Shown here piece by piece: positions 1-64,000 of a stretch of 64,000 bases of DNA. The notes under the pieces were generated by a model. It was not told the DNA's origin. It searched no databases and saw nothing but the letters and a program-made list of their open reading frames with translations. A program made the translations under genes and the position numbers. This DNA is from Omnitrophica WOR_2 bacterium GWF2_43_52 (GTDB taxonomy: Bacteria; Omnitrophota; Gorgyraeia; Gygaellales; UBA12090). How positions within the stretch are numbered: the first letter of the stretch is position 1; each line of letters starts with the position of its first letter. The stretch covers positions 73,651 to 137,650 of the forward strand of contig MHGF01000028.1 in NCBI GenBank assembly GCA_001805445.1, read 5' to 3'.

Positions 1-170
1 CATTACTATGCTTTTACAATACTTAGTTACTGCTGAAAAAGCCTGTAAATCGGCAAAAGGCTAAGGTTAGGAAGCCAGTATCGTATAACAGCGACGGTAA
101 CGTAATCCTGGCCGATTGACGATATGGGCATCGTTACCCTATCCGTAACCGAAAGACAAGCAGAATCACT
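1..170. repeat. Conserved ~150-nt intergenic element, copy A (may be truncated by window start); ~80% identical to 30461-30620
   Basis: Direct comparison of the two stretches: shared blocks TTAGTTA-NGCTGAAAAAGC-TGT-AATCGGCAA-GGCTA-GGT-GAAGCC-GTATCGT-TAA-GC-ACGGTAACG ... GGGCATCGT-ACC-TA-CCGTA with a variable insert between a GGTAACG/CGTTACC stem. Confidence 0.5.
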
Positions 171-248
171 AAACTATTTTGTCATCTGAATTCAAAGGTT
201 ACTTTGGATATAAGTAATTAATCATACACGATCAACTATACACTCGAA

Positions 249-809
249 ATGCGCACCTTTATCGCTATCGAATTAGAAGAAAAAATAAAAGAATTTCTTT
301 CTAAGATTCAGGCTGAATTGAAAAAATTAGATGAGGATATAAAATGGGTTACTCCTCACAATGCGCATTTGACCTTAAAGTTTTTAGGAGAAGTAGAAGA
401 GCAAAAAATCCCAAAAATAATCCAACTACTTAAAGAAATAGCCTGCGCTGCAAAACCATTTACTATTGAGATAAAAGATATCGGAAGCTTTCCAAACCTG
501 AAATCACCGAGGGTTATCTGGGTAGGCGTTGAAAAAGGCAAAGAAGAATTAACGCGCCTGGCACATACGGTAGAAGACGCGCTCGTAAGCTTAAAATTCC
601 CTAAAGAGAGCAGGGCTTTTTCCACCCATTTTACCTTGGGCAGAGTCAAGCATATTAAAGATACGCAAGGTTTTCAGAAAGAAGTTGAGCAAATTCAATT
701 TCCCTTACTTGCCCAGGAAGTCACCTCCGTAACCCTCTTTAAAAGCACCCTTACCCCAAAAGGTCCAATCTACGAGAAACTAACCGAAACAAATTTAAGC
801 GGTAGATAA
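249..809 (+). CDS. thpR: RNA 2',3'-cyclic phosphodiesterase / 2'-5' RNA ligase (2H phosphoesterase, LigT/ThpR family)
   Basis: Two H-x-T-x motifs (HLTLKFLG, HFTLGRV) typical of the 2H family; 186 aa. Confidence 0.8.
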   Translation: MRTFIAIELEEKIKEFLSKIQAELKKLDEDIKWVTPHNAHLTLKFLGEVEEQKIPKIIQLLKEIACAAKPFTIEIKDIGSFPNLKSPRVIWVGVEKGKEELTRLAHTVEDALVSLKFPKESRAFSTHFTLGRVKHIKDTQGFQKEVEQIQFPLLAQEVTSVTLFKSTLTPKGPIYEKLTETNLSGR

Positions 810-810
810 C

Positions 811-878
811 AAAAAAGGGGACGGGTTCATTTTTTATCACGTATCTTTTTCTTAAAAAATGAACCCGTCCCCTTTTTT
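811..878. terminator. Long hairpin (20-bp stem AGGGGACGGGTTCATTTTTT / AAAAAATGAACCCGTCCCCT) flanked by A/T runs; bidirectional intrinsic terminator candidate, copy 1 of a repeated element
   Basis: Perfect inverted repeat seen directly; identical stem recurs at 9667-9740; lies between ligT stop and the 3' end of the tRNA-Tyr locus. Confidence 0.6.
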
Positions 879-892
879 GCTTTTAAAATAAA

Positions 893-1189
893 TGGGCAGG
901 AGAGGATTCGAACCTCTGAAGCACAGGTGCAACAGATTTCAAGTGCCCTCAAGTTACCTCGAGGCTTGGACTATCTCATCATCCTTTTTGCAGGATGGTA
1001 GGCGCTTAGTCTCTGCACCTTCCCCGATAATCCCTAGATAGAAATAGGCACATATCGGGGCTTGGCTCAGGATTGCCCGCCACAAAACTCTGGCGGGGTT
1101 CCCTGAATTCACCTACTTTTCCACCATGCATTACTGCATGGCGCTGCGTTTACACAGTCTGTCCCCTTTGGCCGCTTGGGTACCTGCCC
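893..1189 (-). tRNA. tRNA-Tyr(GUA) gene interrupted by a 214-nt group I intron in the anticodon loop (exons 1189-1154 and 939-893)
   Basis: 7-bp acceptor stem GGGCAGG/CCUGCCC plus discriminator A. D-arm CCCAAGCGGCCAAAGGGG is nearly identical to E. coli tRNA-Tyr. Anticodon stem ACAGA...UCUGU. Joined loop CUGU|AAA gives anticodon GUA. Long variable arm GCACCUGUGC and T-arm AGAGGUUCGAAUCCUCU. CCA is not encoded. Confidence 0.65.
940..1153 (-). other. Group I intron (self-splicing ribozyme candidate, no ORF) inside tRNA-Tyr
   Basis: Follows exon U and ends with G (omega-G). P1 pairing CUGU/GCAG with U.G at the splice site. P2 hairpin CCAUGCA-GUAAU-UGCAUGG. R-like GUGCAGAGACUAAG, S-like GAGAUAGUCC and Q-like AAUCCUGAGC elements. 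P5 (CCCGCCA...UGGCGGG), P6 (CCCCGAUA...UAUCGGGG) and P8 (AUCCU-GCAAAA-AGGAU) hairpins. Confidence 0.6.
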
Positions 1190-1428
1190 ATAAAAAACTA
1201 TATTCTTTTACCCAATTCTTAATTACATTTAGTAATTTCTTGTCATTATATCTAATATGCACTAAACCGTAAAGCAATTTTCTCTTACTCACATCCACCT
1301 TATTCATTATTATATTTGGAAATTTCCTGGTTATTGTAATTTTTGTCTCAGCATAGAGCTTTAACTATATCTCAATTTAATTTATCTATGTACATATTTT
1401 ACTGAATAATTTATCAAAATTATTTAAA

Positions 1429-1501
1429 AGCTGGCGACCCGAATTGAACGGGCGACCCCCTCATTACAAGTGAGGAGCTCTACCAACTGAGCTACGCCAG
1501 C
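1429..1501 (-). tRNA. tRNA-Thr(UGU)
   Basis: Reverse complement gives GCUGGCGUAGCUCAGUUGGUAGAGCUCCUCACUUGUAAUGAGGGGGUCGCCCGUUCAAUUCGGGUCGCCAGCU; cloverleaf with anticodon loop CUUGUAA. Confidence 0.85.
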
Positions 1502-1506
1502 AAAGT

Positions 1507-1932
1507 CTATTTTTCAAGCAAGTCAAATCTCGATTCATACTTTCTAGCCATAATCACAAATTTCTTTTGCTTATTTTTAGTTGGTGATAAACGTAACTTG
1601 AGACATCTCTTATTTCCAACGTTATTAAGCGAAATAAAATATACCTTGTTTGATTGAGGAGAATAAGCAGCAATAATGTCTACATCTTTTCGTGAATAAT
1701 GTATTATGTTATAATTATTTGAGCTCCTAAAAGATATGTCTATTACACCGTTTTTAGGTGTAATATATTTAACTTGAATGCGCTTAAAAATTCCATTCTT
1801 CTCGCTCACAAGGTCATACCGGCCATCTTCTCCCCATGGAACAAGAACATTAAACCCTTCTTGTTTTAATAAATAGGCTACATATGCTTCGGCAATATCG
1901 CCTTTTTGCTTTGTAATAGCCATCTCAACCAC
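1507..1932 (-). CDS. Small PD-(D/E)xK nuclease-fold protein, YraN/UPF0102-like
   Basis: Motif GDIAEAYVAYLLKQEGFNVL...GRYDLVSE...RIQVKY resembles GE-x-A...YL...G-[D/E]-IDLV...VEVK of the YraN family; 141 aa. Confidence 0.4.
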   Translation of the reverse strand: MVEMAITKQKGDIAEAYVAYLLKQEGFNVLVPWGEDGRYDLVSEKNGIFKRIQVKYITPKNGVIDISFRSSNNYNIIHYSRKDVDIIAAYSPQSNKVYFISLNNVGNKRCLKLRLSPTKNKQKKFVIMARKYESRFDLLEK

Positions 1933-2821
1933 TCTTTTTTATCGCCGCGGGAATTTTATCTATTATATCAGAAGCAATCATGCCGGCCTGAGTTTTTTCC
2001 TTTGCGGCTAAATCTCCTGCTAAGCCGTGCAGGAATACCCCTATTCTTGCCGCCTCAAAGCCGTTTAAACCTTGTCCAAGTAACGCGGCAATCATCCCTG
2101 TCAACACATCTCCAGAGCCTGCGGTTGCCATTCCGGGATTGCCGGTTGTATTGATATATACTTTTTTATCAGGCGAAACGACAATGGTCTTATGCCCCTT
2201 TAAAACAAGGATTATATTATAATCAGAAGCAATTTTTTTTGCAAGCTTTTCCCTGTTTTTTTGGATATAAGTAACAGGCTTGCCAATCAGACGGCTGAAT
2301 TCCGCAAGATGAGGAGTCAGTATCGTCGTCCTCCGTCTCTCGTCATTCGTCCTTCGCGAGATATCTAAACTGCCAGCTAACGCATTCAGGCCATCCGCGT
2401 CTATAACCATCGGCTTATCTATAGTAGAGATAATCTTACGAACTAACCTCTGAGTTGAAGGATTCCGTGATAACCCCGGGCCCATCGCCAAGACATCTGC
2501 TTTTTTCGCAAAATCAAAGATTTTCTTATACGCGGCAAAGCTCAAGGTTTTCTCTTTCGTTTCAGGCAATGGTTTTGTCATTACCTCAACAGAAACCCTC
2601 TTTGCCACAATGCTATACTGGCTCTCAGGTATCCCCAAAGTCACCAGCCCCGCGCCTGTGCGCATCGCGCTATTGGCGCAAAGGATGGCCGCGCCGGTAA
2701 AACCTCTTGAACCGGCTAAGATAAATATATGGCCGTAATCGCCTTTATGGGTATCGAGCTTTCTATGAGAAAAAACACTAGGTACTGCTCTTTTTGACGA
2801 GGATGACATTGGCAACGGCAA
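1925..2821 (-). CDS. nnrD: ADP-dependent (S)-NAD(P)H-hydrate dehydratase (YjeF C-terminal domain)
   Basis: HKGDYGHIFILAGS...GAAILCANSAMRTGAGLVTL carbohydrate-kinase-like motifs; start may be a few codons downstream (overlaps acpS). Confidence 0.8.
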   Translation of the reverse strand: MPLPMSSSSKRAVPSVFSHRKLDTHKGDYGHIFILAGSRGFTGAAILCANSAMRTGAGLVTLGIPESQYSIVAKRVSVEVMTKPLPETKEKTLSFAAYKKIFDFAKKADVLAMGPGLSRNPSTQRLVRKIISTIDKPMVIDADGLNALAGSLDISRRTNDERRRTTILTPHLAEFSRLIGKPVTYIQKNREKLAKKIASDYNIILVLKGHKTIVVSPDKKVYINTTGNPGMATAGSGDVLTGMIAALLGQGLNGFEAARIGVFLHGLAGDLAAKEKTQAGMIASDIIDKIPAAIKKSG

Positions 2822-3167
2822 AAGTATGCGTATGCGACATACTGATAATAATATCCGTGATTTGTTTAGCCTCTTTTATCTTTAATGCCTCACCTGAGAG
2901 GCGGATATAAGGCTTCCCGAATTCATCATTTAATACTTCTATATTATGCCACTCAATATGCTGAATCGAAGAATCACCAATTGCCTTAAGTACTGCTTCT
3001 TTAGCGGCAAAACGCGCTGCCAAATGTTGATAGGCAAACTTTTTATTCTGTGAATACTGTACTTCATTATCGGTAAATATCCGTTTTAAAAAGGCGCTAT
3101 CCCAGCGCTCAACAGCCTCTTTAATCCGCGAAACCTCAATGATATCTACTCCGATTCCCGCGATCAT
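2778..3167 (-). CDS. acpS: Holo-[acyl-carrier-protein] synthase
   Basis: N-terminal IAGIGVDIIEVSRI motif, 129 aa. Confidence 0.85.
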   Translation of the reverse strand: MIAGIGVDIIEVSRIKEAVERWDSAFLKRIFTDNEVQYSQNKKFAYQHLAARFAAKEAVLKAIGDSSIQHIEWHNIEVLNDEFGKPYIRLSGEALKIKEAKQITDIIISMSHTHTFAVANVILVKKSST

Positions 3168-3877
3168 GTGGCTAAAAGAAGCATCTGCCTTACCGCGGCC
3201 TCAAGGCCTACAAAGATACTCCGGCAAATGATAGAATAACCGATATTCAATTCTTCGATACCGCTTATGCGCGCGATTGGCTTGACATTATCATAATCCA
3301 GGCCATGGCCGGCATTCACGGTTAAACCCAAGGTTTGCGCGTACTCAGTTGCCTTAATAATTTCCGTTAATCGCGCCTCCCTATGCAGCTTTGTTTTTGC
3401 CTCCGCGTAACGGCCTGTATGAATCTCAATGATCTTTGCCCCGACTTCAGGCGCTAAAGCTATCTGTCTCTTATCCGGATCAATAAACAAGCTTACGTCT
3501 ATACCGCTCTTTCGCAATTGCTCAATAACCTTGGCTAACCGGCGCTTATAGGTAATGATACATAAGCCTCCTTCAGTAGTAAGCTCCTGCCTTTTTTCCG
3601 GAACCAGCGTTGCCTGGTGAGGTTTGAGCCGACAGGCAATCTCTACAATCTCGGGAACAATCGACATCTCCAGGTTAAATCTTGTTCTTACCGTCTTTTT
3701 CAAGCGCTTCACATCGCTATCATTAATATGTCTTCTGTCCTCTCGCAGATGCGCTACAATAGAATGACTTCCTGCCTTCTCGCAAAGAGAAGCCGCAGAG
3801 ACAGGATCAGGAAATACTCCCTTGCGCGCCTGGCGCAGCGTTGCCACATGGTCGATATTAACACCCAATTTTGCCAT
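3164..3877 (-). CDS. pdxJ: Pyridoxine 5'-phosphate synthase
   Basis: LGVNIDHVATLRQAR...PDPV signature; 237 aa. Confidence 0.9.
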   Translation of the reverse strand: MAKLGVNIDHVATLRQARKGVFPDPVSAASLCEKAGSHSIVAHLREDRRHINDSDVKRLKKTVRTRFNLEMSIVPEIVEIACRLKPHQATLVPEKRQELTTEGGLCIITYKRRLAKVIEQLRKSGIDVSLFIDPDKRQIALAPEVGAKIIEIHTGRYAEAKTKLHREARLTEIIKATEYAQTLGLTVNAGHGLDYDNVKPIARISGIEELNIGYSIICRSIFVGLEAAVRQMLLLAT

Positions 3878-3999
3878 GCGTTACATCCCCAAAAACGGAA
3901 TCACGAGCTTCGTTATTTGTCCGTTAATATATAACCAGGTAAGAATTGCCAAAATCAAAGCGATAAACTTTAAACTGAAATTTTTAAACAGCCGGATTC

Positions 4000-4800
4000 T
4001 CAACTTTTTCTCCTGTTTATCCTTACTGATTTATCATTTTTCTTTGGCTTAAAATAACTTTTAAAATTTTCAAACAAGTCATCAGTAGACATATCCCGCG
4101 TCAGCCTGCCTCCATGGCACATAGAAATATCTCCGGTTTCTTCTGATACTGTGACAATGACCGCGTCTGTCTGCTCCGCTAAACCAATAGCCGCGCGATG
4201 GCGCGTGCCGAAAACACGGCTCAAATCCTGTTTTCCCGTGAGCGGGAAAAGGCACCCCGCGGCAACAACCCTGCCTTGCTGTATCACGATACCTCCATCG
4301 TGTAAAAGGCTGTTAGGAGTAAAAATTGTCTGCAATAATTCCGCACTAACCTTACTATCGATGGGAACTCCGGTTTCGACATACTCTTTAAGGCTTTCCT
4401 CCTTCTCCAGGGCAATTAATGCCCCCACCTTTTGCTTGCTCAAGATCTCCACAGCCTTAACAATCTCGCCGAGCATAGCATCAACCTCTTTTTCAGGAAT
4501 AACGGGTATGAAAACATTGTGCTGTCCTAAGCGGGCTAACCCTTGCCGTATTTCCGGCTGAAAAATAATCAGAAAACCGATAATGGAAATACCGAACAAA
4601 TGGGTGAGCAGCCAGTCTAAGGTCTCTAAACGCAGTATCTGGACAATAAAGAAAGCGAACACCAGGATAATAATGCCTCGCAGCACCTGAAGCGCCCGCG
4701 TTCCCTGAAAAAACAACATAATCCGATAGATCACAAACCAGAGAATAATAATCTCTAAGGTTATTTTCCAATTAAGGGTAATAGCGCCGATTGTTAGCAT
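4000..4800 (-). CDS. cdaA: Diadenylate cyclase (c-di-AMP synthase) with N-terminal 3-TM anchor
   Basis: DAC domain motifs (GALIAL, HDGGIVI, RHRAAIGLAEQTDAVIVTVSEETG); hydrophobic N-terminus. Confidence 0.85.
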   Translation of the reverse strand: MLTIGAITLNWKITLEIIILWFVIYRIMLFFQGTRALQVLRGIIILVFAFFIVQILRLETLDWLLTHLFGISIIGFLIIFQPEIRQGLARLGQHNVFIPVIPEKEVDAMLGEIVKAVEILSKQKVGALIALEKEESLKEYVETGVPIDSKVSAELLQTIFTPNSLLHDGGIVIQQGRVVAAGCLFPLTGKQDLSRVFGTRHRAAIGLAEQTDAVIVTVSEETGDISMCHGGRLTRDMSTDDLFENFKSYFKPKKNDKSVRINRRKS

Positions 4801-6020
4801 TCTAATAGAGTATCCAAAACAGCCATTGCCTTTTTTGTTTCCTTAACATCATGGACTCTTACTATGTGCGCGCCGTTTGTGACTGCAAAACAATTACTGC
4901 TGATTGTTCCCGCAAGCCTTTCCGATACCGGATCCCCGGTCAGTTTTCCGATAAATGACTTTCGCGATGTACCAATGACAATAGGCCTGCCCAGGCTTTT
5001 GAGCTGGCTCAACGATTTAAGAATAGCGATAGTATGGTCGAGGGTCTTGCCAAAGCCTATCCCGGGGTCAATCACAATTTTTTTAAAATCAATCCCCGCG
5101 CTAAGGCAGGCCATTATGGCATTCCGCAAATAACCGGTAACTTCTTCCATCACGTTGTGATAGACAGGCTCAACCTGCATAGTCCGAGGCTTTCCTTTCA
5201 TATGCATAAGCACGACTGCCGCTTTATGGCGCTTAATTACTTTTGCCATCAGGGAATCGGCGCTTAATGCGGTAATATCATTGATGATGTCGGCGCCATT
5301 GGCTAACGCTTGACTGGCCACCTCAGATTTATACGTATCGATGGAAAGAGGGATCTTGACCTTTTTTCTTATTTTTTTTAAAACAGGAATCAATCGCTGT
5401 AATTCTTCTTTTACGCTCACCGGCTTCGCGCCGGGCCGTGAAGACTCTGCTCCTACATCAAGAATATCAGCGCCTTCATCCACTAACTTCTGGGCGTAGT
5501 CTGTTATATAATTTAAATCTGGTGACGTGGTGACGTGGTGACGTGGTGACGTAAACAACCCATCACCGCTAAAAGAATCAGGAGTAAGATTCACGATACC
5601 CATAATATGGGTACGAGAACTCAAATTGAGCCGATAGCTGCCTGCTTCCAAGATAAAACCATCATAATGGTAATAGGCAAGCGCGCGCTGAAGTTCAACC
5701 GACACCTGGCTTAATTTATACGGCTGGCGCTTGAGCTTCTCACATAGCTTTCTAAAATGCAACAAGGTGCCAATAATAATGCAATCGGTATGCTTGATTT
5801 TTCCCGTCATAGCGTTGCGGGAAACCGCGGTATCGGCACCTAAAGAAAGCGTTTCCTGCTTTAAGATATGTGCGGCAAAGATAGGGAGTTTGCGAATCCT
5901 GACTAAATGAACAACGGTTTTAGGGGCCATAATCTCGATACCCGTAGGATCAACCCCTAATTCCCGCATCAGCTTTTGCGCTTCTTTTTGATTACGGCAG
6001 GAAAGGATGCTAATATTCAT
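4794..6020 (-). CDS. folP: Dihydropteroate synthase with ~125-aa N-terminal extension of unknown function
   Basis: MGIVNLTPDSFSGDG...VGAESSRPGA pterin-binding motifs start at about residue 130; 408 aa total. Confidence 0.85.
   Translation of the reverse strand: MNISILSCRNQKEAQKLMRELGVDPTGIEIMAPKTVVHLVRIRKLPIFAAHILKQETLSLGADTAVSRNAMTGKIKHTDCIIIGTLLHFRKLCEKLKRQPYKLSQVSVELQRALAYYHYDGFILEAGSYRLNLSSRTHIMGIVNLTPDSFSGDGLFTSPRHHVTTSPDLNYITDYAQKLVDEGADILDVGAESSRPGAKPVSVKEELQRLIPVLKKIRKKVKIPLSIDTYKSEVASQALANGADIINDITALSADSLMAKVIKRHKAAVVLMHMKGKPRTMQVEPVYHNVMEEVTGYLRNAIMACLSAGIDFKKIVIDPGIGFGKTLDHTIAILKSLSQLKSLGRPIVIGTSRKSFIGKLTGDPVSERLAGTISSNCFAVTNGAHIVRVHDVKETKKAMAVLDTLLEC
5521..5552. repeat. Octamer tandem repeat GGTGACGT x4 inside folP coding sequence (encodes TSPRHHVTTSP loop)
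   Basis: Seen directly; ORF stays open through it. Confidence 0.8.
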
Positions 6021-6194
6021 CTAAAACTAACACATAGTAGACCGTGACATTAATTATTGCAAAACAACCAAACATCAATTTCCAATAACCAAATAATAAC
6101 CAATGTGCAAATGGCCAAACAATTTGATTATTGCCTTTCTGATGGGAGGCAAGGGCATTGGTGATTTATACTCAATAATTTTAGTCACAGTGCA

Positions 6195-8129
6195 CTAGGA
6201 AGGTTTTGAGGCAGGGGGCGGAGAACTTACCTCCAGCCCGATCAAGCGCCTGACCTCTTGTCCGTCAAGGACTTCTTTCTCAAGCAATGTCTTAGTCAAA
6301 AGCTTGAGTTTATCCAGATTCTTCTGCAGCAATTGTTTTGCCTGTAAATAGCATTCATCAACGATATGCTTTACCTCCGTGTCAATGAGCTTCGCGGTAT
6401 CTTCACTATAGTTTCTTTCCTCAACAATATCCCTGCCTAAGAATAACGGCCCATGCCGTCTGCCTAAAGTAATATTGCCGAGCCGCTCACTCATACCTAA
6501 ATCACACACCATATGCCGCGCCATAGAGGTAACATACTCAAGGTCATTCTGCGCGCCTGTAGTCACCTCGCCTAAATTCACCTCTTCTGACGCCCTTCCG
6601 CCAAGCGATATGATAAGCCGCGCAACAAGCTCCTTCTTGGTGTAATAATGACGGTCCTCTGTGGGAGGCGTCAAGGTATAGCCGCCGGCTAAACCCCGGG
6701 GGATAATGGAAACCTTTTTTACCGGATCCGCCTCAGGGAGCAATAACGATAAAATAGCATGGCCTGCTTCATGATAGGCGGTAACCTCTTTTTCATGTTT
6801 TGACATCACCCTGCTTTTTTTCTCAGGGCCTATCATCACCCGCTCTATCGCCGATTCCAACTCTGCCTGTTCTACTGCCTCCTTGTTGCGCCGGGCAGCC
6901 AGAAGCGCTCCCTCATTACAGAGATTAGCGAGGTCCGCGCCGGAAAATCCCGATGTTTGCTGCGCGATAGCTTTCAAATCTACATTAGGCGCTAATTTTA
7001 TTTTACTGCTGTGCACCTTAAGGATTGCCTCGCGTCCGGCGATATCCGGGAAGTTAACCACAATTTGGCGGTCAAACCTTCCCGGCCTTAGTAACGCGGG
7101 GTCTAAGGTATCCGGGCGGTTAGTAGCGGCAATCAAAATAATCCCCTCTTCAGTAGCAAAACCGTCCATCTCAACCAAGAGCTGATTCAAAGTCTGCTCG
7201 CGTTCATCATGGCCCCCGCCGATTCCCGCGAAACGCAAGCGCCCCACCGCGTCAATTTCATCAATGAAGATAATAGCGCCTCTACCCGAAACCTTCGAGG
7301 CTTTACGCCCCTGTTCAAATAAATCCCTTACTCTTGAAGCGCCGACACCCACAAACATTTCCACAAAATCAGAGCCGCTGATAGAGAAAAACGGCACCCC
7401 AGCTTCACCGGCAACCGCCTTTGCCACTAACGTCTTCCCGCAGCCGGGTGGGCCGACGAGCAATACCCCCTTAGGAATTTTACCGCCAAGCTTCTGAAAT
7501 TTTTTAGGGTCTTTCAAAAATTCAATGACTTCCTGTAATTCTTCCTTTGCTTCATCGACGCCCGCGACATCATTAAAGGTTGTCTTTTGAGCCTTTGTCT
7601 CATCGGATAATTTCGCCCGTATCTTGCCAAAACCCATAATACGGTTGCCCAACTGCTCGCCTCTTGCTGCCATAAGCCACCAGAAAAAAATCAACAATAA
7701 TACCGGCCCCAGAGAAAAAAGAAGCGACATTAAAAGCGGCTGGGTTTTAATTTCAAAGTGCGAGACATTTTCCCTAAGAAGCGCTAATAAGTCCCTGTCA
7801 TTATCCGGGATTAAGACTATAAATTTCTTTTTATCCTTTAATTCTCCTTCAAGGCGGCTGTCTATTTTGGCAACTCGCGCAATCGCTCCACTCGCGGGAT
7901 TTTCTTTTAAAAGCCGGTAAAAATCACCGTATTTTATTTCCTCAATAGGCATGATATTAACAAAATTAAGAAAATAAATGGCTCCGAGAATAATCAACAG
8001 CCATGCCATATTCGGCCGTTTCACATTTAATGGAGAATTAATTTTAGGCTTTACTTTTGGTTGTTTACCATTCATGAGGGGCATCCTTTCTTGAGATTGA
8101 ATTATAAAGCTAAAAACAAATAAACGCAA
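6195..8129 (-). CDS. ftsH: ATP-dependent zinc metalloprotease FtsH
   Basis: Walker [12 protein letters not shown] region, HEAGHA zinc motif, N-terminal TM helices. Confidence 0.95.
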
Positions 8130-8147
8130 GCCATATTTATCCTGAGC

Positions 8148-9143
8148 TTATCGGTTGCGAAAATACGCGCAGATACAAGCCTTATCTAAACGCAGAGAAA
8201 TTTTGAAGGGTAAATCAACAATTGATCCGATAGGTCGGTTATATGCCATATCTTTAATCTCTTTAATATGCCTGGCAGTAAGCCTGCGGGTATCACCTTT
8301 TAAGCGTTCAAACGTAAACCTTAGGGCTAAATTCTGGAGCGCAGGATGCAGGAGAAAGAATTTTTTTAGGTCTAGTCTAACACAGCTTCCGGTTTCAATT
8401 GTTTTAATAGCTTGAAAAGCCTTAGAACCCGCAGCCAAAAGGTAATCATAATCCAAGGCGATATGTTCAGCGGTAGCAGCTAAAACTGTTTTGATATTAG
8501 GATTGTATTTTTTTAGTTCGCCTAACAGCTTGTGCCGGATCCTGTTACGCAGATAAACCTCGCTTTGATTCGTTATATCTATCCTTGGGGTAATCTTCCT
8601 TAATCTAAGGAATGTTTCAATTTCACTTCTTTGAATTTCCAGTAATGGCCTGATAATAACAAAATCCCCCATCTTTTTACGAGGCAGAATACCCGCCAGC
8701 CCCATGAGCCCGCTGCCGCGGAGCATACGCATCAGCACGGTCTCCGCCTGGTCATCTAACGTATGGCCTAAGGCAATCTTTTTGGCTCCGACTTTCTTTG
8801 CTGTTTCAAAAAAGAAATCAAAACGTTCTTTTCGCGCCAGCTCTTCAAACGAGCCTTTTTGCGCGAGTTTTGCGATAGCTACCTTTTTAAAGAACGCGGG
8901 GATCTTCAATTTCTCTGATAACTCAAAAACAAACCGCGCGTCTTTTTCAGAGTCTTTACCTCTGAGCATATGATCAAGATGAGCGATAGAGAGCGTCAGG
9001 CCATATTCTTTTTGCAGCGCCCTTAAAAGATACACCAGGCATACCGAATCCGGTCCTCCTGAAACACCGATGACAATCGTATCGTTTGCGTTTATTAACT
9101 GAGAGCGCTTTACTGATTGCTTAAACTTACTAAGAAGGGGCAT
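8148..9143 (-). CDS. tilS: tRNA(Ile)-lysidine synthetase
   Basis: PP-loop SGGPDS; conserved tilS-ftsH neighbourhood. Confidence 0.85.
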   Translation of the reverse strand: MPLLSKFKQSVKRSQLINANDTIVIGVSGGPDSVCLVYLLRALQKEYGLTLSIAHLDHMLRGKDSEKDARFVFELSEKLKIPAFFKKVAIAKLAQKGSFEELARKERFDFFFETAKKVGAKKIALGHTLDDQAETVLMRMLRGSGLMGLAGILPRKKMGDFVIIRPLLEIQRSEIETFLRLRKITPRIDITNQSEVYLRNRIRHKLLGELKKYNPNIKTVLAATAEHIALDYDYLLAAGSKAFQAIKTIETGSCVRLDLKKFFLLHPALQNLALRFTFERLKGDTRRLTARHIKEIKDMAYNRPIGSIVDLPFKISLRLDKACICAYFRNR

Positions 9144-9636
9144 TAAGAGGGGGCTGCTGCTTCTTTTCTTTCTCTAAATCAATCTTGAGAAATTCATACA
9201 ACTGGTCTTTAAGCTTTTTGATTCGCTCATTCTCTTCAGCTTCTGCCAAGGCATCCTGCTGATCAATGCGCTTTCGATAGGCTTCGTTATGCTCGTAACG
9301 GTATTCGGAAATAATATGAAATGGCATCTTAAGGGTATTGGCAAACACACTCCAGATAATCTTGGGGAAATGAGTTATATACCTGGTCAGATAATCTTCA
9401 ATCTGCCCCATCTTGAGGTAATAATTCTCAACGGCAGCCTTTCTCCTTAAATAACGGATTTTGGCTTTACCACGGTCTTCTGGAGCTTTATTATCTAAAT
9501 CAACCGTATATTCAGGTATTACATACCCAAACCTCGCCACAGTATATCCGCCGAATGTTTCTGACTTCTGAAACGTATGCACCGTACAGCCGGTAAAGCA
9601 AAAAAGAGCGCAAAAGAATACCAGAAATTTCTTCAT
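9130..9636 (-). CDS. Hypothetical lipoprotein
   Basis: Signal peptide with lipobox FTGC; no recognisable domain. Confidence 0.5.
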   Translation of the reverse strand: MKKFLVFFCALFCFTGCTVHTFQKSETFGGYTVARFGYVIPEYTVDLDNKAPEDRGKAKIRYLRRKAAVENYYLKMGQIEDYLTRYITHFPKIIWSVFANTLKMPFHIISEYRYEHNEAYRKRIDQQDALAEAEENERIKKLKDQLYEFLKIDLEKEKKQQPPLNAPS

Positions 9637-9666
9637 TATTACCTCCTATACCAGCTCAGGGCGGAA

Positions 9667-9740
9667 GAAAAAGGGGACGGGTTCATTTTTTCTGGAACTA
9701 TCTCTATTTTTTTATAAAAAATGAACCCGTCCCCTTTCTT
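9667..9740. terminator. Hairpin with the same 20-bp stem as 811-878 (copy 2), different loop; intrinsic terminator candidate next to tRNA-CAU
   Basis: AAAAAGGGGACGGGTTCATTTTTT ... AAAAAATGAACCCGTCCCCTTT seen directly. Confidence 0.6.
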
Positions 9741-9750
9741 GGTTTTTTGG

Positions 9751-9827
9751 TGGTGGCGGGAACTGGATTTGAACCAGCGACCTAACGGGTATGAGCCGTC
9801 TGCTCCACCGGGCTGAGCTATCCCGCC
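9751..9827 (-). tRNA. tRNA with anticodon CAU (elongator Met or lysidine-modified Ile2), CCA encoded
   Basis: GGCGGGAUAGCUCAGCCCGGUGGAGCAGACGGCUCAUACCCGUUAGGUCGCUGGUUCAAAUCCAGUUCCCGCCACCA; G1-C72 pair argues against initiator. Confidence 0.8.
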
Positions 9828-9876
9828 ATTATTTCTTGTTAAACCAACCTCGTTTAAGCTCCTTGCTCAATGCTTA

Positions 9877-10719
9877 TTACTTCTTTCTGTAGGCATCAAG
9901 ATAGGAATCACAATAAATATGCTTATTCAATACCAAATCCGAGGTAATCGCGCTATCTACAAGCTCCTTATCCAAGGGATCAAGAATTGCCGCGTCCAGG
10001 CCAAATCCGACTGCCATAATCAGGAAGGTTCTGTTGACCAAGCTTCGCTGGCAGGTACCTTGCGAAACATTGCTTAAGCCCACCACTGTTTGAGGCGCGG
10101 GATCTGAAATTATTTTAAAATCATGGATTGATTCTAGAATATCCCTCATCTGTGACTGAGCCACATTGACCGGCATAACTATCGGGTCGAGATATAAATC
10201 CTCTATAGGAAAACCTTTCTCCTGCGCGAAAGCCACAATGCCTGCCGCTAGTTCTAGGCGCTGATCCTTATTCTGCGGAATCCCTTTTTTGCTGATGGTC
10301 AGGCCAATAAGCTTAGCGTTATAACGCAGCGCAAGAGGAACTAACCCTTCAAGCTTTTCCTCATCAGCAGTAGTAGAATTGATAATTGCCTTACCCTTTA
10401 AGACCTTTAATCCCGCCTCAACAACCGCGGGCCTGCTGGAATCAATGGCAATAGTCTTATCCGTTACCTCCTGAATAGTAGTAATCAACCATTGGATATC
10501 ATTCACCGGATCCTTCGATGCCGGGCCGCAGTTTACGTCAAGCGCGTCCGCCCCGGCCTTTATCTGGTCAAGGGCCTTTTGTTGAATAACGCCTTTGTCC
10601 TTGGTTTGAATGGCTTTTCCAATGTCCTTATACATTCCATTAATTAATTCACCGATTATAAACATCGCCTCACTCCTCTTGTAATAGCCAATAACTTCGG
10701 GTCGATAGTCTATGGTCAA
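9877..10719 (-). CDS. acsE: Methyltetrahydrofolate:corrinoid/iron-sulfur protein methyltransferase (pterin-binding, AcsE-like)
   Basis: DHPS-like pterin-binding barrel motifs (IIGELIN, DALDVN); size and context match acsE. Confidence 0.7.
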   Translation of the reverse strand: MTIDYRPEVIGYYKRSEAMFIIGELINGMYKDIGKAIQTKDKGVIQQKALDQIKAGADALDVNCGPASKDPVNDIQWLITTIQEVTDKTIAIDSSRPAVVEAGLKVLKGKAIINSTTADEEKLEGLVPLALRYNAKLIGLTISKKGIPQNKDQRLELAAGIVAFAQEKGFPIEDLYLDPIVMPVNVAQSQMRDILESIHDFKIISDPAPQTVVGLSNVSQGTCQRSLVNRTFLIMAVGFGLDAAILDPLDKELVDSAITSDLVLNKHIYCDSYLDAYRKK

Positions 10720-10770
10720 TAGTCTATAGTTTACGTTTTCTATTGACTATCGGCCATAGGCCATAGACCC
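10697..10770. repeat. Intergenic imperfect palindrome built from GATAGTC/ATGGTC units (family also at 18741-18830, 37331-37365, 56578-56695)
   Basis: GGGTCGATAGTCTATGGTCAATAGTCTATAG ... CTATTGACTATCGGCCATAGGCCATAGACCC. Confidence 0.7.
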
Positions 10771-10783
10771 ACGTTATTTTTTC

Positions 10784-11749
10784 CTATCCCCTCATTAATT
10801 CATCAATATGGTTCCTGACTAATTCCGCGCTTTTAGGATGCCTCATTACCATAATATTGGCTCCCGACTGCAAAAACGCCGTAGCCGTAAGCGCCTCCCA
10901 GGTAACACCTCTGTCTAATTCAGCGCCCCAACTGGGAAATTCAGAAACAAGGGCCTTTGCCTCTTTTGCCCTCCAGGCTTCATACCCTACAAAACAGATA
11001 AAAGGCATTGCCAGCATCTTATCTCCCGAGAGTGCCGCCAAACGCGCCCTTTCCATAATCGAATACGCGTATTCTAGCCCATAGCCTAACGCCCCTACCG
11101 TAGGATTAATGGCGATACGCTCATGCGGCAGGCTCATATCGGTAATAAGAATATTAAGCTGTTTAGCGATATTGATATCGATGGGCGACTGGGCGATAAT
11201 ACTATGGCCATCTGCCAACACACTCGCGGTAAGTGTTTTATAATTATCCTGAACCACTTCACCGATTAAAATCTTTTCTCCTTTTGCCGCCTGAGAGCAT
11301 CGGGGAAGAACCTCATTATCCCGTTTATCTTCACCGCACCCAACTAAAATCAAGGGGATGGTAGTTACCTTTAAAACATCAATAACTACTTTGACTAAGT
11401 GGTCAACGGGCTTATTCTGGGCATCAGGGTGCGCGCCCGCGAGCCGAAGGCACAGCAGGTCTGCCTTAAATTCTTTTTCACACTTTATCGCCCACTCGAC
11501 GGGGTTTTTGATGGCGCTGCCGAGTGCCGAGGTAAGCGTCAAAGGCCAGTCATCAGGAGGAGTGTCTAAAATTTCCATGGCAATGACCGGGCGATGGGGA
11601 ATTTTACCTTCACTAAATAAAAATGGCAGTGATTCCTCCCCTCCGCATTGTACAACCTTTTGTCGCGTTCCCCCTTCTTCTTTTATCGCGCCTATAGTTA
11701 ACGTACTTACCGCATTTGACCATTTTTCTTTTACCAACTCAAGCGCCAT
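10784..11749 (-). CDS. acsD: Corrinoid iron-sulfur protein small subunit (AcsD/CdhD-like)
   Basis: 321 aa TIM-barrel protein, length and neighbours (acsE, cooC, acsC) fit CFeSP small subunit. Confidence 0.7.
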   Translation of the reverse strand: MALELVKEKWSNAVSTLTIGAIKEEGGTRQKVVQCGGEESLPFLFSEGKIPHRPVIAMEILDTPPDDWPLTLTSALGSAIKNPVEWAIKCEKEFKADLLCLRLAGAHPDAQNKPVDHLVKVVIDVLKVTTIPLILVGCGEDKRDNEVLPRCSQAAKGEKILIGEVVQDNYKTLTASVLADGHSIIAQSPIDINIAKQLNILITDMSLPHERIAINPTVGALGYGLEYAYSIMERARLAALSGDKMLAMPFICFVGYEAWRAKEAKALVSEFPSWGAELDRGVTWEALTATAFLQSGANIMVMRHPKSAELVRNHIDELMRG

Positions 11750-11789
11750 AATAATCCTCCCCCTCGTATATTATGTGTAATTAGCTATG

Positions 11790-11930
11790 TTAATTGAGAG
11801 AATCAGGTAATAGGGGAATCAGGATTTGATAATCAGGGTATCAGGATATTGGGGACAAAATATCAATATTTTCCTAATCCCCTGATTTCCCAATCCCCAA
11901 ATCCTAATTCCCTGATACCCTGATATCCGC
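11790..11930. repeat. Large dyad element: purine-rich arm of GGGGAATCAGG/GGATATTGGGG units, A/T core, then complementary pyrimidine-rich arm; copy 1 of 3
   Basis: Seen directly; related copies at 39945-40080 and 55925-56075; shared right end AATATCCGCTTTTA. Confidence 0.7.
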
Positions 11931-11951
11931 TTTTAACATGTTGCAAACCCA

Positions 11952-12701
11952 CTATCTAGCTAAAATTTTCTCAAGTATCTTCTTAACTTCTACAAACGCC
12001 TTTGATGATTCTTCTAAATCCGTTATAGATTTACCCTGGCGGCTTAAATTCAGCAGATTCTCATCCTCGGGGATTACCCCCGCGATTTCCACTCCTAATT
12101 CCTGTATCTTATCGCTTAGTATAATGCTATGAGTACGGTTTAAGATCAACGCTATATTCTTGATGTCTATTTCTAATTCCTTGACCAACGCAATAATCCT
12201 TTTTGCCGCCCGTAAGCCTGCCTCTGAAGAATCTGAAACCAGAAGCAGCCTATCCGCCCGGCGCATCGTTTTACGGGATAAATGTTCAAAGCCAGCCTCA
12301 TTATCGAGCACGATATAATCGTAATCATCAGCGATATTTTTAATCAGGGTACGTAACAGATTATTCACATAACAATAACAACCCGGGCCCTCAGGCCTTC
12401 CCATAGTCAGGATATCAAAACCGTCATTCTCTACGATACTGGTCTGAATACGGTAATCGATAAACCTATCCTTACTCATACCTACAGGCACAAGCCCCGG
12501 ATTCTTAGCGATTGCGTCAACAATACTCCCTATATCTTCTTTTACCTTTAAGCCTAATGCCTCGGCAAGGTTACTGTTGGGGTCAGCGTCAATACCCAGC
12601 ACTGAGCCAATGCCACGCCCAGCAAGCATATTCACTAAAAGCGATGACACTGTTGTCTTTCCTGTTCCGCCTTTTCCCGCTACTGCTATTATAAAACTCA
12701 T
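11952..12701 (-). CDS. cooC: CooC/AcsF-type nickel-insertion ATPase (MinD/ParA fold)
   Basis: Deviant Walker A AVAGKGGTGKTT; ~250 aa; embedded in CFeSP/ACS gene set. Confidence 0.75.
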   Translation of the reverse strand: MSFIIAVAGKGGTGKTTVSSLLVNMLAGRGIGSVLGIDADPNSNLAEALGLKVKEDIGSIVDAIAKNPGLVPVGMSKDRFIDYRIQTSIVENDGFDILTMGRPEGPGCYCYVNNLLRTLIKNIADDYDYIVLDNEAGFEHLSRKTMRRADRLLLVSDSSEAGLRAAKRIIALVKELEIDIKNIALILNRTHSIILSDKIQELGVEIAGVIPEDENLLNLSRQGKSITDLEESSKAFVEVKKILEKILAR

Positions 12702-12781
12702 TTTTAGCCTATAGAGCGTAGAGCCTATAGAGTATAGGTACAGCTTACTTCTATACCCTAAAAAACTATTCGCTCCTTCCC

Positions 12782-14716
12782 CTAAAATCTTACATTTGGA
12801 AACTTTGCCAAATCCGTATGCGGGAAAAATAATGCCGCCACATACTCATCCATATAGTTAGGCTCAACCGAAAGCTCAAAATACGTCAACTGCTTGGCAA
12901 TGGCATCCGCGTCAAAAAGCGCGTCGTGAGAAAGGATAATCTCTCTCGCCCCTATCAGAGAGCTATTGCCGACGAAAAAAAATTTTCCGCTCGGCAAATC
13001 CGGAAGCAAACCTATAGCGATGGCATTGGCCATATCCACCGAAGTGCCGAATCCGCCGGCGATAAATACCTGCTCCAAGTTATCAAAGGATAAATCCATA
13101 TGGCGTACCAGCATTGAGCTTGCCGCGTAGATTGCCCCCTTTGCCCTTTTCAGATTCTCTATATCCATCTCATTAATCACAATATCGCCTGTAGTACCCA
13201 CATCTTCCTTAAAAGCGATAACAAACTCTTTGCCGTATTCACCATCGCGGATACGCTTATGTATAAGTGAGCCGTTTATTTTTCCGCTTCGGTCAATTAT
13301 TCCCGCGCGTAAAAGCTCTGTGATAATATCAATGTACCCGGAACCGCAAATCCCCGAGGCTGCTACCTTCATTATCGTTTCATACTGAACATCAAATGTC
13401 GCAGGGTCAATTTTGACTTTTTGGATGGCGCCTTTTGACGCCCGCATGCCGCAAGTAACTCCGCTTCCTTCAAAACACGGGCCGGCGGAGGCGGCAGCTG
13501 AAATCAACCAGTCTTTATTGCCTAAGACTATTTCCCCGTTTGTGCCGATATCAATAAGCAGGCTTAGTTTTTCTGTCTTATCCATGCCGCAGGCAAGGAC
13601 ACCCGCGGTAATATCCCCTCCCACATAGCTTGAGACCCCCGGCACACAGCCAAGCAGGCCTCTGGGGTTGAGCTTGATACCGGCCTCTGCCGCGCGTATT
13701 ACCGGTACAAAATTCGCCGTCGGCACATACGGCTCGCGGCGGATGTAGGTTGGGTCAACCTTAAGGAGAAGATGTATCATCGTGGTATTTCCGGCGCAGA
13801 CACAACAGGTCACATCATTTAAATCTATAGCATGTTCCACAGTCAATTCCTGAATCATCCTGTTCATTTCATCAATAACCACATGGTGCAGCTTTTCCAA
13901 GCCATCGGGTTCATGGGCAAAAATAATCCGGGTAATGACGTCCGCGCCATAACTTGCCTGTTTATTAAAGGCGGCCTTGGTGCCTAAGATTTTTTTTGAG
14001 TTTAAATCAATGAGCTGGCCGGAAATAGTAGTCGTCCCGATATCAAAGGCAAAACCGTAATTGCGGCCGGAGGTATCCCGTGGCTCAACAATGACAATTT
14101 CGGTTGTGCCGTTACGCTTGCCCAAGGTTACCGTAATCTCCCAATCACTGGTTCTTAAAAGCTCACCTAAGCGGCGGATATTGGCAATGCCTGTCTGAAG
14201 TACCGGGATATCCTGAAAAGCGCGTATTACCCGGTATATCCGTTCCAGGTCGCTTATCTTGTCATCCAAATTCGGTTTGGGCAGTTTTAAAAAAAGCTTG
14301 GTAGCAAGGGGCGAATGAATAAAAAACTCCTCGCTTACTACTGACTCACCCTTATCTACATCAACCGGCTCAGAGAATATCCCTTTAAGCCGAAGCATAT
14401 AGCTATCATCTTCAGAAATACTCCGGGAATCAAGGCGCGATTCTTTAGGAATCTCTACCTCTACATCGCTCTGGGCAACGCTCAGGCAAGAAAGATGATA
14501 CCCCTGCTTTCTTTCTTCAAGAGTAATCCTTCCCGTAGGCAGGCTTGCCACCTGCCCTTTTTTCACAATAACCTTGCACCTGCCGCAAACACCGTCTCCT
14601 CCGCAGCTGGAATTGATATGAATCCCCGCTGAGATAGCCGCGGAAAGGATAGTTGCCCCTTTTTCCACTTCAATTACCTTGTTATCCGGAAAAAACTGTA
14701 TTTTATATTTTTCCAT
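12782..14716 (-). CDS. Reductive activator of corrinoid iron-sulfur protein (RACo-like; N-terminal [2Fe-2S] ferredoxin + ASKHA ATPase)
   Basis: N-terminal plant-type ferredoxin Cys pattern (SCGGDGVCGRCKV...C), 644 aa, located between acsC and cooC. Confidence 0.75.
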   Translation of the reverse strand: MEKYKIQFFPDNKVIEVEKGATILSAAISAGIHINSSCGGDGVCGRCKVIVKKGQVASLPTGRITLEERKQGYHLSCLSVAQSDVEVEIPKESRLDSRSISEDDSYMLRLKGIFSEPVDVDKGESVVSEEFFIHSPLATKLFLKLPKPNLDDKISDLERIYRVIRAFQDIPVLQTGIANIRRLGELLRTSDWEITVTLGKRNGTTEIVIVEPRDTSGRNYGFAFDIGTTTISGQLIDLNSKKILGTKAAFNKQASYGADVITRIIFAHEPDGLEKLHHVVIDEMNRMIQELTVEHAIDLNDVTCCVCAGNTTMIHLLLKVDPTYIRREPYVPTANFVPVIRAAEAGIKLNPRGLLGCVPGVSSYVGGDITAGVLACGMDKTEKLSLLIDIGTNGEIVLGNKDWLISAAASAGPCFEGSGVTCGMRASKGAIQKVKIDPATFDVQYETIMKVAASGICGSGYIDIITELLRAGIIDRSGKINGSLIHKRIRDGEYGKEFVIAFKEDVGTTGDIVINEMDIENLKRAKGAIYAASSMLVRHMDLSFDNLEQVFIAGGFGTSVDMANAIAIGLLPDLPSGKFFFVGNSSLIGAREIILSHDALFDADAIAKQLTYFELSVEPNYMDEYVAALFFPHTDLAKFPNVRF

Positions 14717-14801
14717 ATTTACAGCTATAAGCTATCGGCTGAAGGCTTCCGCCGTAGGCGGATCCGCCTTCGGCGAGGATAGCCAACAACCAAATTATTT
14801 C

Positions 14802-16136
14802 CTATGATAAATTTTTAAGAAACGTGGGTATTCCTGCCGCTTCCTTCGGCCCTACCACGATTTTCCAGCCGCTTTTTTCCTCTAAATCACCACTCATAAC
14901 CGCTACGTATCCGGGAATAATGAGATTGCGGTGTTTCAGCTTCTCTTCCACCCCTGATTTCTTCAGGCTCTCCGCTATTTTCTCGGGAGTGAATTTCTCC
15001 GCTGCCCAGGCAGTCAAAACCGACATACCTTCAGTATTCACGCTTAAGATATACGTCGGTACCTTACTAGCCTCTACCTCACCTAAGACGGTATAATAGG
15101 TGAGTGAAAAATTCGTCGTCACTAATGCCGGAGAATTTTCCGTAGTATTGCCTATCGCATAGAGCTTTGATTCTATTTGTAGTGGTTTTTGCGGGTCGGT
15201 ATAAATATTCTGGCGAAGAGTAAGTAATGCCAAAACCGCCCATTCTTCAAAGGTGTTAAGCAAAATAATCCCGGCATATTTGGCGATATAATCCCCTGCC
15301 CTGATGACTTCCGCCTGCGAGGCAAGCTTATCCATGACGCACATCAAAGGATATCCTACAGCACGGTTTGCTTTTTTAAGCGCAAGCCTGCGTAGCTGCG
15401 TCATCTCTGCAATGACTTTAGCCTGCTGGTTTTTAGTATCAACATCAATGACAAGATCGAGAACGCCAAGTTCATTTGCCTTCTTAGTTAACTCCGGCAG
15501 GGTATCCCAGGATTCAGCCTTTATCGCAAGAGGGCTCGCGTTTTCTTTCGCCAAGGCGGATAGATCAGCGATAGTCTGGCTGTTTGCAGCGTACACAAGA
15601 GGCCTTTTGCCAGCCAAAATCTTTAAAGCACCAGCCAAAGCCTTGGTATCCTGGCTCATCAATACGATTCCTACGCTCGTTAGGCCGGAAATCAGCGTTA
15701 CAACATCAATAAACCTCTGCGTGTCTTTAGTCTGCTTTATGGCTATAAGGTCGGTTTTTAAATGCTGGCCAACACGCTCAAAATGAAGTTTCCCTATCTT
15801 CAGAAGGCGCTCTTTAATTTCGGTATCTAACAGGCTGTCTTCAATAATAAATCCGAGAGCCGCGGGATGGTGAAACTTCTCCTCATGGCGAAACATTACC
15901 GTTTCATTGCCTATCTCAGACTTATTTTTCTCATCACCGATTAAAGCCAGCCGTATGGGCGGCTGAGACTGGGCATCGAGCGCCTGTTTTGCCTCTTTGC
16001 TGACATAGGGGCACTTCTCTAAAGACACTGCTTTCTTTGCTAATGAAAGCGCGAAGGCAAGGCAGGTAGGGAACCCGCATTCACGGCAATTGGTCTTAGG
16101 AAGAAGCTTGTAAATATCCAATCCTGATAGTGCCAT
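14802..16136 (-). CDS. acsC: Corrinoid iron-sulfur protein large subunit (AcsC/CdhE-like)
   Basis: N-terminal [4Fe-4S] motif CRECGFPTCLAFA...CPY closely matches AcsC N-terminus; 444 aa. Confidence 0.8.
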   Translation of the reverse strand: MALSGLDIYKLLPKTNCRECGFPTCLAFALSLAKKAVSLEKCPYVSKEAKQALDAQSQPPIRLALIGDEKNKSEIGNETVMFRHEEKFHHPAALGFIIEDSLLDTEIKERLLKIGKLHFERVGQHLKTDLIAIKQTKDTQRFIDVVTLISGLTSVGIVLMSQDTKALAGALKILAGKRPLVYAANSQTIADLSALAKENASPLAIKAESWDTLPELTKKANELGVLDLVIDVDTKNQQAKVIAEMTQLRRLALKKANRAVGYPLMCVMDKLASQAEVIRAGDYIAKYAGIILLNTFEEWAVLALLTLRQNIYTDPQKPLQIESKLYAIGNTTENSPALVTTNFSLTYYTVLGEVEASKVPTYILSVNTEGMSVLTAWAAEKFTPEKIAESLKKSGVEEKLKHRNLIIPGYVAVMSGDLEEKSGWKIVVGPKEAAGIPTFLKNLS

Positions 16137-16189
16137 CTAACACCTCGCTTTATATACCATCGACGTTTACTTTTCCCACCCCGCCCTCC

Positions 16190-16227
16190 TCAACCTACGC
16201 GGTTGAATTTTCAACCGCGTAGGTTGA
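16190..16227. promoter_or_regulatory. 38-bp near-perfect palindrome of two TCAACC-N5-GGTTGAA sites, 54-91 nt upstream of acsC start; candidate operator
   Basis: TCAACCTACGCGGTTGAA T TTCAACCGCGTAGGTTGAA seen directly; same motif twice upstream of the 1500-aa gene (49814-49872). Confidence 0.6.
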
Positions 16228-16236
16228 AGGTAACGG

Positions 16237-16644
16237 TTAGAGAAGGATAAATATTTCTTCGGGACATGCCTTATACAATTCTCGCGCTAAACGCTCACAG
16301 TTTTTGTGATCATTGGCTTCACGCAGTTTTTCTATGATACCCTCCTGTAAAGCCAGGGTAATATCTTTTTTATTCTCACAATGTATGAATTTGACTTTAA
16401 TACCTTTACCGTTATATTTTTTGATATTCCCTTTGCCATAGGTGCAACCGGTGGAAAGTTGCAAGCCGTCAATCAAACAAGACTTGGGCTTCTGGCTTGC
16501 TCCCCAAATCTTAACCTCTAATCCGAAATGCGGTTTGGCTTTGATTTTTCTAAGCGCGTACTCTCCCATCAATAGCCCTAAAACTAAATAAGGGCCAAGA
16601 TGCCCATGGAACTCTATCGCCCGCTGTAAAAAAGGTTTCTTCAC
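16237..16644 (-). CDS. FmdE-family protein (formylmethanofuran dehydrogenase subunit E-like domain)
   Basis: FHGHLGPYLVLG motif characteristic of FmdE/FwdE domain; conserved Cys pairs; 135 aa. Confidence 0.65.
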   Translation of the reverse strand: MKKPFLQRAIEFHGHLGPYLVLGLLMGEYALRKIKAKPHFGLEVKIWGASQKPKSCLIDGLQLSTGCTYGKGNIKKYNGKGIKVKFIHCENKKDITLALQEGIIEKLREANDHKNCERLARELYKACPEEIFILL

Positions 16645-16653
16645 TTCTATCCC

Positions 16654-17325
16654 CTAACCTCTATTTATCATTCCCGCTAAATACCCTGCGCCAAAACCGT
16701 TATCTATATTTACCACCGCCACACCCGGAGAACAGCTATTGAGCATGGTTAAAAGCGCTGAAAGCCCCTTAAAATTCGCCCCGTATCCGATGCTAGTAGG
16801 CACGGCAATCACCGGAACCGCAACCAGCCCCCCAACCAAACTTGGCAATGCCCCTTCCATGCCCGCGGCGACAATAATTACTCTTGCCTTGCGTAACAGA
16901 TTCTTCTTATGCAAAATCCTATGCACCCCGGCAACGCCGACATCATAAAGGCGCCCAACCTTTGCTTGCATAAGCTCTGCTACCACTGCCGCTTCTTCTG
17001 CAACGGGAATATCTGAGGTTCCGGCGCTTATCACAAGGACAAAACCGCGTAACTTTACTGAAGCTTTGCCTTTCTGATACGCAATCTGGGCATGAGGATT
17101 GTAGTATAAGCCAGGAAATGCCTTTTTTAGGTAGGAATACGCTGTCGCCTTAAGCTTAGTAATTAATAAAACCTGGCCTGATTGAACAATCTTCAACGCG
17201 ATTCGTTGAATCTGTTCATTTGTTTTGCCGGGCGCGTAGATAACTTCAGGAAAACCTCTTCGTCGCGCCCTGTCTGTGTCTATTTTGGCAAACCCAAGCT
17301 CGCAATAGCCTTTATTTTTACGCAT
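16654..17325 (-). CDS. larB: Nickel-pincer cofactor biosynthesis carboxylase LarB (PurE-like)
   Basis: PurE-like segment VIIVAAGMEGALPSLVGGLVAVPVIAVPTSIGYG...VVNIDNGFGAG. Confidence 0.75.
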   Translation of the reverse strand: MRKNKGYCELGFAKIDTDRARRRGFPEVIYAPGKTNEQIQRIALKIVQSGQVLLITKLKATAYSYLKKAFPGLYYNPHAQIAYQKGKASVKLRGFVLVISAGTSDIPVAEEAAVVAELMQAKVGRLYDVGVAGVHRILHKKNLLRKARVIIVAAGMEGALPSLVGGLVAVPVIAVPTSIGYGANFKGLSALLTMLNSCSPGVAVVNIDNGFGAGYLAGMINRG

Positions 17326-17380
17326 ACTCCCGTGAGGAAATCATCCCCCGTTTTAGAAACCTTGTGATTCCCTACGGTCT

Positions 17381-17680
17381 TTATCCCCTGCTGATAATCA
17401 CCAAAAGCGTCACGATAATCGCTATAGCAATAATATAAAAATCGTAAAAGTAAAAAAAATCCCTCAGGCGTTCGCCGGATGTAGAAACGACTTTCTGAGG
17501 GGATTTCTGGTTCTGAAACGTCTGCAAAAGCTGGTCAATCTGATCTTTCTGAAACCTCAAATAGACTCCTCCTACTTTATAGGCTGGAATCTCCCTCTTC
17601 TCGGCAAGATCAATCACCTCTTTCTCGCTGATTCCTAAACTATAGGCTACTTCTCGTATCGTTAATAACTTCTCAGCCAT
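17381..17680 (-). CDS. Excisionase/MerR-type HTH protein with C-terminal transmembrane helix
   Basis: HTH_17-like LTIREVAYSLGISEKEVIDLAEKREIPAYKVGGVYLRF; hydrophobic tail FYFYDFYIIAIAIIVTLLVIIS. Confidence 0.5.
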   Translation of the reverse strand: MAEKLLTIREVAYSLGISEKEVIDLAEKREIPAYKVGGVYLRFQKDQIDQLLQTFQNQKSPQKVVSTSGERLRDFFYFYDFYIIAIAIIVTLLVIISRG

Positions 17681-18188
17681 TACCTATTCTCCCTGCAGCA
17701 AGCCACTCATCAATAGCCTTGCGCTCGAATTTCCAACTCTCCCCATCTTTAAGCGCGGGAACCTTTCCTGTGCTTGCCCATTCTGTAATCAAGGGTAATT
17801 CTACCTCCAAATATTTGGCTAACTCATCAATACTAAAATGATCTTTAAGCATGTGGCAGGTGCCTTCAAACACCGCGCCTTCATTAACAACCAGCCTCGC
17901 GGTCCTTGCCTTGATTTCAACTACTGCGCTCGGCAAAAGGATGAGTTTTTGTTTGGCCAATATATCACCTTTTAGCCTGCCGGCAATAATAATTTCATCA
18001 CCAATAAGGTGCGCGTTGACTATGGCGTTTGGGCCGATAACAAGGCTGCCCTTTGTCTCAAGCGTACCTTCAAATTTACCGTTAATCCTTAAGTTCACCG
18101 GGTCGCGAAAGGTAAGGCTCCCAGACATAGCCGCATCAACATCAAGAATCTTCTCCACATCCTGCCTGTGCTTGTCTTTAAATGACAT
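17673..18188 (-). CDS. Bactofilin domain protein fused to C-terminal excisionase-type HTH
   Basis: Beta-helical bactofilin repeats (LVIGPNAIVNAHLIGDEIIIAGRLKGDILA...), then FSIDELAKYLEVELPLITEWASTGKVPALKDGESWKF. Confidence 0.6.
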   Translation of the reverse strand: MSFKDKHRQDVEKILDVDAAMSGSLTFRDPVNLRINGKFEGTLETKGSLVIGPNAIVNAHLIGDEIIIAGRLKGDILAKQKLILLPSAVVEIKARTARLVVNEGAVFEGTCHMLKDHFSIDELAKYLEVELPLITEWASTGKVPALKDGESWKFERKAIDEWLAAGRIGNG

Positions 18189-18269
18189 GGTTACCTCCTG
18201 GTTTTATCGGTTTTTCCTCGCCTGGCCCGATGCCAGGCATTTCTGGATAATGCCAGAAAGGAATAACGA

Positions 18270-18713
18270 TCACCCTTTGGGGTGTTTATCGCCAAATATC
18301 TTATTTTCCAGGCGCCTCAAAAACATAAGTGTTAACAACACTATTACCGTCGTCGCGATGGCGGCGGTATAAAAACCACAACCCACCGCCAGGCCTAAGG
18401 CCGCGACGACCCACAGGCTTGCCGCGGTGGTTAACCCGCGGATTTCCTCGCCATATCGGATAATCGTACCCGCGCCTAAAAAGCCAATTCCTGTGATAAC
18501 TCCCGATGCAATCCGTGATGGATCAACGGCAACTTTATCTTTATATATATCAAAAATATAAAGTGATGTCAACATAATCAATGTTGAACCGACACATACA
18601 AGAATATGGGTGCGTAAGCCAGCTGCCCTGCGATGCAGCTGGCGTTCTAATCCTATGAGGCCGCTTACCAAAACCGAAATAAGTAACCTGATAATAATCT
18701 GGGTATTACTCAT
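18270..18713 (-). CDS. mgtC: MgtC/SapB family membrane protein
   Basis: LLISVLVSGLIGLERQLHRRAAGLRTHILVCVGSTL motif. Confidence 0.8.
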   Translation of the reverse strand: MSNTQIIIRLLISVLVSGLIGLERQLHRRAAGLRTHILVCVGSTLIMLTSLYIFDIYKDKVAVDPSRIASGVITGIGFLGAGTIIRYGEEIRGLTTAASLWVVAALGLAVGCGFYTAAIATTVIVLLTLMFLRRLENKIFGDKHPKG

Positions 18714-18740
18714 TGTTATTTCTCCTATAGTAATAGTAAC

Positions 18741-18830
18741 AATTTAGGGTCGATGGTCGATAGTCAATGGTCAATAACGCAAGGAACCATATGCTATCGA
18801 CCATAGACCATAGACTATAGACTATAAACC
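18741..18830. repeat. Intergenic palindromic repeat (GATAGTC/ATGGTC family)
   Basis: GGGTCGATGGTCGATAGTCAATGGTCAATA ... CTATCGACCATAGACCATAGACTATAGACTATAAACCC. Confidence 0.7.
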
Positions 18831-18861
18831 CTTTATCTGTGTTTTTACTATACTATCACGA

Positions 18862-19860
18862 TTATGAAAGTTCAGGGCCAAGATAATAATTTGAACGTTT
18901 CCCTCTCTTATACAACTGGTACCCCAACCCCGCGATCATCGCCGCGTTATCCAGGCTCAAGGCAAAATCCGGGAAAAACACATCCACATTCTTGAGGCGC
19001 GCTTCTTCCTCCATACGGCTTCTTAAATAACTGTTTGCCGCGACCCCTCCTCCCACTACCAGAGTCGCGATCTTCCTGCGCTCACAAGCAAGAAGCGACT
19101 TTTCGACTAATGCCTCCACCACCGTCTTCTGAAAACTCGCCGCCAAATCTTTATTTGTGACCTTGTGGCCTTGTGACCTTGTGACTTGATAAAGAACCGC
19201 GGTCTTTATACCGCTAAAAGAAAACCCAAGATCATCCGAAGTGCCGCAGGAAAGCTTTACACTCTCTGGATTGCCCTGCCTTGCCATTTTTTCAATCACC
19301 GGGCCGCCAGGATAGCCTAAGTCCAAAATCTTAGCCACCTTATCAAAGGCTTCACCGGCGGCATCGTCAGCGGTTTGGCTTATACCTTTAAAATCGAAAT
19401 CCTTACTTATTAAAAACAAGCTGGTATGCCCGCCGGAAACGACCAGCCCAACGCACGGTAACGCAGGGAAACCACAGCCTTGTTTTTTATCTTTGGCCAG
19501 GAAACTCGCGTACAAATGCGCCTCAAGATGATCAACGCCAACCAAAGTTTTCTTTGTAGCGAAACTCAGCGCCTTAGCAAACGATATGCCTACCAAAAGC
19601 GAACCCACTAACCCCGGGCCCTTGGTCACGCACACGAGCCCTATATCGGTTATCTTTTTCCGCGCTTTTCTAAGCGCGTCTTTGACTACAAGTGACAGAG
19701 ACTCAATATGGGCGCGGGAAGCAATCTCCGGAATTATCCCTTTGTATTTCTGATGTAACCTTAGGCTGGAGGAAACTACATTTGAAAGCACATATCTGCC
19801 GTTTTCTACCACTGCCGCGGAGGTTTCGTCACAGGATGTTTCAATACCAAGGATTATCAT
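18862..19860 (-). CDS. tsaD: tRNA N6-adenosine threonylcarbamoyltransferase
   Basis: MIILGIETSCDETSAAVV and downstream Kae1/TsaD motifs. Confidence 0.9.
   Translation of the reverse strand: MIILGIETSCDETSAAVVENGRYVLSNVVSSSLRLHQKYKGIIPEIASRAHIESLSLVVKDALRKARKKITDIGLVCVTKGPGLVGSLLVGISFAKALSFATKKTLVGVDHLEAHLYASFLAKDKKQGCGFPALPCVGLVVSGGHTSLFLISKDFDFKGISQTADDAAGEAFDKVAKILDLGYPGGPVIEKMARQGNPESVKLSCGTSDDLGFSFSGIKTAVLYQVTRSQGHKVTNKDLAASFQKTVVEALVEKSLLACERRKIATLVVGGGVAANSYLRSRMEEEARLKNVDVFFPDFALSLDNAAMIAGLGYQLYKRGKRSNYYLGPELS
19156..19188. repeat. Octamer tandem repeat TGTGACCT-like x4 inside tsaD (encodes VTRSQGHKVT loop)
   Basis: TGTGACCTTGTGGCCTTGTGACCTTGTGACTTG seen directly; ORF intact. Confidence 0.75.
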
Positions 19861-19862
19861 TT

Positions 19863-20807
19863 CTATTTCACCAATTCCGATACGCGGACAAACCTAAAAC
19901 CGCGTTTTTTTAATTCAGGGACAACCTTCTCTAACACCTCGAGCGTCTTCTGCCGGTCATGGCCAATACCAATAGCATACCCTGATTGCCTGGCAATCTT
20001 AGCCAAAAGCTCAATCTGTCCTAAGATATACCGTGGCTCATTCTTATTATCCAAAAACACCTGTCTTCGGGCATAGGGAATCGCTATATCTTTTGCCAGC
20101 TCCTTACAAACAGTCTTACCGGTAAAGCTATCCAAAAAGAATAAATTTCGCTTCTTAAGGTCAGTTAAAATAATTTTCATTAATGGCTTACTTTCGGTTG
20201 CCCTCGAACCCTGATGATTCGATACCCCTTTAATTCCCGTAACACTTTTTATATCCTTATCCAGAATTTTCAGCACCTGTGCTTTTTGCATAACACTACT
20301 TATAGTATCCGGCTCAGGATGCGATTCTTGCCCTTGATATGACTCAAGAGGAAGATGAAGGATTGCCTCTTTGCCAAGTTCAAGAGAAAGTTTGGCAATC
20401 GCTTCTGAATAGGTGCGCCGAGGTAAAATAGCCAGCGTTAACGGCTCGTCAATTTCCCTGAGAATTTTGACATTATTCAGGCTATATCCCCAGTCATCAA
20501 GGACAATGGCAATCTTTGCTCCCGCGCCATCTTGAAGAATAACCGGTTTTTCTTCTTTTGGCTGCTCTTTTTGTTTTACGGCTGTTTGAACCTTTTGCCT
20601 GGGGGCAAGCTCTTTTTGCTTTTTTATTTTCTGGGGCTCCTCTACCCTGACGAACACCTTCTTTGGAGTAACATCTTCTTTTCTTCGAAAACAAGAGCTC
20701 AACAGCAAAAGAGACTGGACCGCGATTACCCCTGTGAGGATATAAATGGTCTTTAGGTACGGCCGGTTATCTTTGATTATTTTCTTTGCCACGTTGTTAA
20801 AAAACAA
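19863..20807 (-). CDS. Divergent polysaccharide deacetylase family protein (YibQ-like) with N-terminal TM anchor
   Basis: IAIVLDDWGYS motif and overall layout of PF04748-like proteins. Confidence 0.6.
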   Translation of the reverse strand: MFFNNVAKKIIKDNRPYLKTIYILTGVIAVQSLLLLSSCFRRKEDVTPKKVFVRVEEPQKIKKQKELAPRQKVQTAVKQKEQPKEEKPVILQDGAGAKIAIVLDDWGYSLNNVKILREIDEPLTLAILPRRTYSEAIAKLSLELGKEAILHLPLESYQGQESHPEPDTISSVMQKAQVLKILDKDIKSVTGIKGVSNHQGSRATESKPLMKIILTDLKKRNLFFLDSFTGKTVCKELAKDIAIPYARRQVFLDNKNEPRYILGQIELLAKIARQSGYAIGIGHDRQKTLEVLEKVVPELKKRGFRFVRVSELVK

Positions 20808-20945
20808 ACCGTACGTAAGAAATACGGCGCTCTTTGGTTATACCATCGCACAACTAAAACTAGTGCATTATGACATACATTCATGCTACAGCGCCCTATC
20901 TTGAAAGCGGGGGTGGCAAGGTTATGTTTGAGCGGGGCGTACGTA

Positions 20946-20990
20946 AATTTCAGCGCTCCCCGCTGTTGGCGGGGAGTGCTGAAATTTATG
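20946..20990. other. GC-rich perfect hairpin TTTCAGCGCTCCCCGC-TGTT-GGCGGGGAGTGCTGAAA
   Basis: Perfect 16-bp inverted repeat seen directly in the ctpA/yibQ-like intergenic region. Confidence 0.6.
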
Positions 20991-21095
20991 TCACGGAGCA
21001 CTAGTGTTCAGTAACATAGATTTATGATAGCTATAATGTTGCTTCGCACTTCCTTACCTACCGGCAGGCAGGCGCTATGTGCTCGAATGCCCGGA

Positions 21096-22454
21096 TTATT
21101 GTTTCTGAACTTTGATTTCTTTTTGCGTGTCCGAACCAAACATGTTCTTATACACCTTAATCCCTTTAATGATATCTATGGCACTGACAATCTGATTATC
21201 TTTCTTATAGTCAAAGACGGCCTCTTTTGGCTGCACTTCCTTTACCGCCTCCGGAGTTTTTTCCTTCATCGTCTCAAAAATACTTTCGATACCCGGCTCG
21301 TTTGCCACAAAATCAAGCCTGCCGGCACTCACCAGGACATCGGGAGTTACCCCCTGATTATGAATCATCCTTCCGTTAGGGGTAAAGTATTTACTGGTAG
21401 TCAATTTCAATGCCGAACCGTCAGACAAGGGCAATACCGACTGTACCGAAGCTTTACCGAAGGTCTTATTACCGACGATTACCGCCCGCCTGTAATCCTG
21501 GAGTGCTCCGGCAACAATCTCACTGGCTGAGGCAGAACCTTCATTTACCAAAACAACCATAGGGATATCTAAATATTCAGGCCCATTTGAAGATTTAAAC
21601 TCCATATTTTGCGATGCGATTCTTCCTTTCGTCGAAACCACAACCTTATTCTCGGGGATAAATCTATCCACTACTTTTACCGCCACATCCAGGAGGCCCC
21701 CGGGATTATTCCGTAAATCTAAAATGACGCTATCCATGGCTGATTTTTCAAGCTGGCTAAGGGCCGCGTCTAACTCACTGGGAGTATCTTTCCTGAATTC
21801 AACCAACCTCACATACCCTATTTTATCCTCAAGTATCCGCACATTCTTGATAGCCTTTATCTTAATGATATCCCGCGACAGCTTTACCTCAAAAAGCTTA
21901 GGCGCGCCTTCCCGCAGTATCGTAAGGGTTACTTCGGTCCCCGGCTTGCCGCGCAATTTCTTAACGGCATCGGTCACCGTGAAATTTTTAGTCAGTTCAT
22001 TTTCTATTTTTACAATCCTATCCCCGGGTTTAAGCCCTGCCTTCCACGCCGGGCTGTCTTCAATAGGGCTTATAACGGTGAGCAGATCATCCCGTATAGC
22101 AATCTCAATGCCAATGCCTCCGAATTTTCCCTCAGTGTCAGTTTCTAATTCTTTACGGCTCTCAGGGTCAAGAAACTCGCTATACGGGTCTAGCGAAGCC
22201 AGCATCCCTTTGAGTGCTCCGTACATTAAATCCTGAGGTTTGGGAGTATCAACATATTCCTCGCTGACAAGGTTTAAAGCATCGGAAAATAACTCCAGAT
22301 GTTTATACATCTCGTTTCGCTGTTTTCGCTCATTTTCAGAAAACACTAAAAATGAAAAACCAAAACTTGCAATAACAATAAAAGCAATGACTGTTCTACG
22401 TTTACGCATAGAGTTCTCCTTGCTATCCACTCGTTTCCGGGGTCTCCTAATCAT
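21096..22454 (-). CDS. ctpA: Carboxy-terminal processing protease (S41 family, PDZ domain)
   Basis: PDZ plus S41 catalytic region, 452 aa, signal anchor. Confidence 0.85.
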   Translation of the reverse strand: MIRRPRKRVDSKENSMRKRRTVIAFIVIASFGFSFLVFSENERKQRNEMYKHLELFSDALNLVSEEYVDTPKPQDLMYGALKGMLASLDPYSEFLDPESRKELETDTEGKFGGIGIEIAIRDDLLTVISPIEDSPAWKAGLKPGDRIVKIENELTKNFTVTDAVKKLRGKPGTEVTLTILREGAPKLFEVKLSRDIIKIKAIKNVRILEDKIGYVRLVEFRKDTPSELDAALSQLEKSAMDSVILDLRNNPGGLLDVAVKVVDRFIPENKVVVSTKGRIASQNMEFKSSNGPEYLDIPMVVLVNEGSASASEIVAGALQDYRRAVIVGNKTFGKASVQSVLPLSDGSALKLTTSKYFTPNGRMIHNQGVTPDVLVSAGRLDFVANEPGIESIFETMKEKTPEAVKEVQPKEAVFDYKKDNQIVSAIDIIKGIKVYKNMFGSDTQKEIKVQKQ

Positions 22455-22531
22455 ACATCCACCTTACGCATCGGCTTTCCAAAACCAACCTTTAGCGTTA
22501 TTTGATTATTGATACCTGCGATATGTTTGGG

Positions 22532-23962
22532 TCACGGATTTTTCACTTTTAATTTTTCTCTCAAAACATCCTGGGCCACTTTAGGATTTGCCTTACCTTT
22601 ACTTGCCTTCATTACCTGTCCTACTAAAAACATAAAGGCATTGCCTTTACCCGAGGTATAATCCCCTACGGACTTGGCATTTTCCGCGATCACCCTATCC
22701 ACAATCCCTTCAAGTTCTTGAGTATCTGAAACCTGCAGTAAATCTTTTTCCTTAACAATTACCTCCACAGGCTTGCCGCTGTTACACATCTGAGCCAAAA
22801 CCTCTTTTGCCGCCAAATTATTAAGTTTACCCTCTTCAACAAACTGCAACAAGGAAGATAGCGCCTGCGGAGTAAAAAGAAGAGATTCAATACTACTGTT
22901 ACGCGCGTTCAGCTCATAGCTTAAAGGGCCAATACACCAATTACAGACAATCTTGGCCTTAGGATAAAATTTAACCGTATCTTCAAAAAATTTGGCGAAT
23001 GCCTTCTCAGCAGCCAGAATCCCCGCATCGTAAGCGCTCAATCCATAGTCTGAAACGAACCGCTTTTTGAGTGCCTCAGGTAGTTCCGGAAGCGAATCCC
23101 TCAAGGCTTTTATTACGGAATCCTGTATAGTAAGCGGCGGTAAATCCGGCTCTGGGAAATAGCGGTAATCCATTGCCTCTTCTTTACTGCGCATAGAAAC
23201 AGTCTTTCCCGCAACCTCATCCCAGAGGCGGGTTTCCTGCAGAATAGGCTTTTGCGCTTCTAAAGATTCCGTTTGCCTTTTTATTTCATAGGTAAGGGAG
23301 TCCCGCACTGCCTTAAACGAATTCAAATTCTTCAATTCCGCTTTTGTCCCTAATTCTTGCACGCCATGTTTACGCAAGGAAATATTGGCATCGCACCTGA
23401 GCGAGCCCTTCTCCATATCGCAATCGCAGACCTCCAAATATTTGAGAATAGATTTTAATGATGTCAGATACTCATAGGCTTCTTCAGGAGAAGAGATATC
23501 CGGTTCGCTTACAATTTCAAGAAGAGGAATCCCCGCGCGGTTATAATCCACCAAACTACAGCCCTCCTGGTGAATCAGCTTACCCGCGTCTTCTTCCAGA
23601 TGCGCCCTCCGGATACCGATAGATTTCTTTTTTTCTTTAAGTTCTATGGTTAAAAATCCCTGAAGCGCCAGTGGCAGGCCGTACTGCGATATCTGATAGC
23701 CTTTCGGTAAGTCGGGATAGAAATAGTTCTTGCGGTCAAACTTAGTAAATTTTTGAATCTGGCAATGAAGCGCTAAGCCTACCTTAATCCCGTATTCCAG
23801 AGCCTTTTCGTTTAAAACCGGCAAACTCCCCGGAAACCCCAAACACACAGGACAGGCCTGGGTATTTGCCTCTTTACCAAATCCAGTCATACACCCGCAA
23901 AAGGCCTTGGTCTGGGTCTTTAATTGCGCGTGGACTTCTAAACCTATAACGGCTTCGTACAT
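22532..23962 (-). CDS. gatB: Asp/Glu-tRNA(Asn/Gln) amidotransferase subunit B
   Basis: MYEAVIGLEVHAQLKTQTKAFCGC start; gatCAB order. Confidence 0.95.
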   Translation of the reverse strand: MYEAVIGLEVHAQLKTQTKAFCGCMTGFGKEANTQACPVCLGFPGSLPVLNEKALEYGIKVGLALHCQIQKFTKFDRKNYFYPDLPKGYQISQYGLPLALQGFLTIELKEKKKSIGIRRAHLEEDAGKLIHQEGCSLVDYNRAGIPLLEIVSEPDISSPEEAYEYLTSLKSILKYLEVCDCDMEKGSLRCDANISLRKHGVQELGTKAELKNLNSFKAVRDSLTYEIKRQTESLEAQKPILQETRLWDEVAGKTVSMRSKEEAMDYRYFPEPDLPPLTIQDSVIKALRDSLPELPEALKKRFVSDYGLSAYDAGILAAEKAFAKFFEDTVKFYPKAKIVCNWCIGPLSYELNARNSSIESLLFTPQALSSLLQFVEEGKLNNLAAKEVLAQMCNSGKPVEVIVKEKDLLQVSDTQELEGIVDRVIAENAKSVGDYTSGKGNAFMFLVGQVMKASKGKANPKVAQDVLREKLKVKNP

Positions 23963-24040
23963 AAGTAGTAAGTAGTAAGTAGTAAGTAGTAAGTAGACAA
24001 CAGACTGCCTACTATCTACTCCCTACTTACTACTTCTTAG
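23962..24040. repeat. Heptamer tandem repeat AGTAGTA x~5 followed by inverted partial copy
   Basis: Seen directly between gatA and gatB. Confidence 0.8.
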
Positions 24041-25485
24041 ATCTTTGGTTTTTCCTTATGCCAGGGAGTACTTTGCTCGTAGGCATGCGCCACTTTTAAA
24101 AGCATTTCCTCATCAAAGGCTTTCGCGATAATCTGTAAACCAACAGGTAATCCTGCCTTACTCAAACCGCAGGGAACAGAGATTGCCGGAATCCCCGCGA
24201 GATTGACTGAAATCGTATAAATATCCGATAAATACATGGCTAAAGGATTCTGCGTCTTTTCCCCTATGGCAAATGCCGGCGTGGGAGAAGTGGGGGTTAC
24301 GATACAATCACACTCTTTAAAGACATTCGCGAAATCATTGGCAATCAACGCCCTGACTTTCAATGCCCTCAGATAATAAGCCTCATAATAACCGTGGGAG
24401 AGCACATACGTTCCCAGAATAATCCTCCGCTTGGCTTCATAGCCAAACCCGCTGTCGCGTGTTTTTTCATACATATCATGAAGGCTCACGGCACCCTTGT
24501 GCCTAAGCCCATACTGGACTCCGTCAAAACGCTCCAGGTTAGAACTCGCCTCCGCGGTAGCAATGATATAATATACCGGCACCGCGTATGCTGAATGCGG
24601 CAGGCTTACCTCCTTTACCTGGGCACCCAATTTCTTTAGTTGAAGAATGGCTTCTTCTACGCATTGCTTGACTTCGGGGTCTATTCCGGTAAGTTGATTT
24701 TCTTTTGAGAGGGCAAAATATTCTTTAGGAACGCCTATTTTTAAACCCCTGATATCCTTTCCCAGAGATTGCGTATAGTCTGGAACACCGGTATTTACCG
24801 AGGTAGCATCACAGCGGTCATGGCCGGCAATCAGTTTTAAAAGCAGGGCGCTGTCTTGAACATCTTTGGTTATAGGCCCTATCTGGTCAAGGCTTGAGGC
24901 AAAGGCAATCAAACCATAGCGGGATACGCGGCCATAGGTAGGCTTGAGCCCAACCACACCGCAGAATGATGCCGGCTGGCGTATGGAACCTCCGGTATCA
25001 GAACCCAGCGCCCAAAAGGCCTCGTCCGCGGCAACCGCGGAGGCGGAGCCTCCGGAAGAACCTCCGGGAACACACGCCAGGTTCCAGGGATTACGGGTGG
25101 GGAAATAACAGGAATTCTCGCAGGAAGAGCCAAAGGCAAACTCATCCATATTGGTTTGGCCATAGATACCGCAACCAGCCTCTTTGAGTTTACGAATTAC
25201 CGTAGCGTCATAGGGCGGACGAAATCCCTCCAGAATCTTTGAGGCACAGCTCGTCAGTTGGCCCTGAATGCAAATATTGTCTTTAACCGCGATGGGAAGG
25301 CAATATGAGTCAGCGGGTGCGCGGGTGTGCGGGTGCGCGGGTTTTTCTACCCGGACGAATGCCTTGACCTTAACCTCAACATCTTCTATTCTTTTTTTGA
25401 GGCTGGCTAAAATTTCTTCTTGAGTTGTCTCCTTGCTCTTTAATTTTTCCAGCAGCTCATGGGCAGTCAATTGATGGATTTCCAT
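24037..25485 (-). CDS. gatA: Glu-tRNA(Gln) amidotransferase subunit A (amidase signature)
   Basis: Amidase signature GGSSGGSA..., 482 aa. Confidence 0.95.
25313..25342. repeat. Octamer tandem repeat GCGGGTGY x~3.75 inside gatA (encodes HPHTRAPA)
   Basis: GCGGGTGCGCGGGTGTGCGGGTGCGCGGGT seen directly. Confidence 0.75.
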
Positions 25486-25591
25486 TATCTATACCCTCAC
25501 ACTAATGCGCTGTCAACTTAATTGTTAATGGCTAATCAGCTAAAGAGCTAACGAGCTAAAAAACTACCGCTAAATTATTTTTAACAGGGCA

Positions 25592-25879
25592 TTATTCAAT
25601 CACCTTTGGCACCACAAAATGCCCCTGAGCATTGTGCGGCGCGTTCGCAAGGACGGCATTCTTATCAAGAGAACTCGCTACCACATCAGGACGAAGGACA
25701 TTATTGATTTCCAATACGTGGCTCATAGGCGTAACCGAAGAAACATCAACTTCTTTAAGCTTATCTATAAAAGTAATAATATCCTCTAATTGCCCGGAAA
25801 ATAATTTTAGTTGTTCTTCGCTTAAGCCGATACGCGCTAAGCGCGCCACCTTCGCTACATCGCTTCTTTCGATAGCCAT
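25592..25879 (-). CDS. gatC: Glu-tRNA(Gln) amidotransferase subunit C
   Basis: 95 aa, VAKVARLARIGLSEEQL motif. Confidence 0.85.
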   Translation of the reverse strand: MAIERSDVAKVARLARIGLSEEQLKLFSGQLEDIITFIDKLKEVDVSSVTPMSHVLEINNVLRPDVVASSLDKNAVLANAPHNAQGHFVVPKVIE

Positions 25880-25975
25880 GGCAGGCTCTCCCTTCCAATC
25901 TTATAAGGCCATTATAATAGATTCACTTATTTTTGATACTCAACTATAGCATTGCTTGAACAAAAAGTCAACACC

Positions 25976-26003
25976 TTGACAAAACCCGTTTTTGTGTTAT
26001 ACT
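25976..26003 (+). promoter_or_regulatory. Near-consensus sigma70 promoter TTGACA-16/17-(TG)nTATACT
   Basis: TTGACA at 25976-25981, extended -10 TGtTATACT at 25995-26003. Confidence 0.55.
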
Positions 26004-26009
26004 TTAAGT

Positions 26010-26218
26010 AGAAATTTGAACTTTGACACTATGTGTAAACGTACCAATTGTCCCGGCCCTCGATAAGCTCGGTCGGGATCCCGCTAAAGCGGGAAAAAAG
26101 GCTAACTAAGGGTAACCTTGGGGCGCAAAGCTACCTGTCCGCCAATCACTATGGCGGATAGAGGAGCTGCCAAGCTGGTGAAAAACCTCAAAAATGCCTT
26201 TTTGAGGTTTTTTGTTTG
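26010..26218 (+). ncRNA. Structured leader / candidate riboswitch or sRNA: several hairpins, then intrinsic terminator (26184-26218)
   Basis: Hairpins CCCGGCC...GGTCGGG, CCCGC-TAAA-GCGGG, TCCGCCA...TGGCGGA; terminator AACCTCAAAAA-TGCC-TTTTTGAGGTT-TTTTGTTT; contains GGGGCGCAAAGCUACC. Confidence 0.35.
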
Positions 26219-26292
26219 TAGAATGCTTGTTCCTAAACCATGCCCGCGAGATTTATCCCCAAAAAGCCTTACAAGCTTAAGGAGGATTAAAC

Positions 26293-26622
26293 ATGAACAC
26301 GGTAACAGCCATTCGGATTATGTTCATCGCGCTTACCCTTATGCAGTCAATGATAGATACTGTGTATGGGGGGGATTCGGCTTCGGTAAGGGTTTCCTGC
26401 ATTATTCCCTCAATTCCCGGGGTCAATGCGCCGCTTCTTGACACACTATCAACGCAACAAGAAACTCAACCGCTAACGGAAGAAAAAGAAACCCAAGTAA
26501 TACAAGAGGAAACCCAAGAGAAAAAACCAGGATGGCTGCAACAGACTACGCAGGTAGCAGCGGTAGAGAAAGAATCGGGGAAAACACAACTCGTGGCTAT
26601 TGATACTTTTTACAGCCGCTAG
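26293..26622 (+). CDS. Small secreted/TM hypothetical protein (Thr/Gln/Glu-rich tail)
   Basis: Strong RBS AAGGAGG 7 nt upstream of ATG; hydrophobic N-terminus. Confidence 0.55.
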   Translation: MNTVTAIRIMFIALTLMQSMIDTVYGGDSASVRVSCIIPSIPGVNAPLLDTLSTQQETQPLTEEKETQVIQEETQEKKPGWLQQTTQVAAVEKESGKTQLVAIDTFYSR

Positions 26623-26625
26623 AAT

Positions 26626-29541
26626 TTATTTCTGTATTTTCTTAAGCGGAATGTTATGCTTAAAACTCATTCCTTCGGTAACCTGAAAATCTTTATAGAT
26701 GGAAACGGAAGGCAGATACTCCGCGGGTAAACTCTCCAAATCCAAAGTCACGGTATGCGCGCCTACCTCAACCCTAAAAGAATATTTTCCGGAACTATCA
26801 GTTTTTGCCTTGGTGCCGTCTTCTAAAATTACACTCAGGCCTCTTATCCCTTTATCATCAGAATCTAATACTCCATTAGCATTGGTATCCTCAAACACAA
26901 TACCGCTTATTTCCGAACGATTGCTTAATCCAAAGTCAATTCTCGTTGTCTGGCCATGGCTCATTTTTATTTCCTGGGTCAGGCCGGATAACAACATATA
27001 GCCTAGAGGGATAGTCTTGGTATCAATACTCACATAGGCCTTCTTTGCCTTTACCTTGGTTAAACGGTAATAACCGGATGCGTCAGTATCTATTGATTTT
27101 TCCTTGCCTAACCAAAGCTTTACTCCGGAAATCCCCAGCTCATTTGATTCCTTAAGCCCATCCTGATTATCATCGTTAAACACATAGCCGTCTATCGTGC
27201 CAATAGACTCCCATTTAACCCCCGTATCCCAGACATAGCGCATTCCGGTATTAAAGTTTGCTTCCATGCGTTTAGACGCGTTTGGATTTTCCGCCCAGAT
27301 ATTGCGGAAACGGCAGGAACCAAAAATTTCCATGTCGCTATTGGGCCGGTAGGCCAATTCCGCGTAGTTCTCAATATAATCTTCACCCGCGAAGAACCCA
27401 AGATTAGAAACCGTCTTTTCCTCATCGCGATAGCTAAAACGGAAATTCCCGTAAAAAGGAGACGCCTTGCCGAGGGATCCATACCATTCAACGCCTGTTT
27501 CATAGGCATGCGGCATGGTATGATTACCGTTAAATCTCTCTTCAAACCAGTTCAGGTCCTTATTAAAATAATAATACAAATCGCCGATAATGCCAAACCG
27601 CAAGCCGGCAGTAAATTTATCGTTGATATAATCCGAAAGCGGCGATGAAAAACTTTTATTTTCCTGATGATAATAATTCGCGTAGGTATTAATATCCCGC
27701 AGCAACCTGAACTTGCGGGTTACCCCAATGCCGGAGCTTTGGTAGCGTACCTGGCTTACCCTTCCTAGTTGATTTGACAGATTATAACTTAAGCTATAGT
27801 ATGTCACAGGGTCTGCCTGATAATTAGCGTTCCAGCGGACGTCTTCATTCAGACGCGTATCGTTATCCAAAGCCGGATTAATCGTATCCCTATAGACGTT
27901 TACACTGCTATTAATGCCTAATTTCTCCGTAGGCGAATAACTTAAATCAAAAAGCCCGCCCTGCTCTCCCTGACGTGAAGCTGATCCCCGCACTGTGTTA
28001 TAATTCTTATCAATATCCCTAAATTCCGCGCTGGCAACAAACTTAGGCTGATTATAGGTAGCCTTCAAAATATGGGCAAAACGTTCTGTATTATTGGCTA
28101 TTTCATACTGCAGGCCCCAAATATCATTAAGCCTCCAAGTGCTGGCTAAATCATAGGCATAGGAATTCAAGGCGCTTTGCCGGTCATGGCCCCATCCATG
28201 GGCAACATTGAACTTATAATTTTGTTTCTTTGTTGGTGAAAAGCTAAAATTTACCCCTTCAAGGAATAGATCATTTTTAGTAAATACCCCCGGAGTAATA
28301 TTCCCGAACGACCCTCCAGATTCCCGGCCATGATAGACACTATAATCAAGCTTGTTATTTAACATCGCAGCCTTCACCATTGCCCCGCGTAAGGCTACGT
28401 TTGAAACCGCAAGGTTTGAGGCAAATACAGGATAAAAATCAAAACCCCTGACGTCAAAGCCTTTAAACGGCCCAATGCGGCTATTGGTAAGGCCTGCGGT
28501 ATAATAGGTAAATTCCAAACTGGTTTTAAACCTTTGTACCACAGCATAAGAATCAAAAGCCCCATAGGGTGTATCACCGGCTAACCCAAAACCCTGAGAT
28601 GAAGAATAACTGATGCGGTTAAAACTCGCTACTCTCCTGCCACTTTCTATTGATGACCAGTCAAAGGCATAACGCAGTTTAAAATTACCCGCTTTTTCCG
28701 CCTCAAGCCGCTGCGCTTCTTCATACGAATTTACTATTTCCGGCAAAACCCCGAAGATTTCTATGGTTGAGCGCCCCCGGTCATCCCAAATATGTAACTC
28801 GGTATACCCAACATTCTTTCCGCTAAGTAAAAGCTCGTCCACCCCCTGCTTTTGCGCATCAATAATATTGGCTTCCGTAACCAAAAACCGCTGGATATTC
28901 CTACCGGAAAACACGATGCTTTCACCTAACTCTATCTCCAAAGGCTGGGTTGCCGTGCTTAAATATTCCTCTAAGATAAGCAGGGTAGGTTTTAAGGCTT
29001 CCTTCTTGAGCGCGTCTTTCGCGGGCACCTTAACAGCCCGCGAAGAAGGAATGGAGGCAACTGATGACTTCTCAAATTGTTTCAATTCCTTATCTATAAG
29101 CTTATTTTTTTTCTGTAATTCTGTTTTTGCGGTCGCGGCTAGTTTTTGAGAGGCAGAAGATATAGGATGCTCAGCTTTCTCTAACGCTTTAGAGACAGCA
29201 TCCTTTGATTTTAACTCTTTAACGCTTGGGGCTTCTTGAGCAGGCTCTATCACCGGCTCAAAGGTTTCCTGAGCAAAAGGCGCTTTAATCTTTACAGCTT
29301 GGGGGGGCTCATTCTTTTTTATTCCTTCAATGAGCCTGATATAGCGCATAGCCAGTTCATTATCTGACTGGATAAGGATGGCCTTATTAAATTCATGCAA
29401 GGCATCGTCGTAATCACCTTCATTATACAACTTTATCGCGTATTCACACAAAAAATAGGGGATTTCCGTATAGGCGTAAAGAGGATACTGTTGACCGCTA
29501 AGAAAAGCTATCAACAGAAATAAGCTGATTATCTTTTTCAC
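26626..29541 (-). CDS. Large outer-membrane/secreted protein: signal peptide, TPR-like N-region, CpaC-N-like domain, predicted beta-barrel region, three C-terminal Cna-B/SdrD-B-type repeats
   Basis: LEIELGESIVFSGRNIQRFLVTEANIIDA...LLSGKNVGYTELHIW resembles Flp-pilus secretin N-domain; aromatic/Asn/Gly-rich middle; GYVFNDDNQDG.../GIVFEDTNANG... repeats. Confidence 0.5.
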   Translation of the reverse strand: MKKIISLFLLIAFLSGQQYPLYAYTEIPYFLCEYAIKLYNEGDYDDALHEFNKAILIQSDNELAMRYIRLIEGIKKNEPPQAVKIKAPFAQETFEPVIEPAQEAPSVKELKSKDAVSKALEKAEHPISSASQKLAATAKTELQKKNKLIDKELKQFEKSSVASIPSSRAVKVPAKDALKKEALKPTLLILEEYLSTATQPLEIELGESIVFSGRNIQRFLVTEANIIDAQKQGVDELLLSGKNVGYTELHIWDDRGRSTIEIFGVLPEIVNSYEEAQRLEAEKAGNFKLRYAFDWSSIESGRRVASFNRISYSSSQGFGLAGDTPYGAFDSYAVVQRFKTSLEFTYYTAGLTNSRIGPFKGFDVRGFDFYPVFASNLAVSNVALRGAMVKAAMLNNKLDYSVYHGRESGGSFGNITPGVFTKNDLFLEGVNFSFSPTKKQNYKFNVAHGWGHDRQSALNSYAYDLASTWRLNDIWGLQYEIANNTERFAHILKATYNQPKFVASAEFRDIDKNYNTVRGSASRQGEQGGLFDLSYSPTEKLGINSSVNVYRDTINPALDNDTRLNEDVRWNANYQADPVTYYSLSYNLSNQLGRVSQVRYQSSGIGVTRKFRLLRDINTYANYYHQENKSFSSPLSDYINDKFTAGLRFGIIGDLYYYFNKDLNWFEERFNGNHTMPHAYETGVEWYGSLGKASPFYGNFRFSYRDEEKTVSNLGFFAGEDYIENYAELAYRPNSDMEIFGSCRFRNIWAENPNASKRMEANFNTGMRYVWDTGVKWESIGTIDGYVFNDDNQDGLKESNELGISGVKLWLGKEKSIDTDASGYYRLTKVKAKKAYVSIDTKTIPLGYMLLSGLTQEIKMSHGQTTRIDFGLSNRSEISGIVFEDTNANGVLDSDDKGIRGLSVILEDGTKAKTDSSGKYSFRVEVGAHTVTLDLESLPAEYLPSVSIYKDFQVTEGMSFKHNIPLKKIQK

Positions 29542-29552
29542 TTATATTTTTA

Positions 29553-30440
29553 TCATTTTAACTGGCCAACCCTGTTGACCTTACCGTTATAGCCAAATTC
29601 TATTTCCGCTTCTTTAGTAATAATCGGGCCCCTGCCTAAGCCGGCTTCTTCCTGGGCTTTTCCTATGTCAACAGTTACTACCATATCATAGGCCCCTTCA
29701 GGTATCGGCTCGTTATGGATATCCCAGTTTGCCTTAAGCTTAGCTGTATCACCGGGAAATGTATACGCCTTATTAAATCCCGAGCGGGCATAGACAACGC
29801 CTTTTTTATCTATAACGTGGAAGGTGCCACCTGCGGTAATATCCACGTTACCGGTATTCTTAACATCAAGCTCTATCTCAAGCCTGTTTTTGTAGGGTTC
29901 TCTTTCTACGCTGAGGTTATCTATAATTCCTTCGCGTTTGGTTGCCCCTTTAATTTCTACATACACTATCGTCCCCACCCTGACCGTCAAATCAATGGCG
30001 GCACGGTCTTCTTTCGCAGGCTCTGCCTGGCCAAAGACGGTTTCATGGAACAAGACAGCATAATAGCCGCCTTCCACATCTTTATCCGGGACACTAATAG
30101 TATAATGTATTTTTTGCTGTGCTTGGGGAGGGAGGATAAATTCCTGCGGGGTAAATTTTATCCAAGGGGCGCAGGAACGTTGGGTAGAGCCCGCGGGGAA
30201 GAATTCCTTGGCGCCATCAGCGCCGGGGGCATAGCGCCAGTCTTCAAGGTATAAACGGATACTTCGTGTTTCTGAACTAGGATTAGAGAGGACCAGCTCG
30301 CCAAAATATTTCTCACCCTTAGCAATAACGTGCCGGACCTTCGGCTGGCTCATTACCGGCAGGTCTACTGCCCGGGAAAGATTGGTAAAGCTGACAAGAA
30401 AAAAAGATGCAATAAATACTATTTTCTTAATGCTTGGCAA
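29553..30440 (-). CDS. Periplasmic PapD-like pilus chaperone candidate (probable TTG start at 30440)
   Basis: Signal peptide; KYFGELVLSNPSSETRSIRLYLEDW resembles chaperone N-domain; AAGGAGA RBS 7 nt before TTG. Confidence 0.45.
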   Translation of the reverse strand: MPSIKKIVFIASFFLVSFTNLSRAVDLPVMSQPKVRHVIAKGEKYFGELVLSNPSSETRSIRLYLEDWRYAPGADGAKEFFPAGSTQRSCAPWIKFTPQEFILPPQAQQKIHYTISVPDKDVEGGYYAVLFHETVFGQAEPAKEDRAAIDLTVRVGTIVYVEIKGATKREGIIDNLSVEREPYKNRLEIELDVKNTGNVDITAGGTFHVIDKKGVVYARSGFNKAYTFPGDTAKLKANWDIHNEPIPEGAYDMVVTVDIGKAQEEAGLGRGPIITKEAEIEFGYNGKVNRVGQLK

Positions 30441-30460
30441 AAATCTCCTTTCCATTTTTT

Positions 30461-30620
30461 TGCTTTACTAGGTTGTTATACACTTTAGTTAACGCTGAAA
30501 AAGCATGTCAATCGGCAACGGCTAGGGTAACGAAGCCCGTATCGTCTAAAGGCAACGGTAACGTCTAAGACGACAATCCTCACCGAACTACGAAACGGGC
30601 ATCGTCACCGTAGCCCGTAC
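30461..30620. repeat. Conserved ~150-nt element, copy B, in the chaperone/pilin intergenic gap
   Basis: ~80% identical to 1-170 including compensatory stem changes. Confidence 0.5.
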
Positions 30621-30755
30621 ACTTTACCAAATATAGGATTTTTCAGGTAAACTAATTTATATTATATAAATGCTCTTCTTCAACGGTAGAGAGCAGTATT
30701 GATTATAGATATAGCCTCTACCGTCTCCAAAGAATAGCCGCTCTATTAACCCAGT

Positions 30756-31367
30756 TTACGGAGCAAGGGTTAAGGTTACACTACCGGTATACGTTCCACC
30801 CGGCTGCGTGGCATTAATAGGTCTTACCCCCGGGTTATCCGTAGTATTTCCTGTGCCTATGCCATAATAGATTCGTAACCATCCCGTTGAATTAGTGCCA
30901 AGTATTTGGGCCTTAGTAAATGTTGCCGCTGACCCAGTTGCATTGGCATAGCTTAATTCAGCCAAAGGAGTAAGAACACTCGTATTACTACTAAGCTGTC
31001 GGATAAAGTCAACATTGATGTTATTATTAAGAGTTGCGTTACCATTGGCCACGTTTGTACGCGCATGCGTAAGCGTCCAGGCATTCCCGGTATTATCAAC
31101 TACCCCGCAATCTACCGCATAATAGGAAGTGGGGAGAAAAATACCAAGAGTTGAATTATAGGTCAAGGTTCCGAAATCAATGCTGGTTGCATTTGCCCAA
31201 GTGGTGCCAGTAACCCTAGAAACTGTCAAATTCAATGTGCTTGATGTTGGAATAACCGCTCTTACGGTTACTGTCTGCGTGCCGCCGGCATAACAAAACA
31301 AAGGCACCCCTACTAATAACGCCCCAATTATCAGGGCAAATATTATATCACCTGTCTTTTTCTTCAT
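30756..31367 (-). CDS. Secreted spore-coat-U (SCPU)/Csu-type pilin-like protein
   Basis: Signal peptide, Thr/Asn/Gly-rich beta protein, N-terminal TQTVTVRAVIP and C-terminal GGTYTGSVTLTLAP like Csu/SCPU subunits. Confidence 0.5.
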   Translation of the reverse strand: MKKKTGDIIFALIIGALLVGVPLFCYAGGTQTVTVRAVIPTSSTLNLTVSRVTGTTWANATSIDFGTLTYNSTLGIFLPTSYYAVDCGVVDNTGNAWTLTHARTNVANGNATLNNNINVDFIRQLSSNTSVLTPLAELSYANATGSAATFTKAQILGTNSTGWLRIYYGIGTGNTTDNPGVRPINATQPGGTYTGSVTLTLAP

Positions 31368-31480
31368 TGTATCCTCCCTTTTATTAATAATATTCCTAAA
31401 ACTTTACTTTCCATCAATTCTTTCTCTTTTTTCTACTTACTACTCACTACTCGAAAACCAACACCTCCCCTCCCTAAAAT

Positions 31481-32893
31481 TTATATTTCTAACAAAGAAT
31501 AGCTAATCTTTGTCGAATAATCTCCTGCCTTGACATCCATCGGGCTGGCTAATTCATAAACAGCCCTGAATTTATCCGATGAACCCGCGTCATCTGAAAC
31601 AAACAAAACTACATCTCCCGGACTTACCTCCTGGCTCTGAGGAATCTTTAAGACTCCCTTCGTTTCCATTGCCTCGGTCTTTACGGTAAAATATTTCGGC
31701 TTTATCACATTGCCTTCTTTATCAGACAAGGCCGCGATAACATTCTGGTTGACCTGATATTTTTTTCCTGTATTAGTCTTAATTTCGATAACCACCTCAT
31801 TTTTTTTCGTTCCTTCGCCGGGCTTAATATCACGAAACTCTATCCCCGCTCCGGGTTCCTGAGGGGTAAGTATAATATCAAAGACCTGTTCATTCTCTAC
31901 TTCCAGCTCCAGTGTTTTACGGTCAAGCTCTATCCCCATTTCTTCAATACTGTATTGCAGGCGGGAACGGTATCTTCCTGCCCGGCTAACCTCTGAATCT
32001 TCCAAACGATACCTTATGCTAAATCCGGCATCTGCTTCACCAGTGGGTTTTGAGGTATAGACAACCTGAGGGCTATCCGACAATACTCCTGGCGCCGGAA
32101 CCGTGCCAAGCTTTACTCCGGAGACTTCTATAGCTATTATTTTGGGCTCAAGAGACTTACCTTCTACGGTTTCAAGGGGCTTAAGCAGGGTCTGTTTTAT
32201 AGTAAATGGTTTTGTATGGCTTCCATTGAGTGTAACGCTAACATCGCATAGTTTCTTTTCTTCGCTCTTTGAATTAAGGTAAATAACGCTTGAGCCGCTG
32301 GCTGTGGTTACCTCAAGAGATGGCTTCATTGCTGCCTCATCAGCCTTTACTATTAAAATCACATTCAAGATTGTAGAAATTGAACTTTGCCCGGAGCCTA
32401 CGGGAATAAAGGTAAATCTCATCTGCCCGCGGTATAAGTCAGGAGTAATTCCTTGCGGGGCTACATACGTATATATTAAAGTAAAAGAATCGGGAGAACC
32501 GTTTTGGTTTGAAGTATAGAGTACAGAATTAGTGAGCGCTTCGGGGTTAACCTTTAACCTGCCGAATCTATTGGTTCCTGACAGGCCGGAGACTAAAAAA
32601 CTACTCCAGGGAATCTCACTTCCTTTGGCATTACGCAGAGCCGAAAATGGCTCCTGGCGTATCTCGTATTGCGCGCTTGTGCCTAATATCTCAACATCAA
32701 CTTCGCTATTGACTTCACGATAGAGGGAACTGCCCTGAGAAAAGCTCAACTCCTGAGCGCCGGAATGAGGCCTTGCGGTAAGAGAAACATCGGCAAAACA
32801 ATTAGGATAGAAAAGGAGAAAAGATAAAAAAAGACCCACACACACACTTGAAGCCTTCAATAAATAAGGGTATTTTATTTTCATGGATTTCAC
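31481..32893 (-). CDS. Secreted 470-aa protein with SCPU-like C-terminal motif (tip/adhesin-like subunit candidate)
   Basis: Signal peptide; ends GDYSTKISYSLLEI; beta-rich. Confidence 0.4.
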   Translation of the reverse strand: MKSMKIKYPYLLKASSVCVGLFLSFLLFYPNCFADVSLTARPHSGAQELSFSQGSSLYREVNSEVDVEILGTSAQYEIRQEPFSALRNAKGSEIPWSSFLVSGLSGTNRFGRLKVNPEALTNSVLYTSNQNGSPDSFTLIYTYVAPQGITPDLYRGQMRFTFIPVGSGQSSISTILNVILIVKADEAAMKPSLEVTTASGSSVIYLNSKSEEKKLCDVSVTLNGSHTKPFTIKQTLLKPLETVEGKSLEPKIIAIEVSGVKLGTVPAPGVLSDSPQVVYTSKPTGEADAGFSIRYRLEDSEVSRAGRYRSRLQYSIEEMGIELDRKTLELEVENEQVFDIILTPQEPGAGIEFRDIKPGEGTKKNEVVIEIKTNTGKKYQVNQNVIAALSDKEGNVIKPKYFTVKTEAMETKGVLKIPQSQEVSPGDVVLFVSDDAGSSDKFRAVYELASPMDVKAGDYSTKISYSLLEI

Positions 32894-32974
32894 ACCCCTT
32901 TTCAGTTTTATTTTACTCCCTCAGCCTGATAGTGTCAAGCAAAATAATCTCAATTTCTATAACAAAACAAAAAG

Positions 32975-33004
32975 CCGGATTGACCCATTTCTGTCAATCC
33001 GGCC
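32975..33004 (-). terminator. Hairpin GCCGGATTGAC-N8-GTCAATCCGGC followed on minus strand by U-run
   Basis: Seen directly; related hairpin sharing GTCAATCCGGC at 49904-49932. Confidence 0.55.
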
Positions 33005-33718
33005 ATAAAATTCTCCCACCTTACGGTGAGGCTATCGTGGCAGCCCTTGACTACCTCCATAATCAAGGACACCGGACCTAAAATGTTTTAAAAAACTTAA
33101 TTAAAGTATATACCGCAAGACAACTTTTGTCAAGTACAATTGCTCTGTTGAGCTGTTGCTAACTCAATTCTCAATGAATGAATAAACGACACTAAAAACA
33201 CTTTTTCGCTAGTTGACAAATACATCTGCCCCTTAATCCTGCAGTAGAAATGCTCTACCCTGCACCTCGTATCCTGCTTTCTGACTACGTAGAGCGTTGG
33301 TTTAGGCAAAATATCGCTCGATTGGGCAATACTGCTAATCCTACAAACCAAATGACGATGTACACAGCTGCGCACCCCCTTCTGCTCCATAAATTCAGAG
33401 CTCGAGAGGATCCTCTGCTTTCGATCATCAGAAGTAATATTTTTAAATAGCAGGTTTCGCATCGTCTCACCTTTGATTGAATAATCCATACGCATTACCT
33501 TACTTTAAGAATTTGCACCACCGTGGCTGGCAGAGAAATAATACTATTTTAAAAAGTTTTTATTAACTACTTACAACAACATCTTACTTAAAGTATACCA
33601 CCAATTACCTTAAATTCAATAGTAAAACAGCTATATTTTGGAAGCGTTTTCCTGAATAGTCGTAACGGAAGGACTCAAGATGTCAACAAGTGAGCACGAA
33701 AGGAAATTTTAAATAATC

Positions 33719-34354
33719 TTACTTACTCTTTTTAAAATTTAGACGTGGCTCTTTATTCTGTAACATCCTTATAATATTAGGCTTATGGCGGATGATTATA
33801 AATGATGAAAGGCACAGGCTTGCAGATATTAAGGGCAGGGGTTGTTTTAAAATTATAAAAAAGATAGGGAAAAAGACCGCGCTGACTATGGACGCAAGGG
33901 ATACAATTTTACTTAACATAAAAACAATAAGCCAAAGCAAAACCTCAGCCAAAAGAATAAGTTTAAGCGCGGGGAATTTAAGGGCTAAGCCAATCAAAAC
34001 ACCCAAAGTTGTTGCCATGCCCTTGCCCCCCTTAAACCTCAGGAAGATAGTCAGGCTATGCCCTACTACCGCGGCAACACCACATAAAACCCTCAAGACT
34101 AATTCATCAACAGGCGCGCCGAGCTTAAGGCAATAATCCGCGATACCGGCTACACACACAACTCCCTTAAGAGCATCGAGCGCCAATACGCTAATGCCCA
34201 TACGCTTGCCCAAGACCCTAAAAGCATTGGTCGCTCCTACATTTCCAGAACCATATTTCCTGATATCTATACCCTTGGCTATTTTACCGAAAATGTAAGC
34301 GGTAGGTATCGAGCCAACCAGATAACTAAGAAGTATGCCGAGGCTCAGAAGCAT
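33719..34354 (-). CDS. plsY: Glycerol-3-phosphate acyltransferase PlsY
   Basis: LVGSIPTAYIFGK...GSGNVGATN motif. Confidence 0.9.
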   Translation of the reverse strand: MLLSLGILLSYLVGSIPTAYIFGKIAKGIDIRKYGSGNVGATNAFRVLGKRMGISVLALDALKGVVCVAGIADYCLKLGAPVDELVLRVLCGVAAVVGHSLTIFLRFKGGKGMATTLGVLIGLALKFPALKLILLAEVLLWLIVFMLSKIVSLASIVSAVFFPIFFIILKQPLPLISASLCLSSFIIIRHKPNIIRMLQNKEPRLNFKKSK

Positions 34355-34955
34355 ATAAAACCTTTAACCCTTTCTTTAAATAATCTACTGCTGAGAAAAC
34401 TGTAAAAACAGCCGCGAACATTACGATGTACATACTATAGCGAAACTGCAGTAAGACCGCGATTATCGTCAACATCTGAAACAGCGTTGCATACTTACCC
34501 CAGCGGCTTGGGGTAAGCACCAATTCATCCTTCGTGACATAAATCACTGCTGAGCCAAAAAGAATGAGTGCGTCACGGCTTAAGACGGTTATCACAAGCC
34601 ATAACGGCACGTTTATGCCTTGAGGGAAGGTATCCTTTATGTAAATAAAAATAAACGCGCTCGATAAAAGCACCTTATCCGCCAGAGGGTCAAGAATAGT
34701 GCCTGCCTTGGTCTTCTGCTTCATCACCCGCGCGAGGAAACCATCGAGAGCATCAGAGAAAACCGCCAGAAGGAATATCGATAGCGCAACAAATCGCAAG
34801 TGGTCACGATATGGCTGATAATATAAAATAGCGGCGATAAAAAAAGGGACAGAAATAATCCTGAAAATAGAAACCTTGTTGGCAAAGGTCATTGCCCCTT
34901 GAGCCTTGGTGGTCATCGAATTATCCTGATACGGTTTTCCGGCCACAGAGGCCAA
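34326..34955 (-). CDS. pgsA: CDP-alcohol phosphatidyltransferase (PgsA-like)
   Basis: D-G-x2-A-R motif SDALDGFLAR. Confidence 0.8.
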   Translation of the reverse strand: MASVAGKPYQDNSMTTKAQGAMTFANKVSIFRIISVPFFIAAILYYQPYRDHLRFVALSIFLLAVFSDALDGFLARVMKQKTKAGTILDPLADKVLLSSAFIFIYIKDTFPQGINVPLWLVITVLSRDALILFGSAVIYVTKDELVLTPSRWGKYATLFQMLTIIAVLLQFRYSMYIVMFAAVFTVFSAVDYLKKGLKVLYASEPRHTS

Positions 34956-35536
34956 AAGATTACAATTGCCTTACCCAAAATATTCTTTTGAGGAACAAAT
35001 CCCCAATAGCGGCTGTCAGATGAGGAAGCAGAATTATCCCCCAAGACATAATACGAATCCTCGGGCACACGGACAACCTGTTCTTCCATGCCAAAAGTAC
35101 TTTCAGGCTTATTATAATAGGTGTGGTTATAGATAAACGGATCCTTACAGACAACCCCATTAATATAGATATTCCCCCCGCGTATCTCTACCGTTTCACC
35201 CGGCAAAGCGACTAAACGCTTGATGAAATCCTTTTTGGGGTCCTGGGTTGAAATAAACACAATCACATCTCCCCGTTTTGGCTTACGAAGGGCGGGCAAT
35301 CGCATAGCGGTAAAGGGAACCCTTGCCCCATAGATGAATTTATTCACCAATATCCTGTCTCCTTCAATGAGGGTCATACGCATTGAGCCGCTGGGTATTT
35401 TAAACGGCTGAATGATAAAATGACGGATAAAAAGCGCCAAAAGAAGGGCGACGACTATTGACTCTACCCACTCCCAGATTACTGACTTCACTTTTTCTTT
35501 CTGATGAGCTGGTGACGCGGCCGTGTGGTGGCTCAT
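34913..35536 (-). CDS. lepB: Signal peptidase I
   Basis: SGSMRMTL, GDRILVNKF and GDNSASSSDSRYWG boxes. Confidence 0.85.
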   Translation of the reverse strand: MSHHTAASPAHQKEKVKSVIWEWVESIVVALLLALFIRHFIIQPFKIPSGSMRMTLIEGDRILVNKFIYGARVPFTAMRLPALRKPKRGDVIVFISTQDPKKDFIKRLVALPGETVEIRGGNIYINGVVCKDPFIYNHTYYNKPESTFGMEEQVVRVPEDSYYVLGDNSASSSDSRYWGFVPQKNILGKAIVIFWPLWPENRIRIIR

Positions 35537-37329
35537 ATTTTAAGCACCTCCAAAAAAGCTTCCTGAGGAATTTCAACTTTTCCGAACTGCTTCATTCTCG
35601 CTTTCCCTTTTTTTTGTTTCTCCCAGAGTTTACGCTTACGGGTAATATCGCCGCCATAGCATTTGGCAGTAACATTTTTTCCGGCCGCCCGGACTTTCTC
35701 CGACGCTATAACCTGGCTTCCCACTGCCGCCTGAATGCTTACCTCAAATAACTGCCTCGGAATCAAATCCTTAAGCCGGCTGACCAAGTTCCTTCCTTTT
35801 TCATATGCCATCTCCTTATGGAGGATACTTGAGAAGGCATCGCATTTATCTCCGTTAATCAGGATATCTAATTTGACTAATTTTGTCGGGAAATAACCGA
35901 TGAATTCATAATCCATAGAGCCATAGCCGCGGGTAACAGATTTTAACTTATCAAAAAAATCCACCAAAATCTCCGAGAGCGGCATATCAAAAACCAATTT
36001 TACCCTGTCCGATCCCAGAAATTCTGTGGCATTATACATACCCCTTCTGGTGCGCGATAATTCATGCACCGCGTCAAGGCTATCGGTAGGAATAAGCATG
36101 GTGACTACCACATAAGGCTCTTCAGCTTCGTCAATGTCCTGCGGGCCGGGGAATTTTTCAGGGTTATCCACATCAATAATTTCCCCGCCCTTCTTTTTAA
36201 TTCGATACACAACGCTAGGCACGGTGAGAATCAAATTTAAACTATACTCCCGCTCCAGGCGTTCCTGGATAATTTCCATATGCAGTAATCCTAAAAAGCC
36301 GCAACGAAAGCCAAAACCAAAAGAAACCGAGCTCTCCGGCTCGTAGACAAACGAGGCATCGGTAAGCCGAAGTTTTTCCATCGAGGCGCGCAGATTATCG
36401 AAATCTGCGGCATTAACAGGGTAGAGCCCGCAAAAGACAAGCGGCTTTAATTTCCGGAAACCCGGCAAAGGCTCTTCTAAGGGAGTGGAGATATTAAATA
36501 CCGTATCTCCGATTGCCACCTCTGCAGCGCTCCTGATATTAGAGATAAAATAGCCGACTTCGCCGCAGGATAGGCTCTCAACCTTCGTCATCTTGAGGTC
36601 TTTTAAAACCCCAAGCTCTTCTACCTTATACGTTTTTGACGCCTGCATCATTTTTACGGTATCGCTGGATTTCATTGTCCCGTCGATAATCTTCAGATAG
36701 ACAATCACCCCGCGATAGATATCAAAGACGGAATCAAAAATAAGGGCTTTTAAGGGTTTTGTGCCGTCGCCCGACGGAACCGGCACTGTGGCAACAATCT
36801 GTTCTAAAATATCTTCTATGCCTTTGCCTTCTTTAGCGGATGCTAAAATAATATCTTTTTCCTCAAAATTAAAAACCTCAACAAGCTGAAGTTTAACCCT
36901 GTCGGCATCGGCACTGGGCAAATCAATTTTATTTATCACCGGTATTATTTTCAGATTCAATTCTTTCGCCAGGTTAAAATTGGCAACGGTCTGAGCCTCA
37001 ATGCCTTGCGTGGCATCCACCACTAAAAGCGCTCCTTCACAGGCTGCTAAGGCTTTTGAGACTTCATAGGTAAAATCAACATGGCCCGGAGTATCAATCA
37101 GGTTTAAGGCATAAGAAGTGCCGTTTTTGGCCTTGTATTCCAGCCTTACCGTTGAAGCCTTGATCGTAATACCCCGCTCACGCTCAAGCTCCATATCATC
37201 AAGCAATTGATCATGGAAATTGCGCCTGTCTATGGCGCCCACAAACTCAAGTATCCTGTCGGCAAGGGTAGACTTGCCGTGATCAATATGGGCGATGATG
37301 CTGAAATTACGAATTAATGATTTATCCAT
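35533..37329 (-). CDS. lepA: Elongation factor 4
   Basis: NFSIIAHIDHGKSTLADR G-domain; 598 aa. Confidence 0.95.
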   Translation of the reverse strand: MDKSLIRNFSIIAHIDHGKSTLADRILEFVGAIDRRNFHDQLLDDMELERERGITIKASTVRLEYKAKNGTSYALNLIDTPGHVDFTYEVSKALAACEGALLVVDATQGIEAQTVANFNLAKELNLKIIPVINKIDLPSADADRVKLQLVEVFNFEEKDIILASAKEGKGIEDILEQIVATVPVPSGDGTKPLKALIFDSVFDIYRGVIVYLKIIDGTMKSSDTVKMMQASKTYKVEELGVLKDLKMTKVESLSCGEVGYFISNIRSAAEVAIGDTVFNISTPLEEPLPGFRKLKPLVFCGLYPVNAADFDNLRASMEKLRLTDASFVYEPESSVSFGFGFRCGFLGLLHMEIIQERLEREYSLNLILTVPSVVYRIKKKGGEIIDVDNPEKFPGPQDIDEAEEPYVVVTMLIPTDSLDAVHELSRTRRGMYNATEFLGSDRVKLVFDMPLSEILVDFFDKLKSVTRGYGSMDYEFIGYFPTKLVKLDILINGDKCDAFSSILHKEMAYEKGRNLVSRLKDLIPRQLFEVSIQAAVGSQVIASEKVRAAGKNVTAKCYGGDITRKRKLWEKQKKGKARMKQFGKVEIPQEAFLEVLKI

Positions 37330-37330
37330 T

Positions 37331-37365
37331 TTTAGTCAATAGTCTATAGTCAATGGCTTATAGCC
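37331..37365. repeat. Short palindromic repeat of the GATAGTC/ATGGTC family
   Basis: TTTAGTCAATAGTCTATAGTCAATGGCTTATAGCC. Confidence 0.6.
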
Positions 37366-37372
37366 CCAAGAA

Positions 37373-38077
37373 CTACACAGCGCCTCTCTGAGTTGACAGC
37401 TTGATATGTTCTAACAAAACTTTGACAGTTCCTTCAATAGTCATCTTAGTCGTATCTATGTAAATCGCGTCTTTAGCCTGTTTAAGGGGGGCGCATTTGC
37501 GGCTGGAATCAATGGTGTCCCGGTTGCACAGGTCTTTTTGCACATCCTCCAGGGAAACGTCCTGGCCGTTTTCTTTCAACTCTTTATGGCGCCGCCGGAC
37601 CCGCTCCTTTAAATCAGCATCTAAGAAAAATTTCTTATCCGCGTCAGGAAAAACCGCGGTTCCGATATCTCTTCCGTCTAAGACGCAAGAAACCTTAGAG
37701 CCTAATTCCCGCTGACGCATAAGCATTTCTTTTCTGACCCCCGGCACTTTGGCAGTATCTGAGACAAACTTGCTGATATTGGGCTTTCTAATATCCAAAG
37801 AAACATCCTCTCTATCCAATAAAACCCGGATCGTGCCATCGGGTTTGTTCTCTAAATCAATCCTGGTCTTTTTAGCCAGGCCGGTCAATTGCCGGCCTTG
37901 GGAAAAATTTATCCCCTTCCTGATTGCCTTCAAAGTTAAAGCCCGATACATTGCCCCGGTATCAATATAAAGAAACTTCATCTGCAGGGCTAAGAGCTTA
38001 GCCACAGTTGACTTCCCCGCGCCTGCAGGCCCGTCAATGGCGATAATCAGCTTTTTAGGTTTAGCAGGCAATGGCAT
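37373..38077 (-). CDS. cmk: Cytidylate kinase
   Basis: IAIDGPAGAGKSTV P-loop. Confidence 0.9.
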   Translation of the reverse strand: MPLPAKPKKLIIAIDGPAGAGKSTVAKLLALQMKFLYIDTGAMYRALTLKAIRKGINFSQGRQLTGLAKKTRIDLENKPDGTIRVLLDREDVSLDIRKPNISKFVSDTAKVPGVRKEMLMRQRELGSKVSCVLDGRDIGTAVFPDADKKFFLDADLKERVRRRHKELKENGQDVSLEDVQKDLCNRDTIDSSRKCAPLKQAKDAIYIDTTKMTIEGTVKVLLEHIKLSTQRGAV

Positions 38078-38894
38078 TTCTTTTTTTTCGTGATTTCGTA
38101 AGGTAAGCGGCTATCTGCTTTGATTGGCGGGCATTAACAAAAGACTCTAAGCGTCCAAGAGAACGCTTAAAGTCTTTTATTGCTTTCAGAAGCTCTGCGC
38201 GATTGGTCAGAAAAATATCTTTCCATACTACCGGATCAGACATGCTGATACGGGTTGTATCTTTTAAGCCGCTTGCCGCGAACCCCAGGTAGCCCGGTTT
38301 TATGCAGTCAATAAGGCAGAATGCCACCGCGTGCGGAAGATGGCTGACAAAGGCAAGGACGCGGTCGTGTGAACGCGCGTCCATAGTTTTGGTATGCGCG
38401 CCTACTGCCTCCCACAGGGTTTTGACTTTAGCGACGGCTTCTTTTCTTGTCTTTTTCGCGGCGATAAGAAGGCATAAAGAATTTTCAAAAAGAGCGCTTC
38501 TGGCGTTTTCCACACCTCTCTTCTCCATGCCTGCCAAGGGATGGCAGCCGACAAAATTCAGGCGGCATTTTTCCGCGGCCTTGACAATCTCCGCTTTCGT
38601 TGAGCCGACGTCAATAACAATACACTCTTTACGGATAATTTTCGCGATCCGGGGAATACTCATTTTTATTTCATTTACCGGTGTAGCCAAAATTACTACA
38701 TCGGCATCCATGAGTTTATCTAACTCCAGATACCCTTCGTCAATGGCTCCTTTTTCCAAGGCTACAGCCAAAGACTCGCGCCGATGGCCTATACCGATAA
38801 TCTTTTTCACAAGGCCATGGTGCTTCATCGCCAGGCCCAGTGAGCCGCCAATTAAGCCAACCCCGACAATGGCAACAGTATCAAACAAAATCAT
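38061..38894 (-). CDS. tyrA: Prephenate/arogenate dehydrogenase
   Basis: Rossmann IVGVGLIGGSLGLAMK; context aroF-tyrA. Confidence 0.85.
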   Translation of the reverse strand: MILFDTVAIVGVGLIGGSLGLAMKHHGLVKKIIGIGHRRESLAVALEKGAIDEGYLELDKLMDADVVILATPVNEIKMSIPRIAKIIRKECIVIDVGSTKAEIVKAAEKCRLNFVGCHPLAGMEKRGVENARSALFENSLCLLIAAKKTRKEAVAKVKTLWEAVGAHTKTMDARSHDRVLAFVSHLPHAVAFCLIDCIKPGYLGFAASGLKDTTRISMSDPVVWKDIFLTNRAELLKAIKDFKRSLGRLESFVNARQSKQIAAYLTKSRKKRNAIAC

Positions 38895-39907
38895 ATGCTC
38901 CTATTGACAGCCTTAGCAACTGCTTTCATGGAGGCAACCAGCCCTTTAAAATTATCAGGGGTAAGGGATTGCGCTCCGTCCGACATTGCCTCCTCCGGAT
39001 GAATATGCACTTCAATAATCAGGCCGTCGCATCCTGCGGCAACAGCGGCCTTTGACAATGACCCCACCAAACCCCAGCGGCCGGCGGCATGGGAAGGATC
39101 TATGATAATCGGTAAATGGCTAAGCTCTTTTACGACGGGAATCGCGCTAATATCAAGGGTATTCCTCGTAGAATCCTCAAAAGTCCGTATCCCGCGCTCG
39201 CAAAGAACCACATTCATGTTGCCGCCGGCAAGGATATATTCGGCAGACATAAGCCATTCCTTGACTGTCGCGGAAAGCCCGCGCTTTAAGATAACCGGCT
39301 TCTTTATCAGCCCTACTTCCTTTAAGAGGTTAAAATTCTGCATATTGCGCGCGCCAATTTGCAATACGTCCGCGTAACGGGCCACGAGCTCAACATCACG
39401 GGTATCCATGACTTCCGTAACCGTTACCATGTCTAATTTGTCGCCAACGTCTTTTAAATACTTTAACCCCTCCTCGCCTAATCCCTGAAAAGTATAGGGT
39501 GATGTCCGAGGCTTGAAGGCGCCGCCGCGAAGGCATTTTGCTCCGAAAGACTTAACCACTTTTGCTGTCTCATACAGCATGGCGTGGTTCTCGATGGCGC
39601 AGGGGCCCGCGAACATAACAATCTCTTCTCCTCCTATGGCTACCCCCTTACCCAAATCAATCACTGAATTTTCTTTACGGAACTCGCGGGAGACTAATTT
39701 ATAGGGCGCAAGAACCGGTATAACCTTTTCCACGCCGGGGAATGCCTCAAGAGGAGTAGCGCGAAGAACCTCTTCGGGGCCGATAACCCCGATAATCGTA
39801 CGCTCTGTGCCTTTGGAGAGCATCGGCTTAAGCCCAAGCTTGGTTACCCTCTCAACAATATGCTCAACTTCCTTATCCGTTGTTCCCGGACGTAATACGA
39901 TTATCAT
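38891..39907 (-). CDS. aroF: 3-deoxy-7-phosphoheptulonate (DAHP) synthase, type I-beta with N-terminal regulatory domain
   Basis: KDSA/DAHPS barrel motifs (GPCAIENH, KPRTSPYTFQGLG, IIDPSHAAG). Confidence 0.85.
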   Translation of the reverse strand: MIIVLRPGTTDKEVEHIVERVTKLGLKPMLSKGTERTIIGVIGPEEVLRATPLEAFPGVEKVIPVLAPYKLVSREFRKENSVIDLGKGVAIGGEEIVMFAGPCAIENHAMLYETAKVVKSFGAKCLRGGAFKPRTSPYTFQGLGEEGLKYLKDVGDKLDMVTVTEVMDTRDVELVARYADVLQIGARNMQNFNLLKEVGLIKKPVILKRGLSATVKEWLMSAEYILAGGNMNVVLCERGIRTFEDSTRNTLDISAIPVVKELSHLPIIIDPSHAAGRWGLVGSLSKAAVAAGCDGLIIEVHIHPEEAMSDGAQSLTPDNFKGLVASMKAVAKAVNRSI

Positions 39908-39944
39908 ACCAATCTCTCCTTATAAGATATTCTCAACTAGTTAA

Positions 39945-40080
39945 ATGCGGGGATTAGATGACTAGGGTATTAGGATTTGGAGATTAGGATATTAAGCCTG
40001 GTGAACAAATTTGATTCTTTCTTAATGTCCCACTATCCTAATCCCCAAACCCTGATCTCCTAATTACCTAATATCCGCTT
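39945..40080. repeat. Large dyad element copy 2 (GGGATTAGG/GGATATTAAG purine arm, complementary pyrimidine arm), ends AATATCCGCTTTTAGG
   Basis: Seen directly between hisC and aroF. Confidence 0.7.
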
Positions 40081-40103
40081 TTAGGATGCCACTATTCCTC
40101 TTT

Positions 40104-41180
40104 TTATAGAACTTTCCTTAACGCTTCAACGAATTTCTCATTTTCCTGCTTAGTCCCTACCGTTACCCGCACATAATCCTTGAGGCCATATTGGCACATA
40201 TCCCGGACAATCACTCCCCTTTTAAGGAGTTCTTGAGAAATCGTAAGCCCATCTTTATTCACTTTAAAAAGGATAAAATTTGCCGCGGAATAAATAGCCT
40301 CTAAGCCTAATTGCTCAAAGTGGCGCAGGAGATAACGCTTCCCTTCCCACACCAATGCCTGGGATTTCCTGACAAAGGCAGTATCTGACAACGCGGCCAG
40401 AGCAGCTTCCTGAGCCAGGCTATTGACATTAAACGGCTGGCGCACGCGTTCCATATACCCGACAAGCTCCGGGCTTGCTATCCCATAGCCTATACGCAGG
40501 CCTGCTAATCCGTAAATCTTGGAAAAGGTACGCAGGATAATAACGTTTTTTCCTTCTTTCACATAGCGTATCGTCTCCGGAAAATCTTTTTCTTTAACAA
40601 ACTCAAAGTATGCCTCATCAAAGACAACAATGACATCTTTCGGAATATCTCTTAAGAAACTCTCAACTTCTTTTTTATCCACATAGGTCCCTGTAGGGTT
40701 ATTGGGGTTAGCAATAAAAACAACCTTCACCCTTTTGTTCAAGGCCTGTTTCATGGCTGATAAGTCATAGCGAAAGCCTCTTAAAGGAAACATCTTTGGC
40801 CTGCGTCCATTTTGCTGGGCGATAATTTTATACTCTAAAAAGGTTGCCTCGGCAGTCATGATCTCATCGCGAGGGCAAGAGAAAGCCTTGATAATAATAT
40901 CAATGAGTTCATCTGAACCGTTTCCAAAAATAAGATTGCGCGGATTGACTTTCAAATGCCTGCTGAGGCGCTGACGAAGATAATAACACGAGCCTTCGGG
41001 ATAGCGGTTAATTTTAGGAAGCGCCTTTTGAATGGCACGCAGCGCCTTGGGGCTTGGGCCAAGAGGATTTTCATTTGAGGCAAGCTTTATGACTTTCGAT
41101 AATCCTAATTGGCGCTTGACCTCCTCAATGGGTTTACCCGGCTGATAAGGAGTTATTTCTAAAATCCTGTTATTTACCAT
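40104..41180 (-). CDS. hisC: Histidinol-phosphate/aromatic aminotransferase
   Basis: LASNENPLGPSP and PLP-lysine region. Confidence 0.85.
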   Translation of the reverse strand: MVNNRILEITPYQPGKPIEEVKRQLGLSKVIKLASNENPLGPSPKALRAIQKALPKINRYPEGSCYYLRQRLSRHLKVNPRNLIFGNGSDELIDIIIKAFSCPRDEIMTAEATFLEYKIIAQQNGRRPKMFPLRGFRYDLSAMKQALNKRVKVVFIANPNNPTGTYVDKKEVESFLRDIPKDVIVVFDEAYFEFVKEKDFPETIRYVKEGKNVIILRTFSKIYGLAGLRIGYGIASPELVGYMERVRQPFNVNSLAQEAALAALSDTAFVRKSQALVWEGKRYLLRHFEQLGLEAIYSAANFILFKVNKDGLTISQELLKRGVIVRDMCQYGLKDYVRVTVGTKQENEKFVEALRKVL

Positions 41181-41258
41181 TGATAGAGGGGTCTGATAGA
41201 AGGGTCTGACCTCAACCTTAGAAGTTAATTTCTATTGTTGAGGTCTGATCCCATTGTT

Positions 41259-42320
41259 TTATTCCACATTCGGATATGAACCAAGTATCTTTAAATACTT
41301 GGCATAGTGCTCTAATGACTCAAGTGCCCTGGCGACATTTTTATCCTGGATATGGCCTTCTAAATCAACAAAAAAATAATAATCCCATGCCTTTTTCTTA
41401 GAAGGGCGCGATTCTATTTTCGTCAGGTTGATACGGTATTTCTTAAAAGGCACCAGCATATCATGGAGTGCCCCGACCTTGTCTTTAATGGAGAAAACCA
41501 CTGAAGTCTTGTCATTTCCCGTAGGGCCGGCGCCATTAGTGCCGATAACCAGAAAACGGGTAATATTACTCGGGGAATCTTCTATATTCGCGGCAACAAC
41601 CCTGAGCTGATACACCTTTGCCGCCAGAGTAGACGCGATACAGGCGGCATTCTTTTCTTTCTTGACTATCTGGGCGGCGCGGCTGGTGCTTGCGGCATCA
41701 ATTAAATCTGCCTTTGGGAAATTCTCCCGCAGCCACAGCCGGCATTGAGAAAAGACTTCCGGTTTAGAATAAATCGCGGTTATTTTTTCCTTTGTATACC
41801 GGCTCAAAAGATTATGGGAAACATTCATCACAATCTGAGAGCATATCTTTAGATCAGAATCTATAAGCATATCCATGGTATGAGTAATAGCGCCCTCAAT
41901 GGAATTTTCTATCGGCACTACTCCGTAATGAGCGCTGCCTCTTTCCACCTCTTTAAAGACATCGCTTATAGAAAAACACGGGATATACTCAAGCTGCAGC
42001 CCGAATCTTTTTATCGCCGCTAAGTGAGTAAAGGTAGCCTCCGGCCCCAAGTAGGCGATTGCCAAGGGCTTCTCCAGGGAAAGCGCGCTTGACATTACCT
42101 CGCGGTAAATCGCCTCTAACGCGCTATCAGGGAGAAGGCCGCGCTTTGTGCTTTTGAGCTTTTGCAAAACTTCATACTCGCGTTCCGGAGAATAAATCCC
42201 TTTGCCAAGCTTCTTCTTGATGTTTCTGATTTTAAGGGTAATTTCCAAACGCTTATCCAAATCATTAACGATATGCGCGTCAAGGCTGTCAATCTGCTTT
42301 CGCAATGTTTTAAGATTCAT
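41259..42320 (-). CDS. pheA: Chorismate mutase / prephenate dehydratase (P-protein, with ACT domain)
   Basis: CM, PDT and ACT regions; ORF extends to 42473 but start at 42320 (MNLKTLRKQIDSLD) avoids long overlap with scpB. Confidence 0.8.
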   Translation of the reverse strand: MNLKTLRKQIDSLDAHIVNDLDKRLEITLKIRNIKKKLGKGIYSPEREYEVLQKLKSTKRGLLPDSALEAIYREVMSSALSLEKPLAIAYLGPEATFTHLAAIKRFGLQLEYIPCFSISDVFKEVERGSAHYGVVPIENSIEGAITHTMDMLIDSDLKICSQIVMNVSHNLLSRYTKEKITAIYSKPEVFSQCRLWLRENFPKADLIDAASTSRAAQIVKKEKNAACIASTLAAKVYQLRVVAANIEDSPSNITRFLVIGTNGAGPTGNDKTSVVFSIKDKVGALHDMLVPFKKYRINLTKIESRPSKKKAWDYYFFVDLEGHIQDKNVARALESLEHYAKYLKILGSYPNVE

Positions 42321-43020
42321 GGGCGCTTCCTTCCTTACTCTTATCTTGGGATTCTTCCGCCGAGACAACCTGAGTTGGCTCAGGGCTGGTTTCATGGGCT
42401 TCTGAGGTATCCGCGATAAATGCTTCGGTTCTGTTACTAAAGGTAAGCAAGGTAGAAGAAGCCGCCTCAGCATTTTTTACAAACTCCTCTATTTTCGGTA
42501 AATCCTCCAGCGATGCCAGCCCAAAATATTCCAGGAACTGCCGCGTTGTCCCGTAGACAAAAGGCCTGCCGATAACCTCTTTCTTCCCGGTAATACGAAT
42601 CAGATTTTTCTCCAATAAATTTCTTACCATAGAGTCGACATTGACGCCCCGCAAAGACTCAATATCAAGGCGTGTTACCGGCTGTTTATAGGCAATAATT
42701 GCCAGGGTTTCTAAGGCTGATTTACTTAAGCGCTGCGCGTCGCGCAGTTTATAGAATTTCTTTAATATCTCCGCGGCTTCCAAAGAGGTCACAATCTGAA
42801 ACCCTCCGGCAACCTCCGCGATACGCAGGCCCCGCTGGGCATTTTCATAATCATGTTTAAGCTCTAAAACAATTTCTCGCAGTTTGCCTGGCTCGATATC
42901 CTCAAAGACACCCTTTATTTGGTCAATCATCAGGGGCTTTTCGCTGATAAATAAAAGCGCCTCTATCGCGGCTTTCGTTGATAAAGATGAAAACTGACTA
43001 TCGTTTAATGCTTCACTCAT
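42310..43020 (-). CDS. scpB: Segregation and condensation protein B
   Basis: Winged-helix pair EALLFISEKPL...; acidic C-terminal tail. Confidence 0.85.
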   Translation of the reverse strand: MSEALNDSQFSSLSTKAAIEALLFISEKPLMIDQIKGVFEDIEPGKLREIVLELKHDYENAQRGLRIAEVAGGFQIVTSLEAAEILKKFYKLRDAQRLSKSALETLAIIAYKQPVTRLDIESLRGVNVDSMVRNLLEKNLIRITGKKEVIGRPFVYGTTRQFLEYFGLASLEDLPKIEEFVKNAEAASSTLLTFSNRTEAFIADTSEAHETSPEPTQVVSAEESQDKSKEGSAHES

Positions 43021-43646
43021 TTTTTGACCTTATGTTTATAGACCTCATTGAGCAGGGCTTCGGTGGTAACGCTATGAGGCGCTCGTTCCAAGGCCTTGTG
43101 CACCATTTCCTTTGCTTCCTGGCGTTTGTACTGCAACTGAACCAATACCTCAACCGCTTCTAACGCGATATCGCTTGAAGTTCCAGCTTCCTTAACTACA
43201 AAATCTTCGTCCTGGATAAGCCCGTATTTTCCGACTTTACCCTGGAGCTTAGCAACAATTTCCTTTGCGCGCTGCTGGCCGATTCCGGGAAGAGATTTTA
43301 AAAAACTGATATCCCCCTCATCTATTGCCTTGGCAATCGCGGAAAAAGGCATTGCCAATGCCTTTAAGGCGGCGCGGGGGCCAATGCCGGACACCGAAAT
43401 AAACTGCTGAAAAAAATCTTTTTCAATATCGTTTAAGAAGCCAATAAGAATAGGAATAGACTTTGACGGTTCGACATTATGATAGTGATAGGTAGCCAAG
43501 GTAACTATCCCATCATTCCCCAGAGATTTCTCTATTTTCTGTATAATCGCCGTGGGGACCAACACCTCATAACAAATCCCCGCGATATCGATGAACAAGG
43601 AATTGGGATTTTGCCGTATTACCTTACCGCTAATTTGAACAATCAT
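43017..43646 (-). CDS. ruvA: Holliday junction DNA helicase RuvA
   Basis: N-terminal OB domain and HhH motifs. Confidence 0.9.
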   Translation of the reverse strand: MIVQISGKVIRQNPNSLFIDIAGICYEVLVPTAIIQKIEKSLGNDGIVTLATYHYHNVEPSKSIPILIGFLNDIEKDFFQQFISVSGIGPRAALKALAMPFSAIAKAIDEGDISFLKSLPGIGQQRAKEIVAKLQGKVGKYGLIQDEDFVVKEAGTSSDIALEAVEVLVQLQYKRQEAKEMVHKALERAPHSVTTEALLNEVYKHKVKK

Positions 43647-43649
43647 TTT

Positions 43650-43715
43650 CAGCTATCAGCTATCAGCTATCAGCTATCAGCTGAACGCTGAAAGCCGACA
43701 TCTGAAAGCTGTCAA
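43650..43715. repeat. Heptamer tandem repeat CAGCTAT x4 followed by GCTGAA-rich segment
   Basis: Seen directly between ruvA and ruvC. Confidence 0.8.
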
Positions 43716-43717
43716 GG

Positions 43718-44194
43718 TTATTTTCTCGTCATATACGAATGTCCTATTGCCAAGGCTAAGGCATCCGCCACATCCGCGGGTTCAGGAAGAACTGCTAGCT
43801 TGAGGAGGCCTTGTATCATCCTCTGGATTTGCAGTTTCGAGGCATGTCCTTTTCCCACAATAGCTTTTTTAATACGGGTTGCGGCATACTCAAAAACCGC
43901 CACATTATTTTCTTTCGCGCTTAAGCAAATGATCCCTCTGGCGTGCCCTAACACATAAGCGGTCGTAGGGTGTTTCCAATGGGCATAGAGTTTTTCTAAA
44001 ACCAGTACCTCCGGCTTGAACTTGCGAATTATTTTCTCTATTGCCTTGTGGATATGCTCAAGGCGGCTCTCGGTTTCTTCTTTGGGATTGGTGCGGATAT
44101 ATCCAGCCTCAATAAGGCTTATTTTTAACCCTCGCCCCTCAACCACACCATATCCGCTCGTATGCAACCCCGGATCAATTCCTAGTATGCGCAT
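43718..44194 (-). CDS. ruvC: Crossover junction endodeoxyribonuclease RuvC
   Basis: MRILGIDPGLHTSGYGVVE. Confidence 0.9.
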   Translation of the reverse strand: MRILGIDPGLHTSGYGVVEGRGLKISLIEAGYIRTNPKEETESRLEHIHKAIEKIIRKFKPEVLVLEKLYAHWKHPTTAYVLGHARGIICLSAKENNVAVFEYAATRIKKAIVGKGHASKLQIQRMIQGLLKLAVLPEPADVADALALAIGHSYMTRK

Positions 44195-44240
44195 TCTCAG
44201 CTCTCAACTCTCAGCTCTCAGCTGAAGGCTGACAGCTTCT
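44195..44240. repeat. Heptamer tandem repeat TCTCAGC x~4
   Basis: Seen directly between ruvC and yebC. Confidence 0.75.
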
Positions 44241-44996
44241 TTATTCAGCAGCTGCCAACTGTTCAATAATCTCATCAGGAATATCAAAATTCGCGTAGAC
44301 ATCCTGAACGTCGTCCTGGCCCTCAAGTGCCTCAATTAAATTCAGAACCTGCTTTGCCTCCGAGCCTACCACTTTAATGGTTGTGGTCGGAAGCATCGTG
44401 ACCTCAGCGCTTTGTAAATTGATGCCCTTTTCCTGCAAGGCAGCCTTCACCTTCTCAAAATCACCTGCGGCTGTAATTACCTCAAAACTCTTCTCCTGAG
44501 CCTTGATATCTTCCGCGCCGGCACTCAGGGCGATATCCATCAGAGTATCCTCTTGCACGACAGCCTTATCAACGACAATATAACCCCGTTTATTAAACAT
44601 CCAGGCGACAGAACCAGCGCCTGCCATGTTACCGCTTTTTTTGGAAAGGATATTACGCAATTCCGCGGTAGTGCGGTTTTTATTATCGGTTAATGCCTCA
44701 ATGATAATTGCAACCCCACCAGGGCCGTAAGCCTCATAATTAATGGTTTCATACACCACTCCCGGTAATTCGCCCGTGCCGCGCTTGATGGCGTTCTTTA
44801 CATTATCAGAGGGCATATTTGCCTCTTTAGCCTTTGCCATCGCGGTACGCAGCGAGGGATTCATATCCGGATTCCCCCCGCCGTTTCGCGCTGCCATAGT
44901 TATTTCTTTAATAATTCTAGTATAAAGCGCGCCTTTTTTAGCATCCGCAGCGCCTTTTTTATGCTTTATACTTGCCCACTTTGAATGTCCAGACAT
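44241..44996 (-). CDS. yebC: YebC/PmpR family DNA-binding regulator
   Basis: MSGHSKWASIKHKKGAADAKKG. Confidence 0.9.
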   Translation of the reverse strand: MSGHSKWASIKHKKGAADAKKGALYTRIIKEITMAARNGGGNPDMNPSLRTAMAKAKEANMPSDNVKNAIKRGTGELPGVVYETINYEAYGPGGVAIIIEALTDNKNRTTAELRNILSKKSGNMAGAGSVAWMFNKRGYIVVDKAVVQEDTLMDIALSAGAEDIKAQEKSFEVITAAGDFEKVKAALQEKGINLQSAEVTMLPTTTIKVVGSEAKQVLNLIEALEGQDDVQDVYANFDIPDEIIEQLAAAE

Positions 44997-45276
44997 AAAA
45001 ACTCCTCCCTTACTTTACATAGTTACAGCTGAAAAATTTATTTTTACCGCGAGAATCAGCGTCAAAAGATGCTTTTTCAGCGATAACTACATAGCATAGT
45101 ATCTTTGGTTCCTCTACAATCTGTACCAACCCTGCGTAAACCTCTGTTACTTGCGTTTTAGCAATTTTTGTGAAATTTAATTATACTATAGGATTACCCG
45201 CGAGGCAAGGCTTTTTAGGATTTAATTGTAACCAGTCAGGTCCCCCGTTTACTGACGCATTGTATTTAGTGTAGAT

Positions 45277-48200
45277 TTAATTATAGAGCATATCCGGCGC
45301 AAGCAAGGCGCGACGAAGCTCAGGGCTGCTTTCTTTGCCCGCAAGCTCCTCAAGCCTGCAGGCATCACTGAGAGTAATGATGATATCCTGAAGCCTTCCC
45401 TGCAATTCATCCCTCTGATAGCAGGCCGCGATAAACTCAAGGATGCGTAAACCATTGGGGATAATCCCTGCCTTCATGGTTGCCTGAATCTGGCTGAACT
45501 CATTATCAAGGTCTATCAGCTCTGCGTCGCGTAGTACGGGCAAATCTAGATTCAATCCCGCAAAACTCCCCCTTCGCTCAAGCGTAGTGGCGTCATTCAT
45601 TATTGTATCCCTAAAGTCCAATCCGCCGCGCTTTTCTCCACGAAAAGAGGTTTCTGTATCCAACGATAGAGCGCTTGAACTCTCCGCGAAGGCACTCGCT
45701 GCGATACTCGCAAAGCCTAGACTAAAACTAATTATTGTATATTTTTCTCTCGGCAGCTCATATCCTGTGTCCCTACCGAGGAAAATCCTTGTAATCCGTA
45801 TAGCCTCCCTTAAAAAATCCACTTTAAAGCTTAAGGCTTCCTTGGAAATATGCTCCTTGAGCCATTCCTCCTCTTCAGGGCGGAAATAGTTTCCTTCTTT
45901 TATTTTTTCAAAGAAATGTTCAAGCCTGTCATTATTCTGCGTAAGCTCTTGCTCCACTTTCTCGTCAAGCTCTAGTTCCACCTTAAGAGCCATTACAGAA
46001 AAATATTCTTTCATTACTTTGAGCAAAAATTCATCCCTTTCTTGCATCTGAACATCTTTTTCTATTTCTTCACTCTTCATTTCCTTGACCCAAGAGGCTA
46101 AAAAGTCCCCTCTCGTATTTCTGCCATCAACAGACGTTAAACCATCAACTAAACTGATAATAGCTTTATTCTCCGCGTAGCGCGCGTTATCAGCAAGCTT
46201 TTCAGTTATCACTTGTTTTAACGCGTCAACCATTATAAATCCTGCTTTTTCTCCGTACGCGCCCAAAACATCAATAATCACATCTTTCTGGCATTTAAGA
46301 AGCGGCGGGGCTACCGATAGATAAGGAGCGGATAAGATTTCAGAAACGCCCGTTTTTTTCTGCCAATTTTTTACTATAGCTTCGGCTTGGACATACTCTA
46401 CACGTATCAACTCGCCTTTCTTTTCTAGCCTTTTCTTACCCAATAATTCATTCAACCAATTGAGTACGTCGTTATTTTTTGAGGTATACTCACTATTTAT
46501 TATTACAGGCTCTTTGTCCTTAGCAGCTTCTAATAGCTCGCTCATCCCGGCAATTATTAACGCCTTATTTATATCCAATGTTTTTCCATTGACATTAGTA
46601 ATTATTCGCGCTTTCTTCTCTAAAACAAGCACCCCCACTACTCTATCCCCTGCCCCTAAGGCAATACGTATCCTGTCCGATTTTTCACCCGATAGATAAG
46701 CTACGGTAACTTCCCGATTATCAAATGTGTAAAGCTCAACAGGCCTTTCCAATGTCGTAAGGACAAAATTCATAGCATTCTCGGCAGAGGCATAATGAAA
46801 TTTATACGGCCTTTTGTGAATAGGTACCGATAAAGTCCTCCAGGTCAGCGGTGAGGCGGAATAGGCTTTCAGTGGCGACGATACCTGGGATTGTTCCCAA
46901 TAATACCTTATCACCTTCAGCATCCCCTCTTTTACTTTCCTCGTTTCTGGAGTGCCGATAACTATACCAACCTTAGGCCAATCAAACCGGGCATCCTTAA
47001 AAAATTCCATAAAACTCCCCAGCGGTTCAAGCCCCGTCTCTTTATTCTCGGCTTTCCAATTCATCCCTATAGTTAAAATTTTATTCTTCTTCGCTCCTTG
47101 TCTAAGTGCCGCCTCTACAAAGGGAGTAAGTGCCACAACTGTTTTCGCGGACTTACCCAAAATCGCCCCATCTACAGAAGACAGGCCAAGTATCTCATCA
47201 GCATTCTGCGCGGTTAAGCCTCCTACAAAATAAACATCAAGATCAATGTGCAAGGCTTTCTTGAGTGCGTTTTTTATGACGGAATGCTCTTTTTCAATCT
47301 GCTCTCTTTCACGAACCTTTTCTTTAGGCAATTCGCGCGGTTCATAGGCAATCCTTAAGCCAATGGCACCTGCGTCCTCTGCCGTTATCCCTTCTAGAAT
47401 TTCCGCTATATCTTTCTCAAGAATCTCATTAGTCTTTCCTTGTTCCCTCTGCCAGGATACTTCACCAAGAAAAAGAATAGTTCGCTTTATCGGATGGTTC
47501 TTCGCAAAAATAACAGTTTTCTTCAACTGTAGATTCGTTATTGTGTTTGCAACATAACGGGCCTTAGCTGCCAAGCTTATAGCATTGAGGCCTACATAAG
47601 TATTGCTCTTAAGAGAAAGGCTTTCAATCCCTTCAAGATTTACCCCTTCTGCTTCTAACGTTTTTCTCCATTTTTCATCTCTTTTTGCTTCAGTTTTATA
47701 TTCCGGATTATTGAATATATTACCCAAAGCGTTTTCAATCCTTTCCTCAATCTCTTTTCTCCATTCCGGATGATTAGCAATGATCCCGTCTAATAAACTG
47801 GCATTGCCAATATTAGTCCGCCCAGTACGCGATCCCTCTGGAAGTGATATAGTATTAGCCACGACAAGAAAATTATCCCTTATTCCGAGCGGCAAGGCAG
47901 AGGGCTTCCTCCCTAACGCCTTATTTTTGACATCAACGCCTTCAAGCTCCTGAAGCGCTGACTTTGTTCCATCTGCGGCTGTTCCCTTCAGGACAAACGC
48001 GCGAATCTCTTCAGAAAGGCGAATGAATCTAAATCCCAATTCAACATCGTGCAATGTATTCTGAGCTATTGAGCTTAATTTATTTGCCGCGGAAACAAAA
48101 TCATTGTTATAGAAATATCCTTTCAGTTCTCTTTTATCTTCTTCGTCTAAATAATTCTTACGCTCTAATTGGGCAACAAACCTATTTATTTCGCTTTCAT

Positions 48201-49779
48201 AGCGGGCCATACGCAATAACCATACGCGTATCTTTTCCCATTTTGCTTTATCATCATCGTTGATACGCGGAAGTATAATAGTTTGTTGAATTAAATTGCT
48301 GAGATAATTACAAGATATTATTTCCCCCGCCTCTTCTCTTTCCTTTATATCCCACGCGTATCTTACACCGAGATTCCTTATTTCAACTTTTATCTCATCC
48401 ATGGTCAATGGCGAAGCGGCCAAGGCTAAAGATTCTTCTGTAGTAATGTGTGGGTCAATAATTTGCAAATTACTATCAAAGGCTGCTACATTGTCCCTCT
48501 TTACAAGCCACTGAGTAACCTCTGGATTTACTCCTCTGTACCCTCCACCGGTCAGTGGACTTGAGTTGCCCACAGCGCGATGAGTAGACGTAAAAATATT
48601 TTCTATCCCCTCCAAAGTAAGCCCTCCGCTGGTATAGTTCCGGACACTATGACCGTAAGGCGTATACACAGAATCCTTGATAGTGTACTCACCTTTATTA
48701 AAAGAATTCTTGTATTGATTAAAGTAGGTGGTTTTATCCCAGTTCTCTTTGGAGGTGAGGTTAGTGAGATTACGTGAATCTATAAGCTTACTATAGTCTG
48801 GTGTGCCGGTAAGCGGGTTAACCGGTTCACTGACTGACCCGTTCACTGGCGGTTCACCAAAACGAGCCTTAAACCATCGTGAGAGTATCAGCGAATAATA
48901 CACCTGTCGTAGTTTTGCGTACCGTTGGCTTGAGTTTACTTCTCTGGTAAGTTTGGGAATTATGCTTTCCCTGATAAGCTGAGTAGAATATTCATTAAGT
49001 TCTTTGAGCCTTTTGTCATTAAAATTATACTGGTGACTGGCGACAGGAGACTGGAGACTTTCTTTCAAATAGTCTTCTTCCAGCAATACCTTAAGCGTTG
49101 CCTTATACACATACGCAGAATCATCTGTCTCTCTAACGATAATTTCATTGGGCACTATCCATGGGCGGGTTAAGGTGGGGATGGTAATATTCTCAGAACC
49201 AAATAATTCCCCTGCCTTTTTATAGAGCTTATCCCAGTAAGCCTTGCCTTCCGGGGTTTGTGGTGAGGTAAGGCTTGCGGTATCCTTCTTAAGCTGTAAA
49301 TCTGCCTCTAAGAATACCTTGCCTATATCAGTCATCTCTAACTCTGGGTCTATGATATTCTCAGGGGCATCCGGCCTTAGGTTTACCCAAAAGGTATCAT
49401 TCGGTAGGGTTACTCCTATCAGAAAGTATCTCATTAACTCCTGAGCAGTTTCCTTGAGTACACTATCTTCCTTTTCTGGTGACGTGCCTGCCCCGACCGA
49501 AGCGTCGGGGGTGACCTGGTGACCTGGTGACGTGGTGACCTGGTGACCTGGTGACCTTTCATAGTCTCCCTTGTCTAAGAGTATCTTATAGCTGTTATTC
49601 AGGCTGTCATAGGAGAAATATCGTAAGTGCACAGGCCGAAAGATATCAGGCTTAACAAGAGTAGTATGCAACTGGCTCAGATAGCTTGAAAGGTTAAGTT
49701 CTCCTGCGGCATAGATAACCCCGCCCTGGTTAAACAGCAAGCCGATAGCTACTACTATTGAGATTACCCTACGTAACAT
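45277..49779 (-). CDS. Giant (1500 aa) secreted protein containing a degenerate triosephosphate-isomerase-like barrel segment; otherwise unknown
   Basis: Signal peptide; segment RTILFLGEVSWQREQGKTNE...IAYEP...VYFVGGLTAQNADEILGLSSVDGAILGKSAK aligns with TIM beta5-beta8; followed by ILTIGMNWKAEN (GNWK-type motif) and VGIVIGTPE. Confidence 0.65.
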   Translation of the reverse strand: MLRRVISIVVAIGLLFNQGGVIYAAGELNLSSYLSQLHTTLVKPDIFRPVHLRYFSYDSLNNSYKILLDKGDYERSPGHQVTTSPGHQVTPDASVGAGTSPEKEDSVLKETAQELMRYFLIGVTLPNDTFWVNLRPDAPENIIDPELEMTDIGKVFLEADLQLKKDTASLTSPQTPEGKAYWDKLYKKAGELFGSENITIPTLTRPWIVPNEIIVRETDDSAYVYKATLKVLLEEDYLKESLQSPVASHQYNFNDKRLKELNEYSTQLIRESIIPKLTREVNSSQRYAKLRQVYYSLILSRWFKARFGEPPVNGSVSEPVNPLTGTPDYSKLIDSRNLTNLTSKENWDKTTYFNQYKNSFNKGEYTIKDSVYTPYGHSVRNYTSGGLTLEGIENIFTSTHRAVGNSSPLTGGGYRGVNPEVTQWLVKRDNVAAFDSNLQIIDPHITTEESLALAASPLTMDEIKVEIRNLGVRYAWDIKEREEAGEIISCNYLSNLIQQTIILPRINDDDKAKWEKIRVWLLRMARYESEINRFVAQLERKNYLDEEDKRELKGYFYNNDFVSAANKLSSIAQNTLHDVELGFRFIRLSEEIRAFVLKGTAADGTKSALQELEGVDVKNKALGRKPSALPLGIRDNFLVVANTISLPEGSRTGRTNIGNASLLDGIIANHPEWRKEIEERIENALGNIFNNPEYKTEAKRDEKWRKTLEAEGVNLEGIESLSLKSNTYVGLNAISLAAKARYVANTITNLQLKKTVIFAKNHPIKRTILFLGEVSWQREQGKTNEILEKDIAEILEGITAEDAGAIGLRIAYEPRELPKEKVREREQIEKEHSVIKNALKKALHIDLDVYFVGGLTAQNADEILGLSSVDGAILGKSAKTVVALTPFVEAALRQGAKKNKILTIGMNWKAENKETGLEPLGSFMEFFKDARFDWPKVGIVIGTPETRKVKEGMLKVIRYYWEQSQVSSPLKAYSASPLTWRTLSVPIHKRPYKFHYASAENAMNFVLTTLERPVELYTFDNREVTVAYLSGEKSDRIRIALGAGDRVVGVLVLEKKARIITNVNGKTLDINKALIIAGMSELLEAAKDKEPVIINSEYTSKNNDVLNWLNELLGKKRLEKKGELIRVEYVQAEAIVKNWQKKTGVSEILSAPYLSVAPPLLKCQKDVIIDVLGAYGEKAGFIMVDALKQVITEKLADNARYAENKAIISLVDGLTSVDGRNTRGDFLASWVKEMKSEEIEKDVQMQERDEFLLKVMKEYFSVMALKVELELDEKVEQELTQNNDRLEHFFEKIKEGNYFRPEEEEWLKEHISKEALSFKVDFLREAIRITRIFLGRDTGYELPREKYTIISFSLGFASIAASAFAESSSALSLDTETSFRGEKRGGLDFRDTIMNDATTLERRGSFAGLNLDLPVLRDAELIDLDNEFSQIQATMKAGIIPNGLRILEFIAACYQRDELQGRLQDIIITLSDACRLEELAGKESSPELRRALLAPDMLYN
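49509..49556. repeat. Octamer tandem repeat GGTGACCT x6 (one GGTGACGT) inside the giant ORF (encodes SPGHQVTT SPGHQVTP)
   Basis: Seen directly; seventh degenerate unit at 49477-49486 across a CCCCGAC-CGAAG-GTCGGGG hairpin. Confidence 0.8.
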
Positions 49780-49813
49780 CCTAAAACCTCCTCAAAAAAC
49801 CCCCCTCACCAAA

Positions 49814-49872
49814 TTCAACCTCGTAGGTTGAATAAATTTACCGTCGAGGAAAAAATTCAACCTCGTAGGTTG
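49814..49872. promoter_or_regulatory. Two direct copies of TTCAACC-TCGTA-GGTTG(AA), 35-93 nt upstream of the giant ORF start; candidate operator pair
   Basis: 49814-49832 and 49856-49872 seen directly; same arms as 16190-16227 upstream of acsC. Confidence 0.6.
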
Positions 49873-49892
49873 TTTGGGTTTTGGTATAGACA

Positions 49893-49932
49893 AATAAAAA
49901 AATGCCGGGCTGACCTTTTTTGTCAATCCGGC
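49893..49932 (-). terminator. Intrinsic terminator for aroA (hairpin GCCGGGCTGAC-N7-GTCAATCCGGC then U-run on minus strand)
   Basis: Seen directly downstream of aroA stop. Confidence 0.6.
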
Positions 49933-50036
49933 ATTATATATTACTTAGTTGCTAATATACCTCCATACACTAGCAACATATATAAGCTAATTGTTAAGAG
50001 AAACTTAACAAAAGTATACCATAAAAAGTTACCTTA

Positions 50037-51341
50037 TCAAATAGATCTTTTTCTTAACATCTTAGCGCCCAAGGACTTCATATCTACGACAAAATCAGGA
50101 TAGGATTTGCCAATAGCCTCGGCATTCCTAATTTTGAGCCCCCCTATCCGTAAGCCCGCAACAGCTAAAGACATTGCGATACGGTGGTCGTTACAGGAAG
50201 AAACTACCGCAGGATGCAAAACCGACTCCCGAATTGTTACACTATCCCTGCCTGCTTCAATGCGAGCGCCTAATTTCCTCAATTCATTAACAGGGGTTAA
50301 AATTCGGTTACTTTCTTTATGCGCTAAATGGCCGATATTACGAATTTTTGTCTTACCTTTAGCAAAACAGGCTGCCACAGCAAGAATAGGGACTAAATCC
50401 GGTGTATCCGAACAATCAATATCCCTGCCTTTTAATTCAAAGGGGCCATTGATATAAACTCTATCGCCCCTATGCCTTATTTTCGCGCCCATACTGTTTA
50501 AGATATCAATAATTTTTCTATCTCCCTGTTTATCTTTGCGCATACCGGTAATCACCACATCTGAAACAATTAAACACGCGGCTACCATCAAAAAGGCGGC
50601 CGAAGAATAATCTCCTCCGACTGCAAGGTTATCCTTGAATCTAAAGTGCTGTCCTGCCTTAATATAAAAACGACGGTAGCCCTGTGTTTGCACCGTGATC
50701 CCTGCCTGACGCAATACATCTAAGGTAACGTCTATGTAAGGCTTAGAAACCACCTTATCCTTAACAACGATGGTAACATCTTTCTTAGCCAAAGGAGCAA
50801 CCTGTAACAGTGAAGAAACGGTCTGTGAGCTGATCTGCGCGCTCACCGCGACTTTTCCTCCCTTAAGTTCGCCTTTTCCTACTATAACAATAGGGAGACG
50901 AAACTCCTCATCTTTACCTTTAAGAGTAACCCCTGATAACAATAACGCTTCAGCAATAGGTTTATTGGTCCTCTTTAATAGGGTGCCTCGCCCCTCAATA
51001 CGACACTTGCCTGCTCCTAAAGCGATAAGTGGAAGGATTAACCGCAAGAGAGTTCCTGATTCCCCGACGTTTATCCTTGCCCCCTTAATATGAGGCTTAC
51101 CCTTAAATCCTTTTACCACAATCCCATCGTCGCGCTTTTCAATAACCGCGCCTAATTTCTTCAGGCATTGTATCGCCGCCAGGGTATCTTCGGAATAAAG
51201 AGGGTTACGAATCTTTACTTCGCCGTTTAATCCCGCGCACAAGAGAGCCCGGATAGTATAGGATTTTGAAGCCGGAGCCTTCACCTGCCCCTTTAAAGAT
51301 TGAGTTTTTTCCACGCTAAGGTCAAATTGTTTCATATGCAT
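50037..51341 (-). CDS. aroA: 3-phosphoshikimate 1-carboxyvinyltransferase (EPSP synthase)
   Basis: KSYTIRALL..., 434 aa. Confidence 0.95.
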   Translation of the reverse strand: MHMKQFDLSVEKTQSLKGQVKAPASKSYTIRALLCAGLNGEVKIRNPLYSEDTLAAIQCLKKLGAVIEKRDDGIVVKGFKGKPHIKGARINVGESGTLLRLILPLIALGAGKCRIEGRGTLLKRTNKPIAEALLLSGVTLKGKDEEFRLPIVIVGKGELKGGKVAVSAQISSQTVSSLLQVAPLAKKDVTIVVKDKVVSKPYIDVTLDVLRQAGITVQTQGYRRFYIKAGQHFRFKDNLAVGGDYSSAAFLMVAACLIVSDVVITGMRKDKQGDRKIIDILNSMGAKIRHRGDRVYINGPFELKGRDIDCSDTPDLVPILAVAACFAKGKTKIRNIGHLAHKESNRILTPVNELRKLGARIEAGRDSVTIRESVLHPAVVSSCNDHRIAMSLAVAGLRIGGLKIRNAEAIGKSYPDFVVDMKSLGAKMLRKRSI

Positions 51342-51365
51342 AGGTTCATACCTAAGGCTCTTCGT

Positions 51366-52058
51366 TTATGACGGTTCAGGGGAACGAGCGTCTTTAGTCT
51401 CTGTGCCGGTTTCCTCTTCTCCAGGAGCTTCCTGCCGCTTTATTCTTTCCTTAAGCTCATCGTATTCTTTTTTGGAAACCCACTCAGTATGGTCGTTCTT
51501 TTTCTTTAACTCCGCGACAAGTTGAGCCTGAGCCTTTGACTCCTGCTTATAAGCGGCGTTCTGCGCTTCAAGGATCCGAAGACGCTCTGAATTTTCACGG
51601 TTTAAAGTATCCGCAATCTCATATTTCTGCTTATACTCAAGCGCGTCTTTTTTAAGGATGAGGTTTGAGGAAAACTCTTTTTCATACTCCTGGTCCTTCT
51701 TCACCAGTTTTTCCTTAAGCTCGGCAAGTTCTTTTTTCACGGCTTCTTCCTGGGTTTTTTCCTTTTCCATCCAACTTTTTATTTTCTCTAGCTCCGCGAG
51801 GCTTAAGGCTTCACTCTTTTTGGTACTGGCAAGTTCTTCTTCAAGTTTCTGATAATCCTCCTTAAGTTTCTTCAATTTGGCACTGAGTTTATCTATCTGG
51901 CCTTCCTCTGGAACAACCGCCTGCTGGGGTTCCTTAAAAACAGGCTCAAGCGATAATGGCTTAGGGTTATGCCGCGGGGCTTCGCCATCCTTTACGGTAA
52001 AAAGTATAACGCCTAACACACAGGCTAAAAAAACAAAGGCTAACAGTAATAACGGCAT
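51366..52058 (-). CDS. Membrane-anchored coiled-coil protein (Lys/Glu-rich)
   Basis: N-terminal TM helix then heptad-rich KEE repeats. Confidence 0.5.
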   Translation of the reverse strand: MPLLLLAFVFLACVLGVILFTVKDGEAPRHNPKPLSLEPVFKEPQQAVVPEEGQIDKLSAKLKKLKEDYQKLEEELASTKKSEALSLAELEKIKSWMEKEKTQEEAVKKELAELKEKLVKKDQEYEKEFSSNLILKKDALEYKQKYEIADTLNRENSERLRILEAQNAAYKQESKAQAQLVAELKKKNDHTEWVSKKEYDELKERIKRQEAPGEEETGTETKDARSPEPS

Positions 52059-52061
52059 TTT

Positions 52062-52826
52062 TTAACGGCTGTATTCCTTCATAAGAAGGGTGTACCCCAG
52101 GGCTCCGGCGCCCATTATCTTTAAGGGAATCTTACGCTCATCGGCGCTTATCCAAATTTCAAACCTCTCTGGGACACTGGTAAAATGATAGGCCTTAAAT
52201 GTGCCCGCGGGAACTTTTACATCCTCTATCGAAGCCAGCGTGATTTCAAACTGCTGATTCGGAAGATTAGCGCGCATGCTCCAGCCTACGCTAAGGCCAT
52301 CCATACGCCGCACAGAAAAGGGGAGTAAAATCGCGTTCTGGATGGGGCCGTCCTTTTTGATTACCTGCGTCTGTGTCGTCTTCCCTTTCTTTTTAACAAT
52401 GGTAAGCGTAAAATTTTTCTGGTCATACTCTTCGCTGATATTTTCCGGATTGGGCCATGTCGATATAGAACGCTCAACCTTAAGAGGAAAAAAACTTCGG
52501 GAATCGCTGTAAATTGCCTCTCTATCTCTAAAGCGCACTAATCGTGTCTCAAAGGTCATGAGGCTTACCATGGTGCCATGAAGCTCGGTTTTAGGCAAAT
52601 GTGTGTAATAAGCAGCCCCTAACGATACCTTGCCTAATTTGACCGTGTACACTATTTTTTCCCCTACAGGCTCAACCGGCTCTGGCGGCCCCATCTTCTT
52701 TACCAACGCCTTATCAATCCGAGGGAAAGCCTTGGGAGAGACGATTATCTTTTGCTCTTCAAATCTCAACCATACCGCAAGAAGAATGGTAAGAAGAAGC
52801 AAAAAAGGAAATAGTATTTTTCTCAT
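52062..52826 (-). CDS. Secreted hypothetical protein (DUF3108-like beta protein)
   Basis: Signal peptide; size and pattern only. Confidence 0.45.
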   Translation of the reverse strand: MRKILFPFLLLLTILLAVWLRFEEQKIIVSPKAFPRIDKALVKKMGPPEPVEPVGEKIVYTVKLGKVSLGAAYYTHLPKTELHGTMVSLMTFETRLVRFRDREAIYSDSRSFFPLKVERSISTWPNPENISEEYDQKNFTLTIVKKKGKTTQTQVIKKDGPIQNAILLPFSVRRMDGLSVGWSMRANLPNQQFEITLASIEDVKVPAGTFKAYHFTSVPERFEIWISADERKIPLKIMGAGALGYTLLMKEYSR

Positions 52827-52870
52827 AAGGAATCTACTGAATTTCGTATTAGAAAATGCGGCATCCGGGA

Positions 52871-53422
52871 TTATATGCTATTGACGATAACATGGGAAAA
52901 AACAGAAATATCCTCCATGGTATAGAGTTTAGATAAATTTTTATCAAAGAGAACTGTTGCCTCAGAAGGAAATTCTTCATCCGCCTTCCAGACAATGATC
53001 CTTACTCTAATATCGGGAAAAGTCACTAACTCTATTGCCGTATCGGAAGCGTCTATTCTATTCCCGGAGAAACGCTCCAGCACGCTCAAGAGCCCCTCGG
53101 GAGTTCTGCCGTATTTCTTCAAAAGATGGGCTATCACTCCTTCTTTGTACGCGGGGTAATAAATCTCACCGCCTTCAATATCCTTAAAAGAAACCCACTC
53201 CCCGCACGGAGCATACTTATTCTCCAATGACCCAACCAAATAGTGTAAAATAAGTATGACCAGATACTCCTTGGCGGGAATATTGCAGGAATTAGAAAGC
53301 ACCAATTTTTCCTTGCGGTTTACCTCATAGGTGTCACCTAAGAGCGAGACGCTATAAGAAGGCGCGTCTGCTATTTTCTCTAAATCTTCCCATGCTTTTT
53401 TTAAGGCAGCATCGTAACTCAT
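52871..53422 (-). CDS. Hypothetical cytoplasmic protein
   Basis: 183 aa ORF with no recognisable motif. Confidence 0.45.
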   Translation of the reverse strand: MSYDAALKKAWEDLEKIADAPSYSVSLLGDTYEVNRKEKLVLSNSCNIPAKEYLVILILHYLVGSLENKYAPCGEWVSFKDIEGGEIYYPAYKEGVIAHLLKKYGRTPEGLLSVLERFSGNRIDASDTAIELVTFPDIRVRIIVWKADEEFPSEATVLFDKNLSKLYTMEDISVFSHVIVNSI

Positions 53423-54166
53423 CTATTCCTCCTTCAAAGCTGTAACGTTGCTTTTTATGCCACAGACATTCTTCAAATGTTTTATTTCCTGAGCGCTCAG
53501 CAGGCGCCATTTTCCCTGAGAAAGTTCACCCAGCCTCAAAGGGCCATACTGGACGCGTTTTAATCGGCTAACCTTATACCCTAAGGCAGCAAGCATCAGG
53601 CGAATCTGCCGCTTCCTTCCTTCATGAATAGTCATGGTAAAACGGCTTTGCTTGGGCCTAGCATATACCAGCTCAACTTTTGCCGGTTGTGTACGCCTGC
53701 CGTCAATAAGAAGCCCGTGCTCTAAACGCAGGATGCTCTCCTTATCTATACACCCATTAATCTCCACAAGGTATACCTTATCAACTTTAAAGCTCGGATG
53801 CAGTAACCTGTGGGTAAGCTCGCCGTCGTTAGTAAAAAGAAGCAGCCCTTCAGAATCCTTGTCTAATCTGCCTACAGGATACAGATGGCGGTAGGCAGAA
53901 GGCAATAAATCAATGACGATATGCCGCGCATGGCTATCCTCAAGCGTCGTAACAAAACCAGCAGGTTTATGCAACATCAGATAGCTTTTCTCTTTTAATC
54001 CTATTCTCGTTGTATCTAAAAAAACCTCATCTTTTTCGGCATCAACATCGTATGAGGGTTCTCGCACAATCGTAGCGTTAACCCTCACATGGCCTTCCTG
54101 TACTAACACAAGCGCTCGCCTGCGCGAGCAGACCCTGCTATGGGATAAAAACACCTGTAAGCGCAT
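53423..54166 (-). CDS. Pseudouridine synthase, RsuA/RluB/RluF family (S4 domain)
   Basis: S4 domain then VGRLDKDSEGLLLFTNDG catalytic Asp motif. Confidence 0.8.
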   Translation of the reverse strand: MRLQVFLSHSRVCSRRRALVLVQEGHVRVNATIVREPSYDVDAEKDEVFLDTTRIGLKEKSYLMLHKPAGFVTTLEDSHARHIVIDLLPSAYRHLYPVGRLDKDSEGLLLFTNDGELTHRLLHPSFKVDKVYLVEINGCIDKESILRLEHGLLIDGRRTQPAKVELVYARPKQSRFTMTIHEGRKRQIRLMLAALGYKVSRLKRVQYGPLRLGELSQGKWRLLSAQEIKHLKNVCGIKSNVTALKEE

Positions 54167-54960
54167 TATATGTTTCTTTGCCGCACTGCTTCATAAAGCA
54201 CTATAGCTGCTGATGCCGAGACATTCAGCGAATCGGCCTCACCCGCCATAGGAATACTCACCCGGTAATCAGCATTATCCTTCCAGAGAGAGCTCAAGCC
54301 TTTATCTTCGCTCCCGAGCACTATAGCAAAGGGCTTCTTAAAATCAATATCCGTATATACTGTTTCTGCCTCAATGAGAGCCGCGATTATTTTGATATTA
54401 TTTTTTTTCAACCAGCGCAATGCCTCTTCTGATGACGTATTCACCACCGGGATAGTAAATACCGCCCCTCTGCTTGAACGCACGGCGTTGGGATTATACG
54501 TATCAGTAACGCTATCTGCCGCGATAACCATGTCCGCGCCCGCGCCATCGGCAGTCCTGACAAGCGCTCCGAGGTTACCGGGTTTTTCGATATGCTCCGC
54601 GATAACAACAAAGGGAACTGCTTTACATCGTGTCTCCGACAGGTTCAGGTGTGGTCTTTTGGCAACCGCAAGCAGTCCTTCCCGCCGATTGCCATAGGCA
54701 ATTTTCTCATACACTTGTTTACTTACCTCAAAGATAGCTACCTTTGTATTCCTTATCCTGGCAAGCAATTGGCCATGAATATCGTTGCCGAGGAATTCAG
54801 GGCAAAAATAAAACGACGTAATAGCAATACCGGCCTCTAAGGCAAGAGAAAGCTCTCTACATCCTTCAATGATAAAAAACCCTGAAGCACGCCTCGCTAC
54901 GGATTCGCGCAGGTTCTTTACTTCTTTAATTCTGGGATTATTAATGCTGGTAAGTATCAT
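54166..54960 (-). CDS. rlmB: TrmH/SpoU-family RNA 2'-O-methyltransferase (RlmB-like)
   Basis: SPOUT motifs (IIEGCRELSLALEAG; FVVIAEHIEKPGNLGALVR; LGSEDKGLS). Confidence 0.7.
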   Translation of the reverse strand: MILTSINNPRIKEVKNLRESVARRASGFFIIEGCRELSLALEAGIAITSFYFCPEFLGNDIHGQLLARIRNTKVAIFEVSKQVYEKIAYGNRREGLLAVAKRPHLNLSETRCKAVPFVVIAEHIEKPGNLGALVRTADGAGADMVIAADSVTDTYNPNAVRSSRGAVFTIPVVNTSSEEALRWLKKNNIKIIAALIEAETVYTDIDFKKPFAIVLGSEDKGLSSLWKDNADYRVSIPMAGEADSLNVSASAAIVLYEAVRQRNI

Positions 54961-54991
54961 GATAAAGCGCTCTATGGATACACTGCAGCTA

Positions 54992-55891
54992 TCACAAAAT
55001 CAAATTATTTCGGTAGGCAGCAAATCGGCTGTTAATCTCTTTCAACGTTAAGCCAGATGTCCTTTCCAAGCCAAAACCTTCTACATTATAGGAAGCAATG
55101 ACCGTGCCATAGCCGACAGCCTTTTTGATTGTCTTCTTATTCACTGCTTGCGCCTTGGCCAGATACCCCATAAAACCTCCGGCAAATGAATCGCCCGCGC
55201 CTGTAGGATCAACCAATTTTCTCACCGGATACGCGGGCAGGGAAAAGCTTAACTCATCCGAATAAAATAAAACTCCGTGCTCGCCTTTTTTAATCACGAT
55301 CATTTTAGGCCCAAGCTTACGCAAGGCAACCGCGGCCTCAAAAAGGCTATGCTTCGCGGAGAGTTCCTTTGCCTCGGCATCATTGGCTACAAAAATATCC
55401 ACTCTCTTAAGAAGCTTAAGCAGGCTTTTCTGTTTATGCTTAATCCAATAATTCATACTGTCTAATGCCACCAGCTTAGGTGAATGTATGGAATCTAAAA
55501 GTTTTGCTTGTATATCGGGGTCAACGTTCGCGAGAAAAATATATTTCATCTTTTTCTGCTCATCGGTAATTTCCGGATGAAAAGCCGACAAAACCCCAAG
55601 TTCCGTATTTAAGGTAAGCGCGGCATTCATATCGCCATGATATTCACCCTCCCAACGGAAAGTCCGGCCTGATTCTTTTTTTAATGAAGCAGTAACAATC
55701 CCCTTTCTTCTCAAAAAGTCAATGTGCTCGGAGGGAAAATCTTCTCCTACCACTGCTACTAAATTGACAGGGATAAAAAAACGCGCTGCCATAGAAAAAT
55801 GCGCGGCTGAACCCCCAAGCATATTCGTTTTCTTCCCATGCGGAGTCTTCACGGTATCTAACGCTACTGTCCCTAACACAATTAAACTCAT
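54992..55891 (-). CDS. PfkB-family carbohydrate/nucleoside kinase
   Basis: DPTGAGDSFAGGF ribokinase signature. Confidence 0.8.
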   Translation of the reverse strand: MSLIVLGTVALDTVKTPHGKKTNMLGGSAAHFSMAARFFIPVNLVAVVGEDFPSEHIDFLRRKGIVTASLKKESGRTFRWEGEYHGDMNAALTLNTELGVLSAFHPEITDEQKKMKYIFLANVDPDIQAKLLDSIHSPKLVALDSMNYWIKHKQKSLLKLLKRVDIFVANDAEAKELSAKHSLFEAAVALRKLGPKMIVIKKGEHGVLFYSDELSFSLPAYPVRKLVDPTGAGDSFAGGFMGYLAKAQAVNKKTIKKAVGYGTVIASYNVEGFGLERTSGLTLKEINSRFAAYRNNLIL

Positions 55892-55924
55892 CGCGTTTCT
55901 CCTTGTATACTATGTGTCATTAAC

Positions 55925-56075
55925 CATGTCACATGCGGGAATTAGGTAATCGGGAAATTAGGATCTGGTTATTTGGATATCCGGATATTGGGAAGAAAAT
56001 ATCAGTTTTTCTCCAAATCCCCAAATCTCCCAGTCCCCTAATCCAAATTTCCTAATAACCCAATATCCCTGCCTG
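55925..56075. repeat. Large dyad element copy 3 (GGGAATTAGG/GGATATTGGG units), with extra GC hairpin before CGCTTTTAACAT
   Basis: Seen directly between pfkB-family gene and osmC. Confidence 0.7.
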
Positions 56076-56142
56076 CGGCTCGCCTCACGGCGAAGCCGTG
56101 GGCAGGCAGGCGCTTTTAACATATTAGCCCTGTCTCTCTTAC

Positions 56143-56535
56143 CTATAAACTGACATTGACTGTTGGCGCCTGCGTAAGCGTGTTATGCACCGGGCAATTC
56201 TTCACAAATTCTAAAAGCGCCTCTTTTCTTCTGGAGTCTATATCCGCGCCTTTCAATTCAATTATAACATCAATCGTTTTCAAATAACGCGGGGATTCCT
56301 TACAAATATCCGACTTTACGTTGATAGAAAAATTATCAAACTTTATCTTCGCGCCGCGTAAGTACCGCTCCAAATATACGGCAAGGCAGCTGCCAAGAGA
56401 TGCTAAAAACAGCGCCGGCGGCGTTATCCCATCTATCGAACCGTCTGGCTTGGGAAAATCAACAGCCACTTCGTAACCAAGGGAGGTGACTTTATATTTT
56501 GAACTGCTTTGATAACCTACAGCTACTTCATACAT
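56143..56535 (-). CDS. osmC: OsmC/Ohr family peroxiredoxin-like protein
   Basis: 130 aa, paired Cys (LGSC...NCPV). Confidence 0.8.
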   Translation of the reverse strand: MYEVAVGYQSSSKYKVTSLGYEVAVDFPKPDGSIDGITPPALFLASLGSCLAVYLERYLRGAKIKFDNFSINVKSDICKESPRYLKTIDVIIELKGADIDSRRKEALLEFVKNCPVHNTLTQAPTVNVSL

Positions 56536-56577
56536 ATAATTATTCAGTTAATATCAATTAACAATCAATCATTTAGC

Positions 56578-56695
56578 GTCTATGGTCTCAGCCGTAAGCT
56601 GATCCGCCTGAGGCGGAGATGGTCAATAGTCAATGGGCAGTAAGGGGAAAACTATGGGCTATCGACCATAGGCTATAGACTATCGACCCTTACTT
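56578..56695. repeat. Palindromic repeat (GATAGTC/ATGGTC family) with internal CCGCCTGAGGCGG hairpin
   Basis: Seen directly. Confidence 0.65.
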
Positions 56696-57308
56696 ATCTT
56701 TTCTTATCTAAAAACTCCCGCATATCTTCTGGCAATTCAGCCTGGAAGCTCATCCGCTTGCCGCTTACCGGATGGGTAAATTCAATATCCGAAGCGTGCA
56801 AGGCAACCCTTCTAAACTTTATATTAAAATCCCTGGCAAAGGCAAAACGCCTTTCCCCTACCAAAGGATGGCCTATCTGCTTAAAATGTATGCGTATTTG
56901 ATTAGTCCTGCCGGTAACCGGAATAACCTCTACGACTGAAAAATCTTTCCTGAATTCTAATACTTTATATTTAGTTAACGCTTGTTTAGCCGCTTCACAG
57001 GGATTATCTCTGACCTTTTTGTCTATCACCGCGTTCTTGTGAGGCAATCTGCCGTGCGCGAAGGCAATATAACGCTTCTTTACCGTATGTTTCCTAAACT
57101 CATCCATCAAAATTTTTTGGATTTCGCTTGTTTTGGCAAAAAGGATGACTCCCGAGGTTTCCCGGTCAAGCCTATGCGCCGGATACGCGCCGAGCAAGGA
57201 ACTAAGGGTATATTTCTCTTTTTTGGGAGTAGCCACTGTGAGCAAGCCCGAAGGCTTATCCACCACCACAATAGCTTCATCCTCAAAAAGTATTTTATAC
57301 TTACTCAC
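56694..57308 (-). CDS. RluA-family pseudouridine synthase
   Basis: HRLDRETSGVILFAK catalytic motif. Confidence 0.8.
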   Translation of the reverse strand: MSKYKILFEDEAIVVVDKPSGLLTVATPKKEKYTLSSLLGAYPAHRLDRETSGVILFAKTSEIQKILMDEFRKHTVKKRYIAFAHGRLPHKNAVIDKKVRDNPCEAAKQALTKYKVLEFRKDFSVVEVIPVTGRTNQIRIHFKQIGHPLVGERRFAFARDFNIKFRRVALHASDIEFTHPVSGKRMSFQAELPEDMREFLDKKR

Positions 57309-57388
57309 GTTGAAGCATTATAACATCAAAAAGTTTACTTTGCATATAAATTCTGGAGAGAATATTTGGGAAATATAAAGAAAAGCGG

Positions 57389-58138
57389 TTAAGCACAGCC
57401 ATGCCCCGCGCACCGGCTATGTTCCTCTTTGAGGCGCTCGTGGAGGGTTTTTTCTAAGGCAAGAGACTGATTAAGGGTATCAATATGGCGCTCCAGGTCT
57501 TCGTACTGCTCCTTGAGCCCCTGATACATTTCTTGAGTAGAGTGAAGTTCCGCGGTGAGTTTTTCAGCACTTTCCTTGGCGCTTTGCGCTTCATGGCGGG
57601 ATTTCTCTTTCTCTGATATTTCTTTTTTACACGTTTCTTCAGAAATTGCTAAATCCTGTTTAAGCTTATTTACCAGGCAAATCTCTTTTTCTTTGGTATC
57701 AAGCTGGATTTTCAGCGTCCCGGCCTGGCCTTGTACGTTACGTAACTCAAGCAGGAGCTTCTCCTTAGCGTCAATTTCATTGCGAAGAGCCTCTTCTTTC
57801 TGGCGCAATTCCGCTTCCTTGCTGCTAAGCTCTTCTTCTTTTATTTTAGCCAGTGATTCTATCTGATGTGCCTGGGCATCAAGTTGCAGCTTAAGGCTAT
57901 CAATTGACTTTAAAAGCCCGTTATTTTTGGCTTCGTATTCCGTAGACTGCTTCTGCCAGGATTGGGTAAGCCGCCGTTTCTCATCTTCTTCTTGCCGCGA
58001 CTGTTTTGCCGCCTGCTTGCTGAAAACAAAAATCACTAAAATTGAAACACCGATAAGGCTCCCTAAGAAAGCCTTAAAGATTACAGGCTGAAAAAGTATT
58101 TCGCTGATTTGTAAAATCATTGATAGAACCGCGTCCAT
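57389..58138 (-). CDS. Membrane-anchored coiled-coil protein
   Basis: TM helix then long heptad region. Confidence 0.5.
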   Translation of the reverse strand: MDAVLSMILQISEILFQPVIFKAFLGSLIGVSILVIFVFSKQAAKQSRQEEDEKRRLTQSWQKQSTEYEAKNNGLLKSIDSLKLQLDAQAHQIESLAKIKEEELSSKEAELRQKEEALRNEIDAKEKLLLELRNVQGQAGTLKIQLDTKEKEICLVNKLKQDLAISEETCKKEISEKEKSRHEAQSAKESAEKLTAELHSTQEMYQGLKEQYEDLERHIDTLNQSLALEKTLHERLKEEHSRCAGHGCA

Positions 58139-58200
58139 AAGAAGAAAAAAATCAGCCCTTCCCGCAGAGTGTATCTCTTTTTAGAAAGGGCTGATAATTA

Positions 58201-58881
58201 TTATTTCTTTGCTTTTAGCTTATTCAAGAATTCCTGTGTAAGCTTTGCCGCGATATCCCTGCAGCCAAGCCCAAAAGCTAAAGCAAATGCTAAACCCACA
58301 GAACCCAAAATAATCACAAAGGCATGCTCTATGCCACCTATATCAATCTGTAACTGCCTCAAAGAAATATCTATGGCAAAAACCACAATAATAGCTTGTG
58401 CCAGATGCCCAAAAAGAGTAGATTGCTCTATCCCCGTATTAGCCGCGGCAGTCTGCACGCTAGAATTAACAAATGAAGCAAAAAATAACCCTAAGACAAG
58501 AATAAAAATAGCTGAGATAACCCTCGGGATGTAAAGGACAATGGTATTAAGTAATCCTGCTGCCTGCTGGTTTAAATTAACCGCGCTCATCGCGATGACC
58601 AAGGAAATAAGCATAACCACCCAATACGTTAAAACCCCAATCAACTCTGAGATACTGTATTTGATCCCGCCTTTGGCAAGAATTTTATCAACACCCACTC
58701 TTTCCGCGTAGGAATCAATCTGCAGGATATCCAAGATACGGATGATTAAATTCTTTATAACTTTCGCGATAATCCAACCCACAAGCAAAACAAGAATTAC
58801 CGCCCCTAGCGCAGACACAAAATTACCTACTTGCGTAAGCATGTTTTTTACAGGGTCTAGAAATAATTCCTCTATCATCAT
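58201..58881 (-). CDS. Small membrane protein with repeated conserved TM-helix modules (MscS-associated TM_helix type)
   Basis: Internal repeats of ~50 aa hydrophobic modules. Confidence 0.5.
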   Translation of the reverse strand: MMIEELFLDPVKNMLTQVGNFVSALGAVILVLLVGWIIAKVIKNLIIRILDILQIDSYAERVGVDKILAKGGIKYSISELIGVLTYWVVMLISLVIAMSAVNLNQQAAGLLNTIVLYIPRVISAIFILVLGLFFASFVNSSVQTAAANTGIEQSTLFGHLAQAIIVVFAIDISLRQLQIDIGGIEHAFVIILGSVGLAFALAFGLGCRDIAAKLTQEFLNKLKAKK

Positions 58882-59079
58882 CCACCTCCCGTGAATCCTG
58901 ACACAAGGTCAGGGTGCCTTGGGTTTTATGTTTTGCCTTATTTCGCAAAACACATTCATTAGCTTTAACTTTAACAGAATAAATATGTTATGTCAATATA
59001 AAATTACGAAGGGTATGAAGTGAATTTTACCCGAAAGCCCCAAGATAGAAGTACTTACCATCTGAAGCCTCCCCTTCTA

Positions 59080-59895
59080 TCAGGGTAAATCAAATCTCAT
59101 TCCATCATAAGCAGCAATCACCTCTGTATGCAATTCATTCGATAATTCTTGCGCTAACACATGCGGCTTATGGGCAAGCATAGTCATTCCGAAATGAGTC
59201 AAAATCGCGGCCTCTGGCTTAATCTTTTTGATAATTTCCTTCGCGTCTATGAAGCTTAAATGCTCAACTCCCGGGCGCTCCTCATAGAAAACCACATTGA
59301 TAATCACGATGTCCGCCTTGTAAATATCTTCTATGCCCGCGAAATATTTCGTGTCGGTTATCAAAGAAACTGTTTTTTTAAAGTCAAATCGTAAACCGTA
59401 GGTTGCCACCGGATGCTTTTGACGGGAAGGCGCGCTAAAGGCAATCTCTCCAACAGTATACGTTTTCTTTTCATCCAGAATTTCAATTCTTTCTACCACC
59501 GGGCGTAAATGCCTTAATATTACCGGCTCATCTTCCATCGCGTCCGCTGGCAGAAAGACCACCCCTCTCTTTTTAAAACCGCCTTCGGTCATTGCCTCAA
59601 TCATCACATTCACGTCGTTAGAATGGTCGAGGTGGCGGTGGGTAAGGATAATGCCGTCTAACTGGGTGGGATCCATCTTTGGCCTACTCAGCGCGCAACG
59701 CGCGATGCTCCCCGGGCCAGGGTCAATAATCACATTCGTCCCTTTATAAGAAACCCAGATACCCCCTGAGGAACGCAACTGCTTAATCATCACAAACCGC
59801 GCCCCCGCCGTCCCCAGGAATTTAATATAATTTCCCTTTTCTTTAGTGGCGGCCTTGTGACGTGGTGACCTTGTGACTTTTTTTATTTCAGCCAT
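59080..59895 (-). CDS. MBL-fold metallo-hydrolase
   Basis: HRHLDHSND zinc motif. Confidence 0.75.
   Translation of the reverse strand: MAEIKKVTRSPRHKAATKEKGNYIKFLGTAGARFVMIKQLRSSGGIWVSYKGTNVIIDPGPGSIARCALSRPKMDPTQLDGIILTHRHLDHSNDVNVMIEAMTEGGFKKRGVVFLPADAMEDEPVILRHLRPVVERIEILDEKKTYTVGEIAFSAPSRQKHPVATYGLRFDFKKTVSLITDTKYFAGIEDIYKADIVIINVVFYEERPGVEHLSFIDAKEIIKKIKPEAAILTHFGMTMLAHKPHVLAQELSNELHTEVIAAYDGMRFDLP
59854..59877. repeat. Octamer tandem repeat CTTGTGAC/GTGGTGAC x3 at the 5' end of the MBL gene (encodes KVTRSPRH)
   Basis: Seen directly. Confidence 0.75.
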
Positions 59896-60356
59896 ATTTT
59901 TTTCATTTCCTCGGTAATCTTCGCGGCGTCACAAGGATGCAGGAGAATCTTATCATCAAGGGTTTTCTTTGTTTTCGGCGGATTAAATTTCTCCATAAAT
60001 ACTTCTACGGTTTTTACCTGCGCGTTATGCTGTTGGGCAAAAAACTGAATGTCTTTGTCGTTGGTTACCACTACCATAGCCTTGGGATTTTCGGCATTTC
60101 TTACTAAATGTTTAATCGCCTCATCAGCGCTTTGGCCTTGGGTAAAAATAATCGAAAGAGAGGTACTCCCCTGGCGATAAAACATCCCCTCCTTACCGTC
60201 AAAAACAACGGTAACCCTATTACTGTGGCTCCCTTGAGGCCTAGAAACGGAAAGAAAACTCATGAGCGCCTCACGAGAATCTTCCAAACTCGCTTTATTA
60301 AACAGGCGAGTTTGTTTGATGAGATTGTAGCCGTCTATAACGAAGTGTAGAGACAT
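59883..60356 (-). CDS. NYN/YacP-like PIN-domain RNA-binding protein
   Basis: HFVIDGYNL...TVVFDG NYN core. Confidence 0.7.
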   Translation of the reverse strand: MSLHFVIDGYNLIKQTRLFNKASLEDSREALMSFLSVSRPQGSHSNRVTVVFDGKEGMFYRQGSTSLSIIFTQGQSADEAIKHLVRNAENPKAMVVVTNDKDIQFFAQQHNAQVKTVEVFMEKFNPPKTKKTLDDKILLHPCDAAKITEEMKKIWLK

Positions 60357-61266
60357 AGATTATGCCTCCAATAAGGCCAAATACCAGGATAATCGTGAAG
60401 TTGAGAATTGACTGGGCAAGGGCTATATCTTTCGGAACGCCTGCCTTGGCATAAAAGAACACGGTTGCCGCGTCCCGTAAGCCGAGCCCTCCCAGAGAAA
60501 TAGGTAAGCTGGTAATCACGGTTATCACCGGATTAAAAATCAGAGGATATACCATATTGATGTTAACCTTTAAAGAACGTAAGATAAAATAAGACGATAC
60601 CGATGCCCCTGCCTGAATAATGATTGAATAGAATATGTTAAGGCAAACCACTGCCGGCTTTGAGCGAAAAAAATATACCTCCGCGTGCAATTTTCGGATT
60701 ACATCAAATATGCCTTTTTTCGCGTGTAATAAGCGGTTAAGCCAACGATAAATTGCGTTGTTAAATATTACTAACAATACCGCTATCAAAATCCCGGCAA
60801 AAAGAAGGAGTATCATAAGAACTGACGGCTCATTGACCAGCTTAAAACCAAAGAAAAGAGCGCTCAAGGCGACAATCACCAATCCTATGAAACCGCTGAG
60901 CCTGTCCAAGAGGACACTTGCCGCGATAAGGCTGCGGCGCTTTGTATGCAGGCCTAAATCAACGGTCCTTGCCAGGTCTCCCCCGATATTGGAGGGCAGG
61001 AATAAACTAAAGAATAACCCGCCCGCGTAGGAAACAAGGATCCGCTGTAACGGCAAGCTTACTTTCTGCGCGTCTAAGAGCATTTTCCAACGAAAGAGCA
61101 CAAATATATATAAGATAAAAAAGATTGCCATCGCGATAAAGAAATACACCACATCCAAGCGCGCGATAATCTTCAGGGAAGCGTTAAAATCAATTTTGCG
61201 AAAAAGGATATAAAGAAAAATCGCGCTTATGGCAATCCGCGCGCTAAAGGAAAGTATTTTTTTCAC
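60298..61266 (-). CDS. UPF0104 / lysylphosphatidylglycerol-synthase-TM-like flippase-type membrane protein
   Basis: 8 TM helices, FSLFLPSNIGGDLAR motif. Confidence 0.7.
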   Translation of the reverse strand: MKKILSFSARIAISAIFLYILFRKIDFNASLKIIARLDVVYFFIAMAIFFILYIFVLFRWKMLLDAQKVSLPLQRILVSYAGGLFFSLFLPSNIGGDLARTVDLGLHTKRRSLIAASVLLDRLSGFIGLVIVALSALFFGFKLVNEPSVLMILLLFAGILIAVLLVIFNNAIYRWLNRLLHAKKGIFDVIRKLHAEVYFFRSKPAVVCLNIFYSIIIQAGASVSSYFILRSLKVNINMVYPLIFNPVITVITSLPISLGGLGLRDAATVFFYAKAGVPKDIALAQSILNFTIILVFGLIGGIIYVSTLRYRRLQSHQTNSPV

Positions 61267-62153
61267 AGCTTATTCCCGGTAAGCCGCTGGTAAGCCTCAA
61301 GGTATTTTTCGGATGTTTTATCCACAATCTCCTGAGGAAGCGCGGGAGGGGGAGGATTTTTGTCCCAGCCTATTGACTCAAGATAATCACGCACAAACTG
61401 TTTGTCAAAACTCATCTGCCCCTGCCCACGACGGTAGGTATCCCCTGGCCAAAAGCGCGAAGAATCAGGGGTCAAAACTTCATCAATAAGAATAATTTCG
61501 TTTTGGAAAATGCCAAATTCAAACTTGGTGTCGGCGATAATGATGCCTTGGGTTAACGCGTGCTCGGCCGCCTTTTTATATACGGCGAGAGCTTTTTCCT
61601 TTACCTCTTGAAAAATATTGTCACCAACGATTTTCTTTGCCTCTTCCTCATTGATATTGATATCGTGGCCCTCCTCCGCCTTAGTTGAAGGCGTGAAAAT
61701 GGCTTGAGGAAGCCTTTCAGATTCTTTAAGCCCTACAGGCAGGGAAAAGCCGCAGGCAGTGCCTTTGGTTTGATACTCTTTCCATGCCGAGCCTGAGATA
61801 TAGCCTCGGACAATACACTCTATTGCCAAGGGCTTGGTTTTTTTCACTATCATTGAACGCTTCTCTAAAGAATCCCTATACTTCATTAATTCCTTGGGGT
61901 ATTCATCTATAGCCGCAGTAAGTAAATGATTCTTGACGATATCCTTGGTAAAATTAAACCAAAACCAAGACATCTGATTTAAGACAATGCCTTTATAAGG
62001 AATCGGCGTAGGGAGCACTACATCAAAGCAGGAAATCCTGTCCGTAGCCACGATCAAGAGGCTATCCCCCAAATCATAAACATCCCTCACCTTGCCCCGG
62101 CGGAATAATTTCAAATCCTTAAACTCTGTTTTTAATAAAGTATTATCTCTCAT
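61263..62153 (-). CDS. purC: Phosphoribosylaminoimidazole-succinocarboxamide synthase
   Basis: RGKVRDVYD...IVATDRISCFD. Confidence 0.95.
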   Translation of the reverse strand: MRDNTLLKTEFKDLKLFRRGKVRDVYDLGDSLLIVATDRISCFDVVLPTPIPYKGIVLNQMSWFWFNFTKDIVKNHLLTAAIDEYPKELMKYRDSLEKRSMIVKKTKPLAIECIVRGYISGSAWKEYQTKGTACGFSLPVGLKESERLPQAIFTPSTKAEEGHDININEEEAKKIVGDNIFQEVKEKALAVYKKAAEHALTQGIIIADTKFEFGIFQNEIILIDEVLTPDSSRFWPGDTYRRGQGQMSFDKQFVRDYLESIGWDKNPPPPALPQEIVDKTSEKYLEAYQRLTGNKL

Positions 62154-62220
62154 CTTCTGAATTAGGGACAGACACTAATTATCCGCGCACAACTCTTGAA
62201 CTAATAATTAGTGTCTGTCC

Positions 62221-64000
62221 CTAATTCCTTAATCTTTCTTCGAGCGACTCATACTCCTGCCATAACTCTGGAGGCAAGTCCTTCTTAAACTGCCCGAAGA
62301 ATTCTTTTATGCCTTTTAACTCCTCAAGCCACTCTTTTTTATTAATCGCGAGAAGTTTCTCTAAAGCCAAAGGCGCAAGAGGCAATCCCATCATATCAAT
62401 ATCCGCCACTCGCGGAATAAACCCAATAGGCGCTCTTACCGCGTCCATCTTATTATTGCAGCGATCAAGTATCCACTCTAAGACTCTTAAGTTCTCACCG
62501 TAGCCCGGCCATAAGAATTCTCCCTTTTCATCGGTCCTAAACCAGTTCACGTGAAATATCTTTGGTGGATGAATCATACGTTTCCCCATTGAAAGCCAAT
62601 GCGCGAAATACTCCGCCATATTATAACCGCAAAAAGGAAGCATTGCCATAGGGTCGCGCCTGACCTGCCCGACCTTGCCTGCTTGTGCCGCGGTGGTTTC
62701 CGAGGCCATAGCCGCTCCCACAAACACCCCATGCTGCCAATTAAATGACTCATACACCAAAGGAGCCAAATGCGCCCTGCGGCCGCCGAATACAATCGCG
62801 GAAATAGGCACACCGTGATGCTGTTCAAGGCGAAATGAAGCCGACGGACAATTCATAATCGGCGTAGTGAACCTACTATTTGGATGAGCGCCTCTTATAA
62901 TGTTTCTATCACCATCTAACATCCCCGGTTTCCAAAGCCTGCCCTGCCAATCGACACCCTCAGCGGGGACATCCCCATCCGCTCCTTCCCACCAGACTGT
63001 TTTATCATGCTTCAGAAGCACATTGGTGTATATAGTATTCTTTTGAATAGTCTTTACCATCGTGGGGTTAGTCTTTGAATTTGTCCCCGGGGCAACCCCG
63101 AAAAATCCCGCCTCAGGGTTAATTGCCCACAGCGCGCCGTCTGAGTCAATGCGCATCCATGCAATATCATCACCCACAGTCCAGATTCTATAGCCTTTTC
63201 GCTTAAGCCCTTCAGGAGGAATAAGCATGGCCAAGTTAGTCTTACCGCAGGCGCTGGGAAATGCCGCGGCAATATACTTAATATGGCCGTCAGGCTCTTC
63301 AATCCCCATAATCAGCATATGCTCAGCCAGCCATTCTTCGCGTTTGCCCAAATAGCTTGCGATACGCAGCGACAAACATTTCTTCCCTAACAATACATTC
63401 CCGCCATAGCCTGAGCCCACGCTCCAGATCGCATTATCTTCTGGAAAATGTAAAATCAGCCTTTTATTTATATCTAATTCTGCCTTTGAGTGTAAACACT
63501 TGGTAAAATCACCGTCTTTACCTAAGTGCTTCAACACTGACTCGCCGACTCTTGTCATAATGAGCATATTCAAGACTACATAAATTGAATCGGTTAATTC
63601 CACGCCAATCTTGCTAAACGGAGAGCCTACAGGGCCCATAGAAAAAGGAATCACATACATTACCCTGCCCTTCATCGCGCCCTTAAAAATACTTTCCGCC
63701 TTTTTATATGCCTCGACAGGCGGCATCCAGTTATTGGTAGGGCCGGCATCGCGCTTTTGGCTTGTGCAGATAAACGTAAGATGTTCGGTGCGGGCGACAT
63801 CGTCCTTTGCCGAGCGATGATAGAAACAACCGGGGAGCTTTTCCTGATTCAGCTGGAGGATTTCACCCGTAGTCAAAGCTTCCTTCTCCAAAATCTTTTT
63901 CTGGTGCTCTGAGCCGTCAATCCAGGCAATACTGTCGGGTTTACACAGTGCTGCCATCTGTTTAACCCAGCTGATTAATTTTTTATGAGTAGTAGGATAT
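62221..64000 (-). CDS. pckG: GTP-dependent phosphoenolpyruvate carboxykinase, N-terminus cut by window edge
   Basis: PEPCK-GTP kinase motifs; frame stays open upstream of the M at 63957 (…LISWVKQMAALCKPD matches PEPCK N-terminus). Confidence 0.9.
   Translation of the reverse strand, partial: YPTTHKKLISWVKQMAALCKPDSIAWIDGSEHQKKILEKEALTTGEILQLNQEKLPGCFYHRSAKDDVARTEHLTFICTSQKRDAGPTNNWMPPVEAYKKAESIFKGAMKGRVMYVIPFSMGPVGSPFSKIGVELTDSIYVVLNMLIMTRVGESVLKHLGKDGDFTKCLHSKAELDINKRLILHFPEDNAIWSVGSGYGGNVLLGKKCLSLRIASYLGKREEWLAEHMLIMGIEEPDGHIKYIAAAFPSACGKTNLAMLIPPEGLKRKGYRIWTVGDDIAWMRIDSDGALWAINPEAGFFGVAPGTNSKTNPTMVKTIQKNTIYTNVLLKHDKTVWWEGADGDVPAEGVDWQGRLWKPGMLDGDRNIIRGAHPNSRFTTPIMNCPSASFRLEQHHGVPISAIVFGGRRAHLAPLVYESFNWQHGVFVGAAMASETTAAQAGKVGQVRRDPMAMLPFCGYNMAEYFAHWLSMGKRMIHPPKIFHVNWFRTDEKGEFLWPGYGENLRVLEWILDRCNNKMDAVRAPIGFIPRVADIDMMGLPLAPLALEKLLAINKKEWLEELKGIKEFFGQFKKDLPPELWQEYESLEERLRN

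Follow-up and report, generated by a model that had tools for sequence, protein, structure and literature searches.

The classical group I introns of bacterial tRNA genes, those of Azoarcus tRNA-Ile(CAU) and of Anabaena and Nostoc tRNA-Leu(UAA), belong to subgroup IC3. They measure about 200-250 nt, contain P1-P9 without P5abc, carry GNRA loops on P2 and P9, and have an 11-nt receptor in P8 facing L2. The insertion site is 36/37 in tRNA-Ile (Azoarcus) and 34/35 in tRNA-Leu (Anabaena and Nostoc). Williams 2020 (bioRxiv 10.1101/2020.01.27.920355) raised the number of bacterial tRNA intron classes from the 4 classical ones to 21, and by the nomenclature of that study a class at Tyr 35/36 would be named 'Tyr.4Ug'. 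Nakagawa et al. 2026 (mSystems, PMC13011429, Table 1) listed a group I intron at 35/36 of tRNA-Tyr(GUA) in the Patescibacteria genome GCA_016699995.1. In the same study, 28 introns at 35/36 were found among 4,934 complete genomes, and its Table S5 covers 333 tRNA introns in total. Accurate in vitro self-splicing at 35/36 was demonstrated there for tRNA-Asn and tRNA-Asp, and mutation of omega-G to C blocked exon ligation. Most of these 35/36 introns were assigned to subgroup IA, and some of the Asn introns contain internal HNH genes.

The locus described here, at positions 893-1189 on the minus strand of the window (the whole stretch of 64,000 nucleotides that was analysed), is a split class II tRNA-Tyr(GUA) gene with a group I intron between U35 and A36 (Table 1). 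It agrees with the Tyr intron of GCA_016699995.1 (PMC13011429) in host tRNA, anticodon, the 35/36 site, the U-1/omega-G borders and the lack of an ORF, but it represents a distinct sequence type (type A) with higher Rfam scores. It shares its position in the loop with the other 35/36 tRNA introns of that study, whereas the host tRNAs differ. All 35/36 hosts appear to share the loop start C32-U33-G34-U35, which the P1 guide GCAG would read. In contrast to those introns, which are mostly IA and sometimes contain HNH genes, the intron in the window has neither P7.1/P7.2 nor an internal ORF. It resembles the IC3 introns of Azoarcus and Anabaena in its small size, the absence of a P5abc extension and the GNRA loops on P2 and P9, but differs from them in host and site, and the window copy combines a GUAA loop with a plain P8 helix.

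Table 1. Features at and around the split tRNA-Tyr gene, listed in the direction of the minus strand (positions are those of the window).
Feature	Position	Strand	Remarks
PD-(D/E)XK endonuclease gene, I-Ssp6803I / PF11645 family	1923-1507	minus	intact; 138 aa from ATG 1923
tRNA-Thr(UGU)	1501-1429	minus	upstream partner of tRNA-Tyr; ARAGORN/Rfam
Relic of free-standing HTH-LAGLIDADG-like gene	1319-1190	minus	last ~45 codons survive; frame runs into tRNA
tRNA-Tyr(GUA) 5' exon, GGGCAGGUACCCAAGCGGCCAAAGGGGACAGACUGU	1189-1154	minus	36 nt; tRNA positions 1-35: acceptor 5' strand, D arm, anticodon-stem 5' strand ACAGA, loop C32 U33 G34 U35; ARAGORN intron mode and manual splice
Group I intron, GUAAACGCAG...GGGCACUUG	1153-940	minus	214 nt; begins after U35, omega-G at 940; ORF-less
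P1	1157-1144	minus	exon C32-U35 (1157-1154) and intron G1 (1153) with intron C6-G10 (1148-1144)
P2 hairpin	1141-1124	minus	perfect 7 bp, GUAA tetraloop (L2)
P3	1116-1110 with 1004-998	minus	99.2% of cells paired (52 type A)
P4	1106-1101 / 1072-1067	minus	enclosed by P3; 99.4% of cells paired (52 type A)
P5	1097-1076	minus	enclosed by P3; 84-99% of cells paired (52 type A)
P6 and P6a	1066-1017	minus	P6 99.4%, P6a 87.8% of cells paired (52 type A)
P7 5' strand	1013-1007	minus	bulged A and G-C pair of guanosine site
P8	997-980	minus	plain UCC/GGA helix; 88.5% paired, 4 covarying pairs (type A)
J8/7	979-974	minus	
P7 3' strand, UAGUCC	973-968	minus	pseudoknot with 1013-1007; invariant, 100% paired in 96 sequences
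P9.0	AAG 967-965 with CUU 943-941	minus	91-100% paired
P9	964-947	minus	7 bp, GUAA loop; 7/7 pairs covary, 97-99% of cells paired
tRNA-Tyr 3' exon, AAAUCUGUUGCACC...CCUGCCCA	939-893	minus	47 nt; A36 A37 A38, anticodon-stem 3' strand UCUGU, long variable arm, T arm, acceptor 3' strand; ARAGORN intron mode and manual splice
Long perfect inverted repeat	811..881	.	U-run on either strand; 892-806(-) fold

Once the two exons are joined, ARAGORN recognises the 83-nt product as tRNA-Tyr(gta). Its cloverleaf has an acceptor stem of 7 bp, a T arm, the loop CUGUAAA and the long variable arm of a class II tRNA. The intron mode of ARAGORN independently reported tRNA-Tyr(gta) with a 214-nt intron and the borders 'actgt-Intron-aaatc'. 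A preliminary description of this DNA had seen the acceptor stem, T arm and variable arm at the ends of the locus, the D arm and half of the anticodon stem of a tRNA-Tyr in its first 36 nt, and the strand UCUGU resuming after 214 nt, so that the joined exons would carry the anticodon GUA; each of these elements was recovered in the exons of Table 1, on the minus strand. Default ARAGORN missed the split gene, and it found no uninterrupted tRNA-Tyr within the 64-kb window. A brute-force ARAGORN scan over all splice combinations was of no use for setting the borders, since many joins that are plainly artificial (Ser, Phe, Asn, Ala) also pass; the intron mode together with the U-1/omega-G rule took its place. 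The spliced sequence aligns over 88% of its length, at 79.5% identity, with the feature annotated tRNA-Tyr in E. coli (5426 of 5426 genomes). The tRNA stems are 97-100% paired across 96 homologues, with compensatory changes, and 100% paired among the 52 sequences of type A. Because CCA is not encoded in the 83-nt tRNA, the CCA end would come from the CCA-adding enzyme.

The insert matched the Rfam model Intron_gpI (RF00028) over its full length (1163-947 on the minus strand, model positions 1-253 of 253) with 93.3 bits and an E value of 1e-22; the gathering score of the model is 50. The last base of the 5' exon is U and that of the intron is G, and the U35.G7 wobble at the 5' splice site lies in the pairing CUGU/GCAG; these borders and this P1 are invariant in 96 of 96 homologues. 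P1, which was also recovered by the MFE fold, has the loop UAAA and an extra pair between intron G1 and C6. This extra pair is reflected in the homologues, in which the first intron nucleotide covaries with the nucleotide preceding GCAG (G..C, A..U, C..G, U..A). Each of the core strings Q (AAUCCUGAGC), R (CAGAGACUA) and S (GAGAUAGUCC) is present. The proposals of the preliminary description for the intron, namely an insert after U that ends in G, a 4-bp P1 with a U.G pair, a perfect P2 hairpin and R-, S- and Q-like core elements, all held; the check with a group I covariance model that it had suggested gave the Rfam hit above, and its 214-nt ORF-less insert has the borders given by ARAGORN. 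No reading frame across the tRNA-Tyr locus exceeds 58 aa, and the intron is overlapped only by short, unsupported frames. The pattern of J8/7-P7', 3' splice site and T arm occurs once in the window and in none of 100 shuffles. The intron has an MFE of -94.2 kcal/mol (z = -6.5 against shuffles). A search of a phage GenBank collection gave short, weak matches to the intron core, in Klebsiella phage FKP3 and in a DNA polymerase intron of Ralstonia phage BOESR1.

The same insertion, which the preliminary description had suggested looking for in related genomes, was found in at least 95 further tRNA-Tyr genes (species-level examples), split at CAGACUGU / ...G / AAAUCYG, where the slashes mark the splice sites. 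By their labels, about half of the listed homologues are Omnitrophota and about a third Patescibacteria, and two are viral contigs. Type A was found almost solely in genomes labelled Omnitrophota. It scored 77-101 bits with RF00028 in 6 of 6 loci, whereas type B reached the gathering score in only 3 of 9. The type B sequences from Patescibacteria share with the window intron the P1 guide GCAGC, P7 (GUAGAGACUA/AUAGUCC) and P9, whereas the P3-P6 sequences of the two types differ. Identical copies of the locus are present in three metagenome assemblies from different samples (JGI 3300009296, ENA ERZ27254754 and ERZ5996431).

Covariation strongly supports the predicted P2-P9 secondary structure, apart from the invariant P7; since P7 never varies, covariation neither supports nor contradicts it. 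Across all 96 sequences, 89.8% of cells were paired, compared with 34-52% when the partners were slid, and the covariation score was 0.470, compared with 0.07-0.15 for slid partners; none of 500 shuffles reached 0.470. The 52 sequences of type A gave 95.6% paired cells against 35-51%. Double changes were seen at 62 pairs in the full set and at 46 in type A. Compensatory changes occur at 7 of 7 pairs of P2 (96% of cells paired), 7 of 7 pairs of P6a covary among the type A sequences, and the middle pair of P9.0 shows 44 double changes across types. Covariation extends to L2 and P8. Within type A, all 44 sequences with a GAAA L2 have a P8 that resembles the 11-nt receptor, and 7 of the 8 with a GUAA, GCAA or GAGA L2 have a plain P8 (Fisher 6e-8); the switch took place independently in no fewer than 4-5 lineages. 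The P8 receptor CCUAAR...YAUGG is found in most type A relatives; the window copy, with GUAA and a plain P8, has the minority combination. With its 96 sequences in two types, this family is a useful collection of natural variants for studying the compact group I core and the exchange of tetraloops and receptors. The absence of P5abc and of P7.1/P7.2 and the L2-P8 contact with its type-matched covariation would fit subgroup IC3 for the window intron. However, in eight relatives two additional hairpins lie between P7 and P3', at the position of P7.1/P7.2 in IA introns, and most 35/36 introns are placed in IA in the literature.

Taken together, the locus is very probably a working tRNA-Tyr(GUA) gene interrupted at 35/36 by a compact, ORF-less intron that is predicted to be self-splicing. 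In the fold supported here, C32-U35 pair with the intron guide GCAG, and U35.G marks the 5' splice site in P1. The anticodon stem ACAGA/UCUGU remains paired across the intron and holds both exons. The core is formed by P3-P8 with the P3/P7 pseudoknot, in which the bulged A of P7 adjoins the invariant G-C pair. L2 docks onto P8, and the GUAA loop of P9, by analogy, probably docks on P5. If splicing follows the usual group I pathway, a free guanosine in P7 would attack after U35, omega-G (940) would then replace the guanosine in P7, and the 3'-OH of U35 would attack after omega-G and join U35 to A36. No usable P10 was found, as the 3' exon AAAU is unable to pair with the nucleotides 5' of the guide, so that exon alignment would rest on the anticodon stem and P9.0. 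The introns of Azoarcus tRNA-Ile and of Anabaena and Nostoc tRNA-Leu likewise align their exons by means of the anticodon stem, without a strong P10.

The minority L2/P8 combination might be taken as a sign of decay, the locus being a pseudogene whose intron no longer splices while tyrosine is decoded by another tRNA-Tyr copy. We consider this improbable, because the core is intact (U.G pair, omega-G, invariant P7 and J8/7), every helix still pairs through compensatory change in 52 related species, the tRNA stems are fully paired, and identical copies occur in three independent assemblies. Moreover, the L2/P8 combination is itself a matched pair that recurs in 7 sequences from several lineages. 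Another reading concerns the host. With borders moved two nucleotides upstream, to 33/34, the gene would be a class II tRNA-Ser(UGA); ARAGORN indeed reported 'Ser(tga)' with shifted borders in about one third of the homologues and in some artificial splices, and the same two-base ambiguity has been described for Asn/Thr (PMC13011429). However, the shifted borders would let the intron end in C and place the U.G wobble of P1 inside the intron, whereas with the Tyr borders every one of the 96 sequences has U-1 and omega-G. The body of the tRNA matches annotated tRNA-Tyr, and the intron-less Omnitrophota alleles are plain tRNA-Tyr(GUA) genes with exons nearly identical to those of the window. The discriminator, an A in all 96 homologues, also fits Tyr. 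By the identity rules of bacterial tRNAs, the discriminator is G in tRNA-Ser and A in tRNA-Tyr. The Ser assignment is therefore very improbable. It is less credible still that the locus is some other structured RNA with tRNA-like ends such as tmRNA, with which it shares its tRNA-like termini and its size of about 300 nt: the exons fold into a full cloverleaf that includes an anticodon arm, an element absent from tmRNA. ARAGORN reported neither a tmRNA nor a tag peptide here, and Intron_gpI, not a tmRNA family, was what reached the Rfam gathering score. The preliminary description had named a tmRNA tag-peptide frame among the findings that would speak against its reading.

That description had also regarded a Tyr host as unusual, bacterial group I introns being documented mainly in tRNA-Leu, fMet, Ile and Arg. 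This view is outdated. The Tyr 35/36 intron type is already catalogued, and a claim of novelty does not hold for it; with the additional examples collected here, it is common in two groups of uncultured bacteria, Omnitrophota and Patescibacteria. Omnitrophota are not among the phyla that PMC13011429 lists as carrying 35/36 introns. The importance of the intron alone is mainly for annotation. As default tRNA finders miss the gene, tRNA-Tyr seems to be absent from genomes of Omnitrophota and Patescibacteria, to the detriment of their completeness estimates, a point already made in the literature for tRNA-Asn and tRNA-Asp.

What is new here is an unannotated family of genes that adjoins tRNA-Tyr and whose predicted structure combines an HTH with a LAGLIDADG fold. 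Profile searches of the family against Pfam, PDB and NCBIfam detected the N-terminal HTH alone, and the LAGLIDADG fold is therefore taken from structure prediction. In the window a relic of such a gene is left: residues 16-75 of the frame 1364..1134 (minus strand) align with residues 144-203 of a full-length homologue (P0011) with 65% identity (BLASTP, E 1e-27), and a near-identical genome (L123) has a full 200-aa ORF in its place. In all 78 evaluable loci that were selected by protein, the gene immediately precedes tRNA-Tyr; over all loci, it abuts tRNA-Tyr in about half, with relics in others. The E-G of the motif LYWAEG, in a part missing from the window's copy, is invariant in 53 of 53 sequences and may represent the catalytic acidic position of the LAGLIDADG helix. 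Wherever a genome carries the gene, its tRNA-Tyr has the intron or else an anticodon stem of rewritten sequence, which suggests that the intron may protect against a candidate homing nuclease. A maturase acting on the intron was also considered, and is unlikely as a general role of the protein because 23 homologues adjoin intron-less tRNA-Tyr genes.

These observations may be joined, tentatively, in a model of collaborative homing. The HTH-LAGLIDADG proteins, with the tRNA-Tyr locus of Omnitrophota and Patescibacteria as their home, would be free-standing homing endonucleases that target the palindromic anticodon arm of tRNA-Tyr, CAGA-CUGUAAA-UCUG. The 35/36 intron, at the centre of the palindrome, would persist and spread as the partner of the nuclease and as the immunity of the host gene, and rewriting of the anticodon stem would be an alternative escape. 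The window would then represent a late stage of the cycle, in which the intron is retained and the nuclease gene has decayed to a relic. The locus is like known phage cases in its ORF-less intron, in the nuclease-fold gene on the same strand beside the interrupted gene, in patchy presence and relics, and in the disruption of the putative target, by the intron or a changed stem, where the nuclease gene is carried. The phage cases concern protein-coding genes and tested enzymes, whereas here a cellular tRNA gene adjoins an unannotated family of putative nucleases, with a relic in the window. If the family does cut the anticodon arm, this would be the first example of collaborative homing at a tRNA gene of a cell. 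The persistence of ORF-less tRNA introns, which the current literature reads as immobility, would then be explained, and the locus would be a natural experiment on how an essential RNA gene can evade a nuclease, through an intron or compensatory rewriting of a stem.

It is also quite possible, if somewhat short of probable, that the intron is purely vertical and immobile, like the cyanobacterial tRNA-Leu intron, and that the nuclease-like neighbours are unrelated to it. The intron has no ORF and is widespread within one phylum, low mobility has been inferred for ORF-less tRNA introns (PMC13011429), and the PD-(D/E)XK gene occupies the same place beside intron-less tRNA-Tyr genes of Omnitrophota. 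However, those intron-less alleles occur in the same phylum with near-identical exons, and introns sit at this one site in Omnitrophota, in Patescibacteria and on two viral contigs. The recurrent LAGLIDADG-fold gene, with its relics, also argues against simple vertical descent. In addition, the window and L123 share 98.75% identity as far as the end of tRNA-Thr but only 80% across tRNA-Tyr and the intron, a drop that points to a recombination breakpoint. The relic and the intact PD-(D/E)XK gene are putative remains of homing-nuclease activity at the locus.

The product of the PD-(D/E)XK gene matched PF11645 with 94.5 bits (cut-off 26.1, E 7e-27). It also matched PDB 2OST, the structure of I-Ssp6803I, over residues 4-101 (E 4.5e-7), with the motifs KGDIAE, YDLV and QVK conserved. 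Homologues are named 'group I intron-associated PD-(D/E)XK endonuclease' by NCBI, and members of the PF11645 family have been recorded inside introns of tRNA-fMet and tRNA-Arg(UCU) (PMC13011429). Unlike I-Ssp6803I, which is internal to the tRNA-fMet intron of Synechocystis PCC 6803, the gene in the window is free-standing and not intron-encoded; 5 nt separate it from tRNA-Thr and 317 nt from tRNA-Tyr, both of which lie downstream of it. It adjoins split tRNA-Tyr genes in 10 loci from two phyla. A link between this gene and the intron was considered and downgraded, because in an independent sample this synteny recurred beside tRNA-Tyr genes that have no intron. The order of the two tRNA genes is conserved as well, tRNA-Thr(tgt) lying upstream of tRNA-Tyr in many related loci. 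Beyond the 3' exon, the inverted repeat folds into a 29-bp stem (-43.6 kcal/mol, z = -9.6), which a consensus terminator scan missed because its loop is longer than 8 nt; the repeat is likely a bidirectional terminator between the tRNA operon on the minus strand and a LigT-like gene on the plus strand.

In intron mode, ARAGORN called a tRNA-Tyr(gta) gene with a 214-nt intron whose borders lie exactly at 1153-940, and the joined exons form an 83-mer class II tRNA-Tyr. The split tRNA-Tyr(GUA) of the preliminary description was thus real and rightly read. Spliced, the exons matched the annotated tRNA-Tyr in 5,426 of 5,426 complete E. coli genomes, with 79.5% identity in an alignment covering 88% of the length. 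In default mode, ARAGORN called only tRNA-Thr and tRNA-Met in the window and found no tmRNA there, the alternative that had been raised for this locus. A search against Rfam Intron_gpI gave an end-to-end match to 1163-947 (-) with 93.3 bits (E 1e-22), in agreement with the proposed group I identity. The longest frame overlapping the locus has 58 aa and no support; the intron is therefore ORF-less, also as proposed. P1 and the intron together have a minimum free energy of -94.2 kcal/mol (z = -6.5), and the unguided fold recovers P1, P2, P4, P5, P6a, P8 and P9.

Features of the window (window positions) and elements of the tRNA-Tyr intron (intron numbering)
Feature	Position	Strand	Remarks
LigT/ThpR-type 2H phosphoesterase gene ('2'-5' RNA ligase')	249-809	+	PF02834, E 5e-33; converges on tRNA-Tyr, same terminator hairpin
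tRNA-Tyr 3' exon	939-893	-	AAAUCUGU, then long variable arm, T arm, CCUGCCC, discriminator A
Intron	1153-940	-	214 nt; starts GUAAACGCAG, ends CACUUG
tRNA-Tyr 5' exon	1189-1154	-	GGGCAGGUACCCAAGCGGCCAAAGGGGACAGACUGU: 7-nt acceptor strand, D arm, anticodon-stem strand ACAGA, loop C32-U35
LAGLIDADG-like relic	1190-1319	-	last ~45 codons only, directly upstream of tRNA-Tyr
tRNA-Thr	1429-1501		default ARAGORN
PD-(D/E)XK gene	1507-1923	-	intact, 138 aa, free-standing; Pfam PF11645, E 7e-27; 5 nt upstream of tRNA-Thr
tRNA-Met	9751-9827		default ARAGORN
c-di-GMP-I riboswitch aptamer	26090-26174	+	Rfam RF01051, 59.8 bits
P1	exon C32-U35 + intron G1 with C6-G10		U35.G7 wobble pair at 5' splice site
P2	13-19/24-30		7 bp, GUAA loop
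P3	38-44/150-156
P4	48-53/82-87
P5	57-63/72-78
P6	88-90/135-137
P6a	94-100/126-132
P7	G141, bulged A142, 143-147 with 181-186
P8	157-162/169-174
P9.0	187-189/211-213
P9	190-196/201-207		GUAA loop
omega-G	G214

By the established group I pathway, guanosine held at the P7 G-C pair would attack the bond after U35, omega-G would then take its place, and the 3'-OH of U35 would attack after omega-G, joining U35 to A36. The A27-A31/U39-U43 anticodon stem (tRNA numbering) is still paired around the intron. Because no convincing P10 was found in the intron structure, the 3' exon is probably positioned by the anticodon stem and P9.0, as has been described for Anabaena pre-tRNA-Leu. The CCA end would have to be added post-transcriptionally. 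The guide GCAG reads C32-U35, four nucleotides common to all tRNAs with GUN anticodons, which may be why 35/36 introns are known in tRNA-Tyr, tRNA-Asn and tRNA-Asp.

The predicted structure was projected onto two alignments of tRNA-Tyr 35/36 introns, one of 96 sequences and one of the 52 sequences of type A, the sequence type to which the window belongs. Across the 96 sequences, 89.8% of cells were paired versus 34-52% with the 3' partners slid, and double changes occurred at 62 pairs; the covariation score was 0.470 versus 0.07-0.15 slid, a value reached by 0 of 500 shuffles. Within type A, pairing was 95.6% versus 35-51% slid, and 7 of 7 pairs covary in each of P2, P6a and P9. P1 (CUGU/GCAG) and P7 are invariant. 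A GAAA L2 goes with an 11-nt-receptor-like P8 (CCUAAR...YAUGG) in 44 of 44 type A sequences, and an L2 of GUAA, GCAA or GAGA goes with a plain UCC/GGA P8 helix in 7 of 8, the window included. At least 4-5 such switches can be counted, because the nearest neighbours of switched sequences keep the majority state. The present analysis thus shows the borders, the fold, a conserved catalytic core and an L2-P8 tertiary contact.

We searched one genome per GTDB species with a pattern combining J8/7-P7', the 3' splice junction and the T arm, which returned at least 119 loci. At least 95 of them are further tRNA-Tyr(GUA) genes split at the identical site, so the same insertion is present in related genomes: the 5' exon ends in CAGACUGU, the intron of 181-290 nt ends in G, and the 3' exon starts with AAAUCYG. 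The pattern matched the other listed loci by chance; these are ordinary tRNA-Ser genes and a small number of others. Among the matches listed, 52 sequences belong to type A, counting the window; 41 of them are labelled Omnitrophota/Omnitrophica, 6 Planctomycet*, and a further 3 have unusual labels, probably owing to mis-binning. Type B comprises 40 (30 with Patescibacteria/CPR labels, 9 'uncultured Gammaproteobacteria' and 1 Bdellovibrionales), and 4 belong to neither. Tested against Rfam, 6 of 6 relatives of type A reached the gathering score (77-101 bits) and 3 of 9 of type B did so; neither of two viral copies reached it. The nearest introns come from Omnitrophota MAGs (80-82% identity over all 297 nt). 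The whole locus is present as identical copies in three metagenome assemblies, and the proteins adjoining it are identical to those of the Omnitrophica WOR_2 MAGs GWF2_43_52, GWA2_44_7 and GWC2_44_8.

Several contigs carry conflicting labels: L009, L023, L062, L063, L073, L090, L104 and L113 are labelled 'uncultured Gammaproteobacteria' and L089 Methanosarcinales archaeon. Their introns and tRNAs are nearly identical to Magasanikbacteria/CPR or Omnitrophota ones, and mis-binning or mislabelling is likely. Two viral contigs, L125 (IMGVR_UViG_3300014047_000002, 99 kb) and L127 (IMGVR_UViG_3300028833_000064, 185 kb), have large tRNA arrays, in which tRNA-Tyr is split after CUGU by an insert with a longer P1 region, ending in G before AAAUCUG. 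Several further 'tRNA' matches there have lengths of 120-160 nt, so that they may contain small insertions. In the loci L003, L004, L031, L067, L070, L089 (type A), L034 and L075, the P7 5' strand is followed by ~36 extra nt, folded into two small hairpins, before P3' begins. Subgroup IA introns have P7.1/P7.2 at this position; the family therefore straddles the usual IC3/IA distinction.

The preliminary description placed tRNA-Tyr outside the documented hosts, a premise that is out of date, since Table 1 of Nakagawa et al. (mSystems 2026, PMC13011429) already contains a Tyr(GUA) 35/36 intron from a Patescibacteria genome. The number of settings had risen from the classical four (Leu, Arg, fMet, Ile2) to 21 with Williams 2020 (bioRxiv 10.1101/2020.01.27.920355). 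Nakagawa et al. report 28 introns at 35/36 from 4,934 complete genomes, 25 of the 28 in subgroup IA, and Omnitrophota is not among the phyla named for them. They also report that tRNA-Asn and tRNA-Asp 35/36 introns self-splice accurately in vitro and that an omega-G to C mutant lost exon ligation. The window's copy thus adds a member to a kind of intron already known. We found no description of the Omnitrophota type and its abundance in the accessible literature on tRNA introns. The window's intron is a clean and well-supported example of a large intron family that escapes annotation pipelines. In the Uhrbacteria MAG locus L057, ARAGORN in intron mode also called a tRNA-Thr(GGU) gene adjoining the split tRNA-Tyr (~3100-3350, -). 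Its 178-nt intron may belong to the 'divergent group I introns' described in Patescibacteria tRNA-Thr.

The relic directly upstream of tRNA-Tyr belongs to an unannotated family of ~200 aa with an HTH, a predicted LAGLIDADG-fold domain and the motif LYWAEG (proteins P0011-P0130). Full copies are found, e.g., in L005, L016, L101 and the near-identical sister genome L123, where a 200-aa ORF (9640-10311, +) takes the place of the relic. In Omnitrophota the frame, which lacks its own stop codon, reads on for 34-107 nt into tRNA-Tyr and the intron. Of the 96 split loci listed, including the window, 44 have a full-length ORF directly upstream and 7 a relic of it; the remaining loci either lack it (38) or are not assessable (7). 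The window and L123 share 98.75% identity up to the tRNA-Thr end versus 80% across tRNA-Tyr and the intron. The drop is sharp, right after tRNA-Thr (window 1417, L123:9633), and resembles the edge of a recombination or gene-conversion event; the L123 contig stops short of the opposite edge.

We then considered 80 metagenome loci picked solely by similarity to the LAGLIDADG-like protein. tRNA-Tyr(GUA) lies immediately downstream on the same strand (-67 to +25 nt) in all 78 evaluable loci, and 55 of the 78 have the 35/36 intron. The 23 intron-less loci (19 distinct) are more distant homologues with 45-52% identity. Anticodon stems were compared between L178-L206 on one side and L208-L214 and A1/A2 on the other. 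With both ORF and intron, the stem was CAGA/UCUG in 41 of 41 fully parsed loci and in 9 visible 5' halves, and one locus had CAGG/CCUG; Omnitrophota with neither had the canonical stem in 4 of 5. With the ORF and no intron, CAGA/UCUG occurred in 0 of 23, and 16 different stems were found. This pattern would be expected if the LAGLIDADG-like protein were a homing endonuclease targeting the palindromic anticodon arm: the insertion point would sit at the centre of the target, and carriers of the nuclease would need the intron or an altered stem to survive. Alternatively, the genomes with the ORF and no intron may stand apart from the others phylogenetically. Four loci with the ORF and no intron (L181, L185, L189, L193) share the window's acceptor and T stems exactly, yet differ from it at 4-6 of 10 anticodon-stem positions. 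A putative anticodon-arm nuclease acting together with an intron would be the arrangement known from phages as collaborative homing (PMC3984707), proposed here at tRNA-Tyr, although the window itself has only the relic. The locus may reveal an interplay of ORF-less tRNA introns with free-standing nucleases.

The PD-(D/E)XK protein of the window matched PDB 2OST (E 4.5e-7), the tRNA-fMet intron endonuclease I-Ssp6803I, and homologues from Omnitrophota carry the NCBI name 'group I intron-associated PD-(D/E)XK endonuclease'. PF11645 genes are recorded within tRNA-fMet and tRNA-Arg introns in PMC13011429. At 10 distinct loci, 3 of them from CPR genomes (L064, L024, L057), a homologue lies on the same strand 8-700 nt from the split tRNA-Tyr, and its placement relative to tRNA-Thr varies. 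Four independently chosen homologues lie in the order PdxJ-AcpS-kinase-PDDEXK-tRNA-Thr-tRNA-Tyr-tRNA-Gly with an intron-less tRNA-Tyr, and Omnitrophota with and without the intron both keep the gene in this synteny. Because the same synteny occurs with an intron-less tRNA-Tyr, the link of this gene to the intron is weak.

Folding shows a 29-bp hairpin with a U-run after it (-43.6 kcal/mol, z = -9.6), located 12 nt downstream of tRNA-Tyr; it can act as a terminator for the tRNA operon as well as for the converging LigT-like gene. The adjacency of this gene to tRNA-Tyr was confined to the window's lineage and the locus L099, and is probably coincidental.

Follow-up and report, generated by a model that had tools for sequence, protein, structure and literature searches.

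Short tandem repeats of bacteria include the cyanobacterial STRR, which are heptamer repeats, and those of phase-variable contingency loci, which are typically surface or restriction-modification genes; small dispersed repeats of 21–27 nt were reportedly described in cyanobacteria by Elhai in 2008. Among prokaryotic simple-sequence repeats with units of 5–11 nt, a preference for heptamers has been ascribed to polymerase slippage (Mrazek 2007, as summarised in PMC4679880), and heptamers with one stop-free orientation have been described within ORFs (MacGregor 2015, PMC4679880). The in-ORF repeat units of Borgs have lengths divisible by three and thereby give perfect amino-acid repeats (Schoelmerich 2023, PMC9879509), and the Rickettsia palindromic elements are in-frame selfish palindromic elements (Ogata 2000, as cited in PMC3184786). 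The literature that we searched on octanucleotide repeats, LSSRs, and Omnitrophota repeats contained no description of the feature reported here, and the matches to its unit strings were primer sequences only.

The window, by which we mean the whole 64-kb stretch of DNA that was analysed, comes from Omnitrophica WOR_2 GWF2_43_52, an uncultured groundwater bacterium of the Omnitrophota. Using Tandem Repeats Finder (TRF) and direct reading of the sequence, we detected 3–6 tandem 8-nt units in five minus-strand ORFs: folP, tsaD, gatA, and the genes of a 1500-aa protein and an MBL-fold protein. This bears out an earlier note that had reported octamers in at least five unrelated ORFs, and the peptides quoted in that note are exactly those in the ORF translations. 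The arrays are a real, lineage-wide form of simple-sequence repeat, neither an artefact nor a new system, and we consider it probable (roughly 0.7) that they are repeats with 7–8-nt units made by slippage and filtered by selection.

Every one of the five octamer arrays lies wholly within a single long minus-strand ORF. Pfam assigns the hosts to DHPS/Pterin_bind, TsaD, amidase/GatA, a 1500-aa protein with a TIM-like segment, and Lactamase_B_2; folP, tsaD, and gatA encode core enzymes, and we found no functional link among the five genes. TRF copy numbers range from 3.1 to 6.0, with 90–100% matches in four arrays and 76% in that of the MBL gene. The folP array (5520..5552, minus strand; ORF 4794-6020) is reported by TRF as TGGTGACG x4.1 with 100% matches, reads as four copies of ACGTCACC on the coding strand, and encodes TSPRHHVTTSP, residues 157–167 of the 408-aa DHPS. 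In tsaD (ORF 18862-19860), the array at 19155..19186 on the minus strand (TRF TTGTGACC x3.9) comprises four coding-strand units of the GGTCACAA type, with one G-to-A variant and an imperfect last unit, and its peptide is QVTRSQGHKVT (residues 225–235). The gatA array (25313..25342, minus strand; ORF 24037-25485), which TRF gives as GCGGGTGC x3.8 and which reads as GCACCCGC x3.8, codes for a 12-residue peptide. Six coding-strand units of AGGTCACC or ACGTCACC (TRF GGTGACCT x6.0) make up the array of the 1500-aa gene (49510..49557, minus strand; ORF 45277-49779), from which RSPGHQVTTSPGHQVT is translated; the same gene holds an in-frame 7-nt array of CTCCAGT-like units (x4.4; 49029..49059, minus strand) encoding LQSPVASHQ, and from our reading of the sequence its product appears to have a hydrophobic, signal-like N-terminus. 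The MBL-gene array (59846..59877, minus strand; ORF 59080-59895) consists of GTCACAAG GTCACCAC GTCACAAG followed by a degenerate GCCGCCAC; TRF reports 3.1 copies at 59853-59877, the degenerate fourth unit being at 59846-59853, and the encoded KVTRSPRHKAA forms residues 6–16 of the N-terminal tail. A GTCAC core is present on the coding strand of four of the five arrays, the exception being gatA with its unit GCACCCGC; the idea of one octamer family therefore holds for four genes and fails for gatA, whose unit is unrelated in sequence.

The window also contains intergenic heptamer arrays, which the earlier note overlooked, as it did a 24-nt hairpin within the array of the 1500-aa gene. Perfect arrays of TAAGTAG x5 (23962..23996, filling the 74-nt spacer from gatA to the next gene) and TCAGCTA x4.9 (43649..43682, in a 71-nt spacer) are accompanied by similar intergenic arrays at 10700-10727, 18748-18830, 37333-37363, 44195-44223, and 56651-56687, and the intergenic heptamer units include GGTCAAT as well as these two. 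In total the window holds 14 intergenic and 8 in-ORF arrays, the in-ORF arrays being nearly all of 8-nt and the intergenic arrays of 7-nt period. Exact tandem runs are in excess only at periods 7, 8, and 14; GTGACNNNGTGAC occurs 11 times versus 0.00 expected from 100 dinucleotide shuffles, and the chance expectation for the arrays is about zero. Because the unit length is no multiple of three, each unit in a run of three is read in a different frame, which results in a peptide with a 7- or 8-aa period. The GGTGAC strand always yields TGA, which leaves GTCAC as the only possible sense strand. No clear in-ORF unit has a stop on the strand of its gene, and the peptides encoded are hydrophilic; 9 of the 14 intergenic units have stops on that same strand, and among the five that are stop-free, four would give hydrophobic or aromatic-rich peptides (e.g., YGLWPMA and LLTTYYL) and the fifth YQGIRVSG.

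At the protein level, the arrays encode floppy loop or tail peptides. In FolP the array is a 10-aa insertion relative to a solved DHPS (PDB 1tws), and the AF2 model, with pLDDT below 50 at residues 160–164, predicts coil, at low confidence, where loop 1 joins helix alpha-1. The segment of T. maritima TsaD that aligns with the TsaD array is the native 'yflqrekgykv', which the array exceeds by just 2 aa; the array lies at the end of helix 216–228 and in loop 229–235 of the AF2 model and replaces the native helix end and loop in an essentially length-neutral manner. GatA of the window is 8 aa (24 nt) longer at the array than the syntenic GatA of two relatives (L127 and L128), in keeping with the argument that an 8-nt unit must change in threes, although the 8-aa insertion does not hold in comparison with Aquifex GatA. 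A relative of the 1500-aa protein (P0025) has a shorter linker without the repeat, and the repeat is absent from two MBL relatives (P0030 and P0036). The earlier description of the arrays as 8-aa loop insertions does not apply to tsaD.

The suggestion that the arrays are genome-specific proved wrong. In many Omnitrophota, the folP and tsaD orthologues (55–86% identity) have arrays of period 7 or 8 nt in this same place, built from other units: the corresponding codons are occupied in tsaD by AGTCCAC/AGTCTAT (L128) and AGGTTAC/AGGTCAC (L127), and in folP by a perfect AAAGTCA x4.4 (L228) and TATCGGG (L229). A period-7 signal is found at the protein level in 15 of 65 TsaD loops and 30 of 105 FolP loops, compared with 1–4% in control windows of the same proteins. 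What is conserved between orthologues is periodicity and position only, since unit sequences and encoded peptides vary, and many orthologues have a minimal loop without repeat, such as the FolP group around P0189. In the 1500-aa and MBL genes, close relatives have no arrays. At least 120 genome stretches from many phyla, among them Chloroflexota, Planctomycetota, Cyanobacteria, Bacteroidota, Omnitrophota, and Actinomycetota, likewise contain arrays of four or more GTGAC octamers, which again contradicts genome specificity; outside the Omnitrophota the octamers are often on the sense strand just 5' of start codons (L076, L110). Many 'long ORFs' that overlie GTGAC arrays in genomes of high GC content (L012, L016, L024, L028, L033, and others) look like spurious antisense frames, and we excluded them from the in-gene cases.

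Among species-level sequences, and among the 24 contigs, we found no copy-number polymorphism, full-length cluster members being all of equal length, and no assembly contained an out-of-frame allele; the arrays thus give no visible sign of hypermutability, and at the population level slippage is plausible rather than demonstrated. The MBL gene of L230 (94% DNA identity) has four intact units with a one-register shift and the same total length, and its mismatches to the window number 13 in the array-holding first 75 nt versus 37 in the other 741 (3.5-fold). We regard this as unit turnover without length change, which together with the gain of exactly 24 nt in gatA speaks for slippage followed by selection. 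Against that model stands the folP array, which is identical in two alleles (window and L129) that differ at 10% of their other positions. The arrays may thus be called slippage-prone, as the earlier note proposed, only in the sense of being plausibly so, the single change seen being the constant-length register shift in the 94% strain. The one truncated TsaD (P0009/L231) results from a 28-nt deletion at a GGTT microhomology upstream of an unchanged array.

The array of the 1500-aa gene contains a second kind of element, a 24-nt GC-rich hairpin, CCCCGACGCTTCGGTCGGGGCAGG (49487..49510, minus strand), with a 7-bp stem in the hairpin scan, that lies between array units and is read in frame as PDASVGAG. 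A solitary ACGTCACC unit (49477..49486, minus strand) is found on the far side of the hairpin from the array, and the hairpin therefore sits inside the array. Identical 24-nt copies interrupt two further arrays, that of tsaD in L127 and that of folP in L129, and the element is the sole indel between folP of the window (empty site) and L129 (filled site), which share 90% DNA identity; the folP heptamer array of L229 is split by another palindrome. In addition to the window, L127, and L129, the 22-nt core of the hairpin has 102 exact copies in 98 metagenome stretches. Some belong to a larger conserved repeat (L177, L179, L188, L147) that matched no Rfam family above threshold; among the 72 outside it, 36 are in open frames of at least 150 aa and 21 in frames of 80–149 aa, all of which are putative genes. 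The hairpin is read in all six phases, as PDASVGAG, PTLRSGQ, PRRFGRGR, and three reverse peptides. None of the 94 other copies with enough flank lies within a 7/8-nt array or has flanking direct repeats, and the idea that the hairpin targets arrays is accordingly unsupported.

Based on these observations, we posit that the whole lineage tends to form short tandem repeats with units of 7 or 8 nt and that the arrays are how this tendency shows itself in coding regions; the repeats would most likely arise and turn over when strands slip or misalign during replication or repair. Selection would then act as a filter in which the coding strand has to be stop-free in any phase, the frame is kept only by net three-unit changes or compensated gains and losses, only units encoding small hydrophilic residues (S, P, T, G, H, Q, R, K, V) are retained, and only sites that tolerate a flexible segment keep their arrays. 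Such permissive sites would be the junction of loop 1 and alpha-1 in FolP, the inter-helix loop of TsaD, the variable N-terminal segment of GatA, a linker, and an N-terminal tail. A permissive loop that holds an array would probably stay repeat-encoded in the long term, with unit sequences that drift and are re-homogenised, and further short insertions that keep the frame, the 24-nt hairpin for one, may find room in the same loops. The anatomy of the arrays, the constraints of strand and frame, the pattern among orthologues, and the placement in loops are demonstrated, and we infer that slippage generates the arrays and that the encoded peptides are neutral; this model does not explain the split between 8-nt in-ORF and 7-nt intergenic arrays.

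Short perfect repeats can be assembled wrongly, and the arrays might on that ground be taken for assembly or chimera artefacts. The identical 408-aa FolP is found on at least 24 contigs (JGI, ENA, NCBI, and Logan; different assemblers) and in several named MAGs, a folP four-unit array identical to that of the window occurs in L129, from a separate sample (Logan SRR22388306; 90% DNA identity), and all five ORFs remain open. Because the same sequences recur on at least 24 contigs from independent assemblies, the arrays are not artefacts; we reject this explanation, whose probability is negligible. A function of the arrays, whether in the protein, as flexible His/Ser/Pro-rich linkers or modification sites, or in the RNA or DNA, as periodic GUCACC motifs similar to the 16S rRNA 3' tail or as a protein-binding site, with an effect on translation or expression, would account for the persistence of repeat loops at the same folP and tsaD positions in orthologues down to ~55% identity and for the perfect conservation of the folP array between the 10%-diverged alleles, and the octamers 5' of start codons in other phyla recall the regulatory proposal made for TAACTGA (PMC4679880). 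We nevertheless judge it decidedly improbable, given that orthologues retain neither units nor peptides, that many make do with the repeat-free minimal loop, that the segments are predicted as coil with low or moderate confidence, and that the host genes are functionally unconnected.

The remaining alternatives invoke mobile or directed DNA. Insertion of a pre-formed or sequence-directed cassette, tiny and either mobile or enzyme-installed, into many genes and genomes without local slippage fits the occurrence of one unit family in four unrelated genes within 64 kb, its spread over at least the six phyla named above, the array-free MBL and 1500-aa genes of close relatives, and the coexistence of the arrays with a truly mobile 24-nt element. 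The cassette is unlikely, however, because orthologous positions use many units with both 7- and 8-nt periods, as in situ drift predicts, because neither terminal repeats nor conserved flanks nor duplicated targets border the arrays, and because the gatA unit is unrelated to GTCAC; the recurrence of GTCAC may only reflect the scarcity of stop-free octamers that encode tolerable residues. A length of 7–8 nt is typical of target-site duplications, the hairpin lies exactly between array units in three genes, and another palindrome splits the folP array of L229, so that the arrays might be footprints of repeated hairpin insertion and excision, with a 7–8-nt target duplication left behind by each cycle. 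This is very improbable, and we reject it based on the 94 hairpin copies, which lack both arrays and direct repeats at their flanks, and on the finding that most arrays, all of the intergenic ones among them, are without a hairpin. The GTCAC core of four arrays and the GTGAC octamers across phyla could still point to a sequence-directed process over blind slippage. In its boldest form, which we consider unlikely and put forward tentatively, an active sequence-directed process in Omnitrophota, and possibly other phyla, would seed and maintain 7–8-nt arrays with GTC/GTCAC cores at permissive sites of essential genes, coupled to the ultra-small 24-nt mobile hairpin, which could insert itself between array units; if true, process and hairpin would represent a kind of miniature mobile DNA that has not been described before and that keeps reshaping the surface loops of core enzymes.

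On the preferred reading, that of slippage and selection, non-triplet repeats can persist for long periods inside essential genes where strand, phase, and site permit, and then keep supplying loop variation to enzymes that are conserved in other respects. Peptides of the SPRHHVT, SQGHKVT, and PDASVGAG type in uncultured bacteria are then repeat or hairpin footprints, neither functional motifs nor assembly errors, and can introduce errors into alignments, the clustering of orthologues, and predicted structures. Loops that bear arrays flag permissive insertion sites in FolP and TsaD, and the recurrence of arrays at identical codons throughout the phylum, with the nested hairpin, provides a tractable data set on the origin and movement of very small repeats.

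Compared with described systems, the arrays most resemble prokaryotic LSSRs as presented in PMC4679880: they have at least three head-to-tail, perfect or near-perfect copies of a 7–8-nt unit, within the 5–11-nt range, at a frequency far above chance, and share a heptamer preference in the lineage, a mostly intergenic location, and a proposed slippage origin. Unlike LSSRs, the window has non-triplet arrays inside core housekeeping genes with no copy-number polymorphism seen, and the Omnitrophota arrays recur at orthologous loop positions across the phylum. The TAACTGA repeats of Beggiatoaceae and Cyanobacteria (PMC4679880) likewise form short intergenic arrays between co-directional genes, with one orientation stopping every frame and the other producing a 7-aa periodic peptide in ORFs. 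The window arrays agree with this family in being mainly intergenic and in entering ORFs only in the stop-free orientation, and the heptamer-repeat taxa overlap those with GTGAC octamers (Cyanobacteria, Bacteroidota, and Chloroflexota). They differ from TAACTGA/STRR in lacking the 7-nt sequence of the family, having other units with an in-ORF period of 8 nt (ACGTCACC, GGTCACAA, AGGTCACC, GCACCCGC), and, whereas Beggiatoa has most of its in-ORF copies in hypothetical proteins or at the ends of proteins (PMC4679880), in also occupying internal loops of FolP, TsaD, and GatA. Phase-variable contingency loci share coding-region repeats with a unit that is no multiple of three; the hosts here are not surface, virulence, or restriction-modification genes but DHPS, TsaD, GatA, an MBL-fold protein, and a large uncharacterised protein, and the arrays are short with long units and without out-of-frame alleles. 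We reject phase variation because no full-length variant departs from the reading frame or from the common array length and because the 28-nt deletion of P0009/L231 is outside the array. Borg repeats (PMC9879509) are similar in being perfect in-ORF nucleotide repeats that leave the frame intact, encode disordered hydrophilic segments, recur at similar places in homologues, and come from groundwater and sediment metagenomes. The Borg units are divisible by three, unlike the 8-nt units here (7 nt in orthologues), which are read in three frames with a peptide period equal to the unit length in residues, form much shorter arrays of 3–6 units, and reside on a bacterial chromosome. REP/RAYT elements are extragenic with a GTAG or CGTC tag and an associated RAYT transposase; many hairpin copies, lying in long open frames, are apparently intragenic, which is at odds with an extragenic location. 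It is unlike the Rickettsia palindromic element (RPE) in its length of 24 nt instead of ~105–146 nt (Ogata 2000, as cited in PMC3184786), in its six reading phases, and in its hosts, Omnitrophota and other groundwater taxa. With RPE and SDR it shares a palindromic structure, many dispersed copies, presence or absence between close relatives, as in the filled and empty orthologous sites of folP, and residence inside protein-coding genes whose frames stay unbroken, which is the behavior of an in-frame palindromic mini-element.

Five arrays of tandem 8-nt units lie in the window, each located by Tandem Repeats Finder, seen again by direct reading of the DNA, and placed entirely within a single long minus-strand ORF: TGGTGACG in folP (5520–5552, 4.1 copies, perfect), TTGTGACC in tsaD (19155–19185, 3.9 copies), GCGGGTGC in gatA (25313–25342, 3.8 copies), GGTGACCT in a 1500-aa gene (49510–49557, 6.0 copies), and a further array in an MBL-fold gene (59853–59877, 3.1 copies). 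The host ORFs are, by Pfam, a dihydropteroate synthase (DHPS), TsaD, a GatA-type amidase, the 1500-aa protein with a TIM-like segment, and an MBL-fold protein. These results bear out the tandem octamers that an earlier note had reported inside five ORFs, and the peptides it gave are true translations of the arrays. The G+C content of the window is ~45%; GTGACNNNGTGAC occurs 11 times in it versus 0.00 expected, and among exact tandem runs only those of period 7, 8, or 14 are in excess. All five proteins are present in the public collection, in GWF2_43_52 and the sister MAGs GWA2_44_7, GWC2_44_8, and RIFOXYC2_FULL_43_9, with 223,611 nt the length of the longest contig carrying them. At least 24 contigs, drawn from assemblies at JGI, ENA, and elsewhere and built with different assemblers, encode the exact FolP, repeat included, and a contig from an unrelated run (L129, Logan SRR22388306) whose folP DNA is 90% identical carries the same ACGTCACC array of four units. 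As far as assemblies alone allow, these contigs and the L129 array rule out an assembly artefact, and the feature is real and well above chance. Among the ORFs of at least 150 aa counted as genes across the window (1–64000), a single one is on the plus strand, and the few other ORFs on that strand overlap the counted genes; such a bias toward the minus strand is extreme for 64 kb. Plus-strand GC skew is uniformly negative along the window.

The arrays relate to homologous proteins in different ways. Relative to the B. anthracis DHPS (1tws), the folP array peptide adds 10 residues, placed between loop 1 (DSFSDGG) and helix α-1; in the AlphaFold model (mean pLDDT 87) residues 157–167 are coil, with pLDDT below 50 at 160–164 and helix from 169. 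Aligned with T. maritima TsaD, the tsaD array falls on the native segment yflqrekgykv with a gain of only two residues, and the model (pLDDT 92.6) places it at the end of helix 216–228 and in loop 229–235; it is therefore a native loop whose DNA has turned repetitive, not an insertion. GatA is exactly 8 aa longer (24 nt, three units) than the syntenic GatA of two Omnitrophota loci, yet it does not exceed Aquifex GatA in length, the N-terminal segment of the latter being variable. The earlier suggestion of 8-aa loop insertions thus holds for gatA against its syntenic counterparts and, at 10 aa, for the fact of insertion in folP, but not for tsaD or for gatA against Aquifex. A relative of the 1500-aa protein (P0025) has a shorter linker from which the repeat is absent. 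The MBL gene array encodes residues 6–16; two relatives (P0030 and P0036) are without it, and three others have the variant RVTRSQGHHVTG.

These proteins have other features of note. FolP has an N-terminal extension of ~130 aa (residues 1–130; window 4794–6020), conserved in Omnitrophota orthologues, that is predicted to be a folded α/β domain (pLDDT 70–95) and is absent from matching solved DHPS structures. The 1500-aa protein (45277–49779) has a hydrophobic, putatively signal-like N-terminus, and its central residues 751–888 match the C-terminal half of triosephosphate isomerase (Pfam: TIM, E = 1.7e-11). In two GatA variants of the window's 90% cluster (P0016 and P0017), both array-peptide alanines are valine (KPVHPHTRVPAD); the change occurs twice, 8 residues (three units) apart, so that the array may have changed in concert or two CpG transitions may have taken place.

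An alignment of 65 TsaD and 120 FolP orthologues (55–90% identity, nearly all from Omnitrophota or without a taxon name) reveals short periodic peptides exactly at the array positions of the window, such as KVHSPQSTVH, KTQDTRHKTQ, TKDERRKTKD, and KVTRAQGHKST in TsaD and KSQKSKVKSQ, KAQSSKLKAQ, and RTENRGQRTE in FolP. Period 7 (at least three matches) is found in 15 of 65 TsaD loops and 30 of 105 FolP loops, versus 1.3% and 3.7% of control windows in the same proteins. At the loci whose DNA was retrieved, the periodicity is present in the DNA itself: tsaD has AGTCCAC x2.6 followed by AGTCTAT x2.3 in L128 and AGGTTAC/AGGTCAC units in L127 (both Omnitrophota loci), and folP has a perfect AAAGTCA x4.4 in L228 and TATCGGG units in L229, a locus whose carbohydrate-kinase gene also carries GTGTCAAG x3.9. 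Given peptides and DNA at the same positions, repeat-encoded loops are phylum-wide and not, as the earlier note had hinted, genome-specific; heptamers are the rule, and octamers are peculiar to the genome of the window and a few others. In L228, another Omnitrophota contig, folP is immediately preceded by a perfect tandem repeat with a 44-nt unit (x3.2, 7103–7241). A Wood-Ljungdahl cluster adjoins folP in the window (~9877–16136), comprising CdhD-like, second Pterin_bind (methyltransferase-like), RACo, CbiA/ParA-like ATPase, and CdhD/FeS protein genes, and is syntenic in L001, L127, L228, and L229.

Arrays inside and between genes differ in period and in coding potential. Eight arrays in the window are borne by ORFs, seven with an 8-nt period; 14 more occupy short spacers between co-directional genes, and 11 of these have a 7- or 14-nt period (GGTCAAT, GACCATA, TAAGTAG x5, TCAGCTA x4.9, TCTCAGC, ACTATAG, and others). 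Every clear in-ORF unit has zero stop codons in any phase on the gene strand and encodes residues among S, P, T, G, H, Q, R, K, and V, whereas 9 of the 14 intergenic units are interrupted by a stop there; of the five without one, four would give peptides rich in hydrophobic or aromatic residues (e.g., YGLWPMA and LLTTYYL), and the fifth YQGIRVSG. Many of the short spacers are filled by heptamer arrays (10700–10727, 18748–18830, 23962–23996, 24004–24034, 37333–37363, 43649–43682, 44195–44223, and 56651–56687), some abutting the next start codon; TAAGTAG x5 terminates at the start of ORF 22532–23962.

Full-length variants within species-level clusters all have the same length, and they give no sign of phase variation or visible hypermutability. 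Arrays do move at greater distances. In a strain with 94% DNA identity in the MBL gene (L230), the array keeps its total length with its units shifted one register, as would follow from the gain of one unit and the loss of another; mismatches number 13/75 in the array region versus 37/741 elsewhere in the gene. The one truncated TsaD, that of L231 (JGI Ga0208953_1028811), results from a frame-breaking 28-nt deletion at a GGTT microhomology (compared with window 19190–19230), upstream of an unchanged array in an otherwise 100% identical allele; it could be a misassembly or a rare, defective allele.

A 24-nt GC-rich hairpin with a 7-bp stem, CCCCGACGCTTCGGTCGGGGCAGG, is nested in the 1500-aa gene array (49487–49510, read as PDASVGAG), where six units are followed by the hairpin and then one more unit. 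These 24 nt also interrupt the tsaD array of L127 (6402–6425) and the folP array of L129 (about 530–553, read as PRRFGRGR); in the latter they are the sole indel relative to the window allele, so that close relatives differ in having the site filled or empty. Across 98 metagenome stretches (L130–L227), exact matches to the 22-nt core number 102. About one third of the copies are embedded in a larger repeat that is both conserved and dispersed, ggctaaagtacc...cccggtgcttgccc(hairpin)atcgggtaac...ggctccttcgct, with no match in Rfam, which occurs more than once per contig (two copies each in L177, L179, and L188; also L147, L133, L134, and others) and may be a MITE-like element or a novel structured RNA. 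Most remaining copies fall within long open frames and together use all six phases (PDASVGAG, PTLRSGQ or PTLRSGQA, PRRFGRGR, PAPTEASG, LPRPKRRG, and ACPDRSVG). Of 94 testable copies, none falls within a 7/8-nt array and none is bordered by direct repeats, so for the three nested cases we favor coincidence at permissive loops over targeting of arrays by the hairpin. A different 41-nt palindrome (CCTGCC...GGCAGG, read as LPAACLPDRQGRQG) splits the folP TATCGGG array of L229 (10460–10535), and related small palindromic inserts occur in the same TsaD/FolP orthologue loops (ACRQAG, SPCLPAGRK, PACPAGRQ, and PRLRSGQA).

The most economical account combines repeat production with selection, and within it we infer both slippage itself and the neutrality of the peptides. 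Slippage or misalignment would produce 7–8-nt simple-sequence repeats throughout the lineage, and selection inside genes would spare only arrays that keep the frame and whose sense strand has no stops; those retained would also encode small hydrophilic residues, in segments tolerating disorder. Array-bearing loops would remain repeat-encoded while their units drift and are re-homogenised, and would also gather other small in-frame insertions. Four observations fit this account poorly and therefore leave room for a sequence-directed process that makes the arrays or a function for which they are kept: copy-number polymorphism is absent, the folP array is perfectly conserved between alleles 10% diverged, the period in this genome is 8 nt in genes versus 7 nt in spacers, and GTGAC recurs across phyla.

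Regarding the last of these, a scan of one genome per species found at least 120 stretches of four consecutive GTGAC octamers, with ~1 expected by chance from simple arithmetic. The matches listed come from Chloroflexota, Planctomycetota, Cyanobacteria, Bacteroidota, Omnitrophota, Actinomycetota, and others, and some of these arrays are in real genes, such as the in-frame SPSHPVTQ/SPCHLVTL-type arrays in the Anaerolineae DnaE C-terminal linker (L044 and L107). In other genomes, sense-strand GTCAC octamer arrays directly precede start codons (Omnitrophota DnaE in L076; an aconitase-like gene in L110). GGTGAC always yields TGA in one phase, so GTCAC must be the sense strand, and this constraint explains the alike peptides without a shared protein function; we regard retention for a function as improbable. 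A sequence-directed origin of the arrays is unlikely, and a broader reading, in which such a process seeds arrays and is coupled to the 24-nt mobile hairpin, is rather doubtful; we favor repeat production and selection.

As simple-sequence repeats that are tolerated in frame despite a non-triplet unit, the arrays belong to a known class. Prokaryotic repeats of 5–11 nt, their heptamer preference, and a slippage model are established (MacGregor 2015, PMC4679880; also PMC4692102). A heptamer with stops in one orientation is found in ORFs only the other way, giving a 7-aa periodic peptide (MacGregor 2015, PMC4679880). The heptamer spacer arrays of the window recall the TAACTGA repeats of Beggiatoaceae. 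Our analysis adds two things to the class, the persistence of arrays across a phylum at orthologous positions in loops and the nested 24-nt mobile hairpin; we found no description of these arrays or the hairpin in Omnitrophota in the literature searched. The hairpin resembles dispersed repeats of 21–27 nt reportedly described in cyanobacteria by Elhai in 2008. It also resembles in-frame selfish palindromes such as the Rickettsia RPEs (cited in PMC3184786). Within ORFs, the Borg repeats likewise give rise to disordered segments, but their units there are all divisible by three (PMC9879509), unlike those of the window.

What the first reader, a model, noticed from the sequence alone, without database searches (positions are those of the whole stretch)
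17381..18188. Bactofilin fused to an excisionase-type HTH, paired with a membrane-anchored HTH protein
Two overlapping genes each carry an HTH_17-like DNA-binding segment. One is C-terminal to a bactofilin beta-helix, which forms polymerising cytoskeletal filaments. The other precedes a single TM helix. A filament-forming protein with its own DNA-binding domain plus a membrane-tethered DNA binder suggests a compact chromosome/plasmid anchoring or positioning module. It recalls bactofilin-ParB scaffolds but in fused form.
Basis: partly seen in the sequence, partly recalled or inferred. Interest (0 to 1): 0.55.

Follow-up and report, generated by a model that had tools for sequence, protein, structure and literature searches.

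The report
Bactofilin–winged-helix fusion with membrane partner
Two coupled genes, conserved across the uncultured phylum Omnitrophota, encode a filament-forming bactofilin fused to a BldC/Xis-type winged-helix domain and a small tail-anchored membrane protein with a homologous domain; together they probably form a membrane-attached scaffold that may hold DNA, an arrangement found in no paper of the searched library.

Summary
On the minus strand, A (17673-18188, 171 aa) has a Bactofilin domain and an HTH_17 domain, both above Pfam cut-offs. B (17381-17680, 99 aa) has HTH_17 followed by a C-terminal transmembrane helix. The genes overlap by 8 nt. The fusion is not a frameshift artefact: more than 1,300 homologs were found, and all 120 listed carry both domains. 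A genome scan gave 486 relatives, and every named record among the 80 retained is Omnitrophota or a likely mis-binned one. In 86 of 86 loci examined a B homolog lies directly downstream, even where both flanks differ. AlphaFold and Foldseek show a bactofilin beta-helix plus a BldC/Xis/RacA-like winged helix in A, and a winged helix, disordered linker, juxtamembrane helix and TM helix in B. The context is chromosomal housekeeping, not a mobile element.

A membrane-attached bactofilin scaffold is well supported. DNA anchoring is plausible, because BldC is the closest solved relative and the basic and aromatic wing residues are kept. It is unproven, because both domains are acidic and the BldC Arg30 position is Glu/Asp. 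A RodZ- or BacR-like role in protein binding is a serious rival. I rate this a new variant of a known kind, of moderate interest.

The parts
17673..18188 (-). Gene A: bactofilin-wHTH fusion protein (171 aa)
   Evidence: ORF. Pfam Bactofilin and HTH_17 both above cut-offs. 1,339 homologs, and all 120 listed carry both domains. AF2 pLDDT 87.7, pTM 0.77.
18150..18188 (-). A residues 1-13: disordered basic/hydrophobic N-terminal tail (MSFKDKHRQ; family mostly MAFKKK[L/M/I]EE). It resembles the bactofilin membrane-targeting sequence.
   Evidence: pLDDT below 50 for residues 1-11. N-termini tabulated. The global MTS consensus is MFSKKKK (PMC12448750). Membrane binding is inferred, not shown.
17850..18149 (-). 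A residues 14-113: bactofilin beta-helix core, including the hydrophobic end residue F107
   Evidence: Profile matches to TtBac 6ria (E 1e-8) and BacA 2n3d (E 6e-8); TtBac F105 aligns with A F107. Foldseek TM(target) 0.82 to BacA and 0.76 to TtBac. Column 107 is F45/L37/M1/I1.
17832..17849 (-). A residues 114-119: short linker between beta-helix and wHTH. It is longer by up to about 20 residues in the second Omnitrophota subfamily.
   Evidence: 173-192 aa forms; spacing of 12 residues in 81/84, and 19-24 in three.
17691..17831 (-). A residues 120-166: winged helix-turn-helix (HTH_17 / BldC-Xis-MerR-like)
   Evidence: AF2: H120-127, H131-140, hairpin 146-155, H156-164. Foldseek: BldC TM 0.74-0.78, RdfS, Pukovnik Xis, RacA, CbpM. 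HTH_17 36 bits.
18194..18199 (-). Shine-Dalgarno AGGAGG, 5 nt upstream of the A start codon
   Evidence: Read directly from the sequence.
17381..17680 (-). Gene B: tail-anchored membrane protein with an N-terminal wHTH (99 aa). Its start overlaps the end of A by 8 nt.
   Evidence: ORF. HTH_17 36.3 bits. 369 homologs of 94-149 aa among those listed. Directly downstream of A in 86/86 loci, with a gap of -8 to 174 nt.
17510..17674 (-). B residues 3-57: wHTH homologous to that of A
   Evidence: AF2: H8-15, H19-27, E33-36, E40-44, H45-57. Foldseek: BldC TM 0.84-0.89, rmsd 1.0-1.4 A, 24-29% identity. hhalign A versus B: probability 94%, E 1e-7.
17480..17509 (-). B residues 58-67: disordered, poorly conserved, basic linker
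   Evidence: pLDDT below 50 for residues 59-63. Mean pairwise identity 0.19 for residues 51-68. Mean net charge +2.8.
17444..17479 (-). B residues 68-79: conserved aromatic/acidic juxtamembrane helix (ERxxDFFYFxDFY motif)
   Evidence: Invariant D74, F75, D80, F81. Helix 68-78. Mean pairwise identity 0.68 for residues 69-82.
17387..17443 (-). B residues 80-98: C-terminal transmembrane helix (tail anchor), with 0-4 residues beyond it
   Evidence: Helix 80-98, with pLDDT block means of 93 over residues 81-99. Hydropathy statistics.
18270..18713 (-). MgtC-family membrane protein (147 aa). It is a frequent but dispensable upstream neighbour, and its membership of the module is uncertain.
   Evidence: Pfam MgtC, 150 bits. 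Directly upstream in 75/75 loci of the close subfamily. Absent in L086 and L087.

Best explanation
A and B are a conserved two-protein cytoskeletal module of Omnitrophota.

A is a genuine bactofilin. It has a basic/hydrophobic N-terminal tail like the bactofilin membrane-targeting sequence and a six-turn beta-helix with the hydrophobic end residue needed for polymerisation. Its usual disordered C-terminal tail is replaced by a BldC/Xis-type winged helix on a short linker of variable length.

B is translationally coupled to A. It is a tail-anchored inner-membrane protein with a homologous winged helix facing the cytoplasm, a non-conserved basic linker, a strongly conserved aromatic/acidic juxtamembrane helix and a C-terminal TM helix.

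Proposed mechanism: A polymerises on the cytoplasmic face of the membrane and so displays a regular array of winged helices. B supplies a second copy of the same domain, anchored in the membrane. Together they hold DNA (the nucleoid or a particular region) at the membrane. This would be a RacA/Noc-like tether built on a bactofilin.

Shown here: domain identities, predicted folds, phylum-wide conservation, strict gene coupling, chromosomal non-mobile context.

Inferred: polymerisation, membrane binding, DNA binding, cooperation between A and B.
For: - Domains and folds.
- The polymerisation-critical residue (TtBac F105, BacA F130) aligns with A F107, and that column is always hydrophobic (PMC12448750).
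- The N-tail MAFKKK.. resembles the MTS consensus MFSKKKK.
- B is directly downstream in 86/86 loci, with a median gap of about 13 nt. The pair is kept when both flanks differ, as in L085, L086 and L087.
- 486 relatives of A turned up in a scan of one genome per species. Among the 80 retained, all named records are Omnitrophota or likely mis-binned.
- BldC, a DNA binder that multimerises head-to-tail on DNA, is the closest solved relative of both winged helices: E 7e-5 by sequence and TM 0.74-0.89 by fold. The chromosome anchor RacA is also a fold hit.
- The wing positions equivalent to BldC Arg41, His46 and Arg48 are conserved as K147, W152, K153 in A and K35, Y40, R42 in B (PMC5859096).
- The variable A linker and the disordered B linker fit tethered, independently acting domains.
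Against: - Both winged helices are acidic: mean net charge -2.2 (pI 5.2) for A and -1.2 (pI 5.7) for B. BldC presents an electropositive surface.
- The BldC Arg30 position is base-contacting, and the R30A mutant loses binding. It is Glu/Asp in 83/84 A and 75/84 B sequences.
- The BldC Lys33 position is Asn/Ser in A and Glu in B.
- The recognition helix of B carries four conserved acidic residues.
- The exposed N-terminal half of the A recognition helix is variable, which is not expected for a conserved sequence-specific binder.
- No DNA target is known.
- No ParAB-like partner lies nearby.
- Nothing here tests polymerisation, membrane binding or DNA binding directly.
Confidence: 0.4

Rival explanations
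1. Protein-adaptor model with no DNA. The winged helices are protein-protein interaction modules. B is the integral-membrane anchor or client of the A filament. This would resemble RodZ, whose cytoplasmic HTH binds MreB, PbpC, whose cytoplasmic tail binds BacA, and the HTH protein BacR, which binds bactofilins BacE/F. The module would organise something at the membrane (envelope synthesis, division or a transporter such as the neighbouring MgtC) rather than DNA.
For: - Both winged helices are acidic, and the recognition helix of B is a conserved acidic surface, E19-K20-E21..D24..E27.
- The BldC Arg30 position is Glu/Asp in both.
- An HTH protein that binds bactofilins and is recruited by them to the membrane has been shown experimentally (BacR, PMC13649987).
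- Membrane-bound clients help attach BacA to the membrane (PMC12448750).
- CbpM, a MerR-fold protein that binds a J-domain, is among the fold hits.
- The invariant juxtamembrane motif in B suggests a specific membrane-level interaction.
- The RodZ-MreB precedent is from my own knowledge (van den Ent et al. 2010) and was not checked here.
Against: - Most characterised HTH_17/Xis/MerR-type winged helices bind DNA, and the closest solved relative (BldC) does.
- Basic and aromatic wing residues are conserved in both proteins.
- From memory only, and unverified: the excisionase TorI has Asp at the Arg30-equivalent position and still binds DNA, so that substitution is not disqualifying.
- No direct evidence of A-B contact. 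Complex prediction was not possible with the tools.
Confidence: 0.3
2. Regulatory switch. One or both winged helices act as a transcription factor whose access to DNA is controlled by sequestration on the membrane or filament, like the BacR-BacE/F partner switch. The pair would tune expression of its own operon or of an envelope-stress regulon.
For: - The BacR precedent: a genetic link and a physical interaction between an HTH protein and bactofilins, in which bactofilin binding reduces DNA binding (PMC13649987).
- Chlamydial Euo shows that Xis/TorI-like winged helices serve as global regulators in the PVC group (PMC4989314).
Against: - B has only 0-4 residues beyond its TM helix, so it has no sensing domain and no evident release mechanism.
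- A carries its HTH covalently on the polymer.
- The gene upstream of A often ends within about 30 nt, which leaves no conserved promoter or operator region next to the pair.
- Neither protein matches DUF4004.
Confidence: 0.15
3. Mobile-element or defence function. The HTH_17 domains are excisionases (recombination directionality factors) or MAD1-type components of a methylation-associated defence system.
For: TIGR01764 'excise' is above its cut-off. There are weak hits to NF047737 MAD1, PADLOC mad1 and PHROG excisionase families.
Against: - No integrase, recombinase, methyltransferase or phage gene within at least 15 kb on either side. The neighbours are GatCAB, CtpB, TsaD, MgtC, LarB, acs genes, TilS and FtsH.
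- MAD1 scores 44.9 and 43.4 bits against a cut-off of 80.
- The same syntenic position recurs in many species.
- No plasmid carries the fusion and no phage matches.
Confidence: 0.02
4. Artefact: the fusion is a frameshifted or mis-assembled join of two separate genes.
For: None found. A few database relatives are truncated and have nonsense C-termini (P0262, P0263).
Against: The same architecture and length (164-192 aa) recur in every listed homolog from NCBI, JGI, ENA and Logan assemblies. Conservation runs continuously across the junction. AF2 is confident through residues 111-160.
Confidence: 0.01

Closest known systems
Canonical bactofilins (C. crescentus BacA, T. thermophilus TtBac; Pfam PF04519)
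   Same: The beta-helix core matches by profile and by fold. The hydrophobic polymerisation residue is conserved. The N-terminal tail is MTS-like (PMC12448750).
   Different: Canonical bactofilins end in a short disordered tail. Here the C-terminus is a folded BldC/Xis-type winged helix, and the gene is locked to a tail-anchored partner that carries the same domain.
BldC (Streptomyces; MerR-like wHTH-only protein; PDB 6ama/6amk) and Xis/RdfS-type excisionases
   Same: BldC is the closest solved relative of both winged helices by sequence (E 7e-5) and by fold (TM 0.74-0.89). The Arg41-, His46- and Arg48-equivalent wing positions are kept. This family typically oligomerises head-to-tail on DNA (PMC5859096).
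   Different: The Arg30 and Lys33 equivalents are acidic or neutral, and the net charge is negative. The domain is not free-standing: it is attached to a polymer in A and to the membrane in B. There is no mobile-element context.
RacA (B. subtilis chromosome-anchoring protein)
   Same: It follows the same logic of a MerR-like wHTH joined to a self-assembling region that ties DNA to a membrane-associated site. The RacA DNA-binding domain is a fold hit (TM 0.54-0.64).
   Different: RacA uses a coiled coil and DivIVA, not a bactofilin. The NCBIfam RacA model scores 12.9 bits against a cut-off of 262 for B, so B is not a member of that family.
BacR (YhbD, DUF4004) with bactofilins BacE/BacF in B. 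subtilis
   Same: An HTH protein is genetically linked to bactofilin genes, binds them physically and is recruited to the membrane (PMC13649987).
   Different: BacR is a soluble protein of about 210 aa from a different family, and neither A nor B matches DUF4004. In BacR the HTH is not fused to the bactofilin and there is no TM partner.
BacNOP-PadC-ParABS scaffold of Myxococcus xanthus
   Same: A bactofilin scaffold positions chromosomal DNA (PMC5703909, listed).
   Different: That link is indirect, through the adaptor PadC and ParB/ParA. No ParB- or PadC-like gene lies near this pair. The only ParA/MinD-fold gene in the part of the window that was scanned is the CooC-type ATPase of the acs cluster.
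RodZ-MreB
   Same: A membrane protein whose cytoplasmic HTH contacts a cytoskeletal filament (own knowledge, not checked here).
   Different: RodZ has an XRE-type HTH, a mid-protein TM helix and a periplasmic domain. B has an HTH_17 domain and is tail-anchored. No sequence relationship was detected.

Membership tests
Bactofilin (PF04519) | Profile match above the curated cut-off | tested here: met
   74.3 bits against 27.9, residues 14-111.
Bactofilin (PF04519) | Right-handed beta-helix fold like BacA/TtBac | tested here: met
   AF2 pLDDT above 90 through the core. Foldseek TM(target) 0.82 to 2n3d and 0.76 to 6rib.
Bactofilin (PF04519) | Conserved hydrophobic residue at the C-terminal polymerisation interface (TtBac F105 / BacA F130) | tested here: met
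   It aligns with A F107. The column is F45/L37/M1/I1 in 84 sequences.
Bactofilin (PF04519) | N-terminal membrane-targeting sequence (consensus MFSKKKK) | tested here: inconclusive
   The family N-termini are MAFKKK.., MALRDRK.. and MSFKDKH, and the tail is disordered in AF2. This is a resemblance only. No motif model was run.
Bactofilin (PF04519) | Nucleotide-independent polymerisation into filaments | not testable with these tools
   Needs purified protein with EM, or localisation in vivo. It is unknown whether the fused wHTH interferes with the C-C interface.
HTH_17 / excisionase-family DNA-binding domain (PF12728, TIGR01764) | Profile match above the curated cut-offs | tested here: met
   A scores 36.0 and 40.5 bits; B scores 36.3 and 36.5 bits. 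The cut-offs are 27 and 28.8.
HTH_17 / excisionase-family DNA-binding domain (PF12728, TIGR01764) | Winged helix-turn-helix fold (alpha1-alpha2-hairpin-alpha3) | tested here: met
   (secondary structure). (BldC, Xis, RdfS, RacA hits).
HTH_17 / excisionase-family DNA-binding domain (PF12728, TIGR01764) | DNA binding through the recognition helix and wing | tested here: inconclusive
   The wing basic and aromatic residues are conserved. The Arg30 and Lys33 equivalents are acidic or neutral, and the net charge is negative.
Excisionase / recombination directionality factor (functional class) | Encoded in a mobile element next to an integrase or recombinase | tested here: not met
   Housekeeping neighbours only. 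Conserved chromosomal synteny. Absent from plasmids and phages.
RacA (NF009646) | Equivalog profile above its cut-off, and a coiled-coil C-terminal region | tested here: not met
   B scores 12.9 bits against 262. No coiled coil is predicted in A or B.
BacR / DUF4004 (PF13171) | DUF4004 profile match | tested here: not met
   No DUF4004 hit at E <= 1 for A or B.
MADS defence system, MAD1 (NF047737) | Equivalog score above its cut-off, and the other MADS genes nearby | tested here: not met
   44.9 and 43.4 bits against a cut-off of 80. The PADLOC mad1 hits are weak (E 7e-5 and 5e-6). No defence genes in the neighbourhood.
Bactofilin-PadC-ParABS scaffold | A ParB-like adaptor (PadC) and ParA/ParB genetically or physically linked | tested here: not met
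   No ParB-like gene was found within about 15 kb on either side in the window or in the fetched loci whose genes were listed.

The most novel reading that the evidence does not exclude
Omnitrophota, which are mostly ultra-small cells, use a bactofilin filament that binds DNA directly through its own fused winged helix. Together with a tail-anchored winged-helix partner, it serves as a phylum-specific system for attaching or positioning the nucleoid at the membrane. This would be the first cytoskeletal polymer of the bactofilin class to act as a direct DNA-binding scaffold, with no ParB-type adaptor.
Probability: 0.3. Interest if true: 0.75.

Novelty: new variant of a known kind. Interest (0 to 1): 0.55.

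Why it matters
Bactofilins are widespread scaffolds. Their known links to DNA are indirect (PadC/ParB) or regulatory (BacR). A bactofilin with a built-in BldC/Xis-type winged helix, locked to a membrane-anchored copy of the same domain and conserved across an entire uncultured phylum, points to a core cell-biological function in Omnitrophota that nobody has studied. If it binds DNA, it is a minimal two-protein tether between membrane, filament and nucleoid. If it does not, it is a clear case of a 'DNA-binding' fold re-used as a cytoskeletal adaptor. Either outcome can be tested with two small proteins in a heterologous host.

Tried and rejected
- Frameshift or artefact: rejected.
- Mobile-element excisionase or plasmid function: rejected on context and on absence from plasmids and phages.
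- MADS, RacA and DUF4004 membership: profile scores below cut-off or absent.
- Recent duplication of the two HTH domains: BLASTP finds no alignment between them. Only profile-profile comparison shows homology.
- MgtC as an obligatory third component: rejected, because L086 and L087 lack it.
- A BldC-like head-to-tail A:B contact, read from conserved residues: no complementary salt bridge could be derived. The equivalents of BldC Arg22/Glu16 are Glu/Glu or Gly/Glu, so no claim is made.
- Foldseek against afdb50, to see the taxonomic spread of the two-domain fold: the library was unavailable.
- Inter-protein coevolution: not attempted, because 84 non-identical pairs are too few.
- Literature: four searches of the held library found no description of a bactofilin-HTH fusion or of bactofilins in Omnitrophota.
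- Promoter and terminator scan: the counts were within about 1.5 SD of the shuffled expectation, so it was uninformative.
Full report
**Observation**

The region holds two minus-strand ORFs exactly as described.
- A = 17673-18188 (171 aa).
- B = 17381-17680 (99 aa).
- The B start codon lies inside the last codons of A (ATGGCTGA, an 8-nt overlap). AGGAGG sits 5 nt upstream of the A start codon, and a GGGAG lies upstream of the B start.

Pfam results:
- A: Bactofilin, residues 14-111, 74.3 bits, cut-off 27.9.
- A: HTH_17, residues 119-166, 36.0 bits, cut-off 27.
- B: HTH_17, residues 5-53, 36.3 bits.

NCBIfam TIGR01764 'excise' is above its cut-off in both proteins.

**Anatomy of A**

AlphaFold2 with an 82-sequence alignment gives pLDDT 87.7 and pTM 0.77.
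- Residues 1-11 are disordered.
- Residues 14-113 form a beta-helix.
- A six-residue linker follows.
- The winged helix-turn-helix is H120-127, H131-140, hairpin 146-155, H156-164.

Foldseek against the PDB returns two groups of hits.
- For the core: BacA (2n3d, TM 0.82) and TtBac (6rib, TM 0.76).
- For the C-terminal domain: BldC (TM 0.74-0.78), RdfS, Pukovnik Xis, RacA and CbpM.

A family profile hits TtBac and BacA by sequence (E 1e-8 and 6e-8). It aligns TtBac F105, the residue whose replacement abolishes polymerisation, with A F107 (PMC12448750 for the equivalent BacA F130R). That column is F or L in 82 of 84 family members and always hydrophobic.

The N-terminus is MSFKDKHRQ here and MAFKKK[L/M/I]EE in most relatives. 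It resembles the global bactofilin membrane-targeting consensus MFSKKKK.

**Anatomy of B**

AlphaFold2 with 84 sequences gives pLDDT 76.9.
- wHTH: H8-15, H19-27, E33-36, E40-44, H45-57.
- Residues 58-67 are disordered.
- Helix 68-78.
- Helix 80-98.

The last helix is strongly hydrophobic and sits 0-4 residues from the C-terminus in 83 of 84 homologs, so B is tail-anchored. The linker is basic (mean +2.8) and barely conserved (19% pairwise identity), which fits a cytoplasmic orientation of the N-terminus. The juxtamembrane motif ERxxDFFYFxDFY contains invariant D74, F75, D80 and F81.

The B wHTH superposes on BldC with TM 0.84-0.89 and rmsd 1.0-1.4 A. The wHTH domains of A and B are homologous but old paralogs: hhalign gives 94% probability, E 1e-7 and 25% identity, and BLASTP finds nothing.

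**Conservation and context**

- A has 1,339 homologs at E <= 1e-3. All 120 listed carry both domains and are 164-173 aa. Those with source names are Omnitrophota.
- A second, more divergent subfamily (173-192 aa, with a longer linker) is also Omnitrophota.
- A scan of one genome per species found 486 relatives. Of the 80 retained, all are labelled Omnitrophota/Omnitrophica or are generically or probably wrongly labelled bins.
- In all 86 loci examined a B homolog lies directly downstream on the same strand, with a gap of -8 to 174 nt and a median of about 13 nt.
- The block YibQ-TsaD-MgtC-A-B-LarB-(FmdE)-AcsC is common.
- The A-B pair persists when the surroundings change:
  - L085: A-B followed by ExbB/ExbD.
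  - L086: aminotransferase, then A-B, then ACPS/YdjC/SurE, with no MgtC.
  - L087: TsaD-A-B-SNase-TilS, with a 4-nt overlap.
- The window itself is housekeeping chromosome: GatCAB, CtpB, TsaD, the acs/Wood-Ljungdahl genes, TilS, FtsH, FolP, DacA and PdxJ.
- No plasmid record covers at least 80% of A, and no phage matches.

The pair is therefore a core, vertically inherited unit, not a mobile-element function or an artefact.

**Does the winged helix bind DNA?**

For:
- A joint profile of the two domains finds BldC by sequence (E 7e-5), and BldC is the best fold match.
- BldC binds DNA as head-to-tail multimers, and RacA, a chromosome anchor, is also a fold hit (PMC5859096).
- Using the HMMER and hhalign alignments, the BldC wing residues Arg41, His46 and Arg48 correspond to K147, W152, K153 in A and K35, Y40, R42 in B. 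All are conserved.

Against:
- Both domains are acidic.
- BldC Arg30 makes base contacts, and the R30A mutant loses binding. It corresponds to A E136 (acidic in 83/84) and B D24 (acidic in 75/84).
- BldC Lys33 corresponds to Asn/Ser in A and to E27 in B.
- Helix 2 of B reads S-E-K-E-V-x-D-L-A-E, with four conserved acidic residues.
- The exposed N-terminal half of helix 2 in A is variable.

From memory, and unverified, TorI has Asp at the Arg30-equivalent position and still binds DNA, so these substitutions weaken the case but do not exclude DNA binding. I regard DNA binding as open. It is somewhat more plausible for A than for B.

**Mechanism**

The best-supported statement is that A forms a membrane-associated bactofilin polymer displaying tethered winged helices, and that B is its stoichiometric, integral-membrane partner carrying the same domain.

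| Explanation | Confidence | Main basis |
|---|---|---|
| The module tethers DNA to the membrane (RacA/Noc-like logic on a bactofilin) | about 0.4 | BldC/RacA similarity and conserved wings |
| The winged helices are protein adaptors (RodZ-MreB, PbpC-BacA, BacR-BacE/F logic) | about 0.3 | Acidic surfaces and the BacR precedent (PMC13649987) |
| A BacR-like regulatory switch | about 0.15 | BacR precedent, but B has no sensing domain and there is no conserved promoter-proximal spacer |
| Excisionase or defence function | 0.02 | Weak HTH-level profile hits only |
| Frameshift or assembly artefact | 0.01 | None |

**Comparison and novelty**

A is a member of the bactofilin family by profile, fold and interface residue. 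Both proteins carry bona fide HTH_17 domains. Neither protein is a member of the RacA, DUF4004/BacR or MAD1 families, and they do not form an excisionase system (see the membership table).

Four full-text searches found no description of a bactofilin fused to an HTH, or of bactofilins in Omnitrophota. Databases label these proteins only 'polymer-forming cytoskeletal protein', 'excisionase family DNA binding protein' or 'helix-turn-helix domain-containing protein'. I classify the finding as a new variant of a known kind.

A still more divergent fusion (187-188 aa) occurs in another lineage. It sits at the end of a cluster with an actin-like (Volactin) gene and a ParA/MinD-like ATPase, and it has no B-like partner. 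This shows that the fusion can also appear in an explicitly cytoskeletal or positioning context.

**Limits**

- Polymerisation, membrane binding, DNA binding and A-B contact are all inferred.
- No coordinates or PAE were available to judge whether the wHTH packs against the beta-helix end.
- Complex prediction, the AlphaFold-database fold search and coevolution analysis could not be done (quotas; only 84 pairs).
- The fraction of Omnitrophota genomes that carry the pair was not determined.

Noticed in passing
window 892-1190 (-): A tRNA-Tyr(GTA) gene is interrupted in the anticodon loop (position 37/38) by a 214-nt group I intron. Rfam RF00028 scores 93 bits at 947-1163, and aragorn with intron search recovers the split tRNA. 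ARAGORN in default mode misses the gene.
   Followed up: partly
window 26090-26174 (+): A c-di-GMP-I riboswitch (RF01051, 59.8 bits) lies on the plus strand, in a window where essentially all genes are on the minus strand. The next plus-strand ORF (26293-26622, 109 aa) has a hydrophobic N-terminus and no assigned function.
   Followed up: partly
L088 1-5850 and L089 1-6711: A divergent Bactofilin-HTH_17 fusion (187-188 aa, N-terminus MKFFSQKKRN) ends a conserved cluster. The cluster runs: Volactin-like actin (366 aa), an unknown of about 200 aa, a ParA/MinD-like ATPase with a C-terminal AMPK1_CBM domain (465 aa), then two unknowns (216 and 217 aa). In L088 the next gene is a signal-peptide or membrane protein, not B-like. 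The organism is unknown.
   Followed up: partly
window 18270-18713 (-): An MgtC-family membrane protein lies directly upstream of A in 75/75 loci of the close subfamily, sometimes with overlapping stop and start codons. It is missing in L086 and L087. It may be an accessory partner of the module.
   Followed up: partly
window 18220-18238: A perfect 7-bp inverted repeat (GCCTGGC ccgat GCCAGGC) sits in the 81-nt MgtC-A spacer, and a terminator-like hairpin overlaps the end of MgtC (18271-18284, minus strand). Conservation was not examined. Most relatives have a much shorter spacer.
   Followed up: no
window 16237-17325 (-), and the loci: A LarB-like AIR-carboxylase-family gene, and often a small FmdE-domain gene, sit between B and the acetyl-CoA synthase (AcsC / RACo / CooC / AcsD / methyltransferase) cluster in most Omnitrophota loci.
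   Followed up: no
window 1-64000: Extreme strand bias. Of 59 ORFs of at least 150 aa, all but one or two plausible genes are on the minus strand. A 1,500-aa ORF at 45277-49779 (-) and several ORFs without Pfam hits (29553-30455, 30756-31367, 31481-32893) were not examined.
   Followed up: no
L086 2710-2964 (-): A small SWIB-domain protein is encoded about 2 kb upstream of the A-B pair in one Omnitrophota genome. SWIB is a eukaryote-like chromatin-associated domain, and from memory it also occurs in Chlamydiae.
   Followed up: no
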